Below are positions 1 through 49,292 of a stretch of DNA of 49,292 nt, one piece after another (positions within the stretch are counted from its first letter, which is position 1; every line of letters begins with the position of its first letter). The notes under the pieces are model-generated. The model was not told the origin of the DNA. It saw only the letters and a program-made list of their open reading frames with translations, and searched no databases. The stretch is taken from IMG/VR virus record IMGVR_UViG_3300029288_004479; one strand, 5' to 3'. This stretch comes from a virus (Duplodnaviria; Heunggongvirae; Uroviricota; Caudoviricetes). The position numbers and the translations under genes were made by a program.

Positions 1-890
1 ACGAAGAAGTAACCTTATCGCATAAGATCAAGGGAGGGGCAGACCTCGCGTTTCCGACAACGCCATGTGCGAAGTTCACGGATGTAAAACAAGTTGAAGT
101 CCATTATAATGAAGGCAAATGGTATCTGTCGATAGTGGACGAGATAGAACCGCCGGAATATCACGACAACGGGTTGTATCAGGCTTTTGATTTAGGAGTG
201 ACGAAACAGACGGCGGTAAATTTGGCAGGTAAGTTCTTTGAGAAAAAGAACATCCGACCGGATTTGTATTGGAACAAGCGAATTGATAAAATAACGAGCC
301 GTAGAGATCATTGTATAAAACACACTAAAACAAACAGCCGCCCGAGCAGTCGGCAATGGATACACTTGAATAATATTAAACGGAAATTCGAGAGAAAACG
401 GAGTAACCAGATCTTGGATTTCCAGCATAAGACCTCGAAGATGATCGTCGAGAATACGAGAGCCAACACCATTATTGTTGGCGATCTTGACGTGAAGAGT
501 ATGCCTCAGTCGGAGAAGGCAAATCGAAGGTTGAACCGGTCAACGCAGGGAACCGGATACCTTGCGAGGTTTGCGGGATTTCTAACCTACAAAGCAGAAA
601 AAGCAGGTAAGAAAGTAATAGAAATCAGCGAACGCAACACGACAAAGGCGTGCTGCAAGTGCGGGAAACTGCACGATATGCCGCCGAATATTCGTGTAAT
701 GAAATGTGATTGTGGGAACGTGATCGACAGGGATCGCAACGCAGCGGTCAATATCATGGTACGGTTCCTATCACAGAATGCAATGTGGACTTGCTATCGG
801 CAGTTCGCCGATAATCTGAGAAAAACAGGTCTGGAGATTCCAGTACACTCTCAGGAAATTCCACCCCTCGTTGGGGGGGGGGATAGTTCA
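1..890 (+). mobile_element. IS200/IS605-family element, right-hand part (left part lies upstream of the window)
   Basis: TnpB-like frame open from nt 3. It ends in a subterminal hairpin (ATTCCACCCC-TCGTT-GGGGGGGGGGAT, ~858-884) followed by AGTTCA, the typical right-end layout of this family. Confidence 0.8.
3..890 (+). CDS. tnpB: RNA-guided endonuclease TnpB, 5'-truncated by the window edge; no stop codon before the IS end
   Basis: The frame is open upstream of the ORF-track GTG at 135. Motifs: RuvC-I AFDLGV, RuvC-II region IIVGDL, ISERNTTK, Zn ribbon CCKCG...CDCG, RuvC-III DRDRNAAVNI. Confidence 0.88.
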
Positions 891-917
891 TATATTAGTA
901 ATCTAAAGATTACTATT
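887..917 (+). promoter_or_regulatory. Promoter of the ART-like gene: TTCATATA-N17-ACTATT, overlapping a near-perfect palindrome TAGTAATCT-AA-AGATTACTA (896-915)
   Basis: Same TATA-to-ACTATT spacing as other promoters in the window. RBS GGTGAGG at 918-924, ATG at 933. Confidence 0.55.
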
Positions 918-932
918 GGTGAGGAAACGCCA

Positions 933-1448
933 ATGGATAAACTTACTTTATACCACGGGTCAAACACGGATTTTACAAAGTTCGATTATAGATATATTGG
1001 AAAAGGAAATGACGAAGAAGGGCCGGGATTCTATCTTACCAGCAGCCTTGAGGATGCAAGAAAATATGGTAAATACGTGCACGTAGTTGACGCGTATTAT
1101 AGACGACTTGTGCCGCTCAAAGGCAAGAAGAATGCGAACGACGTTAAATATTTGATCCTGAACGCGCCCGATTATAAAAATACATTGCAAAATTGGGACG
1201 AGAATTGGAAGGTTGGGTTGGGGAAAGCGATTGAGGCAATAACGCGTTATACATCCTCACCGCACGATCTATACCAACAAGTCTGGATAGAATTTTATCG
1301 ATATGACCCGGTAGATTACGTTAAATCTATGATCAAACTCGGGTTTGATGGGGTGTTGATCAAGAGACCCTATAGGACAGATTCAGTAAAATCCAATATG
1401 GTTCATTTTGTAGCGTTTGATCCGGACAAACTGCACATAAGAAAATAG
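933..1448 (+). CDS. ADP-ribosyltransferase-like protein (ART-PolyVal-like), 171 aa
   Basis: Motifs YHGS..F..F, GPGFYLT..EDA.KYG, GFDGV and FVAFDP match the ART-PolyVal pattern. It has its own RBS and is in frame with tnpB. Confidence 0.7.
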   Translation: MDKLTLYHGSNTDFTKFDYRYIGKGNDEEGPGFYLTSSLEDARKYGKYVHVVDAYYRRLVPLKGKKNANDVKYLILNAPDYKNTLQNWDENWKVGLGKAIEAITRYTSSPHDLYQQVWIEFYRYDPVDYVKSMIKLGFDGVLIKRPYRTDSVKSNMVHFVAFDPDKLHIRK

Positions 1449-1656
1449 TGCATATATATGTGCGAAATCGCAAAAAACCCTAGAACATATTTAACGGTTC
1501 TGAAATTAGAATTTAAGAACCCCGCCTTTTTATTTTATAAAAAAATATTAAAAGTCTGTGTTTATGTAACGGGTATGTAATGGCTCTAAAATTATACATA
1601 TGTATAATTTAGTGGTAACAATTAAATAATAATAACACAAATAATTATATCTCAAC

Positions 1657-1730
1657 GTCCCCGTAGTTCGATTTGGTAGAACGTTCGGCCTGCAACCGAA
1701 AGGCGGCGAGTTCGAACCTCGCCGGGGACA
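1657..1730 (+). tRNA. tRNA with anticodon TGC (nominally Ala), atypical, no encoded CCA
   Basis: Cloverleaf: acceptor GTCCCCG/CGGGGAC, D stem GTTC/GAAC, anticodon stem TTCGG/CCGAA with loop CCTGCAA, T stem GCGAG/CTCGC with loop TTCGAAC, discriminator A. Confidence 0.85.
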
Positions 1731-1738
1731 TCCTTTTT
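1731..1738 (+). terminator. Oligo-T archaeal terminator after the tRNA
   Basis: TCCTTTTT immediately 3' of the discriminator base. Confidence 0.5.
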
Positions 1739-1798
1739 GAACAACTATATATCCTAACAAACCCAAATGGTAAATAACAGTCTAATAATTAACAAACG

Positions 1799-2236
1799 GT
1801 GATCACCATTCCGCCACAAGTTTATGGAACCTTTGGAAAATATAGGATCGAGCACGAAGAGCGTAATGACATTCGGCCAGTCTGGACGAAAAAAGTATTC
1901 ATAGGTGGGCTCATCTGTGCACTGATAGGACTCATAACATCGGTCTTTGGATTTGGATATGTACTGATGCTTGCATTAACAAATCCGGACGCTCCATTAC
2001 CAGAATTTCTTGGTTACTTACTTCTTGCGAATTTTGTTCTGATTTGTGCATCGCTGATCGCACCCGTGATCAACAAATACTGTGTTTTTAAGGAACATGG
2101 TGTTCGGGTCTCACTCATCGATACTGAAACGAATCAGGTTTGTATAACTGAAGATTATATCCTCACAGGAAATCCCGCAATCGATGAAGGAAATATTAAT
2201 CAAATCCTTATAGGATTTGAAGTATTAACAACCTAA
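1799..2236 (+). CDS. Two-TM membrane protein, paralog family A (copy 1)
   Basis: G.YRI..E N-terminus, two hydrophobic segments and a GVRV motif, shared with 2743, 3248 and 5544. GTG start. Confidence 0.75.
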   Translation: MITIPPQVYGTFGKYRIEHEERNDIRPVWTKKVFIGGLICALIGLITSVFGFGYVLMLALTNPDAPLPEFLGYLLLANFVLICASLIAPVINKYCVFKEHGVRVSLIDTETNQVCITEDYILTGNPAIDEGNINQILIGFEVLTT

Positions 2237-2240
2237 TAAT

Positions 2241-2261
2241 TCAGAATGTGAGTGGTGTGGT
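2241..2261 (+). repeat. 21-bp direct repeat TCAGAATGTGAGTGGTGTGGT, copy 1
   Basis: Identical to 2696-2716. Confidence 0.9.
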
Positions 2262-2264
2262 TGT

Positions 2265-2504
2265 ATGGTCAAAGAGGAAAGAAATGTTATAGCCGATTTC
2301 GAACGCGATTTCGGCAAACGCGCATCACCCGACTCGATAAAAGACATTGAAGATAATATCCTACAAAAAGAAACCGAGTTGAAATCATTAAAGTGTCTTT
2401 TAGAAAACGTGAATACTTATGAGACAGCTTATTATTGGTATGTAATGGGTATCCAGCGCGGTCGGATGTATGAACGTGAAGATCAAATAAAGAAGAAGGA
2501 ATAA
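2265..2504 (+). CDS. Hypothetical coiled-coil protein, 79 aa
   Basis: ORF in an operon-like run with a plausible GGTGTGG RBS. Confidence 0.65.
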   Translation: MVKEERNVIADFERDFGKRASPDSIKDIEDNILQKETELKSLKCLLENVNTYETAYYWYVMGIQRGRMYEREDQIKKKE

Positions 2505-2506
2505 CC

Positions 2507-2743
2507 ATGTCAGCATACAAGGATAAAAACGGAAATGAACCAGATGCATTCATCGGGGAATGTATGGATTGTAAATTTTATTATGATGATAAGATCCCAA
2601 TAACTGTTGGATGCGGAGAGTGCAGGTATGGCCCACCAACAGCAATCGATCCGTTAGGTCACGGAACCTATTTTGGGGGTCATTTTCCTGTAGTCTCAGA
2701 ATGTGAGTGGTGTGGTAGATTCGAACAAAAGAGGAAGAAATAA
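2507..2743 (+). CDS. Small Cys-rich, probably zinc-binding protein
   Basis: CxxC..CxxCR..PP...P.V..CxWCG.F pattern, as in small phage Cys-rich proteins. Confidence 0.75.
   Translation: MSAYKDKNGNEPDAFIGECMDCKFYYDDKIPITVGCGECRYGPPTAIDPLGHGTYFGGHFPVVSECEWCGRFEQKRKK
2696..2716 (+). repeat. 21-bp direct repeat, copy 2 (inside the Cys-rich gene)
   Basis: Identical to 2241-2261. Confidence 0.9.
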
Positions 2744-3258
2744 TGGCGACTGAACATTCACATTTCGGCGAGTTTAGGGTTATGAGTGAAAAAGAGGATA
2801 ACAGCCCTCATAACCTTTCATATGTATTTGAAGCATTGTTTGTTTTATCACTATTTGCTATTGTAGTTATATTATGTTGGGGGATGTTATCAACAATAAT
2901 ACCACCCCCAGATAAGGAAATATTACTTCAACAGACCCTATTAGGTATATGTATTGTTGGAGCAGCATCGGTTATTTTTATATTTATTCTTGCACTATTA
3001 CCGAGGAGATGTGGAGTCAAGATCTACATTACTAAAGGGAACAATTCAGAACATTGCGAATGTAAATATTATCAATATACAAACAATGAACCGGTTGATG
3101 TAAGTAAAACCACAGAATTAATATCTGATATAGAACAACAAGCGCAAAAAATGAATGAAAAGCAACAGGAAATTGATGCCGAAAAACAAGTTTGTTGTAA
3201 TAAACACCAATCTATAATGTCCAGTGTTGAACAAGAGAGGGGAAATCATGGCAACTGA
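2743..3258 (+). CDS. Two-TM membrane protein with C-terminal coiled coil, family A (copy 2)
   Basis: Begins MATEHSHFGEFRVMSE; two TM segments; GVKIY motif. Confidence 0.8.
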   Translation: MATEHSHFGEFRVMSEKEDNSPHNLSYVFEALFVLSLFAIVVILCWGMLSTIIPPPDKEILLQQTLLGICIVGAASVIFIFILALLPRRCGVKIYITKGNNSEHCECKYYQYTNNEPVDVSKTTELISDIEQQAQKMNEKQQEIDAEKQVCCNKHQSIMSSVEQERGNHGN

Positions 3259-3769
3259 ACATTCACGTTTTGGTGAGTTTAGGGTTATGAGCGAACAAGA
3301 GGATAACTGTCCTAACAATCTTTCAGATCAATTCAATGGTTATTCGGCATTGTTTTTTATTGGTGTCATACTTACCTTAGTATATTTATTCATATATTGT
3401 ATAACGTCTTCAGTAATAAATGTTAATCCCCTCATCCAAATACCCATAGCGATTGGAATAACCTGTACTTGTGGTGGAGCAGCGATAATTTGTCAAGTGA
3501 TACGGATATTATTACCCTATGGTTTCGGTGTCAAAATATATGTTGTCGAAGGTGAATCAAGCACAACACATTATTCAGAATGGTATTATCAGTATACAGG
3601 AGATAATGGTGCAGACGCACAAAAAATTGCTGATTATATTAGGGTATTGAGCAATCTGGCGCAGAGACTAAATAGGGAAAAACTCACAATGGGAAATAAG
3701 AATCAGGAAAGAGATACACGGTATCAGGATGTTATGGCCCAAGTAAATGAACGGTTGGGAGAGCATTAA
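3248..3769 (+). CDS. Two-TM membrane protein with coiled coil, family A (copy 3); start moved to ATG 3248
   Basis: Begins MATEHSRFGEFRVMSE. The first ~60 nt are nearly identical to those of 2743. Confidence 0.8.
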   Translation: MATEHSRFGEFRVMSEQEDNCPNNLSDQFNGYSALFFIGVILTLVYLFIYCITSSVINVNPLIQIPIAIGITCTCGGAAIICQVIRILLPYGFGVKIYVVEGESSTTHYSEWYYQYTGDNGADAQKIADYIRVLSNLAQRLNREKLTMGNKNQERDTRYQDVMAQVNERLGEH

Positions 3770-3771
3770 TT

Positions 3772-4074
3772 ATGGAAGATAACTGGAAAACACTTGCCAT
3801 AAAAGTGGGTATAGCGGCAGTGATATTATTAATTGCGGGGTATCTGATAGTAGCCGTAGTTGAGGATCAAGTGCGAATATGGGATAAATTCCAAAATGCA
3901 CCGTATTGTAATAGTACTTCACCGCTCGGAAACGAATCGGTTGGGATATGCAAAATAACCAACACGTCATGGATATATTGTGAGTACCCGAATGTTAATT
4001 CATCGCGCCGCCCGGTAATTGATTTTGAAACTGTTGGGTGTAAGAATATTAGTATAAATAATGTAGAACTGTGA
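3772..4074 (+). CDS. Membrane-anchored exported protein, 100 aa
   Basis: N-terminal TM, four Cys and several N-X-S/T sites. Confidence 0.7.
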   Translation: MEDNWKTLAIKVGIAAVILLIAGYLIVAVVEDQVRIWDKFQNAPYCNSTSPLGNESVGICKITNTSWIYCEYPNVNSSRRPVIDFETVGCKNISINNVEL

Positions 4075-4079
4075 TAATT

Positions 4080-4775
4080 ATGGATTACAAAAAAATATTA
4101 TTATGTTTAATTACGATCTCTTTGATATTTGTGTGTGGATGCACTACTTACGATCAACAGGGATCAAGTCAGGTCAGTCCTAAATCAGATGTAGTTGTGG
4201 TAAAAGAGGCAACAATAGATTCATCGTCTATAGTTGTAGAAGCAGAGGATTGGAACCAATACATAAATAAAAACGATAGTTTTTCAATAGTGTATCCAAA
4301 AGACTGGAAAATAACAACAGAGTTAGCAGATAATATGTTTGGGGAGGAAAAAGATACTTATGGTTATCTTTACTACGACGACGTTGTACATGTAACTGCA
4401 CCAAATGAGAAATCGTATATTATACTCTTTGGAAAAAACATTAGTGAGTTTGTGGAATATATTGACAATGTAAAAATCGACGAGGTTTCTTATTCAACAC
4501 TTATACTTGCAATAATGGATTCCGAAGATGAAAATAGAACTATTACAAAGGTTGGAATAGATAAGAACGATTATAAAGTAAATGATATTGTTGCGAAAAA
4601 GATTCCATTCAATATGACTTCAAATGGGATGAATTATCAAAGTGAAGCATGGATTTTAATGAATGAAAAAAGTATATATGTCGAAATGTATTACACTGAT
4701 AATACAAACGACAATGCAGAGTCAGATCTGAAAACAGCTAAAAAAATAATGTATTCATTTAAGATTACGGAGTAA
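4080..4775 (+). CDS. PsbP-like lipoprotein
   Basis: Signal peptide with lipobox-like FVCGC; FSIVYPKDWKI motif typical of PsbP-fold archaeal lipoproteins. ATG 4080 preferred over GTG 4071. Confidence 0.6.
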   Translation: MDYKKILLCLITISLIFVCGCTTYDQQGSSQVSPKSDVVVVKEATIDSSSIVVEAEDWNQYINKNDSFSIVYPKDWKITTELADNMFGEEKDTYGYLYYDDVVHVTAPNEKSYIILFGKNISEFVEYIDNVKIDEVSYSTLILAIMDSEDENRTITKVGIDKNDYKVNDIVAKKIPFNMTSNGMNYQSEAWILMNEKSIYVEMYYTDNTNDNAESDLKTAKKIMYSFKITE

Positions 4776-4779
4776 AATT

Positions 4780-5154
4780 ATGGATTACAAACAAGTAATA
4801 TTAATTCGCATGGATATCGATATGTCGTGCGGTAAAAAATGCGTTCAGGTAGCGCACGCATCAATGATGGTGTGTGACGATGCAGAGCACCAGTCAGATG
4901 ACTATAAAGCACGTGAGTTCTGGAAAGAAGAGGGTATGCGTAAAGTTGTTTTAAAAGCTCCCGATCTCCCAACATTAAACGAATACGAGCGTAAAATACA
5001 ACAGTTAGGTATAGTAACTCACAAAGTCGTGGATTTCGGGTTAACGCAACTTGAACCGAATACAATTACAGCATTAGGTTGCGAACCTCTCAGAATAGAT
5101 AGTAAAAAAGGAATAGCACTTGCAGAGTTAACAAAGGAGTTGAAATTATTATGA
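4780..5154 (+). CDS. pth2: Peptidyl-tRNA hydrolase, Pth2 (archaeal/eukaryotic) type
   Basis: YKQVILIR.D..M..GK...QVAHAS, W..EG.RKVVLK and V.D.G.TQL.P.T.TALG match the Pth2 consensus, with the conserved K, D and T present. Confidence 0.9.
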   Translation: MDYKQVILIRMDIDMSCGKKCVQVAHASMMVCDDAEHQSDDYKAREFWKEEGMRKVVLKAPDLPTLNEYERKIQQLGIVTHKVVDFGLTQLEPNTITALGCEPLRIDSKKGIALAELTKELKLL

Positions 5155-5309
5155 ATATGGTTGGTATAAATGGAACCAAAATGGTTGTAAAAGCATATCC
5201 CGGCTGTGATCAGAAATGGGATGATTGCGTCAACCATTTTACTTGCGAATGTGGTGAAGACTGTTGGTTTACATCAGAAGATTATAGAAAGGAAATGAAT
5301 TCCACCTAG
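5151..5309 (+). CDS. Small Cys-rich protein, 52 aa (not in the ORF track)
   Basis: ATGA overlap with the pth2 stop. MNMVGINGTKMVVKAYPGCDQKWDDCVNHFTCECGEDCWFTSEDYRKEMNST. Confidence 0.5.
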   Translation: MNMVGINGTKMVVKAYPGCDQKWDDCVNHFTCECGEDCWFTSEDYRKEMNST

Positions 5310-5320
5310 TCAGGATAACC

Positions 5321-5351
5321 CTTAAATATTCTGGTGTCAAGATCAATTATT
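5321..5351 (+). promoter_or_regulatory. Promoter CTTAAATA-N17-ATTATT
   Basis: TATA box preceded by GGATAACC; variant of the window-wide motif; ATG at 5355. Confidence 0.5.
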
Positions 5352-5354
5352 ATA

Positions 5355-5525
5355 ATGATAAAAATACCGATAATGGGAGATATTACCCCCGACGAATACA
5401 ATCTCATTCGCAAAGCGAATGAAATCGAGTTAAGGGAACGCGCGAAGTTTGAAGGAGGGTCATGTGATATCGAGTTCTTCATGGCAGATAAAAACAACCT
5501 TCGCACAATTGTACAGAGATCATAA
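5355..5525 (+). CDS. Hypothetical protein, 56 aa
   Basis: Near-leaderless start just after the promoter. Confidence 0.5.
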   Translation: MIKIPIMGDITPDEYNLIRKANEIELRERAKFEGGSCDIEFFMADKNNLRTIVQRS

Positions 5526-5543
5526 TAGATTAGAAGGTATAAT

Positions 5544-5984
5544 ATGAATTACAAAGGTATTATTAAAGAACACAACGGATATAAAATCGAATATCGTGAA
5601 GTTGATGATATTTTAGTAGATATATATAGGACTAAAATAAATAATTTCTGTATTGCCGGATATGTACTCTCTTTTTTTGGGACGATGTTGTTAACAGATA
5701 TGCCGAAATGGATATCTATGGGATTATGGTGCGCTCTATCAGTTGCGGTTGGATTTTTCCTCGTGTTTAGTGATATACTTATGACACAAAAGAGGGGTTT
5801 AAAAATTCGCGTTACTGGTAATGGAGTTAAAGAAGATGTTGGAAGCGTCGCCTATTCAGAATCTCTATCAGACGATTCAGCCTCATTAAAAAAATTGGTT
5901 AATAAAGCAGAAGAGAAAATATCGGAACTTCAAATAGCGCAAGAAAAATATAATAGTTACAGAGAACAATTGCTCCATTCTTAA
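5544..5984 (+). CDS. Two-TM membrane protein with coiled coil, family A (copy 4, diverged)
   Basis: GYKIEYRE N-terminus, two TMs, GLKIRV motif, then D...L..L and a coiled coil. Confidence 0.7.
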   Translation: MNYKGIIKEHNGYKIEYREVDDILVDIYRTKINNFCIAGYVLSFFGTMLLTDMPKWISMGLWCALSVAVGFFLVFSDILMTQKRGLKIRVTGNGVKEDVGSVAYSESLSDDSASLKKLVNKAEEKISELQIAQEKYNSYREQLLHS

Positions 5985-5992
5985 GGGTTTTT

Positions 5993-6310
5993 ATGAGGAT
6001 TACTCTGGTGGCGGTTATTTTAATATTAGGGATCATTGTAGGGTTTGTTCTTGGATATACAATAGCATACGCCCAAAAACAGGATCACGCCTCCCAACCA
6101 CTGTCCCCATCAAAATACACAGATCTCCCGACCACAAAAAAAGTGCCTGAAACACCGGTATTTTATCAAATCCCCCTAGGATACTATATTATATATATAC
6201 GATATGGTGTCGATCTCTCTGAAAAGCCGGTATCTTATCAAACACCCCCAGAGTACCCACAAGATCTTATTAAAAACACGACATGGGAAACAAATGACAC
6301 AATTAAATAA
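5993..6310 (+). CDS. Membrane-anchored protein with an internal duplication (PETPVFYQIP / SEKPVSYQTP)
   Basis: N-terminal TM and a Pro-rich tail. Confidence 0.65.
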   Translation: MRITLVAVILILGIIVGFVLGYTIAYAQKQDHASQPLSPSKYTDLPTTKKVPETPVFYQIPLGYYIIYIRYGVDLSEKPVSYQTPPEYPQDLIKNTTWETNDTIK

Positions 6311-7379
6311 AAAATACCTATATTTTGCGCTTATCAGTTTTATTCTGATAGGTATTTTCACACGGTTTTATAAATTGGACTTTCAATGTTTTTGGACGGA
6401 AGAGGAATACACACTTAATATTGCCAGATTATCTTTTGGAGAGATCTGGACGTTAATTACAACAACCGATTTTACCCCGCCGTTGTTCTATTGGGTAGAA
6501 CATGCAATGGGACTAACATTCGGATACGGTCACGATATTTTGCGGATACCTTCAGCAGTTGCTGGAGTATTATGTATCCCGACAATGTATTGGTTAGGTA
6601 AAACTTACAAAGATGAATTTACCGGGCTGATCTGTGCGGGACTTGTTACAACAACATATCCCTTTATTTATTACTCCCAGTTTGCGCGAGGGTACGAAGA
6701 ATCTTTTTTATTGTTTACAATAACCTTGACGTTATTCTTAAAAATACGTGGTGGGGATAAACGGACAATAACATACGCTTTATTTGGGGTACTTGGCGCA
6801 ATATCCATATGGATGCATATGTATGCGGCCATACCTATATCGTTATTATTACTGGTAACTCTCATCACGGATTGGGGGAAAGGATCGAGAATTAGTGCCG
6901 CGTGTTATATTTTGGTTCTCTCACCGTTAATCCAGATGGTGAATACGTTATTCAATATTAGAGTCCGTACAACGAACGAGTTTCCATACGGTCTAAAATG
7001 GTATGAACTTATAGCCACGACCCCAACTGAATTCTTCAATAATATATTTCCCTTTATGGGGATATTGGTGGTGTTTGGGTGGTTTTTTGAGCGCGGACGA
7101 AAAGTGGCGTGGGAGATCTTAATAATAAGTATAATCACAATTGTATGTGGAGTAATTCTTGCGAATTATATGCCAATGTATCCAAGGTATTACATGACCG
7201 TGGCATCAGTTTTTATATTAATTGCTGCGGCAGGTTTTTCAGAACTCACGAAATTTATAACGAAAACCGATTGGGCGATGATTGTTATTTTAATGGCTAT
7301 GCTAATTTTCTTCGTAATATTCCAAAACGAGGGGTATCTCGGGCATTATCTATACCAAAAGTATGTTTGTGAGGTTTAG
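6294..7379 (+). CDS. GT-C fold glycosyltransferase (PMT/ArnT-like, lipid-linked sugar donor); start moved to ATG 6294
   Basis: Polytopic membrane protein. Motifs W.EEEYT, DFTPPLFYW, LRIPSA.AG, YSQFARGY and YPRY are typical of the PMT_2/ArnT family. Confidence 0.8.
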   Translation: MTQLNKKYLYFALISFILIGIFTRFYKLDFQCFWTEEEYTLNIARLSFGEIWTLITTTDFTPPLFYWVEHAMGLTFGYGHDILRIPSAVAGVLCIPTMYWLGKTYKDEFTGLICAGLVTTTYPFIYYSQFARGYEESFLLFTITLTLFLKIRGGDKRTITYALFGVLGAISIWMHMYAAIPISLLLLVTLITDWGKGSRISAACYILVLSPLIQMVNTLFNIRVRTTNEFPYGLKWYELIATTPTEFFNNIFPFMGILVVFGWFFERGRKVAWEILIISIITIVCGVILANYMPMYPRYYMTVASVFILIAAAGFSELTKFITKTDWAMIVILMAMLIFFVIFQNEGYLGHYLYQKYVCEV

Positions 7380-7606
7380 AACCCCCCGAAATCTTCCGAA
7401 CCCAATTCCGGGTTATCAGCAGAGATCGCTGCACCCAGAAATATAAGGTAAACCCCCCATACAATAATCATTCCTAATACTAAAACAGTAGTTCCATGCA
7501 TCCAAGGCCGAGGCGCAATTTGTATAAGTATATAAGAATTTAGTAAGAATCCAACAAATCCCACAGCCAATAGTATTAAGGTAAATGGCCCGATATTAAG
7601 TGACAT
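7376..7606 (-). CDS. Small two-TM protein, 76 aa
   Basis: Last gene of the minus-strand operon; its stop overlaps the stop of the convergent plus-strand gene. Confidence 0.65.
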   Translation of the reverse strand: MSLNIGPFTLILLAVGFVGFLLNSYILIQIAPRPWMHGTTVLVLGMIIVWGVYLIFLGAAISADNPELGSEDFGGF

Positions 7607-8534
7607 TTTTAGTTCCTCTGATTATCGGTTGAAATACACCTTTATCAACTCTCATAAATAAATATGCGATTACAAAATATTCAACAATAACTAATCCATA
7701 CCAGAACGTTACTGCGAGTATATCTGTTTGTGAGTACGGGAATATATTTTGTATGAGCACATCTATTCTAATGTGTTGTATAATCAGCATGTGTGTTATA
7801 AATATATAAAATGTTAAGTCAGATATCTTATATATTGTCGGATACTGTTTTGTAGTTGAAGGATACCAGATTTTTTGGACGATAAGTATCCCCAATGCGA
7901 ACTCAAAAAGGTTACAAAGAGGGAATATACGATATCCCAACACCCAATCATCAACGTAATATTGAAGGTAATATCGGGAAATCCATGATAAACCTGCAAA
8001 AAGTATGATATATAAATATGGATTTTTCTTAAGTGCAGATGAAATAAAAGGATATAAAAAATATAGTGACACTATCGTTCCAATAAACCATCCCATTTGA
8101 TTTAACCATTGGAGTCCAAGTCCGAAAAACGGATAAAATCCAGTAAATTCAATAGCCATACCTAAAAACGATTCATTATAAATTTCGATGAATGAAGGGA
8201 GGATCGCCAGAACCATCTCAAAACCGAGTATAAGACTCAACCAATATGTGGGATATAAACGAGCGCAACGCCGATAAATAAACTTAATATATTCTTTGAT
8301 AGTATTTATTTTACCCGTGTAATTTAGTTCAAGAACAGCACCACTAACTAAGATAAGTCCATATACAGCCAACAATGCAAACGATTCTGGATATACAAAG
8401 AAGATATACCCCTCTTGATATAATGGGCTTACAAAGTCTTTAATTATTGATAGTTCATAATGGAAAAAAACAATTGCACAAATAAACACGATTCTCAAAA
8501 TATCAAAAAATACCACTCTGGTTTTTTCAGTCAT
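7596..8534 (-). CDS. Acyltransferase-3 family (OafA-like) membrane O-acyltransferase
   Basis: FFDILRI.....IVFFH, GLILVSGAVL, RRCARLYPTYW, WFIGTIVSLYFLYP. Confidence 0.85.
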   Translation of the reverse strand: MTEKTRVVFFDILRIVFICAIVFFHYELSIIKDFVSPLYQEGYIFFVYPESFALLAVYGLILVSGAVLELNYTGKINTIKEYIKFIYRRCARLYPTYWLSLILGFEMVLAILPSFIEIYNESFLGMAIEFTGFYPFFGLGLQWLNQMGWFIGTIVSLYFLYPFISSALKKNPYLYIILFAGLSWISRYYLQYYVDDWVLGYRIFPLCNLFEFALGILIVQKIWYPSTTKQYPTIYKISDLTFYIFITHMLIIQHIRIDVLIQNIFPYSQTDILAVTFWYGLVIVEYFVIAYLFMRVDKGVFQPIIRGTKNVT

Positions 8535-9486
8535 GTTGTTTTACCCACAATTTACGGATTTTTCTCTCTAAAGTATACAAAACGACAGACAAAAGACAAA
8601 CTACACCAACATAAACTATAATATTTATACAAAATGTTTGAGGTAATTTAGCGAGCATCCACACTACAATATAATGGGACAAATAGACAGGGAATGCAAA
8701 TTCCCCCATTGTCATGATCCAGTTTGGTGATGGTTTTGTTGGGTATAAACCATGTCTTGCTATATAGATCCCAAGTGCAAATAAAAATAATCTTGAGAAT
8801 GGAGACCAATACCACACATTACTACCGTCATATGCAAAAGTAAAATCATTCAAGCATATTGACAAAAACGCAAATAATAAAAGTCCCAATAAACCATAAT
8901 TAGATAAGAGTTTCGATACAAAGGGGTACATTAGATATAATAACATAATTGTTCCCACAAACCACGATGGAGACATAATACTGCCTCCAAAAACAGTGGA
9001 TTGTACGACGTGTGGGAAACATAAATGTAAGAAGGGGTATAATCCAGTGGCTTGTGCAATAAACTCAACTAAATTAAACGGATCTGCATATATATTTATA
9101 ATTGCACCTAAAACCAGCGCCATCCAAAACATAGGATATATCTTCAGAAATCTGTTTTTAACAAACGTAAAATATTTCCGAACATCAAATTGGATTCTAC
9201 CATAATTATATTCGAGAACAGCCCCGCTTATAAAAATAAATATAATAACTCCAATTGCACCGGGATTATAAGAAAATCCAAAAATACCTGTAGTTATGAG
9301 TGTAAAAACAAATATAATCGTATCTACAACACCAATGGGGTTAAAAGAAACTTCAAAAATATTAAACGGTTCGTTTGAAAGAAGAGGAATGTTTAAGGCA
9401 ATTGGTAATGCCATATGGTATATTAAGACCAACGAAATAGCTAGAATTCGAAGCGCATCAAAAAATAAAAGTATGGGCTTTGTCAT
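8527..9486 (-). CDS. Acyltransferase-3 family membrane O-acyltransferase (paralog)
   Basis: FFDALRILAISLVLIYH, FIFISGAVL, NRFLKIYPMFW, WFVGTIMLLYLMYP. Confidence 0.85.
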   Translation of the reverse strand: MTKPILLFFDALRILAISLVLIYHMALPIALNIPLLSNEPFNIFEVSFNPIGVVDTIIFVFTLITTGIFGFSYNPGAIGVIIFIFISGAVLEYNYGRIQFDVRKYFTFVKNRFLKIYPMFWMALVLGAIINIYADPFNLVEFIAQATGLYPFLHLCFPHVVQSTVFGGSIMSPSWFVGTIMLLYLMYPFVSKLLSNYGLLGLLLFAFLSICLNDFTFAYDGSNVWYWSPFSRLFLFALGIYIARHGLYPTKPSPNWIMTMGEFAFPVYLSHYIVVWMLAKLPQTFCINIIVYVGVVCLLSVVLYTLERKIRKLWVKQHD

Positions 9487-10964
9487 GTTTTCCTCTCATA
9501 GATATTCCACCACCATCGTATATCTAATTGGTTCTTTTCATCAAATGTGTATATCATTGCGTATTCATTCTTTATTTTCGTTGAAATTTCTTTTAGTGGT
9601 GGTGCACTAAAATTAAAAAAATTTCTATTTACCAGAATATATTTACCAGTATATGCGAGTGTACAATTCCTATTTTCCCAATATTCTTTAGAAAAAGTTA
9701 TATTTTGAGTGAGCGAGTTTCTTTCATATGGTACTGAACCCACATATCTACATGCAGACGGCGTTGGGAAATAGTAAGATAAACTACCATCGTCCAGATA
9801 TAAAGTGGTTGGCTGACTCAATATATCAGTATTCTCTGTAATATTATCCACTAAGATTTGACGTTCATCAGCAGTTTTGTATTCTGAAAAAGCCATCACT
9901 AAAGACCCCCCAGAAATTATTGTAACATTTAATATGATTACAGTGACAACAATTAATATAAACACAGATTGATGATGGTCATATAATTTTAAAAAGTAAC
10001 ATAGGGTAAATATTGCTGGAATTACCATTAAATAATAGTGGATATAAAAAAACTGTGCAATATACATTACATATGCTGATGATATACCCCACATTAACAA
10101 CAACAACCCAATATTTCGCATTTGTTCTTTTACTACCACCGATAATAACAACAGTAGTGAACACGCCCCAAAAACAATTATCGGGGCCATCCCTATCATA
10201 CTTATACCGTGATACCAAAAGTTAAAAACAATCTGAAGGATATCTTGTGTAATGGCGGGGTTTAATACCCTACTTAAAAATATATCAGATATAAAATGTG
10301 GGAAATACCACATCAATATAAATATTGATATCACAACAATCGGTAAACTTAATATCGCTCGTTTAAATCGTTCCCAATAGTCATTAGTTAACATCATTGT
10401 AGATAACATTATAATTAATACCAATAACACAGGTAATCCTTTTAATGTTAATAGAGGTACAACCAGTAATCCCGATGCGATTTGTATCCATTTATGATCA
10501 TCTAATAACATTGCGAACATCAACATACTAATAATAACCGATGTCGCCTCCCCACTAAATATAATATAATTATTGACTGCAAACAATCCAAGAAACCCAA
10601 TAATAAATGGATATTCAAATCGTATTTGTAATCTAGTTGAGAGTTGTTTCGAGAAATAGTAGAGGATTACTATTGTTATGATAGATACAATCAATTTCAC
10701 AAAGATCGAATATGCCCATCCATGAAATGGTGTGGCTATCAGATTTAAAAGATAATATAAAAATCTATGCCCAATCAACTTAACTTCCCAAACAGAATCT
10801 AACGTCATTGGGAACCCATTTGTTAATGCAGTTACTTTGGCCGCGCCGAAATAGATCATTACGTCACCGGAGAAAGGTTCCAAAATATACAATATCAATA
10901 CAATCGGTGAAATAAGAAAGTACAAACACTTTAAAAATAAAGAATAAACAAGATTATTGTTCAT
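9483..10964 (-). CDS. Polytopic membrane protein, probable GT-C glycosyltransferase
   Basis: D..IY.G.AK and DSVWEVKLIG (resembles the WDxKPP loop of ArnT-like GT-Cs), many TMs and a C-terminal external domain. Paralog of 10973-12442. Confidence 0.6.
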   Translation of the reverse strand: MNNNLVYSLFLKCLYFLISPIVLILYILEPFSGDVMIYFGAAKVTALTNGFPMTLDSVWEVKLIGHRFLYYLLNLIATPFHGWAYSIFVKLIVSIITIVILYYFSKQLSTRLQIRFEYPFIIGFLGLFAVNNYIIFSGEATSVIISMLMFAMLLDDHKWIQIASGLLVVPLLTLKGLPVLLVLIIMLSTMMLTNDYWERFKRAILSLPIVVISIFILMWYFPHFISDIFLSRVLNPAITQDILQIVFNFWYHGISMIGMAPIIVFGACSLLLLLSVVVKEQMRNIGLLLLMWGISSAYVMYIAQFFYIHYYLMVIPAIFTLCYFLKLYDHHQSVFILIVVTVIILNVTIISGGSLVMAFSEYKTADERQILVDNITENTDILSQPTTLYLDDGSLSYYFPTPSACRYVGSVPYERNSLTQNITFSKEYWENRNCTLAYTGKYILVNRNFFNFSAPPLKEISTKIKNEYAMIYTFDEKNQLDIRWWWNIYERKT

Positions 10965-10972
10965 AATGTAAT

Positions 10973-12442
10973 TTATCTCCTCTCATAAATATCAAATATA
11001 TCATCATCCCACACTTTATAATATCCGGTCTCAAGTTTCTGTTTAACGGCAACATGCGTGGGTAGTGTATAGTTCTGCCATGATAGGTCATCAGAAATAA
11101 TATATTTACCTGTGTAATTTAATGTGCAATTAAGATTTTCCCAGTATTCAGGATATTTAGTCATGTTCCATTCAGGAGTATTCCGTTGTAATGGAAGTGG
11201 TAATACATACCTACAAGCAGACGGCGAATTGAAATAATAAGATGGTTCACCAGCGCTAAGATATAGTGTAGAGGGCTCGTTTGAAATATTGAATTTAAGA
11301 TCAACCTCTTTAGCAGCGGAATCAATGGAATTCCAATGTGCATATCCTTTATATCCCATCCCAAATGACCATCCGGCAACAAACACGGATAAACATAACA
11401 ATACTGCAACAATGATTATCCAGAAGACGCGCGTTTGGTTTGACAACACTTTCAATGCATAACAGCAGGTAATTATTGCAGGAACAACCATTGGAAAATA
11501 ATGGTAGTAAAAAAATTCTCCTTGGATAAATACCATTAAAATCGGAGGGAACCAAGACAATAAAATTAATAGGATATCTTTCAGTTGCGAATTGTCTACC
11601 TTAAGTATAATAAATGGTAATAACAAGAACCCAATTACAATCAGAGGTGAAAATGCAATTAACCCCATACTATACTCAAAGAAATATTCGAGTAATTTAT
11701 CCATACCTACCATTCCAATATGTGCAATCCCCGCTGAAAGGAACATATCTGATATGGAATGTGGGAATAGAAACCTTACAGAAATAAAATAAATTGCACT
11801 GGCAATTGCAAAACCGATTACGCACCAGATAAGTCTCTGTTTTATTTGTGCGATATCAACCCGATTGCCCCAAAAATTAATGAGAATCCACAGAGGTAAA
11901 ACGCTCAAGATAATAAACAGCGTAATTCCTTTTATTAAAATTAGGGGAATAATTAAAAACCCGGCAATTATCCACAACCCTTTTTTATCCTCTACCATTA
12001 GCGTTAATATAAGCAATCCCAGTATTGCAGCAAAGTACTCGCACTCCAACGCGACAAAATTACCTACGGCAAAGAATCCGAGAAAACCCATAATAAATGG
12101 ATATGTTAAGGGAATATGCACCTTTTCAGCAACCCTTTTAGAGAAATAGAATAAAATCACCAATACGAAAATGGATACTAATATTTTTAACCAGATCTGA
12201 TAAGTCCATCCAGAGAAGGGGTCTAATACATTCAAGATATAAAAGATTGCGCGGTTCCCAATGGGTTTTATCTCCCAAACCGTGTCAAGGTTCAGGGGGA
12301 ATGACCCGGACAATCGAGCTAATTTCTCCACACCAAGGTATATTCTAACATCAGAACCAAGCGGTTCAAGTAAGAATGATATTAGTATAAAAGGACAAAC
12401 TAATATGTATACTATATATTGTAAATATCTATTTATCAACAT
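10973..12442 (-). CDS. Polytopic membrane protein, probable GT-C glycosyltransferase
   Basis: DVRIYLG, DTVWEIKPIGNR, FYYHYFP, and a C-terminal PS.YYF..PSACRY shared with its paralog. Confidence 0.62.
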   Translation of the reverse strand: MLINRYLQYIVYILVCPFILISFLLEPLGSDVRIYLGVEKLARLSGSFPLNLDTVWEIKPIGNRAIFYILNVLDPFSGWTYQIWLKILVSIFVLVILFYFSKRVAEKVHIPLTYPFIMGFLGFFAVGNFVALECEYFAAILGLLILTLMVEDKKGLWIIAGFLIIPLILIKGITLFIILSVLPLWILINFWGNRVDIAQIKQRLIWCVIGFAIASAIYFISVRFLFPHSISDMFLSAGIAHIGMVGMDKLLEYFFEYSMGLIAFSPLIVIGFLLLPFIILKVDNSQLKDILLILLSWFPPILMVFIQGEFFYYHYFPMVVPAIITCCYALKVLSNQTRVFWIIIVAVLLCLSVFVAGWSFGMGYKGYAHWNSIDSAAKEVDLKFNISNEPSTLYLSAGEPSYYFNSPSACRYVLPLPLQRNTPEWNMTKYPEYWENLNCTLNYTGKYIISDDLSWQNYTLPTHVAVKQKLETGYYKVWDDDIFDIYERR

Positions 12443-12465
12443 TCACAGTTTTATCGATTTGTGTA

Positions 12466-12480
12466 TTAATAAAGGTTATC
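12466..12480 (-). promoter_or_regulatory. BRE-TATA (GATAACC-TTTATTAA on the minus strand) driving the glycosylation operon, probably leaderless
   Basis: TATA box ~24 nt upstream of the ATG at 12442. Confidence 0.6.
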
Positions 12481-12529
12481 CCAAAGATTTATGGTCTATT
12501 AACAAAAATCGCGTTTTCACACAGAAACG

Positions 12530-12576
12530 TTTATATATGTGTGTGCTGTTTATAACTATTGTAGGTTTGGAGGAGG
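12530..12576 (+). promoter_or_regulatory. Strong promoter TTTATATA-N17-ACTATT plus SD GGAGGAGG (12569-12576)
   Basis: Consensus TATA box, window-wide ACTATT motif and an extended SD. Confidence 0.75.
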
Positions 12577-12590
12577 TTTCACAGAAACAC

Positions 12591-12905
12591 ATGCCAGTAG
12601 ATGCAACAGCAATCATCGGACTTCTGGTCGGATTTTTAGTCGTCGGCGTAATCGGTAAGTCTCGTAACGGGCTTAAAAAGAGAAAAGAAGCCTATTTGAG
12701 TCCCGGAATTTACGTGGGCGACCAAATGGTGCAGGCAGCTAACCTGTCCTCAGAAAACACACTGTACAGCTCACAACAGAGCATTATCGCGACGTTCCAG
12801 CTCGGTGTCACGTTATGTAAGATCATAGTTATCGTCTCTATCGCCAGTATCGTCTTCGTATTGCTCCAGAAAACCGGACTTATTCCGCGCTTCGGAGAGC
12901 AGTAA
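12591..12905 (+). CDS. Probable major capsid/coat protein (two hydrophobic helices); 104 aa unspliced, 87 aa after removing the predicted intron
   Basis: Strong promoter and SD, marked C-ending codon bias unlike the rest of the window, and a 3' hairpin. The helix-loop-helix hydrophobic layout resembles spindle-shaped archaeal virus coat proteins (inference). Confidence 0.68.
   Translation: MPVDATAIIGLLVGFLVVGVIGKSRNGLKKRKEAYLSPGIYVGDQMVQAANLSSENTLYSSQQSIIATFQLGVTLCKIIVIVSIASIVFVLLQKTGLIPRFGEQ
12658..12708 (+). other. Predicted 51-nt bulge-helix-bulge (tRNA-type) intron within the coat-protein mRNA
   Basis: Outer helix CGTAA(12647-51)/TTACG(12710-14); central 4 bp TCGG(12652-55)/CCGG(12703-06); 3-nt bulges TAA(12656-58) and AAT(12707-09); inner stems G-CTCG/TGAG-C and GGGCTT/AAGCCT. 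The splice is in frame and gives VIG-I-YVG. Confidence 0.85.
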
Positions 12906-12925
12906 GACTTACTCTGATGATAAGA

Positions 12926-12971
12926 GGGGGTGGTTCGTAAGAACCCCCCAATAAATTTTAAACCGTTTTTT
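12926..12971 (+). terminator. GC-rich 3' hairpin with GTAA tetraloop, followed by T tracts
   Basis: GGGG-T-GGTTC/GAACC-CCCC stem (12927-12949); TTTTTT at ~12966-12971. Confidence 0.65.
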
Positions 12972-13026
12972 AAACACTTACTAAAAATATATATCTGTAC
13001 TAAACATAATCTATTATGATTAATTA

Positions 13027-13866
13027 ATGTCAGTTATTACAGAATGCGCTTATTGCGGGGGAACTCTCTCAATAAAAAAATGTAAATATACACGCACCAC
13101 TCATCATTTTTGCAATAGAGACCATTATGGGAAATGGAGAAGTCAACACCAAATTGGAGAAAATAATCCCAATTATAAAGAAAAAATAAAACGCGTTTGT
13201 AAAAACTGTAATGTACAGTATGAATCATTTCCAAGTAACGTTCGTAATAAACAAGGATTTTGCTCATTAAAGTGCTATCATGAATGGAGGAGAAAACAAG
13301 CTAAACTGTGTGTTATAAAGTGTGTAGTTTGCGGGAAAGAAAAACAATCAAAACCAAGCAGATTAAAACGCGGAATAGATAAATGTTGCAGCAAACGATG
13401 TGAAAGTATATTAAAATCCCAAACACGACTTAGAGAAAATAACCCCAATTGGAAGAATGGCGCATCTCAAGAAACCTATTGCCCGAAATTCAACAGGCCG
13501 TTTAGGGAAGGCGTTAGGGAATTTTGGGGGCATATGTGTGGGTTGTGCGAAAAGAGACAAGAAGATAATATAATTATAAGAAGAGGCGAACCATTAGTAG
13601 CAAAACTGTCTGTCCACCACGTGAATTATAATAAAAGTGCCTGTTGTGATGGTCAGGAAACACATTGGATGTTTGCCCCAGTCTGTCACGAATGTCACGG
13701 AAAAACAAACGGGAAGAGGGACGATTGGAAAAAGATCTTATCGGATAAAATAATTAAAGAATATCAGGGGAAATCATATCTCACAGAAACAGAATATAAA
13801 CAATACTTTGCAAAGAAAAAACTGAACCCGGAATATACAATATTTGATCTGTTAACCACACAATAA
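13027..13866 (+). CDS. HNH endonuclease with N-terminal Zn-finger repeats (homing-endonuclease-like)
   Basis: Three CxxC...FCxxxC/H-like repeats, then CGLC...LSVHHVNYNK...FAPVCHECHGKTN. Confidence 0.85.
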   Translation: MSVITECAYCGGTLSIKKCKYTRTTHHFCNRDHYGKWRSQHQIGENNPNYKEKIKRVCKNCNVQYESFPSNVRNKQGFCSLKCYHEWRRKQAKLCVIKCVVCGKEKQSKPSRLKRGIDKCCSKRCESILKSQTRLRENNPNWKNGASQETYCPKFNRPFREGVREFWGHMCGLCEKRQEDNIIIRRGEPLVAKLSVHHVNYNKSACCDGQETHWMFAPVCHECHGKTNGKRDDWKKILSDKIIKEYQGKSYLTETEYKQYFAKKKLNPEYTIFDLLTTQ

Positions 13867-13954
13867 TTTTTTAACAACCAAAATGCGTGTAAATATATAG
13901 ATCTCTCTTTTTAATGCACAAAACCCGATAAAATTGTGCATATACAGGAAAATA

Positions 13955-14001
13955 CTTAAATACTGCTACTACTATTAACACTATTGTAGGTTTGGAGGAG
14001 G
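13955..14001 (+). promoter_or_regulatory. Promoter CTTAAATA-N17-ACTATT plus a leader identical to the coat-gene leader
   Basis: ACTATTGTAGGTTTGGAGGAGGT is identical at 12555 and 13980. Confidence 0.7.
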
Positions 14002-14197
14002 TCAACAAAGACAATGCCAGTAGATGCCAGAGCACAGTATAATCAAGGACAGGTCACGTTGTATAAAGTAGATGTACTAAGTAGCGTCTACTTGTGCATA
14101 CAATCCAGCCTACACTAGATTCGTGCAAAGCATCCAAAAAAACGCAACTTGGTATATAGTATCAAGTTGTGGCATAGTCTTTTTTCGATACTCCTAC
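13985..14197 (+). ncRNA. Candidate structured ncRNA (~210 nt) mimicking the coat-gene 5' end; contains a 34-codon ORF (14014-14118)
   Basis: Stems: AAAGAC-ATGCCA/TGGCAT-GTCTTT, GATGC/GCATC, GCAC/GTGC, TTGTAT/ATACAA, AAGTAGATG/CGTCTACTT, GCAACTTGGTAT/GTATCAAGTTGT and AGGAG/CTCCT. Confidence 0.55.
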
Positions 14198-14254
14198 TAT
14201 AATGAACAAACGGGGAGAAAAATACCAACAAACAGGTGAGGTGCATATTCGATT

Positions 14255-14947
14255 ATGGCAGATGACAGTATAACGGCGAGGATAAAAAATCTCCTCCCCT
14301 CAAAAAGAACAAATGAAAAACAACAATATGAACCAAAAGTTCCACAATTACCTGATTATGCAGAACCAGTGACGGTAAATGACGGTCTTTTTGAAGACGA
14401 TCCAATAGGTGGGGAAGGGCCGTTTCCAAAAATCGAAGACAAATCTGGTAATGTAATTGATCAATCGCTCATGCGTCAACCGTCGTATGAGGAGAACCAG
14501 ATTCAGTTGATGAACGATATAGCTTCGGATGAAAGTCTGGGAGTATTAACATATTACATCCAAAACTTATCACAACTGGGTAACAAAGCACAAGCTCGGT
14601 TAGTAACAAGAGCAACAGCATTCCAGAGTAAAAACCAAGTCTTCTCAAACATCGAAAATCAACGCGATTATTTAATGGCGCAAGATGATTTTGAATATGC
14701 CAAAATATTAAGCAAAGCTGATTTTACCTCGTTTGATATGAACGCGGATTATTATGTTGCAGAAGCAATCATGGAAGCTCAGTTTAATATCAGGTTACGC
14801 CGTTCAAAGCGTGCACTTAACTTATTGCAATTGAATACACAGAGAAGCGAATCCGGGCCAACTGGCGGTTATCACCAGCAACAAGAGAAACAAGGTATCT
14901 TACAAAAACTATCATTTTTAGGTGGTAACAGAGGCGGAGGATACTAA
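14255..14947 (+). CDS. Hypothetical protein, 230 aa
   Basis: RBS AGGTGAGG; long ORF with window-typical codon use. Confidence 0.8.
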   Translation: MADDSITARIKNLLPSKRTNEKQQYEPKVPQLPDYAEPVTVNDGLFEDDPIGGEGPFPKIEDKSGNVIDQSLMRQPSYEENQIQLMNDIASDESLGVLTYYIQNLSQLGNKAQARLVTRATAFQSKNQVFSNIENQRDYLMAQDDFEYAKILSKADFTSFDMNADYYVAEAIMEAQFNIRLRRSKRALNLLQLNTQRSESGPTGGYHQQQEKQGILQKLSFLGGNRGGGY

Positions 14948-14951
14948 TAAC

Positions 14952-15794
14952 ATGGCGGTTTTAGGCGGAACAACCTCATTACCAACTTTCGCATTATATG
15001 CATTAGGCGGGTACGCACTTATTGCATCAATAGTAGCATTTCAGTTCATAATGGCGATGAGAAATACGCCATTAATGAAAGCTATAAATGAAGCACTAAA
15101 TGGAGAAAAACATCTTGTATTTGTGCATTACGCATCGGGACAAGCGAAAGTAGTTGTACCAAGATATGTAGAACCAATAGAGACTGATGGAAAGGTTTCC
15201 CCCTATTGGATTATCGACGGCACATACCGGTTTAAGGATGCAACCGGTGAGAAATGGGAATCAATAGGATCATTAAAAGTATTACACTATTCAGCAAGAA
15301 CAACGCAAGCGATGAGTGTAGATCAAGCAATAGCTATTGACCAGTTTAATGATATCCTTGCAAGTCACGGGTATTCAACAAAAGGCTTCCTTAAAGAAGT
15401 ATTCTATATGCTCGGGGAATCCGCAAAAGGAGAGGAATCTGAACGAGCCGCTTGGCAGAGATTAGCCAATGGAAATACAAGCGAACACACCCTTAACAAG
15501 ATCAACGAGGTATTACAGTTCGTTAAAAAACATCCGGAAGTAAAATATGTAATGTTAAAAACCGGTGCATTTACTTATAAAACATCAGTATCAGTAGTTG
15601 ATCAGTTAATCGGTCAGGGAGTAACAAATTTATCTCATACAATATCGTTTGTTGAAGACAGGACTCGAAGAAGATTACAAGATAGATTTGAAAACATGAT
15701 GAAATATGCAATGTTAGCAATTATGATCATGATACCGGCAGCGATTGCAGGAGTAATCTTCTTAGTAGGTACAGGAATGGTGAAAATGGGATGA
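14952..15794 (+). CDS. Membrane protein with N- and C-terminal TMs (280 aa); start moved to ATG 14952
   Basis: Hydrophobic ends flanking a soluble domain; GGAGG upstream. Confidence 0.8.
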   Translation: MAVLGGTTSLPTFALYALGGYALIASIVAFQFIMAMRNTPLMKAINEALNGEKHLVFVHYASGQAKVVVPRYVEPIETDGKVSPYWIIDGTYRFKDATGEKWESIGSLKVLHYSARTTQAMSVDQAIAIDQFNDILASHGYSTKGFLKEVFYMLGESAKGEESERAAWQRLANGNTSEHTLNKINEVLQFVKKHPEVKYVMLKTGAFTYKTSVSVVDQLIGQGVTNLSHTISFVEDRTRRRLQDRFENMMKYAMLAIMIMIPAAIAGVIFLVGTGMVKMG

Positions 15795-15795
15795 T
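15690..15795 (+). repeat. ~105-bp direct repeat, copy 1 (encodes MKYAMLA.MIMIPAAIAGVIFLVGTG.VK.G plus the next ATG)
   Basis: Near-identical to 16036-16141. Confidence 0.9.
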
Positions 15796-15949
15796 AATTG
15801 AAATACCAGACACGATTACTCTTCCGATACTAACATTTTCTGTATTGGGGGTTCTTGCTATTGTAGGTTTTATGTATATATTCAGGTGGTTTGTATTGAG
15901 ATCAAGAACAACGAACAGACATCAGAAAGATAGGAAAGATCCACAATGA
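15791..15949 (+). CDS. Single-TM microprotein, 52 aa (not in the ORF track)
   Basis: ATGA overlaps at both ends. MIIEIPDTITLPILTFSVLGVLAIVGFMYIFRWFVLRSRTTNRHQKDRKDPQ. Confidence 0.65.
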   Translation: MIIEIPDTITLPILTFSVLGVLAIVGFMYIFRWFVLRSRTTNRHQKDRKDPQ

Positions 15950-16140
15950 CATGGGAACAAGGAACCGATCAAACCGTCGCCAATCAATATCAGATCGCCA
16001 TCGAAACATCAGACGTATCAAGGGTTGAGGAAATGGAAAACGCAATGAAATATGCGATGTTGGCCCTTATGATCATGATACCGGCAGCGATTGCAGGAGT
16101 TATCTTCTTAGTAGGTACGGGCACGGTGAAGATAGGATGA
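15946..16140 (+). CDS. Microprotein carrying a duplicate of the C-terminal TM of 14952-15794
   Basis: The last ~33 aa are nearly identical to that C-terminus; coupled by ATGA overlaps. Confidence 0.65.
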   Translation: MTWEQGTDQTVANQYQIAIETSDVSRVEEMENAMKYAMLALMIMIPAAIAGVIFLVGTGTVKIG

Positions 16141-16141
16141 T
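16036..16141 (+). repeat. ~105-bp direct repeat, copy 2
   Basis: Near-identical to 15690-15795. Confidence 0.9.
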
Positions 16142-16301
16142 CGATCAACTCCTTAACACGGTGATTGTAATACCGTGGTGGAAATTTATGATAATCATAG
16201 TATTACTGATTATTGTGATGTTTTACGCCGTATGGATATTATGGGTAAATAAACGACAGAACGATAAAATCAAAAAACTTGAAATGGCAGCGAAAAAATG
16301 A
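16137..16301 (+). CDS. Single-TM microprotein, 54 aa (not in the ORF track)
   Basis: ATGA overlaps at both ends. MIDQLLNTVIVIPWWKFMIIIVLLIIVMFYAVWILWVNKRQNDKIKKLEMAAKK. Confidence 0.65.
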   Translation: MIDQLLNTVIVIPWWKFMIIIVLLIIVMFYAVWILWVNKRQNDKIKKLEMAAKK

Positions 16302-16573
16302 CTAGTATATTCTATCGTATAGAAGAAAACCCGTTATTATTATTAGGCTTAATTATATGGGTGGTGTGGAGCACAGGATATTTAGTCCAGACTCTTACGA
16401 TGACATACGCTGGCGAGGCAAAAGATTTTTGTGGACTTATATTAGGATTGGTTGCACTGCTTGGAATAATGATACCATATGCAGTATTGGGCCATTCATT
16501 GGGCAGGGTGAAGAGTTCAACAGAAGAAGAAACAATAATTGAGGAAGTTAAGGAAAAAGAGGAGGAAAAATGA
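16298..16573 (+). CDS. Two-TM protein with an acidic tail
   Basis: Hydropathy pattern; translationally coupled. Confidence 0.7.
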   Translation: MTSIFYRIEENPLLLLGLIIWVVWSTGYLVQTLTMTYAGEAKDFCGLILGLVALLGIMIPYAVLGHSLGRVKSSTEEETIIEEVKEKEEEK

Positions 16574-17046
16574 ATTATTATTTAGCAATTCCAACGGGTT
16601 TATTGGGAGTTATAATATATGCAGTAGTTGTGGCAGGTATAATTGCAGCATTAGGCATTTACAAATGGAAAAAGGAAAGAAAAAATGGAACAACTCTAAC
16701 AAAAACAGAATTAATCCACCAGTTCAATGAACTTATACGCCGTTCAACCACAATTTTTGTATCTTTTGTAGGATTAATGCTCATATTATTAATGGCAAAT
16801 GCGGGCGGGATTATTATTGAATCTGGTCATCCAGAGTGGGGGGTATGGATGGCAGTAGGATTAATAGTAGCAGCAATATTCACATTTATTTATTTACCTG
16901 TTATGGTATGTGTCGAATGGGGTATGTTCTTCGTGAATGTTATAACCCTCGCATGTGATAATTATGTTAAATCGAATGCACCATTGGAGCATTACACACG
17001 ATCAAAAATATGCCACGTAAAAACAGAAGAAGAGGATGATTGGTAA
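16570..17046 (+). CDS. Multi-TM membrane protein
   Basis: Three to four hydrophobic segments; GGAGG RBS. Confidence 0.75.
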   Translation: MNYYLAIPTGLLGVIIYAVVVAGIIAALGIYKWKKERKNGTTLTKTELIHQFNELIRRSTTIFVSFVGLMLILLMANAGGIIIESGHPEWGVWMAVGLIVAAIFTFIYLPVMVCVEWGMFFVNVITLACDNYVKSNAPLEHYTRSKICHVKTEEEDDW

Positions 17047-17241
17047 ATGCCGCCGCCAGATGCAAACGAAGGATCGGGATTAGGTATCGATTGGTTCAAG
17101 ATAACCGTCCAATATCTCGTACCGGGAATGCTGATACTTGCCATACTGGGAGTCATCATATACCAATACGGATCAACCGATACGGGCGGGAACAGCATAT
17201 TCTATGATGTTGGAAGTATAATGTTCAACTTCGGTGGTTAA
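17047..17241 (+). CDS. Single-TM microprotein, 64 aa
   Basis: Adjacent to the upstream stop; central TM. Confidence 0.6.
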   Translation: MPPPDANEGSGLGIDWFKITVQYLVPGMLILAILGVIIYQYGSTDTGGNSIFYDVGSIMFNFGG

Positions 17242-17267
17242 TGCCGTAAAAACATGAGGTAACGGAA

Positions 17268-17591
17268 ATGTATGAGGAGGTTCTGGATTATCTCGAACAA
17301 AAAGAAGGGCAACTCTCGAAAACAATTTTTATTATTTTCGGAGTAATGATAGCATCGCTGCTGTTCTCACTTTATATTAATAATGAGTTTGCCACAGTAG
17401 TATCAGCAATACAAGATCCAGAAGGAACCAAACCAGATATCGTAGAAGATCCAGCATATATATTATTTGTAATTTGTTTGATAACTGAATTAATAGCAGG
17501 CGGGGTATGGTTTGGTATTACAATTATTATACGGGGTATACGGATATTGGAACGTAACGCTCATGGAACGCCGATACAGTGGTGGGGGTAA
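17268..17591 (+). CDS. Two-TM protein, paralog family B (copy 1)
   Basis: MYEEVLDYLEQKE N-terminus, two TMs and a GIR.LE.N C-terminal motif. Confidence 0.75.
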   Translation: MYEEVLDYLEQKEGQLSKTIFIIFGVMIASLLFSLYINNEFATVVSAIQDPEGTKPDIVEDPAYILFVICLITELIAGGVWFGITIIIRGIRILERNAHGTPIQWWG

Positions 17592-17596
17592 TAGGA

Positions 17597-17953
17597 ATGT
17601 ATGAAGATTTAATGGATGATTTAGATCAAAAAGATCATTTCTTGAATAGGTATATTACAGTGCTTGCATTAATCACAATACCGCTTGTTATTACACTGTT
17701 TGGTATTTCTTATACACAAGAACATTTACCCTCATTTGATATTAATTCAATTCTCCAACATAAACTTGAAAAGAATGTATCGGCCTATGAAGAACCATTT
17801 AAAACAATATATTATACCGCCATAGTTATGTTATGTGCGGTTTTTGTTCTTTTATGTATTATACTCGGGATATCTACAAGTATACTCATAACACGATGGG
17901 GAATAAGAAAAATTCAGAGAAATATGAATAGACCAATCCAACAGTATGGATAA
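17597..17953 (+). CDS. Two-TM protein, family B (copy 2); start moved to ATG 17597
   Basis: MYEDLMDDLDQKD N-terminus; WGIRKIQRN...PIQQ parallels copy 1. Confidence 0.75.
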   Translation: MYEDLMDDLDQKDHFLNRYITVLALITIPLVITLFGISYTQEHLPSFDINSILQHKLEKNVSAYEEPFKTIYYTAIVMLCAVFVLLCIILGISTSILITRWGIRKIQRNMNRPIQQYG

Positions 17954-17998
17954 GGAGAACCCAAATGCCAGAATATACCAAAAACGGAGATAAATAAA

Positions 17999-18310
17999 AT
18001 GAAATATACAGCAGAAACCGCTATAAAAACGTATGAGGAGAAGTTGAATAAACTCGAAACACAATATTTTCAACTCTCATGGGGATTTATATTAGGAGCA
18101 ATAGCCATTGTAACATATCAATTAACAATATCCGGGATACACCCGTTTAGTGCAATAATATCAAAAGATGTGCCATCAGAACTCGTCACCGCACTCACGG
18201 GGATAGGGTTAGTCCTGATGGTAATTGGGATATTTATGTTGGGTATGGCATTAATGTCGAGATTAAACCTCGATTATTTAAAAGAACTGCAATCTAACGT
18301 GAAGGAGTGA
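17999..18310 (+). CDS. Two-TM protein, family B-like (copy 3)
   Basis: YEEKLNKLETQ followed by two TMs. Confidence 0.7.
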   Translation: MKYTAETAIKTYEEKLNKLETQYFQLSWGFILGAIAIVTYQLTISGIHPFSAIISKDVPSELVTALTGIGLVLMVIGIFMLGMALMSRLNLDYLKELQSNVKE

Positions 18311-18314
18311 AAAA

Positions 18315-18938
18315 ATGGCAGAACCCGGTGGCAACGCATTTTCAGCAGGGGGAGTTAATCCCGCAGCAGCGAGCAGAGAAGAGTTACGCCAGCAACCAAT
18401 TGATATTAAAAATATGTTGCCCGTCTATATTTTTATGGGTATGGAATATGCCAGTTTTATTGAAAGCAATTTACCGTTCGGGCAAACTCCTCAACGACGG
18501 CACATCGTAGATTTCCACAGAACGTTCTGGCATATCTACAATTATGTCAAGAACTCGGTCGATATGGACAAACTCAATCCCGATCTTGTCGATAAAATTG
18601 ACGATTGGTTTGAACTATTTAAAACCCAGAACCACCGCACGGATTTAATTGAGGCAGGAGTCCAGTTATTCCTTGCGCTGGTAAAAAACATGCAGGAGTG
18701 GGGTATTGGGCAACTGTTTGAGAAAGGTATTGATCCGCCATTCCAGACAGAAGATGTAGATGACCTTGAAATGTTAATTGAGGATTTAGAAGAAGAAGTT
18801 GTTGCAGACAATCTCGAAGATTATGAAAAACAAATCGAAGAACAAAATGCAGATGTTCCTGTGCAAGAAATAATGCCATTACAGGAAGGAGAACAAGATT
18901 ATGCAACAGAGGTTAATCAGAATGGAGATAATAACTAA
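18315..18938 (+). CDS. Hypothetical protein with an acidic C-terminal tail, 207 aa
   Basis: RBS GGAGTGA; long ORF. Confidence 0.8.
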   Translation: MAEPGGNAFSAGGVNPAAASREELRQQPIDIKNMLPVYIFMGMEYASFIESNLPFGQTPQRRHIVDFHRTFWHIYNYVKNSVDMDKLNPDLVDKIDDWFELFKTQNHRTDLIEAGVQLFLALVKNMQEWGIGQLFEKGIDPPFQTEDVDDLEMLIEDLEEEVVADNLEDYEKQIEEQNADVPVQEIMPLQEGEQDYATEVNQNGDNN

Positions 18939-19189
18939 TGACAGACACAACAGGTAGGGTAAAAGTAAGCACATTAATTGTAGCAACGATTCCAGCATAC
19001 ATTATAATAGCATCAGCATTAACGTGGTTTTCTGCTGGAAAAATAGATCCGATCTCAATATTGGGAATTCATGTGGCTATATTCTTCGGACTATATTTTA
19101 CAATTGGTGTTGGAATTAATCTCGGGAAACGGGTAGAAAAAGGCGACGACCGATTTATTGTTAAATGTAATGAGGTAAAAAAATGTTAG
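18938..19189 (+). CDS. Two-TM microprotein
   Basis: Hydropathy pattern; TAATG coupling. Confidence 0.7.
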   Translation: MTDTTGRVKVSTLIVATIPAYIIIASALTWFSAGKIDPISILGIHVAIFFGLYFTIGVGINLGKRVEKGDDRFIVKCNEVKKC

Positions 19190-19416
19190 ATTCGGGCAAA
19201 GAAATAAATGTATTTGCTGGGATGGGGATAGGTTTTGCCATTATTTGTTTGATAATAAAAATACTTTATTATCCGGCAGAACCAGTCTCACTCTCAATCG
19301 TTATGACGGCAATGATAGTATCAATCGGACTTGCAGCATATTTTGCCGGATTGTCTCTTGGGTATCATCTTGGATATGGTAAACGAGATAAAGAATGTGA
19401 TACCAGCAATGAGTGA
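19183..19416 (+). CDS. Two-TM microprotein (paralog-like to 18938)
   Basis: Ends G..LG..LG.GK like its neighbour. Confidence 0.7.
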   Translation: MLDSGKEINVFAGMGIGFAIICLIIKILYYPAEPVSLSIVMTAMIVSIGLAAYFAGLSLGYHLGYGKRDKECDTSNE

Positions 19417-19576
19417 CACAAAAGCAGTTCGGTGGAGTATAACAAGTGGTGTGATTATTGCATTTGTGGGTTTTTTTATACTAACGATATTCTGTGGGAG
19501 CGATAAATTAACCGGGTGGCAATCTGTTGTGCTCGTACTAATGTATATATCAACTACATTTATGGTATGGGTATAA
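19409..19576 (+). CDS. Two-TM microprotein, 55 aa; start moved to ATG 19409
   Basis: MSDTKAVRWSITSGVIIAFVGFF...; overlaps the upstream stop. Confidence 0.6.
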   Translation: MSDTKAVRWSITSGVIIAFVGFFILTIFCGSDKLTGWQSVVLVLMYISTTFMVWV

Positions 19577-19612
19577 CAATTGGGTTATTATTAAACAGAT
19601 GGACTAAAAAAG

Positions 19613-20128
19613 GTGAGGAAAATGTTTGAAGACCAGTTTACCGGAGAACTATCAGAAGAACAAGTATTGTTCCGTCAAATCCTGTTAATCAACGGATTAG
19701 CGACACGTATATTTGGGGATACCACTACAAACTGGCAGGTCAATGTCCGTAACTATGTAGAAACGATTAACAACTTTGAAGCTACGGCAATAAGACATAT
19801 AGATCGGGAGTACATCGAAAAGAAACGAATTATTGTTAAAAAAAGCCAGCAGGAATTACAAAGATATCGGGATGCAAACCCTAAAAGTACATCAACGAAT
19901 CAGGGAAAAGAATTTGAAATGCAATTAACCTTAAAATATGCCAGACGGGTATTTGCATTACTAATGATAACTTTGAACAATAAAGATGTATTCAACGAGA
20001 AATCATATCGTGCAATTGAAGATGTAAAAGACCACGAACTTACTGGGGGCGGGGGTATGCACGTAACGAGCGGACAGCAGCATCATGAATTACCGGGTGG
20101 CGTGAATCCACCGGGTTCACAACAATGA
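19613..20128 (+). CDS. Hypothetical helical protein upstream of the ATPase
   Basis: ORF coupled to the ATPase by an ATGA overlap. The exact start (GTG 19613 or ATG 19622) is uncertain. Confidence 0.75.
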   Translation: MRKMFEDQFTGELSEEQVLFRQILLINGLATRIFGDTTTNWQVNVRNYVETINNFEATAIRHIDREYIEKKRIIVKKSQQELQRYRDANPKSTSTNQGKEFEMQLTLKYARRVFALLMITLNNKDVFNEKSYRAIEDVKDHELTGGGGMHVTSGQQHHELPGGVNPPGSQQ

Positions 20129-21000
20129 TTCGAATTGACCCAGATATTGTAATCAGAAAGTACGTACAGAACCGTATAACTGCCAATAAAAACTGGTTAT
20201 CCGTACTCTGTGGCCCGACAGGATCAGGCAAATCATATTTTTCGTTGGCGGTTTGTGAAAAATTTTTCCCAAAATTTACTGTGGATAACATTGTATTTTC
20301 AGTTAAAGAATATCTAGATAAATTTAACGAATTAGATAAGCAACGAAGGTATGGAGACATTATTCTTTTTGATGAAGGTCACGAATATAACGCCAGACGT
20401 AGCATGGACGAAAAAAACGTTATGATGGGTGAAATATTAAGTATGATTCGGTTCACTCGTATCTCCAGTATATTTACATTACCCGATCTAAGACAAATCG
20501 ACGTAGCATTAGTAAGGTTAATGCACAACTATTGTTATACGTTTGATATAGATCGTAAAACCTGTCCACAATGGCAGAAAACACGAACAGGAGTTAAATT
20601 CTATGAAATTATGCATGAAGCAATCCCAAGAAAAGACTCTCGTGAATTACCAATGAGATACCCGGTAATGAACGTAGTCGTTCGAAACATGAGAACAGAA
20701 CAATTATATGAAAAAACCATTAAAATTAAAGAGTTGTGGTATAATGCACCAAGCGAACAATTATTAGAAGATTACGAGAAATTAAAACGCCGTCACTTTA
20801 ACCGTGCACTTGCAATGTCAAGAGCAAAATTACAGGCAGTAGATATGAAACAAAGAAACAAACTCAGTGCCACCGGGATAAATCCGGATGGGGAAGACGG
20901 CACACCGCAAACACCAATCCCACAAAACCCCGCACCGGCAAATACGCCCTCTACACACCAAGAGACGCAAAACGCAATTAATAGCATATTAAATTCATAA
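20125..21000 (+). CDS. P-loop ATPase, Zot-like viral morphogenesis/extrusion type
   Basis: Walker A GPTGSGKS, Walker B IILFDE, and TLPDLRQID..LVRL matching the Zot-like (Q..D..R) pattern. Confidence 0.8.
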   Translation: MIRIDPDIVIRKYVQNRITANKNWLSVLCGPTGSGKSYFSLAVCEKFFPKFTVDNIVFSVKEYLDKFNELDKQRRYGDIILFDEGHEYNARRSMDEKNVMMGEILSMIRFTRISSIFTLPDLRQIDVALVRLMHNYCYTFDIDRKTCPQWQKTRTGVKFYEIMHEAIPRKDSRELPMRYPVMNVVVRNMRTEQLYEKTIKIKELWYNAPSEQLLEDYEKLKRRHFNRALAMSRAKLQAVDMKQRNKLSATGINPDGEDGTPQTPIPQNPAPANTPSTHQETQNAINSILNS

Positions 21001-21016
21001 TTATCAATCAACAATC

Positions 21017-21025
21017 ACTTTTTTT
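21017..21025 (+). terminator. Oligo-T terminator after the ATPase operon
   Basis: CACTTTTTTTC downstream of the stop. Confidence 0.55.
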
Positions 21026-21047
21026 CAGACGTAAACTACCCGGTAAA

Positions 21048-21078
21048 TATATATAGCGGAAGTACTATTATTACTATT
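21048..21078 (+). promoter_or_regulatory. Promoter TATATATA-N17-ACTATT
   Basis: Exact spacing; RBS AGGTGAGG follows. Confidence 0.7.
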
Positions 21079-21095
21079 AAAGGTGAGGGTACTAA

Positions 21096-24000
21096 ATGCC
21101 AACGTTCGGTGGCTTTTCTTGGTCAACAATAACATCCCCAATACAAAATCTTGTATCAACAGTTACCGCACCTGCGGTATCTAAAGTTTCATCAGTAGTG
21201 TCATCTGCCGAATCTGCGGCAATTAATGCAGCTAATCAGGGAACTTCCGCCCTATCCACAACAATACCGAACGTTTTCAGTCAAGGTTCATCAGCAGCAT
21301 CGTCTGGAGTGCAAGCAGTACAGGGTATTTTAGTACAAGCGGGAGAATCAGCGGGTGCAGCAGCAGGAGCATCTGCAAGTAGTGCGTCTGAAGCTGTAAG
21401 AGAACTATTTAAATCAAAAACCACAATAACACCAACCCAAAAAGTAAAAACACCCGAGACCATCACTCCAAGCGAGTTTATCCAAAACCTTCAAAGAATT
21501 ATACCTTCTGCCGCAACAACCGCTGCAACAATAGCAGCAACACAACCCGCAGCAGCAGCAGCAAAAGCCATTCAAACGCTTCAAACACAAGGTGTTCAGG
21601 CAGGTCTTCAGGGACTTCAGGGTATTTCAGGAGGGTTACAAAGTCTCTCTGGATTAGTAAGTCAGCAAAAAATAACCCCGTCTCAAATTCAACCGCGTCA
21701 ATTTATTCCACCAACTCCTCAAATAATTATTCCGAAAGAACTAGAATCTGGAATATCGAAAATAAGTAGCACCGCAAAAGAACTAGGGCAAACCGGACTA
21801 TCAGCATTATCTTCAGGTGTTGCAGGAATATCCTCAGGTTTAAGTGGCGGTATAACCCCGGGTTTAATGCCGGGTATTAAAGGAATAACCCCCCAAGAAA
21901 AAAAGACATTTATAATTGATGGTGGCCCGGTTATGGCACCATTAAAACAACGCGCAAGAGATTTCAACCCGAAAGATTATTATTATGATCCTAAATCAAA
22001 CGTGTACATTCGTTCAGACAGGGGAGATATAGTATCAGTACAAGAAATGCGGGCAAAACTTAGTTTACCGCCTATAGCGTATTTCCCTCAAACCCCTTCT
22101 CAAGTAAGCGCAGGAGGCGTTTTTGTATCTGGAGAACAAACACTGGCAGCACAAAAAAAGTATCTTGAAAGTAAAGGTAAAGAAGTATCTGAATATAAAG
22201 CGCAGAGTCCACTAACAACCTTATTAGAAAGTGCCCTTCAGGGGAGGTTACCAACAGAAAAAGAATTAATTGCGCCGTCATCACCCGTCAGGATGATAAT
22301 CGGAGGATACGAACCGTCAACCGAAACTCCGAAAACCGTAGAACAGATGTTGCAGAGGCAAACGAGGGGCGGAACAGAAGGGTTACTCGACACTCTGTCT
22401 GTCATACCTGCTACAAGTATAGAGCGCAGTGTTGTTTCCGGTCTTGAAAAAGGTGCATTGCCAACTATAGAAAGAACTGCCGGGAAACTTGCATATGATG
22501 TTAAGGAAATCGTAGGTACAGGCGCAGCAAAAACGGGATTCCCACAGTACGCCATATCTGTAACAGAAAAAACAACGCCGGTTGCAGAAAAAGTTAGTAA
22601 AGCACTTAGTTATGATGTCAGTCAGATAACGGGAACCGTTGCTGGAAAAGTAGGATTCCCGAAATATGCCGTATCTGTGATGGAAAAAACAACTGCACCT
22701 GTGGAATCGGTTGCAAGAAAAGTGACATTTGACGTTGGTGAATTATTTAGTGGAAAAATTGCCCCAATAATCCCGCAAAAAGCAGAGAGATTAATTCCAA
22801 CTTTAGAGAAAATACAAGCTCCAACAGCAAAAATTATTGAAAGAGGTATTACAGCAGACAGGGAAAAATTAGCAAGAGTTGGTGTGACTGGTGCAGGAGC
22901 AATCGCAGCAGGTTCAACCGTTATGGGAGAAGGAACCGGGGGAGTCGGATTCATTCACCCGGAAAGCATTACAGAAACCGTACCGCTATCAAATAAATAT
23001 CAATTAGCTGAAAGAGGGCTTCCCCCAGCAAAAGATTTTGAGACAGGCACATTTATTGGAAAAGGAGGACTCCCATTATATTCTCCGGTTCCGGGAAGTG
23101 CAACCGAACGGTTTGCATTTGATGAGTATGGTAAAGTTTTGGGGTATGGCGGGAAATTTGAACCAGCGTTAAGTTCACAAGGCATCCCCCATAATACAAA
23201 GATGGGTAATGGGGAATATGTTTACGTAGGAGAGTATCAAAAACCAGATGGAGAGATAGTATCTCGTTATATTAATTATGATGTCGGATCATATGTGGAT
23301 TTTAATGTTGAAGGAGTTTATACAGCAAAGCGAGTGGGTATTGAAGGTGGTGGTTCACCGGGAGCAATTGCAGACATTCAACGACCAGTTCTCGGAGCAG
23401 AAACGATTACAACAACAACAATCACAAAGGAACAAAAACAACCAACAGGCAGTCCATTTAAGGCAGCAGTATCTGCATTAGGTGATATTGGGGCTTACGT
23501 GGCAAGTCCAAAATTTGCAACAGATTTATCAAAAGTTACGACCTTTGAACCGACAAAAGAGACAGCAAAAGCGAAAGCGTTCACCCCGTGGTCAGATTGG
23601 TATTTAAATAAAAACCCTGTAATTAGTGCCGTAGGAACAGGAATGGCAAAATTACAAATGGCTTCGGATAAAACAATGGGATTCGATATCGCACGTCAAG
23701 AAGATTATATGAAATCATCCCAAACAAAAAGTAATCAAGCTGCCATTGAAGCAGAGGATGCAAATCGTAATGTAATTAACTTACAGAACCAGTTAATTAC
23801 AGAAGGAAAACTTAAATACAATCCATCAGATCTTCCAGAAAATCAATTAGTCTTTACCGATAAAATGACCCAAGGAGATTATAAGAAATATAACGATTTA
23901 TCCTCTGTAGCTACAACAAAATATAATGCATATACCAAAGCAGCATCAAGCGCATTAGCCGATCAAAAAAAGTATGTGGAAATGGTTCAACCGGAACGTG

Positions 24001-27000
24001 AATCTTTTATTACCTCTGGATTATTGCCATATGAACGAGGTGCAATTGAAGCACAGGAAAAACTAAAAGAATCTGCATATGTAAAAGCGGAAGAACTTGG
24101 CGCATCCCCATTAATTCCAAAATCAGTACAACCTTACACAAAAGCAGGGTTAGAAGCAGGTGTGGGTTTTGTATCAGTACTGCCGTATTTAACAGAAGTT
24201 GGTATGGCAGCGACACAAATTGTCCCACTTGCCCCCTCAAACATTGAGTTAGCTATAAGAAAACCCGGATATTATGCAGCAGTAATCCCAGCAGCATTAG
24301 TTGCAACCGGAGCTGGTCTTACAGAACAAGTTAAAAAATTAGCTGCACCTGTTACTGGGGAAGAAGTAGATAGATATTGGGGGACTGTAGGTGAGGCCGG
24401 TGGTTTAGTTTTAGGAAGACGCCCTGCTGAAAAAGGGGTAACTACATTGAAACTAATATCACCGATCAAAGTTGAAGAATCGTTTTTACCAACAGGAAGG
24501 GGTATTGAAATAAAAAGTACTCCATTAGGTCGTCCCGGGGAAATCGGTGGGAGCATTGTAAGTAAAATTCCTGTTGTAAGATCAGTGTTTAAGGAAGGGA
24601 TTAAGGAATTAACCACAGCCGAACGAAAACCCGAAACAGTATCATATACGGGGTTATATTACGAATCCCCAATTGTAGGTATCCAAAAAGCGATTGGATT
24701 GAAACCAGAAGGATATGTGGCTCCCGGTGGATTAAAACCAATAGTTGGGTATGTGAGGCCAACAGAAGGGGCATCATGGTTCCTTAGGCCAAAAACAGAA
24801 ATACTTGCAGAACCCGGTAAAAAACCAATGGCTCTGGGTGAGTACACTCCAAGATTAACTCTTGAAAGAGAGGGTGCTTTGTACAAACCGAAAGAAGGAG
24901 CATTACCTACATTTGAAAAAACATCTCCAGTTACAGCAGGTATTATATCAGAATCTCCAGCATTAGCAAAAGCCGCGAAAGATATTTCCGCTGCAAGGAG
25001 CATAATATCTCCAAAAGGCAAATTAATAACCGGGACACCATATGAACTTACGCAATATGTGGAAAAAGAAGGATTTGTTCCGGATTTTGCAAGTATGTAT
25101 GTTGCAACGCCATTAATGCACGAGTTATTTAAAAAAGTTGGAGTAAAAGAAGCTGAAAATATCTATACAGCGCAAATGAAACAATTTAAAAACATATGGC
25201 AGATGTCATCAAAACCAGAGATCGTTAGAAACCCATATCAGGTATTAGAAAAAACCGCTGTCATTCCAAAACAGAAAGTAATTGGGGGAGTGGTATACCC
25301 ATCACGAATCCCCGAAGGAGCCGTAAGTGATTGGAGCGGCCTCCCAATCCCAAAAAATGCAAAGATCGGAGAAGCTTTCCATCACACAGCATATCCGGAT
25401 AAAGGCGTTTGGTTAACTCCGGAAGAACATACAAACTGGCATAATATGTTAGAAGGAAAATATCCGGTAGATCCGATATTCTTTAAAAAATATGCAATAA
25501 CTATACCAAAAACAGAACCCTTCGTAGAAAAACTTACAACAGCCGAACGCAAAAATACAATTGATGACTTTGTATCGATCTTAAAGAAGTACAAAGATCT
25601 TACAATTGGTGGTTCATTGACCGAATACGTTCAGGCAAAAAAAGCCAGATTACCAAAAGACTTTGATGGATATACGGAAAACCATCAGGCATTAGCAACA
25701 GAATTAGGGATGTATTATAAGAAACACTATGGAAATGAAAATGTAAAAATAAACTTAAAGAGCGAAGGATCGTCAATTGATGTAAATATTGATGGCAAAT
25801 GGGAAAAAATGGTCGATCTGCATCACAAAGGGTTTGGTGGGCAAGTAGGGACTATTGGAAGATATGGAGTGAAAACCGAAGCACCGATCACTGTAGAAGG
25901 ACTTAATTTTATGCCATTGAGGGAGCAGAGATTAAGAAAGCTTACTGCAACAATGGCGGTTCAAAAAACACCGGAAGGTAAGTTTTTCCCGAGTGCAATG
26001 GATACACGCCGTTTCAAAGATATCGGAGATGTATTGGGTAGTTCTACATCAATGGAAGCGACAGCGATCCAAGATATTTTCGGTAAACGTAAAGCAGCAG
26101 GTCTAGCAGAGACAAGAACAACACTTGAAAAAATGATTGGGGAAGAATACCCAATAACAGCAGAACAAAAACAAACCGCAAGAAAACGATTTGAAGCATT
26201 CGAACCTGTAGAACCAATGGGAACCTATTGGAGAACTCCATTAACAAGACGTTACGTAACCCCAGATATAATCCCAAGGGTTGTAGCGAAAGGAGCAGCG
26301 GTTGCAGGTACGGCAGCAGCGGCAGTTGGGGGTGCTGCAATAGCATCGGGTGTTATTTTACCCGCATTATCTGGTGCGGGATATACGCCATCTGAAAGAG
26401 AAAAGGAATTGGCTCGTATGGGTATATCCGGGGTGGCAATTGCCGGATTAACAAGGACTGAAGAGTTTGGTACAAGAAGAGGAATCCGCGAACTATCAAA
26501 GACCCTGAATAGGAGAGAAATTAACACCGCTGTTAAAAAAGGAGATCTCGATATAATCATTAACCCATTAGAATTTGAAGGCACTCCACTCACACCAATT
26601 GAATTAAGTAAAGTATCCCCGAAAACACAGAGATATATAAGTCTACTCGAACGAAATATTATAAAACAAGGTACTGAAATATCAGAGGATTTAAAACAAA
26701 ACCCAAGATTTACACAAAAACAAGTTACAGATATGAAACCAGAGGGGGTCTCACAAAAACAGTGGGATCAAACATTGGATGCATTAGTCGGTCTAAAAAA
26801 CAATGCTGTCTTATCTGGGAGTAAAGTGGGAGATGTATTTCTTAAGAAAGGTGTTGGAAGAGATGTAAGTAAATCAGATAACGATATTTTTATTGATGTC
26901 TCTAAAGTAGATACACTCCAAAGAACACTTAAAAAAATATATCCGGCACCCGAATCATCAAAATTAAAAGAGGGAAATATTTTTATTGCAGCAAGCGATC

Positions 27001-28913
27001 CATCAGAACCCGTAATAGTAAATGGCAAACTGGTCAATGCAGAAAGTTTACAAGTTAATAGATATCGCTACGATATTGCAATAGATGAAAAAGGAAATAA
27101 AGTACCAAAATTCACCGTACTTGAAGAACCCGTTATAGAGGTTCACACGTTCGAGAAATTCCCATCAGTTAAACAAAGTATAACAACCATCGAACTACCC
27201 AATAATAAAAAAATTAATGTAGCAAGTCCAGAATATATGTTAAGGAGTAAATTAGGCGGATCTTTTAAAACAGCATTAATAGAACCAAAAGGAAAAATCC
27301 TGATGGAAGTCAAAAGACTTAAAGATTATCCGGATGTAATATCAAGAACAAGGCAGATATCATCTGATTTATATAAACAGGCCGATGCTTTAGCAAAAAG
27401 TGGGTTAGATGCAAGTAAAATATTAGAAAAAGCAAAATTATATGAGCGACTTTCAAGAACATATACAAATTATTTGTTCTCAAAAGATGTCTTAAAAAGC
27501 AAGATCACCGCAGAAAAACGTGGTGCCAAAGGATATACAGATATTGAATTGCAGAAACTTTTAGATCAATATATCGAAGAAGGAATATTCCCGGAGACCA
27601 CAAAGATATCGACACCAGAATTTAAACAAACAATACGTGAGATCGATCCAGAAATCTTACAAGCGTTATCTTCACCAATACCGGAATATGTTAAGGGGAG
27701 TATAAGTGAAGTTCGTGAAATAAGATCAAAAGTAAATAAACTGGAAAATCCACTTAAAGAGATTAACACAAAAGAAATTACAAGGAAAGTAGAAAATGTC
27801 GCCCAACAATACCAATATTCTGGAAGACGATCAGCAGTTGGAGATATAATTGGATTAAAACCAAAAGCGTACACAAAACCAGAACCCACCCCGGAAACCC
27901 TAGCCGATCTATATCTAACAAAAGCATCAGAAAGAGTATCTCGTACTCCACTCAGAGAAAAAACAATTGATGGAACAAAAAGGATCAGTCCAAGGATGGA
28001 TGATTCTGGTATAGATGAATTAACAGAAGTATCGTCAGATTTTATTACTGTAACAAAAATGCCTACGCAGGATATAAGTATAAAACGGGTATCCTCACTT
28101 ATAAACAAAAAAACAGTTTCCGAGTTAACACCGAGTGGATATTCAACATTATTAACTACCTTAAAAGAAGAAGGTATAACATATCCGGTTACACCAAAAT
28201 ATGCAAAGATGACCGAATATCCTTCAGTTGTTGCAACATATCCAAGAATCAGAGCATATCCGGAAGTTTCTACATCTATACCAATACAAGCATATTCAAC
28301 TCAAGGAGAATACCCCACAACTATAAAATATCCAACACAATTTGAATATGCGAAATATGAACAATATCCCTCAGTTACTAGTTACCCGACTATGGCAACA
28401 CATCAAAAATATCCGGAGTACCTAAAGTATCCCGAGGTAACAACATATCCAGCATATTCAAAGTATCCCGAGGTAACAACGTATCCCGGATATCCTTCAT
28501 ATCCAACAGGAGCACCATATATTAAATATCCAAAATACCCTACATACACCCCGATTATACCATACACTCCAATAACCCCGATTATAACGACAGAACTTAT
28601 TACAACCAAACTCCCAAGAAAAACAAAGATCGAAGTAATCAAACGCAAACGCAAGAAGAAGATGGTTCCGCCAAGACACTGGGAGTATGGCCCCGGAGCG
28701 ACGCCAGCAGAGGTAAGTTCGTTTATCTTCGGAGCTCCGGAAAAACCACGACCTGTTAAAACGAAACCAACCGTTGGAAATATAAATTATACCCCGATCT
28801 CAATATCTGGAATAGAGGCACAGGAAACCAAACCAAAGAAACCCGCTACAAAACCCAAAAAAGCAGTGAAAGAAGAATATAATATAAATAAAGGCAGTGG
28901 GATGTTCACGTAA
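21096..28913 (+). CDS. Giant 2605-aa multidomain protein: low-complexity N-terminus, 39-aa repeats, HNH-like motif, two nucleotidyltransferase-like modules, Tyr/Pro-rich and basic C-terminus
   Basis: IGGS...R.PKDFD + RKL...RRFKDIGD; LSGS...DNDIFI + PEYMLRSKL...RLKDYPD; HH...LTPEEHTNWH. No obvious signal peptide. Confidence 0.85.
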   Translation: MPTFGGFSWSTITSPIQNLVSTVTAPAVSKVSSVVSSAESAAINAANQGTSALSTTIPNVFSQGSSAASSGVQAVQGILVQAGESAGAAAGASASSASEAVRELFKSKTTITPTQKVKTPETITPSEFIQNLQRIIPSAATTAATIAATQPAAAAAKAIQTLQTQGVQAGLQGLQGISGGLQSLSGLVSQQKITPSQIQPRQFIPPTPQIIIPKELESGISKISSTAKELGQTGLSALSSGVAGISSGLSGGITPGLMPGIKGITPQEKKTFIIDGGPVMAPLKQRARDFNPKDYYYDPKSNVYIRSDRGDIVSVQEMRAKLSLPPIAYFPQTPSQVSAGGVFVSGEQTLAAQKKYLESKGKEVSEYKAQSPLTTLLESALQGRLPTEKELIAPSSPVRMIIGGYEPSTETPKTVEQMLQRQTRGGTEGLLDTLSVIPATSIERSVVSGLEKGALPTIERTAGKLAYDVKEIVGTGAAKTGFPQYAISVTEKTTPVAEKVSKALSYDVSQITGTVAGKVGFPKYAVSVMEKTTAPVESVARKVTFDVGELFSGKIAPIIPQKAERLIPTLEKIQAPTAKIIERGITADREKLARVGVTGAGAIAAGSTVMGEGTGGVGFIHPESITETVPLSNKYQLAERGLPPAKDFETGTFIGKGGLPLYSPVPGSATERFAFDEYGKVLGYGGKFEPALSSQGIPHNTKMGNGEYVYVGEYQKPDGEIVSRYINYDVGSYVDFNVEGVYTAKRVGIEGGGSPGAIADIQRPVLGAETITTTTITKEQKQPTGSPFKAAVSALGDIGAYVASPKFATDLSKVTTFEPTKETAKAKAFTPWSDWYLNKNPVISAVGTGMAKLQMASDKTMGFDIARQEDYMKSSQTKSNQAAIEAEDANRNVINLQNQLITEGKLKYNPSDLPENQLVFTDKMTQGDYKKYNDLSSVATTKYNAYTKAASSALADQKKYVEMVQPERESFITSGLLPYERGAIEAQEKLKESAYVKAEELGASPLIPKSVQPYTKAGLEAGVGFVSVLPYLTEVGMAATQIVPLAPSNIELAIRKPGYYAAVIPAALVATGAGLTEQVKKLAAPVTGEEVDRYWGTVGEAGGLVLGRRPAEKGVTTLKLISPIKVEESFLPTGRGIEIKSTPLGRPGEIGGSIVSKIPVVRSVFKEGIKELTTAERKPETVSYTGLYYESPIVGIQKAIGLKPEGYVAPGGLKPIVGYVRPTEGASWFLRPKTEILAEPGKKPMALGEYTPRLTLEREGALYKPKEGALPTFEKTSPVTAGIISESPALAKAAKDISAARSIISPKGKLITGTPYELTQYVEKEGFVPDFASMYVATPLMHELFKKVGVKEAENIYTAQMKQFKNIWQMSSKPEIVRNPYQVLEKTAVIPKQKVIGGVVYPSRIPEGAVSDWSGLPIPKNAKIGEAFHHTAYPDKGVWLTPEEHTNWHNMLEGKYPVDPIFFKKYAITIPKTEPFVEKLTTAERKNTIDDFVSILKKYKDLTIGGSLTEYVQAKKARLPKDFDGYTENHQALATELGMYYKKHYGNENVKINLKSEGSSIDVNIDGKWEKMVDLHHKGFGGQVGTIGRYGVKTEAPITVEGLNFMPLREQRLRKLTATMAVQKTPEGKFFPSAMDTRRFKDIGDVLGSSTSMEATAIQDIFGKRKAAGLAETRTTLEKMIGEEYPITAEQKQTARKRFEAFEPVEPMGTYWRTPLTRRYVTPDIIPRVVAKGAAVAGTAAAAVGGAAIASGVILPALSGAGYTPSEREKELARMGISGVAIAGLTRTEEFGTRRGIRELSKTLNRREINTAVKKGDLDIIINPLEFEGTPLTPIELSKVSPKTQRYISLLERNIIKQGTEISEDLKQNPRFTQKQVTDMKPEGVSQKQWDQTLDALVGLKNNAVLSGSKVGDVFLKKGVGRDVSKSDNDIFIDVSKVDTLQRTLKKIYPAPESSKLKEGNIFIAASDPSEPVIVNGKLVNAESLQVNRYRYDIAIDEKGNKVPKFTVLEEPVIEVHTFEKFPSVKQSITTIELPNNKKINVASPEYMLRSKLGGSFKTALIEPKGKILMEVKRLKDYPDVISRTRQISSDLYKQADALAKSGLDASKILEKAKLYERLSRTYTNYLFSKDVLKSKITAEKRGAKGYTDIELQKLLDQYIEEGIFPETTKISTPEFKQTIREIDPEILQALSSPIPEYVKGSISEVREIRSKVNKLENPLKEINTKEITRKVENVAQQYQYSGRRSAVGDIIGLKPKAYTKPEPTPETLADLYLTKASERVSRTPLREKTIDGTKRISPRMDDSGIDELTEVSSDFITVTKMPTQDISIKRVSSLINKKTVSELTPSGYSTLLTTLKEEGITYPVTPKYAKMTEYPSVVATYPRIRAYPEVSTSIPIQAYSTQGEYPTTIKYPTQFEYAKYEQYPSVTSYPTMATHQKYPEYLKYPEVTTYPAYSKYPEVTTYPGYPSYPTGAPYIKYPKYPTYTPIIPYTPITPIITTELITTKLPRKTKIEVIKRKRKKKMVPPRHWEYGPGATPAEVSSFIFGAPEKPRPVKTKPTVGNINYTPISISGIEAQETKPKKPATKPKKAVKEEYNINKGSGMFT

Positions 28914-28944
28914 GACGAGAACCACTCCCGGTTAGAGGAAAACC

Positions 28945-28975
28945 TTTAAGTACGAATAGGTAGGTTATTACTATT
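28945..28975 (+). promoter_or_regulatory. Promoter TTTAAGTA-N17-ACTATT with BRE-like GAAAACC
   Basis: Exact spacing; AGGAG RBS follows. Confidence 0.7.
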
Positions 28976-28994
28976 AAAAGGAGAGATTACGACA

Positions 28995-29786
28995 ATGGTT
29001 ACGGATAATCGTCAACAAGCCGCCCCGCAGGGTCAACAAATTAGACAATCGCAACAACCACAACAGAGAGGAGTGCCGGTACAGCAGCAACAGCAACAAC
29101 GACCTCCGCAACAACAGAGAAGAGTGCAACAGCAACCTCAGTATCAACCACCCCAACAAAGAGAGGAATATTATGAGGAAGACGATGAGGAGTATGAAGA
29201 CGGATATGATAACTATGAAGAACCAATGGCCCGAATAAGAGCGTCACCACAGGTTCCAGTCTATCAGGGTTTTACTCCGGAGCAGGTTGATATTATCAAA
29301 TGTGTAGAACATATTAATATTATAATAACAGATCCGCGTTCAAAAACACTGTATCCGGCAGTAACATTAGAACGACTTATTAATGCAGAAATTTATTTAC
29401 TGATTATGAGTGGACTTAAAGGGATGCTTGGGGATTATGTAGCAATACCCGTTCAGGAAACCCCGCCACAGCAAGTTTCCCCGCAGGTTCCACAGGTTCA
29501 ACAGCAACCCGTTGTGCACCCGCCGGAAGTAAATGATACCCTAATCCCGGATGCAGAAGAAGTAATTGACATCCCGGATCTTCCGGTAGATCCACAATTC
29601 AAGGATCATAAAACAGATATGGACATGTTATCATCACGTTTAGACGGGATAGATAAAGGTGTAACAGAAAACGCGAAAGAAGAACCGCCAAAAGGTGCAT
29701 TAGCAGGGATAATGGCGAAAATCAGTAAACCAAAAGCGCCAGAAAAAGTAATTAAAAACGCGAATCAACCAGAAAGTATGGGTTAA
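28995..29786 (+). CDS. Low-complexity Gln/Glu/Pro-rich protein with a short central folded segment
   Basis: Poly-Q, YEEDDEEY and PQV tracts around a ~55-aa ordered core. Confidence 0.8.
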   Translation: MVTDNRQQAAPQGQQIRQSQQPQQRGVPVQQQQQQRPPQQQRRVQQQPQYQPPQQREEYYEEDDEEYEDGYDNYEEPMARIRASPQVPVYQGFTPEQVDIIKCVEHINIIITDPRSKTLYPAVTLERLINAEIYLLIMSGLKGMLGDYVAIPVQETPPQQVSPQVPQVQQQPVVHPPEVNDTLIPDAEEVIDIPDLPVDPQFKDHKTDMDMLSSRLDGIDKGVTENAKEEPPKGALAGIMAKISKPKAPEKVIKNANQPESMG

Positions 29787-29851
29787 ATGCCAGTTTAATC
29801 CATACCAAAATCATAAATTTATTTAATATAAAAAGGAAGGTGAGGAAATAA

Positions 29852-30115
29852 ATGACGATTAGTGCAATACCTTATGTAATAATATCATTGGGTGTAATCG
29901 GACTTGTATTGATAATTGCCGGTTATCTCATCGATGCTGCTTTGAACGTAGATAACGAGTTCATGTTAGATCCATCTTTACCCTATTCGCACGAACGTGC
30001 AGTAACGTTGGGGTATCTAGTCATGGCGTTTAAATGGATGGGGATCATCTCAATAATCACGGCAGTGCTGTTCCTCCAGATGAATGCGAATCAGGAATCA
30101 TCTGGGGAGATCTAG
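29852..30115 (+). CDS. Two-TM hairpin protein, possible minor capsid protein
   Basis: Same size and helix-loop-helix layout as the 12591 product; RBS AGGTGAGG. Confidence 0.65.
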   Translation: MTISAIPYVIISLGVIGLVLIIAGYLIDAALNVDNEFMLDPSLPYSHERAVTLGYLVMAFKWMGIISIITAVLFLQMNANQESSGEI

Positions 30116-30120
30116 TTATC

Positions 30121-30429
30121 ATGGCAGAGACGGGATTAACACAAGCATTAGCAATATCAATATCGGGTTTAGTTATATTGGTATTTGATACGGTATTATT
30201 GGGGCAAATAGTTGATCTGTTTGTATACTATGCAAGCACATGGGAATTATATAGCCCGGTAATGCGTTCATGTATGCAAAGCATGATATTGTTCGGGCAA
30301 GCGTTTTATTGGGTAATCTTAATATTAGCAATATGTTTTGTTGTATACCCGGTAATCTACGTAATCAAAAGACACCGGTATATGGACATCGAGACAGCAG
30401 ACGATCAGGCATTAATGCAAAGTTGGTAA
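30121..30429 (+). CDS. Two-TM hairpin protein, possible minor capsid protein; start moved to ATG 30121
   Basis: Two hydrophobic helices. Confidence 0.65.
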   Translation: MAETGLTQALAISISGLVILVFDTVLLGQIVDLFVYYASTWELYSPVMRSCMQSMILFGQAFYWVILILAICFVVYPVIYVIKRHRYMDIETADDQALMQSW

Positions 30430-30453
30430 TTATAGTATAAACATGGAGATAAA

Positions 30454-32226
30454 ATGCCAGACCATACAAAAATTATCATAATTTTAATATCATGTTTACT
30501 GGCAAATATATTTCTTGTAAGTTCCGTATCAGCAGCGGTATATAATTTTCAGAATGCAGGTGATTTCCAGAATCTTGAATGTATCTATAACTTAAGCAGA
30601 CCCGGGTGGGGGGCTAACGGTATCGGTACATGTTCTTGGATAGAGAACGGGAACGGAGGAAATAGTTACGCGTTTCTGGAATCGTATATCACATCGGTAT
30701 GGGGGGGATATTTAGGCGTTCACACATCGTTCCAGAACAAAGCTGGGGCACCAATGTCGTATTGGGCTGGAACCATACTAAACTCGTATGGGACAACCGG
30801 TGGTGCGAATTTTATTGATTTAAATGACGCATCAAACAACACGATGTGGTATTATGTCATATCAGATCAAACTGTCGAGAGTGTGCGGTATGAAGTAATA
30901 ATGAGGAATAATATTGCATATGTATATAAAAACGGTGCACTGGTCGCAAACTCACAAGGATTACAGTATAACCCCTCGTATGTAAAGGTTACCGCATACG
31001 GAGACGGTCAGTCAGGAGAATACAGGATTACAACATGGGACGATATAATTTACGGTAGTGATACCGTGTTAGTTACCGATGTATATGGTGTCCCGGAAAA
31101 CGGCAAATATGTCTTAATTAAAAACATCACAGATCCCAGTAAATACGGACTGTATAATATCTCGAACGGGGCATTAATAAGCAGTACAAATATGACGACA
31201 ACATACAGTTTCGGCCAACCGAACACGTCCCGAACAATCTCATTACAAAACCTGTTTACGGGCATAATCGTGAGCAATTATACCGTCCCGGCAGGAACAT
31301 TAACGGGAACAATATCTTGGCCGTTATATGATGCCTTATTCAACAACCCCTATGCAGGATATGGCTATTACGTTACAACAATAGCAGGTTCGACCGTAAA
31401 ATCAGATCCAATCCCATATGTTGGCACTGAAGCCACCTGTAAATGGAGTCTTAAACAATACACTACATCCGATACCGGTGTGATAACATGGGATATGACA
31501 GGTGTATACGCGCCGTCATTATATACATACAAGATCGCAATTGCAGGATCTTCAAACAATATCATTTCAAACACGACCGTAACTTCAACAACCGGTTCAA
31601 TATCAAAGACATTCGATTCAGATACATACCCACAAGGCCCATATTACGCCGAACTAATTGCAACGCCATTAACGGGCGGTTCAGAAATATTGGTAGCAGC
31701 GGACAATACCTATATTTCTTCATATGTAGCATTTTCAGGATATGTACTCAATGCAGAGAACGTAACGGGAATTGCTGGAGCAACCGTAAATATTACACAA
31801 AGCACAGGGTTAACAACAATAAAAACAACGGATGCAAACGGGTACTGGAACAGTACCGATCCGTGGTTAGTTGGTTCGAGAATTGATATAAACGCATCAA
31901 AAGAGAACTACGTTACCGCGCTCTCAAATTTTACGCCGATAAATGCCAGAACCTTATCGTACAATATAAGTTTAATACCGATTAATGCGGTTTGCAATGG
32001 AGTATGTCTTAACGGAATTGTACACGAATCGATATACTACACACCAATCAGTGGCGCATCTGTTAATATTCGGAATGTAACAACCGGTTTCTCAAATACG
32101 ACAACAACAAACGCAGCCGGATATTATCGGTTTGATAACTTGATCAATAACCAATGGTATCTTATAACAGGTTCGGCGTCAGGATATAATAGCCAGATGG
32201 TACAAGCTCAGATGCACGGGTCGTGA
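30454..32226 (+). CDS. Secreted glycoprotein, paralog family C (copy 1), with C-terminal carboxypeptidase-regulatory-like beta-sandwich repeats
   Basis: Signal peptide, many N-X-S/T sites, G.VLNAE..T.I.GA.V and C.G.CLNG.V...TT.N.AGYYRFD motifs. Confidence 0.85.
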   Translation: MPDHTKIIIILISCLLANIFLVSSVSAAVYNFQNAGDFQNLECIYNLSRPGWGANGIGTCSWIENGNGGNSYAFLESYITSVWGGYLGVHTSFQNKAGAPMSYWAGTILNSYGTTGGANFIDLNDASNNTMWYYVISDQTVESVRYEVIMRNNIAYVYKNGALVANSQGLQYNPSYVKVTAYGDGQSGEYRITTWDDIIYGSDTVLVTDVYGVPENGKYVLIKNITDPSKYGLYNISNGALISSTNMTTTYSFGQPNTSRTISLQNLFTGIIVSNYTVPAGTLTGTISWPLYDALFNNPYAGYGYYVTTIAGSTVKSDPIPYVGTEATCKWSLKQYTTSDTGVITWDMTGVYAPSLYTYKIAIAGSSNNIISNTTVTSTTGSISKTFDSDTYPQGPYYAELIATPLTGGSEILVAADNTYISSYVAFSGYVLNAENVTGIAGATVNITQSTGLTTIKTTDANGYWNSTDPWLVGSRIDINASKENYVTALSNFTPINARTLSYNISLIPINAVCNGVCLNGIVHESIYYTPISGASVNIRNVTTGFSNTTTTNAAGYYRFDNLINNQWYLITGSASGYNSQMVQAQMHGS

Positions 32227-33995
32227 TCCAAATGAAATGGTATTCATATACACTAATATTTTTACTGGTGTGTATTTGTGTGGGGATAGTATCAGCAACA
32301 TCAATAGACCTCCAGAACGCGGACGATTTTAATAACTCTGTTACGTGTATTGTAAATATAGATGCACGACATTCAGGATCTTGTGGGTGGATAGACAGCC
32401 CGGTTGGTGGGAATAGTTATATAAATACATATAGTATCTATAATCACGGATTCCAAAACGGTGGCACTGGCGGATATTCATCGTTTAGAAACAAGTATCC
32501 ACTGGCAATGACGTATTGGGCGGCAAGTGCATTAAGGTTTAACGGATTACATGGACATGATTGGATCGCATTAAAAGATGCAAATCTAAACACACTATAT
32601 ACATTCCAGATAATGCACCCAGACAGTTATACATACTCACCGACAACCGATTATGTATTCCGTTACGAAATCAGGATGAAGGATAATAGAGCGTATTTAT
32701 ACCTTAACGGAACCTTAAACCAAACATCAACCGTATTATCACAAAACCCTTCATATGTGGAAGCAGGAATATATGCAGGTGTTGAAACATTTGATTATGC
32801 AACTACAGATTGGGATGATGTAGTTTATGGAAATACCGCTACCACAATATTAGGAGCACCGAAAATCGGGGCATTCCAAATCCAAAAAGATTCGATCAAC
32901 CCATCGTCATATGGTTTTGCAAAAACGGATGGAACGATAATAAGTGCATTCAATATGACAACAACATATAGTTTTGGTTCAGAAACACCATTACCTCAGA
33001 CAATCTTACTTAAAAATTACTTTACCGGACAGGTAGTTTCGTCATATACTACACCGTCGGGATCAATGACAGGTTCAGTAGCATGGCCGATATATGATGA
33101 CGTAATCAACAATACATTAGCTACGTATGGGTATTATGTCGCAACAATTGCACAAACCAATGTAACTTCCGAACCGATATTATACAACAGTGCTGGAGCA
33201 ACAGTAAGTTGGGATTCAAACTCGTATACTCAAACCGATATCGGAAGAATAAATTGGAATATATCATCAACCCATTATAATCCGAACACATACCTTTACA
33301 CAATATCAATTACTGATATATACGGGAATGTAATCGGGAATAGAACGTTAACATCAAGGGACGGTTCATTAAATGTACCGTTTGACTCAACGAACTACCC
33401 ACAAGGAGTATATCTGGCATTACTCTATTTCACTCCGATAACGGGAGGTAGCAGTATTTTAATGGCAGGTAGCCAGACTGAAATAACGGGATACGTTGCC
33501 TTTTTCGGGTATGTAATGAACGCTGAAACTGCAACGACACTGGCAGGAGTTAATGTTAACGTTACCCAAAACAACGGACTTTCATCAACAATAATCACAA
33601 GTTCAAACGGGTCTTGGTATAGTACAGATCCGTGGTTACTGGGGAAATCTATTAACGTCAGTGTAAACCATTACGGGTATAAACCAACACTTTTTAATTT
33701 CACCCCGATCCATGCCAGAACAATACCTTACAACATCAGTCTAAAACCACTTACGCCTTCATGTAATGGAGTCTGTATATCTGGTATTGTAAGAGATTCC
33801 GCATTTCACGTTCCAATAAGTGGTTCAACAGTATCGATTTCAAATACCACCATTAGTTTTGGAAATACAACAACAACAAACGTCGCAGGATATTACCGGT
33901 TTGACAATCTCATCAATCAATACTGGTATACCCTTACGGGTTCGGCATTTGGGTTTAGCAGCAAGACTGTTCAAGCGGAGGTATTTGGGATATGA
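32223..33995 (+). CDS. Secreted glycoprotein, family C (copy 2)
   Basis: Collinear with copies 1 and 3; GTGA overlap. Confidence 0.85.
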   Translation: MIQMKWYSYTLIFLLVCICVGIVSATSIDLQNADDFNNSVTCIVNIDARHSGSCGWIDSPVGGNSYINTYSIYNHGFQNGGTGGYSSFRNKYPLAMTYWAASALRFNGLHGHDWIALKDANLNTLYTFQIMHPDSYTYSPTTDYVFRYEIRMKDNRAYLYLNGTLNQTSTVLSQNPSYVEAGIYAGVETFDYATTDWDDVVYGNTATTILGAPKIGAFQIQKDSINPSSYGFAKTDGTIISAFNMTTTYSFGSETPLPQTILLKNYFTGQVVSSYTTPSGSMTGSVAWPIYDDVINNTLATYGYYVATIAQTNVTSEPILYNSAGATVSWDSNSYTQTDIGRINWNISSTHYNPNTYLYTISITDIYGNVIGNRTLTSRDGSLNVPFDSTNYPQGVYLALLYFTPITGGSSILMAGSQTEITGYVAFFGYVMNAETATTLAGVNVNVTQNNGLSSTIITSSNGSWYSTDPWLLGKSINVSVNHYGYKPTLFNFTPIHARTIPYNISLKPLTPSCNGVCISGIVRDSAFHVPISGSTVSISNTTISFGNTTTTNVAGYYRFDNLINQYWYTLTGSAFGFSSKTVQAEVFGI

Positions 33996-35797
33996 AGTCA
34001 ATGAATTGTATATACGTAGGTATTTTAGCAGCGGTGTTGATCTGTCTTTATATCCAACCAGTATCAGCAACACAAAACGATTACGATTTCCAGAATCCCG
34101 GAGATTTTATCTCGTATGTTATTTGTAACGTAACGGGATATTCTATGGGTTCATGCACGTACGATCAGAATCTAAATGGCGGGAACAGCGGGGTTCGGAC
34201 AACCGTAGTAGCAGAGGAATATGTGCCCTTTTTCAGTACATTTGCAGGATTTGAAAATTTATACCCCAACCCATATATGACATATTACGCGGTCTCATAT
34301 AAAACAGATTCAGAATGTTCGGATTTACGTATCGCTCAGAATTATATAAGATTACGGGACGCATCGGGATATTATTTCCCCGGAAACATTTTATACACGT
34401 TTTTTATCCCATGTTCAAGCGATCCGGTGGCGGGAAGATATGAACTGTTCGTATATGGGAGCAAAGCATATCTGTATAATAACGGGACGCAGATAATGGT
34501 ATCTGACGACATAAACCAACCCCCGACATATATTGAAGCAGGAATATTTACACAATCGGGAGGATCATTAGGTTCGGGTACAAGCGGGACAACGTTTTGG
34601 GATGATGTTGTGTATGGAGATAACGACGAATTCTCGGCAGGTGTAGTGTTAGGGTCACCCCAATTGGAGGCGTATCAACTCAAAAAGGATTCAGTTAACC
34701 CGGCAGCATCGGGATTTTACTCAGTAAACGGTACAATAATCAGTAACTTCAATATGACAACAACATATAGTTTCCGGTCACCAAACACTCCCAAAACAGT
34801 CTATCTTAAAAACTATGCAGGTTCAATTGTTGGATCGTATACAACACCAGAAGGGAGTATGTTTGGCGAGATCCACTGGCCGATCCAATCCGATATATTT
34901 AACAACACGAATGCAATCTTTGGATATTACGTCACAACCATTCCGGGAACGGTATACAATAATTATTCAGAAACTATCCCTTACGTAGGGTCAGGAGCAA
35001 CAATCGCATGGGGTTCAGATACGTATACAGATACAAATACAGGGACAATAAGTTGGAACGTATCCGAATCATATTGGTATCCATCGACGTATTCATATAA
35101 AGTCTGTGTTGTTAATGGAGCATCAGGTGTCTTCATTCAAAACACTACAGTTACATCACAGACAGGATCAATAAGTATTCCGTTTAGTTCATCAGCCTAC
35201 CCACAAGGTACATATTATGCAGAATTATTCTTCACAACAATAAGTGACAGTTCGGAAATATTTGCCGCACAGGATTCAACGGCAATCTCAAATTACGTTG
35301 GGCTTAACGGATACGTGTTAAATGCCGAGAATATAACCGGGATTTCAGGAGCGACAGTTAACATCACACAAGGTACTGGCGCGTCAGTATACAAAACAAC
35401 AGATTCAACGGGGTATTGGTCTAGTACAGATCCGTGGATTACCGGTGAGATTATGTATGTCACAGCAACGAAATCCGGGTATGACACGTCATATACAAAC
35501 CTCACTCCGGAGACCGCTAAAATAATACCTTATAATATTACAATGATTCCATCGGACTCGGTATGTTTAGGGATCTGTCTTAACGGGATAGTGTACAACA
35601 AATTATATACCACACCATTAGGTGATGCAACGGTAACAATAGTTAACACGTCAACAAATTATACCGCATCAAAAACGACAAACATTGCAGGGTATTATCG
35701 GTTTGATTACCTCACAAATAATATGTGGTATAATATTACGGGGACATCAACAGGGTTCCAACCAGATATGGTTCAAGCGAGAATGAGTGGTACGTGA
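33992..35797 (+). CDS. Secreted glycoprotein, family C (copy 3)
   Basis: Collinear with copies 1 and 2; ATGA overlap. Confidence 0.85.
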   Translation: MKSMNCIYVGILAAVLICLYIQPVSATQNDYDFQNPGDFISYVICNVTGYSMGSCTYDQNLNGGNSGVRTTVVAEEYVPFFSTFAGFENLYPNPYMTYYAVSYKTDSECSDLRIAQNYIRLRDASGYYFPGNILYTFFIPCSSDPVAGRYELFVYGSKAYLYNNGTQIMVSDDINQPPTYIEAGIFTQSGGSLGSGTSGTTFWDDVVYGDNDEFSAGVVLGSPQLEAYQLKKDSVNPAASGFYSVNGTIISNFNMTTTYSFRSPNTPKTVYLKNYAGSIVGSYTTPEGSMFGEIHWPIQSDIFNNTNAIFGYYVTTIPGTVYNNYSETIPYVGSGATIAWGSDTYTDTNTGTISWNVSESYWYPSTYSYKVCVVNGASGVFIQNTTVTSQTGSISIPFSSSAYPQGTYYAELFFTTISDSSEIFAAQDSTAISNYVGLNGYVLNAENITGISGATVNITQGTGASVYKTTDSTGYWSSTDPWITGEIMYVTATKSGYDTSYTNLTPETAKIIPYNITMIPSDSVCLGICLNGIVYNKLYTTPLGDATVTIVNTSTNYTASKTTNIAGYYRFDYLTNNMWYNITGTSTGFQPDMVQARMSGT

Positions 35798-35800
35798 ACG

Positions 35801-37924
35801 ATGCAACCGAAAAAATATACATATGTCTTTATTTTTGTGTGTTTGTTAGCGATAGTTATGCCTGTAAGTGCGGCATCAGCACCAATATCATCATTCAGTG
35901 TATCAACAGAATATAACGAAACAACCGTAATTGCAGTGTTTACAGACACTTCATTATACGTCCCCACCGCATGGCTGTGGACATTTACAAACGTAACCGG
36001 GAATAACACTCCGATACAGTTCAGTACTTTACAGAACACAGCAGGGATATTTGGGTTTGGGAACTGGTTAATAGAATTAAACGCATCAAATTCAGAGGGG
36101 TACAGCAAATACACCCAATTTGTTAACATGACTGCCGTAGAGCCAGTATCCATTTTCGGAGCAAACCAAACGTCAGGGTATAGGCCATTTACCGTCCAGT
36201 TCTATGACATCTCGACAGGAAACCCTACAGGCAGATTATGGGATTTCGGAGATGGTTCGAATAGCACCGTACAAAACCCGATCCATACTTACTTCCTTTT
36301 AATGAATTATACCGTCACACTAAATGTAACAAATGTATTAGGATTTAATAATACATCCATTGTAGATTATATCAGGGTTTATGACGCACCGGTTCCGGGA
36401 ACGAATTTCACAGGAACACCATTATTGGGATACGTTGGAACAGATACGCAATTTACCGATACATCGACAAACTCCCCAACGGCATGGAACTGGTCGTTCG
36501 GAGACGGCAGTTATTCAGAACTACAAAACCCGGATCACGTATACTCAACGAACGGCACATTCTCTGTTGCATTAAACGCATCAAATTCATATGGGTATAG
36601 TGTAATGACCCGCCCGTATTATGTTACTATAGTCTCACCCGTGCCAGTTGCAAACTTCTCTGCAACACCACGAAGCGGGTATGTAGGAACAACAGTAACC
36701 TTCACCGATCTTTCGACATTAAATCCAACAAGTTGGAACTGGAGTTTCGGTGATGGTAATTATTCGAATGCACAGAATCCAACACATACGTATAATGTAA
36801 ATGGATCGTTCCGCGTAACCTTTACCGCAACAAACTCGTATGGAAGCAACACGTCATCAATACCGGACTACGTTGCAATTGGGGCACCCGTACCGGTAGC
36901 AAACTTTACGAGCAATATTACGCAAGGCAACCCGTCATTTGCAGTAAAGTTTACCGACACTTCAACAAATTCCCCGACAAGTTGGAGTTGGGATTTTGGA
37001 GATGGAAACACATCAACAGATCAGAACCCGGTAAATATATACGGGGCTATCGGGACGTATAATGTCGCGCTTACCGCAACGAATTCGTATGGGAGTAACA
37101 CAACAACAAAATACAATTATATCGGTGCATATTCAAATGGAAGAAACAAAGCGAACCTATACTTAACCCCGCTATTCCAGATAGTCCTCTCGTTCCAAGA
37201 TACAAACGGAAATAATATTTCGGCAGTTACAGTGTTGGATCATACGGGCAATTCAACAACGACGACAAATGGAACGTTTACTGGATATTACCCAACGGGA
37301 GTTGCTGCATTTTACATATCAGCAAGTGGATATGTCAGCCAATCAAACTCATATATTTTAGATAGCAACCGTTCAATTGTAGTCCAGCTCATGAAAGCGC
37401 CAGCACAATCTCAGATCCAGATGGTTAATACAAATACAGTAAGGTTTGTCTGCCAGAATTACAACGGAAATCCGATTGTTGGAATGAACGTATCGGCAGT
37501 AGCAGTGTCATCGACAATGCCGGATAGTTGGGTTCCGGCATTATTCGGTATAGATCTAGGATCAACCGCATTAACAAACACAACAATGTCAGGTACAACC
37601 GGTCATGATGGTGGCATAACCTTTGTGATGTTGCCGACCTCGAAATATCGGGTATGGTATAATGCACCAGCCTACGGCATTAACGAGACCCGATATTACT
37701 ATCCGCAAGAAACAGAGTATATCGAGACATTCTGGACACAGGCACCGACGTATGCATCATCAGGAATTATCACAGATTTCTACACATACAAAAACGAATC
37801 AAATGGAACAATCACACTCGGGGTGGTATATAACGATACGTTCGGTTCAACGGATAACCTGACATTCACGGTAATGAATGGAAACAGAACAATAATCTAC
37901 CAGACGTGGGTGACACCAGCATGA
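35801..37924 (+). CDS. PKD-repeat surface protein, 707 aa (5 PKD-type repeats plus a conserved C-terminal module)
   Basis: Signal peptide; W.W.FGDG...QNP.H.Y motifs counted by eye. Confidence 0.9.
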   Translation: MQPKKYTYVFIFVCLLAIVMPVSAASAPISSFSVSTEYNETTVIAVFTDTSLYVPTAWLWTFTNVTGNNTPIQFSTLQNTAGIFGFGNWLIELNASNSEGYSKYTQFVNMTAVEPVSIFGANQTSGYRPFTVQFYDISTGNPTGRLWDFGDGSNSTVQNPIHTYFLLMNYTVTLNVTNVLGFNNTSIVDYIRVYDAPVPGTNFTGTPLLGYVGTDTQFTDTSTNSPTAWNWSFGDGSYSELQNPDHVYSTNGTFSVALNASNSYGYSVMTRPYYVTIVSPVPVANFSATPRSGYVGTTVTFTDLSTLNPTSWNWSFGDGNYSNAQNPTHTYNVNGSFRVTFTATNSYGSNTSSIPDYVAIGAPVPVANFTSNITQGNPSFAVKFTDTSTNSPTSWSWDFGDGNTSTDQNPVNIYGAIGTYNVALTATNSYGSNTTTKYNYIGAYSNGRNKANLYLTPLFQIVLSFQDTNGNNISAVTVLDHTGNSTTTTNGTFTGYYPTGVAAFYISASGYVSQSNSYILDSNRSIVVQLMKAPAQSQIQMVNTNTVRFVCQNYNGNPIVGMNVSAVAVSSTMPDSWVPALFGIDLGSTALTNTTMSGTTGHDGGITFVMLPTSKYRVWYNAPAYGINETRYYYPQETEYIETFWTQAPTYASSGIITDFYTYKNESNGTITLGVVYNDTFGSTDNLTFTVMNGNRTIIYQTWVTPA

Positions 37925-37925
37925 T
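37436..37925 (+). repeat. 490-bp collinear repeat, copy 1 (C-terminal module of the PKD proteins through the next ATG)
   Basis: Matches 45506-45995 with the same length and long identical runs. Confidence 0.9.
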
Positions 37926-38040
37926 TACTAAGATATTAACCTTTGGTACACCTATCGACGTAATACCTGATATTTCTGGATTATTTCCAAAATTATCTCT
38001 CGGTGAAAGGTTTATAAATAAAGAGGGTAGAGAAGACTAA
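37921..38040 (+). pseudogene. Relic start of the 45991 gene (MITK...) fused to the intergenic repeat; 39-codon ORF
   Basis: Same ATGA coupling and MITK start as at 45991, then diverges into the repeat element. Confidence 0.4.
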
Positions 38041-38062
38041 TGTAAATGTATATATATTAGAT
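37928..38062 (+). repeat. Repeated intergenic promoter cassette, copy 1 (GAAAGG-TTTATAAA-N17-ACTAAT)
   Basis: Three conserved blocks shared with 48709-48848. Confidence 0.85.
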
Positions 38063-38104
38063 GTGTTGTGCCAGTAACACGTCATACAATATTTCAGGTG
38101 AGGA

Positions 38105-41100
38105 ATGACAAGTTCTACAGATAATAGAAGACGTATTGCACTATTATGTATTTTAGGGTTAATAGTCGTCGCTGTTATCAGTGCGGTAATTTACTATTTT
38201 GTGTATTTAAATCCTAGTCCTAGTGAAGATCAGTATATTACAAAACCAAGTCAGGAAACACCTAGAATAGAGACCGGTAAACTAATTAGTGAATCTGACA
38301 AAGTAACCCGAGCGGAAAAAACACTGGTAATTGATCAGGGATTTATCACAAACGATACGTATTCTAATAAAAAATACGACATACCTAAAAATTCACTTAA
38401 CGAGTCATTACAAGGACTAAATGAAACTGAAAAAGCAGATGCGGTAGCTCAATACATTAACAAGTATGTTGATCTTCGTGGCAAATCGTCAATTACCTTA
38501 AATAACGGCGACTTAATTAATATTACTGTTTACAGTCAAACATATGACCCGGAAACAAAAACAAACAAATTTAATTTAACTGTAACGAGAAATGGGAACG
38601 CCGTTGAAGTCCATAACCCGGTGAGAGTATATGATGCACCATTTACCATACAAGAACCAAAAAAAGTATTGGTCAATACAACCGTCTCATTAGATCAGTT
38701 GGCTCCGGATGTATATTTCCCTCACAACGGAACGAAACTATACAACCAATCAACAATGGATAATTTATCAATAGTGTCATCGAGATACGAGAATGTTACG
38801 GTTGAAGTCGAGTCACCGGCAAACGCATTGCTGGTAAATCTGGCGAACGCTTTTTCATACGCGCCATATGGAGATCCAACGTTCGACGGGCCAGACCCAA
38901 CCGTTATATTTTATGGTAGCGGAACGTGGACAGCCCCGGCAAACGTGCATAATGCAAGTGCAATACTTGTTGGAGGTGGCGGTGGTGCTGGTGGCGGATA
39001 TGGCACCTCCATCTCAATGTATACCCAAACAGGACTTTATGCCTGTACGCTTACAAACACAAATATAGGCCCATCGGGGCAAGGAGCCGGAGGATTTGCA
39101 TCTGAGTATAACCCTCAAACAAACATATCAGTGACTCCCGGAACAGGATATTCAATTGTTGTAGGTACAGCAGGATCTGGTACTGGGGGAGGTGTACTCA
39201 CATCACTTATGGGTAATAATTACCCGTATGATATTTGTACAGAAGATAACCAGACAATACAACTCAAAGGTAGCAATGGAGTATCAACAACCGCATTTGG
39301 ATACTCTGCTGCTGGTGGAAACGGAGGAAACGTAACCGGTGTTTGGAAGCAGGGGTGGACATCGTGGCAGATTATCCGTGATCATGCAGCAACCGGAAGT
39401 AATGGTAATATCGTCTCTGGAATGTCATCGACATCAGCATCGTCAGGTACAGCAGGATATGCAGGTGCTGGTGCTGCGGGAGGAAGTAATTATGGTGCTG
39501 GTGGCGGTGGAGGTGGCCCGGAGTTATACGGTCACCTTGTGACGGATAGTGGTGGGGCAGGATCAAAAGGATTCGTTTATTTAACATATACTACAATATT
39601 CTCTCCGGTTGCGAGTTTTACTGTAAATAAAACGTCCGGGGTTATGCCGCTTGCAGTTGCATTTACAGATACAACAACCAATACGCCAACAGGATGGATA
39701 TGGAATTTCACCAATGTTACAGGGAATAATACTCCGGTAACCTTTAGTAATTCTAAGAACCCAACACAAATCTTTGGATATGGAAATTATAAAATAACCT
39801 TGACTGCAAGCAACATTGCAGGGACAAGCACCTCGACACAACCAACATGGATTAATGTAACATTACCCATTCCACAAGCGGACTTTACAGCGAACCAGAC
39901 AACAGGACTATATCCGCTGGACGTTCAGTTTACCGACACCACGTCAAACGCACCAACAACGTGGGTCTGGTCATTTGGTGATGGGCAATCAAGTGCACTC
40001 CAGAACCCGATACATTCCTATGCATCCGGAGGTTCATATACAGTCACATTAACGGCATCAAACCTTGGTGGATCAAACCAGACCACGAAACTAAATTACA
40101 TTACCGTATATAATAAAACGGTTTCGGGATTTTCTGCAAACAAAACAAGCGGAGTATTCTCATTAGCCGTAAAATTCTCTCCATCAAAGTTCAATGATAA
40201 TGCAACATGGTGGAACTGGAGTTTTGGTGATGGGACGTACCTCAACGGATCTACCCAAAGTCCAACGCATGTTTATGCAACTGGTGGCACATTCACAGTA
40301 ACGCAAAACGCGGGTAATGCATATTGGACGAATACCACAACAATTCCAGATTATATTACCGTATATAACTCGACATTTACAGGGTTTACAGCAAATCAGA
40401 CAACAGGCGTATTCCCATTAGCAGTCCAGTTTACATTGACATCATCAAACGATAACGCATCCTATTGGAACTGGTCGTTTGGTGATGGGGTTTGGTTTAA
40501 TACGTCGGATTCTGGTGAGAAAAACCCGGTTCATACGTATGCGAACGGAGGATCATACACCGTATCAGAATGGGCGACGAACCAATATGCCTCGAACGTA
40601 ACAACAAAACCAAATTATATCACGGTATATAATCAGACCCTATCTGGATTTAATGGAGTCCCAACGACGGGATATACTCCACTCGTAGTCTCATTTAGTG
40701 TAACTAACCCAAAGGATAATGCAACAAGTTGGAGTTGGGGGTATGGGGACGGCGGATGGTTTAACTCAACCACACAAAACGCAACGCACGTTTACACAAC
40801 CGCAGGCACATATTCAGTCACGGAAATAGCAAATAATCCATACTATTCAAATACGACAGTATTAACAGATTATATTACGGCAATAGAACCTCCGGCACCA
40901 GTAGCTAATTTTAGTGGTTCACCATTAAGTGGACTTTTCCCATTGACAGTATCATTTGTTGATGAATCCAATACAATAAACCCACAGACATGGACATGGG
41001 CGTTTGGAGACGGCGGAACGAACCAGACCCAGAACCCGGCACATACATTCTATTCAGGTGGAACTTACACAGTATCGCAGACAGTAACCAACCTTGGTGG

Positions 41101-44100
41101 TTCAAACACATCGACAAAAGTTGATTACATAACAATATACAATCAAACCACATCTGGATTTACAGGTACGCCAAGATATGGTATGATCCCACTCACGGTT
41201 GATTTCAACACAACTGTTGTCAATGACAATGGCACTATCTGGAATTGGTCATTTAACGGGGGATTAAACTGGACGAACGGTAGCACGCAAAATATTAGTT
41301 ATATCTTTGCATCTGGTGGAAATTATACCATAATGCGGGTAGTCCAGAACGATCATGGGGGATATAACCTATCAATAATGCCAAAATATATCGAGGTAAG
41401 GAATACAACCGTTACAGGATTTACGGCGAACGTCACAGAAGGTATATTCCCCTTAACGGTTGTATTTAACGTAACCACTCCTGATGATAACGCCACCTAT
41501 TGGAACTGGTCATTTGGCGATGGGAACTGGGTTAATAGTACAACTCAGAACATAACGCATACATATTGGACAGGCGGATCGTATACAGTATCGGAAAAAG
41601 CAAGTAATGCATATACATCAAATACAACAACAATCACTGATTACATAACAGTTTATAATAAAACAACGTCAAGTTTCACAAGCAATGCAACAACCGGTAT
41701 AACACCGGTATCAATCGCATTCTCCGGGTATGGTCAAAACGCAACATCATACTATTGGGAGTTTGGAGATGGTAACACATCAACAGATCAGAACCCAACC
41801 CACACTTATGAAATAATCGGAACGTATACTGTCAGGTACTCGACAAGTAATGGACACTGGACGAACTGGACGAATATAACAAATTACATTTCGGCAACGC
41901 CCTATGCAGCACCGGTCGCTAAGTTTACTAGTAATATTACGTCGGGAGTATATCCATTATCAGTAGAGTTTACCGATCAATCAACAGGATTAGGGATCTA
42001 TAACTGGTATTGGTTATTTGGAGATGGGAACCTAGTATCAGAACAGAACCCCGTTCACACGTTCTATTCTGGTGGTAATTATACCGTAACAATGACGGCA
42101 ATAAATGCTGGTGGTTCAAACACCTCAACGAAAACAAATTATATTACCGTGTATAACCAAACATATTCGGATTTCACGGCGAACCAGACAACCGGATATG
42201 TGCCATTCCCTGTAACATTCACGGTAACAAAAACAAACGATAATGCAACGTGGTGGAACTGGTCGTTTGGAGACGGAAATTGGAGTAATGGAACAAACCA
42301 AACGGTAAGTCACGTATACGAAGTACCGGGAACGTATGATGTAACAGAAATTGCAAATAGTATCTATGCATCAAGCACAACGACAAAAACAGGGTATATA
42401 ATCACAAGTCAGGTTCCGATTCCGGAACCAAGTTTCATAGCAAATATAACCGTAGGGATCGTTCCGATGGCAGTCCAGTTTAATGATACAACAATCGGAT
42501 TAAAATTAACAGCATGGAATTGGTCATTTGGAAACGGGGAATTTTCAGAAGAACAAAACCCTGTTGTTACTTATTATGTTGTTGGTAATTATACAGTTAC
42601 ATTAAATGTAACTAATGCTGGCGGAACGGGGTCTTCAGCAAGAGTGGATTACATCAATGTATACCCAATACAAGTCCCGATTGCATCCTTTATATCAAAT
42701 GTTACAATCGGGTTTGAACCAATGGCAGTCCTGTTTAATGATACAAGCCAGAATATTCCAACCGCGTGGCAGTGGAATTTCACGAATGTTACCGGAAATA
42801 ACACGCCCGTTACGTTCAGTAGTTCTAGGAATGTAACGCAGATCTTCGGTACAGGAAATTGGTCGATTGTGTTAGGTGTAAATAACATTGCCGGAACAAA
42901 CTTCACACAAGAGACGTATTTTATCAACGTCTCACCACCTCCGGAAGCAAATTTCACAATGTCTGAAGTTATAAACTTAACTCCAAACATTTGGAACTTC
43001 AATGATACGAGCGAATGGATGGATATTACAGAATACAGGTGGGATTTTGGGGACGGGAACTGGAGTAACGGGTCAACCAATAGAAACGTGACGTATAAAT
43101 ACCCAACCTTTGGAAATTATACAATAACTCATTATATCGTAAATGCGAGTGGAACAAACCACGTCTCAAAAACACAATCAATTTACTTACAATCTAACTT
43201 CACGGTCGTCAACTTCACAACACCGGGAACCTATACGTGGACAGCACCGGAAGGCGCGATATTTATTGATTATTTGGTAATAGCCGGCGGGGGTTCTGGC
43301 GGAGGTTCTGGCGGTGGCGGCGGAGGTGCTGGCGGATTGTTATCCGGATATTATTACTCGATTATTCCCGGAGTTACTTATAATATTATGGTAGGTAGTG
43401 GAGGATTGGGTATAACGGGATCTGCAACAATGGGTGTAAACGGTTCAAACTCTTCAATTAATAATGGAACCGCAGAGATCTTGACGATTGGTGGTGGGGG
43501 CGGTGGAGCGTATAACGCCCTTAAATACGGATATGAGGGGGGTTCTGGTGGGGGAGGTTCACAAGGAAGTGGCGGACACGGCACGACCGGCCAAGGATAT
43601 GATGGTGGTGTGGGGTCGGTTCTTCAATACGTAGGATCAGGTGGTGGCGGCGGTGCTGGCGGACTTGGTGCAAATGGTAATGGCACCGTAGCAGGGAACG
43701 GAGGGATTGGTCTTCCAATAAACATCAACGGCAATTATACCTATTACGCAGGTGGCGGTGGCGGTGGTATCACGGGAGGTGCTGCGCAAAGTTATGGTGG
43801 ACTTGGTGGCGGTGGAAGAGGTGGGTATAGTGACACACCAGCAACAAACGCTACACAATACGGTGCTGGTGGCGGTGGTGGTGGATGGGCAACAGGAAGA
43901 TCGGGATATGGATATTCAGGAGCGGTAATATTCAGGTATATATCAGTACCCTATGCAAACTTTACGGCAAACGCAACAACCGGGTCAATACCATTTGCCG
44001 TTCAATTCACAGATACTTCAACAGGAGATCCATTATACTGGAACTGGTCGTTCGGTGATGGCAACTATTCAACCGATCAGAACCCAATGTATATATATAA

Positions 44101-45994
44101 TTTAACAGGTACATTTACTGTAAGTCTGACTGTATCGAATGAACACAACACAAATGCCATGACGAAAGTAGGATATATAACAACCACAGTGCAAAAACCA
44201 ATAACGAGTTTCACAAGTAATACAACGTTTGGAGAAGCGCCATTATCTGTGCTATTCACAGACACTTCTGGCAACGTTCCGATTGCATGGAACTGGTCGT
44301 TCGGTGATGGGTACTATTCAAATCAACAAAACCCAACCCATAAATATCTCACACAAGGCAATTATACCGTATCACTCAACGCCTCAAATTCAGGCGGGTT
44401 TAATAAAACAACAACAACGAACTATATTTGGGTAAACCCAACGTCACCCCCTGTAGCAAACTTTACCGCAACACCAACAACAGGGGATGCACCGTTAACT
44501 GTTAAATTTACCGATACCTCAATGCAATGGGGATCATATCCGACGGCATGGAACTGGTCGTTCGGCGATGGCAATTATAGTAATGATGAGGATATAATTT
44601 ACACGTATCCGGATGGAGGAAGTTACACGGTTAATTTAACAGTTTCAAACGCTGGAGGAACCAATACCCTTTCGAGACCGAATTATATATATGTAAGTAA
44701 ACCCCCGGCACCCGTAACCTCATTTACTGCAAATATAACTTCAGGAGATACACCGTTAGCAGTGCAGTTCACGGATACAAGCGGGAACACACCAATAATC
44801 TGGTTCTGGAACTTTGGCGATGGATATAACTCAACCGAACAAAACCCAATCCATATCTATACGACCGGTGGCAATTTTTCAGTAGCCCTCACAGCAACAA
44901 ATGCTGGAGGTTCGAACTTCACCGTCTATGATGATTATATTAATGTAACTTCAATCCCAATCCCGGTTCCTTCCTTCACAAGTAACGTAACAAGTGGCAC
45001 ACCGCCCTTTTCCGTCCAGTTTACCGATACGTCTGGAAACAGTCCTACGATCTGGAACTGGAGCTTCGGGGATGGCAACTACTCGACCGAACAAAATCCA
45101 AAGCACTGGTATAACGGAACCGGAATATATACGATATCATTAACAGCATCAAACGAATATGGGAACGCAACCGTTACGATGAATAATTATATTATTTCAT
45201 CAATGGTAAGTGGGTACAACGATTTAGACATTACATTAGATCCATTATATAAAGTTATGTTTATGTATACCGATTTAAGTGGGAACCTCATACCTACGGT
45301 TGGTGTAACAGATTCATTAGGGAATTCAACAACCACCTCAAACGGAACGTTCATCGGATATTATCCGTTCGGAACAGTCGAATTTACATCGTCCGCATCA
45401 GGGTTTGCAGAACGGACAGACACATACAGTATCGATATGAACATTAATGATACGCTTGAACTATCGCCAGCATTATCCGGTCAAACGTTAGTCGTATCTA
45501 CAAAGACAGTACGGTTTGTCTGCCAGAATTACAACGGAGAACCAATTGTTGGGATGAACGCATCTGCAATAGCAGTAACTTCAACCGTACCACTAAGTTG
45601 GGTTCCGGCACTATTCGGAATAGATTTAGGAACAACGCCAGTATTGAATTCAACAATGAATGGAACCACAGGTGTGGATGGAGGAGTAACCTTTATTATG
45701 TTGAGCACAGGACAATATGCTGTTCACTATCAATATATACCGCTCGGAATTAATGAAACACGATATTATTATCCGCAAGAGTCTGAATACATCGAGACGT
45801 TCTGGACGCAGACACCGACATATGCATCAACAGGAATCACGACAGACTTCTACACATACAGAGACGAAACAAATGGAACAATCGTGCTCGGAGCACTATA
45901 CAACGACACCTACAGTTCAACCGATAACCTGACATTCACTATAATGGATCGGAACAAGACAATCATCTATCAGACACAGGTGACACCATCATGA
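38105..45994 (+). CDS. Giant adhesin, 2629 aa: N-terminal TM, two glycine-rich domains, 19 PKD-type repeats and the shared C-terminal module
   Basis: W.W.FGDG-type motifs counted by eye (14 + 5). Gly-rich domains at ~38900-39590 and ~43200-43945. Confidence 0.92.
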   Translation: MTSSTDNRRRIALLCILGLIVVAVISAVIYYFVYLNPSPSEDQYITKPSQETPRIETGKLISESDKVTRAEKTLVIDQGFITNDTYSNKKYDIPKNSLNESLQGLNETEKADAVAQYINKYVDLRGKSSITLNNGDLINITVYSQTYDPETKTNKFNLTVTRNGNAVEVHNPVRVYDAPFTIQEPKKVLVNTTVSLDQLAPDVYFPHNGTKLYNQSTMDNLSIVSSRYENVTVEVESPANALLVNLANAFSYAPYGDPTFDGPDPTVIFYGSGTWTAPANVHNASAILVGGGGGAGGGYGTSISMYTQTGLYACTLTNTNIGPSGQGAGGFASEYNPQTNISVTPGTGYSIVVGTAGSGTGGGVLTSLMGNNYPYDICTEDNQTIQLKGSNGVSTTAFGYSAAGGNGGNVTGVWKQGWTSWQIIRDHAATGSNGNIVSGMSSTSASSGTAGYAGAGAAGGSNYGAGGGGGGPELYGHLVTDSGGAGSKGFVYLTYTTIFSPVASFTVNKTSGVMPLAVAFTDTTTNTPTGWIWNFTNVTGNNTPVTFSNSKNPTQIFGYGNYKITLTASNIAGTSTSTQPTWINVTLPIPQADFTANQTTGLYPLDVQFTDTTSNAPTTWVWSFGDGQSSALQNPIHSYASGGSYTVTLTASNLGGSNQTTKLNYITVYNKTVSGFSANKTSGVFSLAVKFSPSKFNDNATWWNWSFGDGTYLNGSTQSPTHVYATGGTFTVTQNAGNAYWTNTTTIPDYITVYNSTFTGFTANQTTGVFPLAVQFTLTSSNDNASYWNWSFGDGVWFNTSDSGEKNPVHTYANGGSYTVSEWATNQYASNVTTKPNYITVYNQTLSGFNGVPTTGYTPLVVSFSVTNPKDNATSWSWGYGDGGWFNSTTQNATHVYTTAGTYSVTEIANNPYYSNTTVLTDYITAIEPPAPVANFSGSPLSGLFPLTVSFVDESNTINPQTWTWAFGDGGTNQTQNPAHTFYSGGTYTVSQTVTNLGGSNTSTKVDYITIYNQTTSGFTGTPRYGMIPLTVDFNTTVVNDNGTIWNWSFNGGLNWTNGSTQNISYIFASGGNYTIMRVVQNDHGGYNLSIMPKYIEVRNTTVTGFTANVTEGIFPLTVVFNVTTPDDNATYWNWSFGDGNWVNSTTQNITHTYWTGGSYTVSEKASNAYTSNTTTITDYITVYNKTTSSFTSNATTGITPVSIAFSGYGQNATSYYWEFGDGNTSTDQNPTHTYEIIGTYTVRYSTSNGHWTNWTNITNYISATPYAAPVAKFTSNITSGVYPLSVEFTDQSTGLGIYNWYWLFGDGNLVSEQNPVHTFYSGGNYTVTMTAINAGGSNTSTKTNYITVYNQTYSDFTANQTTGYVPFPVTFTVTKTNDNATWWNWSFGDGNWSNGTNQTVSHVYEVPGTYDVTEIANSIYASSTTTKTGYIITSQVPIPEPSFIANITVGIVPMAVQFNDTTIGLKLTAWNWSFGNGEFSEEQNPVVTYYVVGNYTVTLNVTNAGGTGSSARVDYINVYPIQVPIASFISNVTIGFEPMAVLFNDTSQNIPTAWQWNFTNVTGNNTPVTFSSSRNVTQIFGTGNWSIVLGVNNIAGTNFTQETYFINVSPPPEANFTMSEVINLTPNIWNFNDTSEWMDITEYRWDFGDGNWSNGSTNRNVTYKYPTFGNYTITHYIVNASGTNHVSKTQSIYLQSNFTVVNFTTPGTYTWTAPEGAIFIDYLVIAGGGSGGGSGGGGGGAGGLLSGYYYSIIPGVTYNIMVGSGGLGITGSATMGVNGSNSSINNGTAEILTIGGGGGGAYNALKYGYEGGSGGGGSQGSGGHGTTGQGYDGGVGSVLQYVGSGGGGGAGGLGANGNGTVAGNGGIGLPININGNYTYYAGGGGGGITGGAAQSYGGLGGGGRGGYSDTPATNATQYGAGGGGGGWATGRSGYGYSGAVIFRYISVPYANFTANATTGSIPFAVQFTDTSTGDPLYWNWSFGDGNYSTDQNPMYIYNLTGTFTVSLTVSNEHNTNAMTKVGYITTTVQKPITSFTSNTTFGEAPLSVLFTDTSGNVPIAWNWSFGDGYYSNQQNPTHKYLTQGNYTVSLNASNSGGFNKTTTTNYIWVNPTSPPVANFTATPTTGDAPLTVKFTDTSMQWGSYPTAWNWSFGDGNYSNDEDIIYTYPDGGSYTVNLTVSNAGGTNTLSRPNYIYVSKPPAPVTSFTANITSGDTPLAVQFTDTSGNTPIIWFWNFGDGYNSTEQNPIHIYTTGGNFSVALTATNAGGSNFTVYDDYINVTSIPIPVPSFTSNVTSGTPPFSVQFTDTSGNSPTIWNWSFGDGNYSTEQNPKHWYNGTGIYTISLTASNEYGNATVTMNNYIISSMVSGYNDLDITLDPLYKVMFMYTDLSGNLIPTVGVTDSLGNSTTTSNGTFIGYYPFGTVEFTSSASGFAERTDTYSIDMNINDTLELSPALSGQTLVVSTKTVRFVCQNYNGEPIVGMNASAIAVTSTVPLSWVPALFGIDLGTTPVLNSTMNGTTGVDGGVTFIMLSTGQYAVHYQYIPLGINETRYYYPQESEYIETFWTQTPTYASTGITTDFYTYRDETNGTIVLGALYNDTYSSTDNLTFTIMDRNKTIIYQTQVTPS

Positions 45995-45995
45995 T
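45506..45995 (+). repeat. 490-bp collinear repeat, copy 2
   Basis: Matches 37436-37925. Confidence 0.9.
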
Positions 45996-46464
45996 AACAA
46001 AAAGACTTATTTTAATGGGGGTATTGATAAGCAGCTTAATGCTAATGGTAACAGGAGCAGCAGCATCGACAGCAAATCTTTCATATACAGTACCTTACGA
46101 ACAAGGAGCGTACTATTATTGGACAGTTAGTGGCAACTCAACGTTATTTGCCAATCCAATAAATGAAACAAATTACATTCATATCGACGACAGCCAATGG
46201 CACTGGAACCCGATGGGTGCAGCAAATGGAGATCCGGTAGCTGGGTTTATCTACAATGGGTTTGCATGTAGTATAATTTGTATATATGCATATATCAGTG
46301 GAAGATTGAGACTACGGTTTAATATAGTATTCGTAGCGATTTGGGGAGCGATCTTCTGGCTGGTAGCAGGCTGGTTACAGATCAGTGTAATGTTAATCAG
46401 TACCGCAGTTGCGTATTCAATAATTATGTATATGAGGTATGCTGAAGAAGAATCGCTCTCATAA
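45991..46464 (+). CDS. Membrane protein (signal peptide plus C-terminal TMs)
   Basis: ATGA-coupled to the adhesin; hydrophobic C-terminal half. Confidence 0.8.
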   Translation: MITKRLILMGVLISSLMLMVTGAAASTANLSYTVPYEQGAYYYWTVSGNSTLFANPINETNYIHIDDSQWHWNPMGAANGDPVAGFIYNGFACSIICIYAYISGRLRLRFNIVFVAIWGAIFWLVAGWLQISVMLISTAVAYSIIMYMRYAEEESLS

Positions 46465-46500
46465 TTTTTAAACCCATAATAATCTCAATAGACCATCAAT

Positions 46501-46531
46501 TATATATATTGTAGCAATCTTATCAATTATA
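46501..46531 (+). promoter_or_regulatory. Promoter TATATATA-N17-ATTATA (variant)
   Basis: Spacing matches the window motif; AGGTGAGG follows. Confidence 0.45.
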
Positions 46532-46605
46532 AAGGTGAGGGTATTGGTGTATATAAGGATAACGAATGTAAAGTATACTATAATATTAAAAACGGAGCAC
46601 TCCCA

Positions 46606-47046
46606 ATGAGAGGATGGGAACTTATTTTACTTTTGATCATGGGATCACAAGTATCACAGATATTCGTAGCAAGCATTGGGTTATTCCCGGAAGATTATCT
46701 TGGACTTAATGGACAGTTTGTATCGTCAAATCCAGCAAACGCAACAATAAATTCAACAAAAGGATATGTGACTGGCGATTATAACGATCAGACCGGTGAA
46801 ATGATAGAAGATCAAAAGAATATGGGTACTATGGATGCGGTAACGTTGGGTGTAGCGACGTTCGTATCTGGAACCCTTATGATAATAACGGTAATATCGA
46901 CGTTTGTTACGGTTTTACCGACATTAATTGTATTCTTCCATTGCCCATTACCACTGGCACTGGTGTTGCAAGCGATAGTCTATTACGCCCTTGTCTGGAG
47001 TCTTGCACAGTGGAAGGCTGGCCGGTCTGGAGGTATGATCCAGTGA
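46606..47046 (+). CDS. Membrane protein, possible virion component
   Basis: N-terminal TM, polar loop and two C-terminal TMs. Confidence 0.8.
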   Translation: MRGWELILLLIMGSQVSQIFVASIGLFPEDYLGLNGQFVSSNPANATINSTKGYVTGDYNDQTGEMIEDQKNMGTMDAVTLGVATFVSGTLMIITVISTFVTVLPTLIVFFHCPLPLALVLQAIVYYALVWSLAQWKAGRSGGMIQ

Positions 47047-47747
47047 TGGAGAATAAAGACGTAAGAAAGTTAATGCCATTATTATTGGTATTAACAATCT
47101 TAATTATCCCAACACAGGCAGCGGTAATTACCAATCCTGTAACGGTGAATTCCAGTACGTTCTGTGTAAAATTCTCGGGAACTACAAACGACGGAATCGG
47201 ATGGTTTGAATATGGAATCGATCATACAAACGATCCCTTCTCGATAGGGGGGTATAAATCATTTAAAACCCCGAACGTCACAACATCAGCAAACTATAAC
47301 CATACAATTTGTGGTATCCCGTTAATTCCCAATCAAACGTATGTAGTTCAAGCCGTGGGTTCAGATGGATCAATAATTGAATATGGGGATAATGAAACAT
47401 TTACCACGCCGGTTCAACAGCCGCATGTGACAACAACATATGCAGTATACACAGATGTATTCCTTGAAGATCTCCAAAACGACCCGGTAAAGATCATTAC
47501 TACCGATATTTGGATAGTGTATACTATAACAATCGGCGCAACAGTGTTCTATGGTATAATAATTGGAATGAGTATCTTAAACATGGTTACAAAACAACGT
47601 TCAATCGCAATGGCGGTACTGGTAGTTATGCTTTGCAGCGGAACGATTTGGGCATTGTTCCCACCAGAGTTCGTAATGTTTGCAGAAATATTACTGGTAT
47701 TGGGATTTATGGGAATATTTTATTGGTGGACAATACGGAGGAGATAA
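47046..47747 (+). CDS. Exported beta-sandwich protein with C-terminal TMs (233 aa); start moved to ATG 47046
   Basis: Signal peptide; WFEYG...L.PNQTY.VQA resembles a fibronectin-III-like fold; three C-terminal TMs. Confidence 0.8.
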   Translation: MENKDVRKLMPLLLVLTILIIPTQAAVITNPVTVNSSTFCVKFSGTTNDGIGWFEYGIDHTNDPFSIGGYKSFKTPNVTTSANYNHTICGIPLIPNQTYVVQAVGSDGSIIEYGDNETFTTPVQQPHVTTTYAVYTDVFLEDLQNDPVKIITTDIWIVYTITIGATVFYGIIIGMSILNMVTKQRSIAMAVLVVMLCSGTIWALFPPEFVMFAEILLVLGFMGIFYWWTIRRR

Positions 47748-47750
47748 AAA

Positions 47751-48125
47751 ATGCCGATACGAGCAAATCCATTCACATTATTTGTGGCGTTAGTAGGAAT
47801 AGCATTACTTTTATTGTTATCCCTATCATTTTTTGGGAATGATACAATAGAATCACCAGAAAGTTTATCAAGATGGGAAAATACATCAAATAGTTCAATT
47901 CCCGGAGATATTAATTGTACCTTCATGAATATCACAAGCAATCTGAATTGTACGTATGTTTTTATAGAGGGAGAAAATCCAAATTTAGAAGCGTTTAAAG
48001 AGGAAGGAGTAAAAAACCAGACAATGGTGATGAGACTTTGGGAAGGAGCATTATATGTAATTGTAGGTCTAATGCTACTCTACATGTTCTATTTCTTCTT
48101 TAAAAAGAAGCGGAACTGGTGGTAA
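47751..48125 (+). CDS. Two-TM glycoprotein, 124 aa
   Basis: TMs at both ends, N-X-S/T-rich loop and a KKKR stop-transfer motif. Confidence 0.75.
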   Translation: MPIRANPFTLFVALVGIALLLLLSLSFFGNDTIESPESLSRWENTSNSSIPGDINCTFMNITSNLNCTYVFIEGENPNLEAFKEEGVKNQTMVMRLWEGALYVIVGLMLLYMFYFFFKKKRNWW

Positions 48126-48130
48126 TTGAA

Positions 48131-48712
48131 ATGATAATGAAACCGCTTAATATACTACTACTATTTATTATAATACTTGCAGTTCTAGTGATCCCCGTCC
48201 AAGCATCAACCTTCACAAACATAAAATCAGATGTAGGAGAATCATGGATTAAAGTGAGTTGGAATAGTTCAGTCACCGCCCAAATCTATGTAGATGGTGC
48301 ATTAATAACGGATGAGTTAAGCGGTACAACAAGAGCAACAAATAATACAATTGGTTATTATTATCTCTCAAAATTAAGTTCGAATTCACAACATACAATC
48401 CAGTTAGTAAATGCTAGCAACACATCAGATTACAAGATAATAAGTACAAAAACACTTCCGCCAGCGTCAATAGTCCAGATTTTATTTATTATATCGATAC
48501 TTTTAAGTATCTTTTTATTATTTTTAGGTGACGATCCAATAAAAGTCATTCTCACCGGTGCATTGAATATTATTTTGTGTATGTTTGGGAGAACCATCTC
48601 ATATAATTACTATGGGATGGATTTATTGTTTTTAGGTATGTCATTCTTTTCAGGGATAATGATAGTATATGCAATTTATGAACTAGCACACGAAAGTCTG
48701 AATTGGTTCTAA
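48131..48712 (+). CDS. Exported FnIII-like domain plus C-terminal TMs
   Basis: Signal peptide; IKVSW...IYVDG...L..N..H.I pattern. ATG 48131 follows GGTGGT. Confidence 0.78.
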   Translation: MIMKPLNILLLFIIILAVLVIPVQASTFTNIKSDVGESWIKVSWNSSVTAQIYVDGALITDELSGTTRATNNTIGYYYLSKLSSNSQHTIQLVNASNTSDYKIISTKTLPPASIVQILFIISILLSIFLLFLGDDPIKVILTGALNIILCMFGRTISYNYYGMDLLFLGMSFFSGIMIVYAIYELAHESLNWF

Positions 48713-48848
48713 GATATTAACCTTTGGTATACCCATCGTCGTACTACCAAATCTTTTTTTATAATTTAATAAAATACATTTCGGTGAAAGGTTTATTAAT
48801 AAGGACGTTGTACAAGACTAATGTAATGTAAATGTATATATAATAGAT
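48709..48848 (+). repeat. Repeated intergenic promoter cassette, copy 2 (GAAAGG-TTTATTAA-N17-ACTAAT)
   Basis: Shares CTAAGATATTAACCTTTGGTAYACCYATCGWCGTA, TCGGTGAAAGGTTTAT and AGACTAATGTA...ATGTATATATA with 37928-38062. Confidence 0.85.
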
Positions 48849-48896
48849 CTATACTGATCCAGCAGTGTAGGTTATAAATATTTAGGTGGGGATGCG

Positions 48897-49292
48897 TTGA
48901 AGAGTGGGGAGGATCGCAGAGATATTAGAGGTATATTAATACTTCTGGCGCTCTTTTTAATTTTAATTACTTTAATAATAATACCGGTATCTGCAATAAC
49001 GTGGATACCTACAAATGGATGCTGGACAGCAATAAATGGTAATAATACATATATAATGTGGAATGCCACTGGCAACACGACGTGGAATATTCCTGCTGGT
49101 GTTACCACAGTAGAATATTTAGTGGTTGGAGGGGGAGGATCGGGAGGATACAGCGTCGGAGGTGGTGGCGGTGGGGGGGGGTTCCTTAATGGGACATCCC
49201 TTGAGGTATCTGGAACGGTTAATATTTCTGTAGGTGCAGGTGGGGCTTTACAAACGGTTGGAGGGTTGAAGTATAACGGTCAAAACTCGACA
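48897..49292 (+). CDS. Secreted glycine-rich-domain adhesin, 3'-truncated by the window edge (not in the ORF track)
   Basis: TTG start after RBS AGGTGGGG, then a signal peptide and TWNIPAGVTTVEYLVVGGGGSGG, matching the Gly-rich domains of the 2629-aa protein. Open to the window end. Confidence 0.85.
   Translation, partial: MKSGEDRRDIRGILILLALFLILITLIIIPVSAITWIPTNGCWTAINGNNTYIMWNATGNTTWNIPAGVTTVEYLVVGGGGSGGYSVGGGGGGGGFLNGTSLEVSGTVNISVGAGGALQTVGGLKYNGQNST

Follow-up and report, generated by a model that had tools for sequence, protein, structure and literature searches.

The 49,292-nt stretch of viral DNA analysed here (IMGVR_UViG_3300029288_004479, hereafter the window) matches a JGI scaffold, Ga0378408_0000072 (216,809 bp; L039). 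The coat-like gene at 12591-12905, the features of which are listed in Table 1, is an open reading frame (ORF) of 104 aa whose first hydrophobic stretch is broken by KSRNGLKKRKEAYLSPG, a basic insert of 17 aa. The same Shine-Dalgarno leader precedes the tandem copies on the longer scaffold. The downstream hairpin and T runs, as read from the sequence, mark a possible transcript end; a consensus terminator scan gave no call at this hairpin. The tandem array on the scaffold (L039:9280-10580) corresponds to 12549-12972 of the window, where a single collapsed copy is seen, and it includes a gap of 10 Ns. At least two complete copies of the gene and one partial copy are present in the array, with an identical insert in all of them, the last copy having a different upstream region of 142 nt. 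No insert-free canonical copy was found in either the window or the scaffold. Further downstream, at 13978-14030 of the window, the leader, Shine-Dalgarno sequence and first five codons of the coat-like gene (CACTATTGTAGGTTTGGAGGAGG...ATGCCAGTAGATGC) are followed by unrelated sequence; this looks like what is left of a further copy of the gene, or like an expression signal put to use again.

Table 1. Features of the coat-like gene and of its predicted bulge-helix-bulge (BHB) intron, in window coordinates.
Feature	Position	Strand	Remarks
Shine-Dalgarno-like GGAGGAGG	12570..12577	+	13 nt 5' of AUG; read from sequence
Exon 1	12591..12657	+	codons 1-22 (MPVDATAIIGLLVGFLVVGVIG) and base 1 of codon 23
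Outer helix h	GCGUAA 12646..12651 with UUACGU 12710..12715	+	exonic on both strands; 5 Watson-Crick pairs and one G-U
Central 4-bp helix H	UCGG 12652..12655 (exonic) with CCGG 12703..12706 (intronic)	+	
5' bulge UAA	12656..12658	+	predicted cut 12657/12658; rule derived from PMC4090602
Predicted BHB intron	12658..12708	+	51 nt, in frame, without stop; unspliced would encode KSRNGLKKRKEAYLSPG
Intron body	12659..12702	+	inner helix h' and apical hairpin
Inner helix h'	12659-12664 with 12697-12702	+	5/6 pairs, one U-U mismatch
Apical hairpin	12669-12674 with 12688-12693	+	A-rich 13-nt loop
3' bulge AAU	12707..12709	+	predicted cut 12708/12709; rule derived from PMC4090602
Exon 2	12709..12905	+	codon 23 (Ile) bases 2-3 to TAA stop 12903-12905
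G+C-rich hairpin GGGGGUGGUUC...GAACCCCCC, then T runs	12926..12971	+	read from sequence

Several neighbouring genes bear on the nature of the element. A P-loop ATPase encoded at 20125-21000 belongs to the 'DnaA-like' family of SSV1 and His1 (PHROG 5484, 7.9e-9) and matches His1 ORF16 by BLASTP (4e-6), a similarity that possibly links the element to the spindle-shaped viruses despite its size of at least 217 kb. The window also contains an archaeal-type Pth2 gene, and Pth2 and the His1/SSV1-type ATPase together point to an archaeal host, which would hence be expected to possess the tRNA splicing endonuclease EndA and the ligase RtcB. Two giant ORFs, at 21096-28913 (2605 aa) and 38105-45994 (2629 aa; 16 PKD repeats and Gly_rich_2), probably encode adhesin- or fibre-like virion proteins, and a similar protein of 1898 aa is found upstream of the coat-like gene in the related locus L002. 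Directly downstream of the coat-like gene, 13027-13866 encodes a 279-aa Cys-rich protein with CxxC repeats, for which neither a Pfam or PHROG family nor an HNH family was detected. A role for this gene as an HNH enzyme mobilising the insert was rejected, given the lack of an HNH family match and the presence of its homologues beside insert-free alleles of the coat-like gene (L013, L014, L017, L018 and L026). Near the start of the window, 135-1448 encodes a fusion of a TnpB/Cas12f-like TNB domain with an ART-PolyVal ADP-ribosyltransferase domain, adjoining a tRNA-Ala(UGC) gene at 1657-1730.

When 12640-12722 is folded, a strict hBHBh' motif is the minimum-free-energy structure (-27.8 kcal/mol, z = -3.08), and none of 200 shuffled sequences folds as stably. 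The UAA and AAU bulges lie on opposite strands, each 3' of its own strand of the central helix, as in tRNA introns; beyond the outer helix, a 1x1 mismatch is followed by five further pairs. The elements by which an archaeal BHB intron is recognised, namely two 3-nt bulges, a 4-bp helix and the flanking helices h and h', are all present. The 4-bp helix of a pre-tRNA takes in the first two bases of the anticodon, and splicing occurs at 37/38 (PMC4090602); because the geometry is the same, the cut is placed after the second nucleotide of each bulge. The scan of the window against Rfam found no match to the intron, the sole match at gathering threshold being the tRNA at 1657-1730, and detected neither a C/D box nor any other known RNA family within 12658-12708. 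A self-splicing group I or group II intron is out, given the absence of an Rfam match and an insert of 51 nt, as against a ribozyme core of at least 200 nt.

Excision according to this rule leaves a protein of 87 aa, in which GGT A/TT TAC (the slash marking the junction) encodes G-I-Y and the hydrophobic stretch reads VIG-I-YVG. By protein search, 96 relatives were found, almost all of them 84-94 aa long, and 32 were included in an alignment across the site. Every insert-free protein in the alignment reads VVGVIG[I/V/T]YVGD, with T in one; G22 and Y24 show no variation, I or V stands at position 23 (T in the same single case), and the basic 17-aa insert is confined to the window's allele. The 51-nt insert is absent from about 95 homologues, which come from other metagenomes, and the DNA of one insert-free allele, L014, is GTAATCGGTATTTACGT, which is the predicted spliced junction itself. 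The fold and the product had both been put forward in the initial annotation, and both held: each element of the BHB described at 12647-12714 is found in its place, as the minimum-energy fold, and the in-frame removal of 51 nt yields an 87-aa, G-I-Y product matching insert-free homologues, which read VIG[I/V]YVG as had been expected. The claim that the exons, and not the insert, are strongly biased towards C at third codon positions fared less well. The exons do have a C3 of 0.36 (GC3 0.58), as against 0.12-0.19 in five other genes of the window, and the insert has C at 3 of 17 third positions, so that the direction is as claimed; the strength of the difference between exons and insert is weak (p ~0.09 by a binomial estimate).

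The exon codons also contribute to the structure. All six pairs of the outer helix can form in both of the alleles with an intron at this site (that of the window and L001), and in none of 36 distinct insert-free alleles, which on sequence comparison is a signal for the predicted exonic helix. The 51-nt intron is known from a single sample. A search of IMG/VR found no relative of the 87-aa protein, a further protein search, with exon 2 as the query, revealed no additional truncated alleles, and a scan of representative genomes found one contig with a relative, in a metagenome-assembled genome (MAG) labelled Patescibacteria. This contig (JBAZKI010000026.1, 7747 bp; L003 and L020) carries two copies of the coat-like gene. 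Its label is probably a binning error that says nothing on the host.

The structure of the insert-free protein was predicted by AlphaFold as a two-helix hairpin, with helices at residues 3-35 and 43-78 (pLDDT 75). The intron site of the window lies midway along helix 1, which is broken by a low-confidence loop when the unspliced 104-aa form is modelled; the proposal that excision restores a continuous helix is borne out by the comparison with insert-free homologues. At about 70-90 aa, with two hydrophobic helices joined by a short loop, the protein has the features by which capsid proteins of spindle-shaped viruses are recognised. The family is very conserved and often present as tandem copies or paralogues, and two conserved genes follow the hairpin gene in about 20 loci. 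In three of the paralogues (L005:561-1373, L007:364-1194 and L013:1926-2750), an in-frame, Gly-rich domain of about 190 aa lies between the helices; no BHB was found at the borders of these domains, which are protein domains and not introns.

Searches for a known counterpart of the hairpin protein returned little. Pfam gave no match even at E <=10, hhalign against His1 VP21 and SSV1 VP3 gave probabilities under 1%, and PHROGs, PDB sequences and tblastn on phage and archaeal virus records gave no match. Foldseek against PDB and BFVD gave no significant fold match, a helical hairpin being too simple a fold to be informative. A capsid was hinted at only by an Atlas feature score, which was 0.85 to a VP1_VP3 cluster (SSV1 VP1/VP3 = PF06281). 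The conservation, tandem copies and codon usage of the gene, together with the nearby ATPase and giant proteins, suggest that it encodes an abundant structural protein. Its profile fits a spindle-virus-like coat protein, although with no significant match to VP1/VP3 or VP21. That it is the major capsid protein is given slightly better than even odds. The 'probable major capsid gene' of the initial annotation therefore remains plausible on the grounds of the hairpin, tandem copies, codon bias and ATPase, while finding no support in similarity to a known capsid.

Three further alleles of the gene (L001, L002 and L037) carry BHB inserts of unrelated sequence. Alleles with introns thus amount to about 4 of roughly 100, with unrelated intron sequences at three sites, all of which lie inside predicted helices. 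The 99-nt insert of L001 is at the same site as that of the window and is likewise in frame and open; the cut rule (UCGGAG/A...CCGCAA/U) gives GGA GTT TAC, or G-V-Y, which is the family consensus. The insert of L002, of 32 nt, is out of frame and lies at codon V18, four codons upstream of the window's site, with UCGU/GCGG as its central helix. That of L037, of 91 nt, is also out of frame and follows K60 in helix 2; pairing is perfect in its central helix (CUGC/GCAG) and inner helix (UCGAU/AUCGA), whereas the outer helix and the 3' side are relaxed. Constraining the fold to the BHB costs 0-0.2 kcal/mol relative to the local minimum in the window, L001 and L002, and 3 kcal/mol in L037; in a wider context, the BHB of L002 is not the minimum-energy fold (z = +0.46). 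Removal of the insert gives a full-length conserved protein in each of the four. Left unspliced, L002 would encounter a stop after 39 codons and L037 would lose helix 2. Both are frameshifted, and therefore removal of the insert is obligatory in both. Inserts that are in frame and open are over-sampled, as alleles of this kind are more easily found by ORF-based protein searches. Relaxed BHB motifs need an EndA of broad specificity, of the alpha2beta2 or epsilon2 type (PMC3488258), and those of L002 and L037 would, by analogy, require such an enzyme, a weak hint as to the type of host of these relatives. The motif of the window is strict, and so on the same analogy should be acceptable to all types of EndA.

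The shape of a BHB by itself proves little, because a loose pattern is common by chance: it has approximately 490 matches per strand in the window, and stricter score scans of the window returned 1,176 and 1,897 candidates. The weight of the evidence, which is drawn from sequence comparison, lies in the agreement of the BHB register with that indicated by homology. Fixed registers were scored out of a maximum of 15 pairs (4 central, 6 outer and 5 inner). The register of 12658-12708 scores 14/15, with neighbouring registers scoring 3-8. Among 2,000,000 random registers in the window, a fraction of 2.7e-5 scored at least 14 and 2.2e-4 at least 13. From a reading of the sequence, at most six registers at this site give a homologue-like protein; allowing for these six, the chance of an exact-register match is about 1.6e-4. 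In the registers required by homology, L001 and L002 score 14 and L037 scores 13, such that all four inserts reach 13-14/15 with neighbouring registers at 2-10, and the joint chance for all four is of the order of 1e-15 (6, 3, 3 and 4 admissible registers).

Six protein insertions in the inter-helix loop, including the Gly-rich domains of L005, L007 and L013, served as negative controls. For five of the six, the best BHB score was 11 in 1,900 registers each. The loop insertion of L036 gave a match of 14/15, which was dismissed as chance, the BHB not being the minimum-energy fold and its excision deleting conserved residues. None of the six has a homology-compatible BHB. Elsewhere in the window, in-frame BHB-like registers scoring 15/15 were seen at 16764-16805 and 28007-28039, where about 20 such would be expected by chance. 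A run of short ORFs without family matches, overlapping in different frames, occupies 46606-48712. The run may be a single gene divided by out-of-frame mini-introns; several BHB-like registers there would merge adjoining frames, with scores at chance level.

Direct observation extends to the motif, to the exact register in which it occurs and to the agreement between the predicted spliced product and insert-free relatives. With a probability of roughly 85%, 12658-12708 is a genuine archaeal BHB (tRNA-type) intron in a hairpin gene, one probably encoding the main coat or virion-membrane protein, of an uncultured archaeal virus-like element of at least 217 kb. The insert could instead be translated, giving a functional 104-aa protein (or one isoform) with a basic 17-aa loop, the BHB being unused or partly used. 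Its length is a multiple of three and it is free of stops, as is the 99-nt insert of L001, and the 16-18 hydrophobic residues that precede it might still span a membrane. Yet this would leave the exact-register BHB to a chance of about 1.6e-4, even with six registers allowed, and would place the insert in a predicted helix, which the unspliced model shows broken, at a point where the 32 aligned homologues all have G22 and Y24, with I or V at position 23 (T in one). Moreover, the out-of-frame BHB inserts of L002 and L037 cannot be translated through, and the openness of the other two is of the kind over-sampled by ORF-based searches. Translation of the insert is hence considered unlikely. An intein was rejected, 17 aa being too small.

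It is more improbable still that EndA cuts the BHB with no productive ligation to follow, the motif then acting as an RNA off-switch, a decoy or a source of circular RNA. EndA does cleave a BHB in a 5' UTR in Haloferax (PMC7714728), a precedent with nothing specific to this insert, but the restoration of the conserved protein to the nucleotide in four independent alleles is expected only if exons are joined, and the intron contains no C/D box or known RNA family. Decaying pseudogene copies or an assembly artefact might be suspected from the N gap in the scaffold and the collapsed tandem repeats at the locus; the insert is, however, identical in at least two complete copies and one partial copy, the reading frame, Shine-Dalgarno sequence and strong codon bias are intact, and neither the window nor L039 has an insert-free canonical copy, leaving very little credence for this explanation. 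Scarcely any attaches to ribosomal bypass of the insert, that is, translational hopping as in phage T4 gene 60. The gap would be of similar size (51 nt), with a hairpin and with Gly codons on either side (GGU before, GGA at the end), but there is no stop after the take-off codon, take-off GGU and landing GGA differ, L001 has no matching landing codon, and the exact BHB registers of four unrelated inserts would be left unexplained.

For a BHB intron, cutting and joining by EndA and RtcB, and circularisation of the intron, are established in the case of tRNA introns (PMC4090602), and the same enzymes are presumed to cleave and ligate here. In the pre-mRNA, exonic GCGUAA and UUACGU would form the outer helix, and exonic UCGG would pair with intronic CCGG. 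Host EndA would cut after nucleotide 2 of each 3-nt bulge, leaving 2',3'-cyclic phosphate and 5'-OH ends. RtcB would then join the exons as GGU A/UU UAC, with GTAATCGGTA/TTTACGTGGG as the predicted RNA junction, restoring helix 1 at its midpoint; the excised intron of 51 nt would be released, probably as a circle, also via RtcB. A viral structural gene would thus appear to depend on host tRNA splicing. Given the scarcity of intron alleles (about 4 in roughly 100), their spread over three sites and the lack of sequence relationship among the introns, these are most likely sporadically acquired mini-introns tolerated by virtue of host splicing, a regulatory switch being less likely; such a sporadic pattern at multiple sites fits invasion better than a conserved regulatory device. 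The purposes put forward in the initial annotation, namely a timing switch, a host-range check or an EndA sink, found no support in the analysis.

Group I introns of phages, such as those of T4 td and nrdB, are self-splicing ribozymes of at least 200 nt, often with homing endonuclease genes, and are independent of the host. As in those cases, an essential viral gene is interrupted, sporadically among relatives; the difference is that the insert here is of 51 nt, has no Rfam match and would be reliant on protein enzymes. The geometry and cut rule are instead identical to those of archaeal tRNA and rRNA BHB introns (Marck and Grosjean 2003; PMC4090602, PMC3488258), although here in an mRNA with no mature-domain context. 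A closer parallel is the short BHB intron of the cbf5 pre-mRNA in Desulfurococcales and Sulfolobales, of 33-39 nt and in some cases in frame (PMC2738675), for which cleavage by the tRNA splicing endonuclease has been predicted or demonstrated (Watanabe 2002; Yokobori 2009, PMC2738675) and which was stated to be the only coding-region example as of 2020 (PMC7714728). That intron too is short, within a coding region, and gained and lost among related lineages, but it occupies one conserved site in a cellular housekeeping gene, whereas unrelated introns occupy three sites in the viral structural-type gene. In Haloferax volcanii, the HVO_1309 mRNA similarly has a BHB intron, an EndA substrate both in vivo and in vitro (PMC7714728), but this lies in a cellular 5' UTR rather than a viral coding region. 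For the rudivirus SIRV1, putative and unproven 12-bp 'introns' in protein genes are mentioned in PMC2738675, citing Peng et al. 2004. As described there, these resemble the present inserts in being short insertions in protein genes of an archaeal virus, discussed as possible introns, and differ in their 12 bp from inserts of 32-99 nt with full BHB geometry. A literature search found no description of a BHB intron in a viral protein-coding gene, the mRNA BHB introns in the literature examined being those of crenarchaeal cbf5 and the Haloferax 5' UTR (PMC2738675; PMC7714728).

The three sites and unrelated introns among close alleles would offer a natural system in which to study the gain and loss of BHB introns. 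Out-of-frame mini-introns, such as those of L002 and L037, lead gene callers to break up real genes in archaeal viral metagenomes or to translate them wrongly. A broader and tentative speculation, for which the odds are held to be well short of even, is that BHB mini-introns are mobile and polymorphic as a population and invade the best-conserved genes of archaeal viruses again and again, in this case at three sites of one 87-codon gene. The virus may profit if an insertion disrupts invariant DNA targets, such as CRISPR protospacers or restriction or homing sites, while host splicing keeps the protein unchanged. If this were true, genes of this kind would be overlooked or wrongly called on a systematic basis in catalogues of archaeal viral genes. 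Should a viral structural gene indeed require host EndA and RtcB, tRNA-type mRNA splicing would extend to viruses, and the production of virions would hang on the tRNA-processing machinery of the host.

Follow-up and report, generated by a model that had tools for sequence, protein, structure and literature searches.

A predicted, in-frame BHB intron in a coat-like gene of a virus-like archaeal element, probably open by coincidence

The coat-like gene and its surroundings

The stretch of DNA analysed here, 49,292 nucleotides long (IMG/VR record IMGVR_UViG_3300029288_004479) and referred to as the window, carries on its plus strand an open reading frame at 12591-12905. Translated as it stands, this frame gives a protein of 104 amino acids with a Lys/Arg-rich segment, KSRNGLKKRKEAYLSPG, after residue 22. 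Splicing in silico gives a product of 87 amino acids. The gene and its signals are listed below.

12530..12537, + strand: putative TATA-like box (TTTATATA) upstream of the coat-like gene, identified by eye
12549-12555, + strand: putative second A/T box, identified by eye
12569..12576, + strand: Shine-Dalgarno-like GGAGGAGG, with the ATG 14 nt downstream
12591..12657, + strand: exon 1, from M1 to the first base of codon 23, encoding the N-terminal half of hydrophobic helix 1
12658..12708, + strand: predicted 51-nt BHB intron in phase 1, with no stop in the entering frame and giving KSRNGLKKRKEAYLSPG if read through
12709..12905, + strand: exon 2 and stop codon, encoding the rest of helix 1 (IYVGDQM...), the loop and hydrophobic helix 2
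12927..12971, + strand: G+C-rich hairpin (12927-49) followed by T runs at 12956-59 and 12966-71, identified by eye

A longer open reading frame starting at 12261 was considered and rejected as an upstream run-on, the true start being the one that sits behind the GGAGGAGG ribosome-binding site. The leader that carries this site is conserved in five related loci (L039, L040, L043, L044 and L045). A sigma-70 promoter scan is inapplicable to archaeal promoters. Region 12927-12971 is likely the transcript end of the coat-like gene and is conserved in L045; the hairpin at 12927-49 was not called by an intrinsic-terminator scan. The promoter-proximal leader recurs about 1.4 kb downstream, at 13975-14030, together with the ribosome-binding site and the initial 14 nt of the reading frame (12549-12611), and there precedes unrelated sequence. 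A 202-nt contig from runs X1 and X2 matches the window over 12549-12578 and again over 12943-12972, 30 nt in each case, with 142 differing letters between the two matches. Based on these shared ends around other sequence, the leader and terminator seem to serve more than once as the frame of a cassette.

AlphaFold models an intron-less homologue as a two-helix hairpin (helices 5-34 and 41-78, mean pLDDT 74.7), for which Foldseek searches against the PDB and BFVD returned only generic helical hairpins (E > 0.5). None of 25 family members matched a Pfam family at E up to 10, searches of PHROG and of PDB sequences gave no match for the coat-like family, and a scan of IMG/VR found no relative. Deposited phage and archaeal-virus genomes contained no match for the 87-aa protein or for a conserved 290-aa neighbour. 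A language-model search placed the family among clusters labelled mostly viral, and the nearest clusters with a Pfam assignment were Fusellovirus VP1 and the His1 capsid protein (0.84-0.85), which serves as a lead only.

Tandem paralogues of the 87-aa protein are present in many loci. Long paralogues of about 275 aa, often in tandem with short copies, carry an additional, Gly-rich domain in the loop that connects the hydrophobic helices (L003 2061-2873; L005 817-1647; L006 1395-2222; L014 2959-3783; L015 668-1546). The position of this domain suggests that the inter-helix loop is surface-exposed. In these same five loci, split tblastn matches lying about 500 nt apart were considered as large introns and rejected, given that they are continuous reading frames with the Gly-rich domain.

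The coat-like gene heads a conserved module that is found in up to 19 loci and includes the window genes at 14255-14947, 14922-15794, 18315-18938 and 19613-20128 and a P-loop ATPase gene at 20125-21000. Over 13027-21000 the module encodes a Cys-rich 279-aa protein, proteins of 230 and 290 aa of no known family, proteins of 207 and 171 aa, and the ATPase. This module may represent the morphogenesis core in a group of viruses so far undescribed. The tandem paralogues, the Gly-rich long forms, the conserved module and the placement among viral clusters all point towards a structural protein. Judged from sequence and structural models, it is plausible that the hydrophobic 87-aa hairpin protein belongs to the virion or coat of a large virus-like archaeal element so far undescribed.

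The element is known from metagenomes alone, among them those of landfill and groundwater sites (runs X1-X4). The single match in a search of genome collections was L001 (JBAZKI010000026.1), a 7.7-kb contig binned as a Patescibacteria MAG, which is probably a mis-binned viral contig. It matches L019 (metagenome contig Ga0265297_10017891) in length and contains the coat-like family in two tandem copies. Elsewhere in the window, the gene at 135-1448 (+) encodes an unusual fusion, in which an OrfB_IS605 and Cas12f1-like TNB (TnpB/Cas12f-like) protein has a C-terminal ART-PolyVal ADP-ribosyltransferase domain (E = 1e-10). A PTH2-family peptidyl-tRNA hydrolase gene lies at 4780-5154 (+; Pfam PF01981, E = 4e-28).

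A predicted BHB intron within helix 1

Folded as RNA, 12636-12726 adopts a strict hBHBh' motif of 3-4-3 geometry, at -31 kcal/mol (z = -4.06; 0 of 200 shuffles folded as well). Its parts are as follows.

12639..12651, + strand: outer (exon-exon) helix, 5' strand, pairing with 12710-12722, with one G.G mismatch (12645/12716)
12652..12658, + strand: central helix, 5' strand UCGG (12652-55), and 5' bulge UAA (12656-58), with the predicted cut between 12657 and 12658
12659..12702, + strand: inner intron stem-loop, in which 12659-74 pairs with 12688-702 around a loop at 12675-87
12703..12709, + strand: central helix, 3' strand CCGG (12703-06), and 3' bulge AAU (12707-09), with the predicted cut between 12708 and 12709
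12710..12722, + strand: outer helix, 3' strand, within exon 2

The outer helix forms 12 of its 13 pairs. Archaeal EndA substrates are cleaved after the second base of each bulge, a rule derived from tRNA 37/38 introns. Cutting after the second bulge base on both sides delimits the intron as 12658-12708. On the basis of structure and comparison with relatives, this segment is predicted to be a canonical archaeal BHB intron that is spliced. In both 3-nt bulges the host EndA would cleave behind the second base, and ligation of the exons by an RtcB-type enzyme would then restore the family-wide VGVIG-I-YVGDQM. The 49-kb window itself has no EndA or RtcB domain.

The earlier note had pointed out that the intron is stop-free and a multiple of three. 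This is the case: the 51 nt correspond to 17 codons that are free of stops in the reading frame, and the other two frames contain one and two stops. The odds of an intron being both a multiple of three and open are 1/3 x 0.32, or about 0.11 (20,000 shuffles were used for the open frame). The open in-frame state is therefore real, but statistically unremarkable for one intron.

Relatives with and without introns

A protein search retrieved about 95 relatives. Nearly all have 86-89 aa, in agreement with the 87 aa predicted after splicing, and alignment A1 shows them as VGVIG-[IV]YVGDQ, without extra residues where the joint is predicted. One relative, P0099 on contig L045, was found by exhaustive profile search. 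L045 and the window are syntenic, with about 92% identity over 900 nt, and at the intron site L045 has a clean gap of exactly 51 nt. Between the in-silico spliced coding sequence and that of L045, 21 of 264 nt differ, and only one of 87 amino acids. Eleven of these 21 differences, every one of the eleven synonymous, are found no more than 25 nt from the joint (Fisher P = 3e-4). The synonymous differences cluster at the outer helix, where the window has the bulge-adjacent pairs and L045 is without them. A metagenome contig of another relative (X2 record 7) tracks exon 1, departs exactly after 12657 and continues into an intron-less exon 2.

Loci were also located through exon-2 peptide patterns. 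Helix 1 is free of introns in all of their about 42 distinct copies of the gene, which indicates that BHB introns are rare and sporadic in this family. The intron looks like a recent, sporadic gain. In intron-less copies, 8.2 of 12 positions across the would-be outer helix are already complementary, compared with about 4.5 at random, and the bulge-adjacent pairs are missing. The sequence coding for VVGVIG and YVGDQ, being already self-complementary, would offer a ready-made outer helix for incoming introns, and this would account for independent insertion at three sites inside a span of 21 nt. Regarding mobility, when five introns were used as blastn-short queries on the window and all loci, no further copy came up.

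Introns in helix 1 are present in four additional loci. L039 has a 99-nt intron at the same site as the window (1253-1351), which is in frame. L040 has one of 32 nt, located 15 nt upstream of the window site (5081-5112). L043 (649-733) and L044 (973-1057) have introns of 85 nt each, 6 nt downstream of the window site. The last three break the frame. Each of the three insertion sites of the family falls in codon phase 1. The 3-4-3 geometry is present in L040, L043 and L044 as well, and with three of four central pairs in L039 and in a further, 50-nt allele described below. In-silico splicing restores the family protein in each of L039, L040, L043 and L044. Between L043 and L044 about 40% of intron positions differ, and the inner stems are kept by four compensatory double changes, a small sample.

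The 50-nt allele comes from run X3, a landfill metagenome, in which a 195-nt contig (depth 6.9) is found beside a 196-nt contig that is identical to the window over 12602-12797. It was rebuilt from the difference table of this one short contig. All three indels are inside the intron and their net effect is -1, resulting in an intron of 50 nt. The outer helix of this allele is 8/8 paired, with a 12716 G>C change that mends the G.G mismatch of the window, and its spliced product is identical to that of the window, whereas its unspliced reading is frameshifted into nonsense. Compared with the 51-nt allele, the intron has 11 substitutions in 51 positions (22%) plus the three indels, and the exons have 10 in 145 (7%; P = 0.007). 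The intron thus diverges about three times faster than the exons. Such fast divergence, accompanied by indels, indicates that the insert is not under coding constraint.

These comparisons bear on whether there is an intron at all. The segment could be an ordinary in-frame insertion of 17 codons that is always translated, its hairpin shape being incidental; the reading frame is intact without splicing, and in-frame indels are common in viral structural genes. However, the 3-4-3 bulge geometry matches the boundaries of the indel to the base, synonymous changes have remodelled the two exon flanks into the outer helix, and the sister inserts of 32, 50 and 85 nt, which have the same architecture, allow the protein only if they are spliced. 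Together with the compensatory changes and the z-score of the fold, these observations make an ordinary insertion very unlikely.

The fate of unspliced RNA and comparison with known systems

Two further statements of the earlier note held up: the unspliced mRNA formally encodes a 104-aa protein with the basic insert, as conceptual translation demonstrates, and the insert falls in the middle of helix 1, given that the joint is at residues 22/23 and the helix spans residues 5-34 in the model of the intron-less homologue. From this it had been proposed that incomplete splicing makes a minor 104-aa coat variant, in which the basic loop binds DNA or alters membrane topology. The frame is open and the insert strongly basic, and large natural inserts are tolerated in the family, though in the inter-helix loop and not in helix 1. 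Against a selected second form, four of the five other family introns (50, 32, 85 and 85 nt) break the frame and only the 99-nt intron keeps it. The 50-nt allele goes out of frame after a few codons, the peptide of the same-site 99-nt intron is non-basic, and no relationship is seen among the peptides encoded by the 51-, 50- and 99-nt introns. The near-identical strain L045 is without the intron. The insert also cuts the most conserved motif of the family, and in the AlphaFold model of the unspliced form helix 1 is broken into 5-26 and 40-50, with residues 28-37 below a pLDDT of 50. By these sequence comparisons, the intron-encoded peptide is neither conserved nor under purifying selection, and the in-frame, stop-free state is not conserved among homologous introns, four of the six being frame-breaking. 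A minor isoform with a function of its own is thus hardly credible. Peptides that would distinguish the unspliced 104-aa form include SRNGLK and EAYLSPGIYVGDQ...

The frame-breaking alleles, the divergence of the intron, the broken helix and the intron-less strain all argue that the 104-aa product is not a selected isoform. We therefore favor the reading, with a probability of roughly 0.7, that the gene for the 87-aa protein contains a BHB intron, that the length divisible by three and the open frame are a coincidence of the window allele, and that any unspliced protein is a by-product. Unspliced mRNA, if translated, would yield the 104-aa protein with helix 1 split by a basic loop of 17 aa, which would be tolerated or wasted.

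One pattern does not follow from coincidence as readily. All six family introns, including the rebuilt 50-nt allele, are stop-free in the frame that enters from exon 1, and the other two frames mostly hold 1-4 stops. Based on shuffling, the probabilities of having no stop in the entering frame are 0.32, 0.39, 0.05, 0.46, 0.09 and 0.09, and the combined probability over four independent lineages is about 7e-4; for the 99-nt intron the chance of being both in frame and open is about 0.05 x 1/3. The count of six may be inflated by gene-caller ascertainment, given that L043 and L044 were found as read-through reading frames. Exon-2-only reading frames, which would be expected from stop-bearing introns, were absent from 98 + 70 matches and from a search for shorter proteins. 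The earlier note had named in advance stops or frameshifts, if common in homologous introns, as an observation that would speak against an isoform. The family does speak against it in this way, with frameshifts in 4/5 of the other introns; stops in the entering frame are seen in 0/6.

The stop-free pattern could reflect selection for introns that do not stop or derail ribosomes, in which case the window allele yields a full-length, tolerated but functionless 104-aa protein. In a cell without a nucleus, and with a strong ribosome-binding site 66 nt ahead of the intron, unspliced RNA would often be read by ribosomes. The six open entering frames, the two introns that keep the frame (51 and 99 nt), the lack of exon-2-only reading frames in the searches above and the conservation of the GGAGGAGG leader are consistent with this explanation. 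However, read-through of the four frame-breaking introns gives nonsense C-termini of 39-87 aa, yet these alleles persist, and the nearest allele lost the frame through a change of one nucleotide; ascertainment is biased for L043 and L044. The suggestion in the earlier note that an open frame makes failed splicing less costly consequently fails as a general rule, most alleles being without such rescue, and is conceivable for the window allele. We consider selection of this kind unlikely overall.

For the frame-breaking introns, openness is without benefit at the protein level. The 6/6 pattern gives a hint that the translation of unspliced RNA may be of consequence. In the strongest form of this idea, introns are kept stop-free because ribosomes routinely translate the pre-mRNA, and the 51- and 99-nt alleles give a genuine second form that bears the insert. 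This is quite improbable in our assessment; if true, it would constitute endonuclease-dependent alternative splicing in an archaeal virus. With coincidence as the preferred reading, to which the comparative evidence points, the locus is a caution against reading function into an open intron. It is also a clean natural experiment, with near-identical strains that have or are without the intron, 51- and 50-nt alleles in one sample, and three sites in one helix. It permits direct tests of BHB intron gain and of the competition between translation and splicing in cells without a nucleus.

In its protein, the locus has features in common with the spindle-shaped viruses. Like VP1/VP3 of the Fuselloviridae (PF06281) and the His1 capsid protein (PF25665), the coat-like protein has about 70-90 aa and two hydrophobic helices that form a hairpin, and as with spindle-virus capsid genes there are tandem paralogues and linkage to a conserved module that ends in a P-loop ATPase. 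In contrast to those proteins, the family has no sequence or profile match to PF06281 or PF25665.

In the literature searched, protein-coding BHB introns are essentially those of cbf5 alone, plus one intron in a UTR, and none is described in a viral gene. The UTR case is the HVO_1309 mRNA of Haloferax volcanii, which has a BHB intron in its 5' UTR and beside which cbf5 was counted, as of 2020, as the sole other mRNA case (PMC7714728). The window gene is similar in that an mRNA, outside tRNA and rRNA, is the (here predicted) substrate of the splicing endonuclease; the HVO_1309 intron differs in being in a UTR, where no question of reading frame arises. Among archaeal viruses, the account of rudivirus SIRV1 cited in a later study describes putative introns or indels of 12 bp in its reading frames that are possibly translated and not spliced (Peng et al. 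2004, cited in PMC2738675). According to that account, these resemble the window insert as short in-frame inserts in archaeal virus genes that differ between variants. They are 12 bp long and their splicing, as cited there, was not demonstrated, whereas the predicted window BHB is canonical and its sister alleles, being frame-breaking, must be spliced.

A close parallel is the cbf5 pre-mRNA of Crenarchaeota, the classical protein-coding BHB intron, for which splicing was shown experimentally (Watanabe 2002; Yokobori 2009, PMC2738675) and in which introns of 33, 36 and 39 nt keep the reading frame (Yokobori 2009, PMC2738675). Both are short tRNA-type introns in a coding sequence, with sporadic gain and loss among relatives and some members in frame. 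Unlike cbf5, which encodes a cellular enzyme and whose splicing is experimental, the window intron, with predicted splicing, is on a virus-like element, in a small, hydrophobic gene of structural type. Family introns range from 32 to 99 nt, compared with 16-44 nt for cbf5, occupy three insertion sites within 21 nt, and differ in presence or absence between near-identical strains.

Follow-up and report, generated by a model that had tools for sequence, protein, structure and literature searches.

Predicted end-to-end RNA pairing on the last unit of a coat-like gene array, and its likely retention after decay of the gene, in an uncultured archaeal virus

The stretch of DNA analysed here (the window, 49,292 nucleotides in length) belongs to a large uncultured archaeal virus and carries a short coat-like gene, an endonuclease gene, a small structured element and a tightly packed operon, in that order (Table 1). 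A tRNA-Ala(TGC) is found at 1657-1730 (ARAGORN and Rfam). The coat-like gene has about 96 homologues, mostly of 84-100 aa, and the window copy carries a 17-codon insert, which is a BHB intron and is recovered by a BHB test at a cost of 0.0 kcal/mol. Moreover, a related contig (run X7) replaces window positions 12657-12717 by eight other letters, and thus an intron-free coat allele exists as DNA. In a relative, protein P0014 has a 33-residue in-frame insert at the same site, which suggests a second intron there. Several relatives (L004:2701-3816, L008:945-2042, L047:577-1683 and L054:6332-7426) have a gene for a T4 Rnl1-type RNA ligase immediately before the coat array, which could have a bearing on the joining of introns or on the repair of tRNA. 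The coat-like protein itself, of about 87 aa, is modelled as a hydrophobic two-helix hairpin (helices 5-33 and 40-78, pLDDT 86.6), in which it resembles the major capsid proteins of spindle-shaped viruses, and its nearest Pfam-bearing Atlas clusters are VP1_VP3 (0.85) and His1_capsid (0.84). It gave no significant HMM, PDB or fold match, the fold and PDB searches returning generic helical hairpins, and the name 'coat' is best taken as a lead.

The single coat-like gene of the window stands for a larger arrangement. The source contig (L003; 216,809 bases, JGI) holds a tandem array of identical coat-like copies, each with its own promoter, and comparison of L003:9800-10950 with window 12549-12972 shows that identical copies with the intron surround an N gap, at least two of them full and one partial; the promoter differs per copy, and the window collapses the array to one copy. 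Across the coat arrays, copies are homogenised and their number varies. Longer paralogues of 270-290 aa also occur in the array (L010:817-1650, L011:2745-3575, L018:2944-3810 and L021:3421-4236); these have a long, often Gly-rich insert between the two helices, with a Gly_rich_2 match in L054/L055, and are likely decorated minor capsid proteins. In L046 (2448-4925), the homologues of 230 aa and 290 aa are succeeded by four more paralogues of the coat-like gene, with 41-49% identity. Homologues of the endonuclease gene lie near the coat array in L004/5, L018, L019, L047 and L049. In L008, the right end of a TnpB element is duplicated (3495-3620 and 4262-4470) and flanks the first coat copy, and the 3' remains of a NUMOD3/HNH gene follow this duplication, before the remnant unit described below.

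Table 1. Features of the coat-like array end and the element in the window
Feature	Position	Strand	Remarks
Intact coat-like gene and leader (ATG 12591, 51-nt BHB intron)	12555..12905	+	present in the source contig as at least 2-3 identical copies in tandem
Zn-finger/HNH-like endonuclease gene	13027..13866	+	separates the intact copies from the remnant
GTGCATATA motif preceding the TATA box, 3' arm of palindrome 13914-13941	13936..13944	+	common to many relatives' coat promoters
Predicted archaeal TATA box of the last-slot promoter	13955..13962	+	the ATG follows some 60 nt further on, as it does in relatives
5' leader of coat type, including the SD GGAGGAGG (13994-14001) and an A-rich spacer	13980..14013	+	leader as at 12555-12590 and in relatives' coat genes
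34-codon stub ORF	14014..14118	+	coat start and probable coat 3'-half remains after internal deletion
Long irregular stem arm P2	14023..14134	+	from the decayed coding interior; z -3.4
Leader-complementary 11-mer TCCAGCCTACA of the earlier note	14104..14114	+	weak, partly paired inside P2
12-bp hairpin P3	14144..14170	+	takes the position of the terminator-like hairpin of the coat 3' UTR; intact last units also have hairpins ahead of the anti-leader
3' anti-leader, pairing with AUG, spacer, SD and 5' end	14171..14203	+	holds U6 tract 14180-14185; -28.5 kcal/mol, z -4.7
Conserved 230-aa gene that opens a tightly packed operon (to about 19416)	14255..14947	+	putative target of the cis leader

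An earlier note on this DNA, made from the letters alone, had described the element as a structured RNA that copies the leader and coding start of the coat gene (12555-12604) behind a separate TATA-N17-ACTATT promoter. Both parts of this description hold. The 23-nt leader start at 12555 recurs at 13980, and the coding sequence that begins at 12591 has its first 14 bases repeated as well, so that the whole repeat spans 13980-14027. The window contains just two occurrences of the 12-mer leader core, where 0.28 are expected. The promoter pattern precedes both copies, as TTTATATA at 12530-12537 and as CTTAAATA before the element. Some 10-20 bases upstream of the TATA box lies a GTG(C/T)ATATA-like motif, sometimes palindromic (window 13914-13944), and GTG(C/T)ATA(T/C)A or TGCATATA is found at the same place in L004, L008, L010, L011, L046, L047 and L049. 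This motif, which is absent before the upstream coat copies of the window's own genome, could be an activator site.

Comparison with relatives gives the element its place in the array. About 50 loci were collected with the 230-aa gene next to the element as the anchor, and no relatives were found in viral_contigs, genome_contigs or INPHARED phages; of three pattern matches in genome_contigs, the two that were read, L051 and L052, were due to chance. Most relatives have an intact coat gene of 86-91 aa in the slot directly before the anchor (L004/5, L012, L014, L016, L021, L023-25, L028-42, L044, L046, L047 and L049); in the closest relative, W7Dzyqdq, the 87-aa gene in the last slot was counted as coat by its length only. 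In the window, L008/9 and L010/11/54/56, the slot holds a promoter, leader and ATG followed by a stub of 34, 30 or 43 codons, with slot, promoter and leader all as in the intact coat copies. The tree of the neighbour protein groups the window with W7Dzyqdq and nests L008 and L010 among intact loci, and a single clade of remnants is rejected (AU p 1e-50). As the remnants do not form one clade, the last coat ORF would have decayed at least twice, on the assumption that the neighbour, which could itself recombine, tracks the slot.

The stub of the window, whose count of 34 codons in the earlier note proved right, looks weakly coat-derived. Its interior had been thought unrelated to the coat gene, a view that does not fit its colinear alignment, in the frame of the ATG, with the 3' half of the coat CDS (p 0.023, 0.013, 0.017 and 0.14 in four scoring schemes; HMM E 0.029), which is consistent with an internal deletion. 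The L010 stub is a frameshifted 5' part of the coat gene (HMM E 7e-5), so that the remnants retain different parts of the coat CDS. Another contig of run X7 spans 13768-14324 with 32 substitutions and 5 gaps, at about 94% identity. Overall, it is very likely that the element is the decayed last unit of a tandem coat-like array, with an inherited pairing.

The region 13975-14205 is predicted to fold on the + strand at -71.6 kcal/mol (z -5.37), and none of 200 shuffled sequences folded as well; the - strand of the element folds less well (z -3.6). The fold has more than seven helices, in keeping with the earlier count of at least seven stems. In its closing stem the anti-leader is paired with the 5' end, part of the SD, the spacer and the AUG, with AAAGAC/GUCUUU and AUGCC/GGCAU stems over the AUG, whose bases have an unpaired probability of 0.00-0.07. 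The minimum free energy structure pairs CUCC (14191-14194) with the first GGAG (13994-13997) and leaves 13998-14000 about 60% unpaired, and therefore the SD is hidden only in part. The earlier proposal that the RNA folds back to hide its own SD and AUG is thus borne out for the AUG and holds in part for the SD. Rfam covariance models gave no match near the gathering threshold within the element. A BHB-processed or circular RNA was considered and rejected, the best BHB in the element costing +11.9 kcal/mol against 0.0 for the coat intron control. A 21-codon ORF on the - strand (window 14110-14175), with a GGAG upstream, mirrors the anti-leader, and no promoter is visible for it.

The closing pairing is found well beyond the window. 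After the last hairpin of the last unit comes a stretch rich in pyrimidines that is complementary to the SD and spacer of the same unit, and the mean energy of the leader/trailer duplex is -22.0 kcal/mol in 12 intact last units and -20.9 in 3 remnants, as compared with -11.0 in 10 upstream copies (Mann-Whitney U test, p 1.7e-4); against shuffled trailers, z is -2.05, -2.71 and -0.2, respectively (p 1.3e-3), p-values that are optimistic given that the trailer windows were set manually and that the loci include several close relatives. L047 provides an internal control, since it has two copies with the same SD, spacer and CDS, of which only the last carries the anti-leader match (-25.4 against -8.5 kcal/mol). 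Within loci, four of five contrasts between last and upstream units favour the last unit, L022 being reversed. Further, cognate leader/trailer pairs beat swapped ones (p 0.004; five loci with 1-2-base offsets), and the window ranks first of 15 both ways. RNAalifold on seven intact units returns the same long-range stem, with 16 leader/trailer pairs and a few two-sided changes, and a unit's own RBS is predicted to be paired to its trailer in 11 of 14 last units; in L049, L022, L012 and L025 the pairing is weak or missing (z above -1.1). On these predictions, the end-to-end pairing is a conserved cis element of the last coat transcription unit, present also around intact coat ORFs. What survives of the structured RNA first described is therefore a pairing, conserved in relatives, that hides the AUG and part of the SD. 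The suggestion of an undescribed class of non-coding RNA finds no support in the interior, as the interiors of the remnants differ in length and sequence and the conserved part is a cis element that intact units share.

The surroundings of the element point to what such a pairing could do. The genes at 14255-19416 are separated by gaps of -10 to +45, and in 13 of the 14 loci covered by a pattern scan no TATA match lies closer than 110 nt to the downstream ATG. With no recognisable TATA of its own, the downstream operon is probably served by the last-slot promoter, as far as the sequence tells. The two ends of the RNA are predicted to behave differently according to where transcription stops: a form that ends at 14183, within the U tract, leaves the SD 0.72 unpaired with the AUG closed, and read-through forms close both AUG and SD (SD 0.10-0.29 unpaired). 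Archaeal termination uses U tracts bound by aCPSF1/FttA (PMC8716108, PMC11616081), and internal terminators set uneven expression and stoichiometry in operons (PMC10450193). Predicted masking of the U tract is higher in last than in upstream units (0.63 against 0.37, p 0.048), and is thus only weakly specific to last units. Blocking the leader in the predictions brought no consistent change at the downstream RBS, and so no translational switch was seen there.

Given these observations, it appears fairly probable that the element is a closed-loop leader that acts in cis and silences its own ribosome site on the read-through mRNA. In intact last units, transcripts that stop at or before the U tract would have a free SD, and coat protein would be made from them. 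Transcripts that read through into the downstream operon would fold back, with the coat ribosome site hidden and the 5' end paired; such a long mRNA would be silent for coat and probably protected, and its U tract might be hidden from aCPSF1/FttA, the terminator nuclease. A last ORF with spare coat copies ahead of it in the array would be dispensable and could shrink, with promoter, leader and anti-leader kept. In the window, the leftover would have tightened into a fully folded untranslated leader of about 220 nt with the AUG paired even in the short form, and the job of this leader in cis would be to carry transcription into the downstream operon and set the level of the operon.

A bolder extension, which we put forward only tentatively, is that pairing between leader and terminator tract constitutes a translation-sensing attenuator in these archaeal viruses. 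Ribosomes on the last coat leader would keep the U tract open and transcription would stop, and an idle leader would mask the U tract and let the polymerase read into the morphogenesis operon. Several lineages would then have independently made their last coat gene into a non-coding, constitutively closed form of the RNA switch.

The simplest alternative is a neutral pseudogene, in which the promoter alone matters, the 5'-3' pairing is inherited from an intact ancestor and the folded interior is a by-product. The presence of the pairing around intact ORFs agrees with such an origin, as do the interiors of the remnants, which vary in length and sequence and cannot be aligned with one another, and the L010 remnant, whose interior is short and poorly folded (z -1.05). 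Against neutrality, the window anti-leader is the strongest of 25 units and fits its own diverged leader best (-26.0 kcal/mol, as compared with -20.1 for the coat leader), and the interiors of two independent remnants, the window and L008, fold with z of -4.0 and -2.9 despite coding sequences that are nearly unrecognisable. Folding beyond chance in both would be explained by protection of an untranslated stretch from termination or decay, and we consider the neutral account unlikely.

The earlier note had proposed, among other readings, a regulator or decoy of coat translation that acts in trans. Spelled out, a discrete RNA of 200-220 nt would end in the U tract and bind coat leaders or titrate a leader-binding protein, with an origin like that of OxyS. 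The element's own promoter and U6 tract could indeed yield a discrete RNA, the short form is predicted to free the 5' leader, and there is precedent for a small RNA replacing its parent gene (PMC8825220). The complementarity of 14104-14114 to the shared leader, on which the proposal drew, is there, and pairing with one bulge is possible; it is weak, with a p of 0.026 against shuffles for a site chosen post hoc, and is not shared by L008, L010 and L011. Moreover, the full form is predicted to bind coat mRNA at -6.0 kcal/mol as compared with -5.3 +/- 1.9 for unrelated targets (23 window segments), and the short form at -13.7 against -10.7 +/- 3.5, no better than controls. Given also that the anti-leader has a preference for its own leader, to which it is bound in cis, and that the downstream operon would be left without a promoter, action in trans is quite unlikely, a decoy for a leader-binding protein being conceivable, and the proposal is not upheld.

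It might also be asked whether the remnant is a scar of endonuclease activity, in which an HNH enzyme cuts the coat gene and neighbouring copies survive by intron gain or by deletion of the site. All intact copies here have the intron and the last copy lacks that region, and in the window, L008 and L010 the remnant comes after an endonuclease gene or what is left of one. However, in L004/L005 and L047 the coat genes next to related endonucleases are intact and free of the intron, the L011 remnant has no endonuclease, and the conserved pairing would be left unexplained. As the main account this is distinctly improbable; it is compatible with, and does not exclude, a leader acting in cis.

A mRNA for a small peptide, silenced by a long-distance 5'-3' interaction in the manner of type I toxins, would share the RNA architecture of the aapA and hok mRNAs (PMC6733600), and the element does combine a strong SD with a 34-codon ORF. 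Its peptide, however, was not found in the protein collection searched, and conservation at the protein level, which the earlier note had named as an observation that would count against a structured RNA, was looked for among the remnants and is absent: the stub peptides of 34, 30 and 43 aa share only their first residues, lie in different frames and have no membrane helix (best 19-residue hydropathy 0.94-1.40, against 2.73 for coat). With no TATA-like sequence visible on the - strand at 14204-14255 either, this reading is very improbable. That the pairing is a DNA-level inverted repeat flanking the last unit, used in recombination or protein binding, would suit homogenised arrays of variable copy number, yet it is extremely improbable given that the pairing depends on G-U pairs, bulges and mismatches and that the + strand folds better than the - strand.

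What emerges, on predicted structures, is a real and conserved cis RNA structure in a family of uncultured viruses, with a mechanism of a known kind and apparently undescribed; the literature covered, which was incomplete, contained no description of capsid units of archaeal viruses paired in this way. Control by cis RNA elements is little described in archaeal viruses, and end-to-end pairing on the last capsid-gene copy could be a route to making much coat and little downstream protein from one promoter. The units would also constitute a natural test case for whether RNA pairing can block termination by aCPSF1/FttA. Moreover, the ORF, having apparently decayed more than once and being available in both intact and degenerate versions, could provide snapshots of a gene becoming a structured leader.

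Several known systems share parts of this design. In the aapA3 mRNA of Helicobacter pylori and in hok, the SD is bound by a distant anti-SD located towards the 3' end; the long form is then translationally inert, and a 3'-shorter form has its SD free (PMC6733600). The element is like these type I toxin mRNAs in that a distant 3' anti-SD is predicted, with conservation, to pair with its own SD. It is unlike them in that it encodes no toxin-like peptide, no antisense RNA was found for it, and the gene that carries it, in an archaeal virus, probably encodes a capsid protein; within the array it is confined to the last copy, where it outlives the ORF. As with the internal archaeal terminators (PMC10450193, PMC8716108, PMC11616081), its U-rich tract follows a highly expressed first gene and precedes an operon that lacks a promoter, an arrangement suited to uneven stoichiometry. 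The element differs from the aCPSF1/FttA terminators in that its U tract lies within sequence complementary to its own leader, a structure that does not appear in the passages of those three papers that were searched. OxyS is a small RNA that replaced its parent peroxidase gene, arose from an mRNA fragment and acts in trans (PMC8825220). The element resembles it as a protein gene decayed in place into a structured RNA with the parent promoter kept, and differs in that the evidence favours action in cis and the conserved part is the 5'-3' closing stem. Finally, long 5' UTRs are common in methanogen mRNAs and are linked to transcript stability (PMC5378194). The element likewise would put a leader of more than 150 nt before a first gene, and unlike those UTRs it appears to be built from a decayed gene copy, with its two ends paired together.
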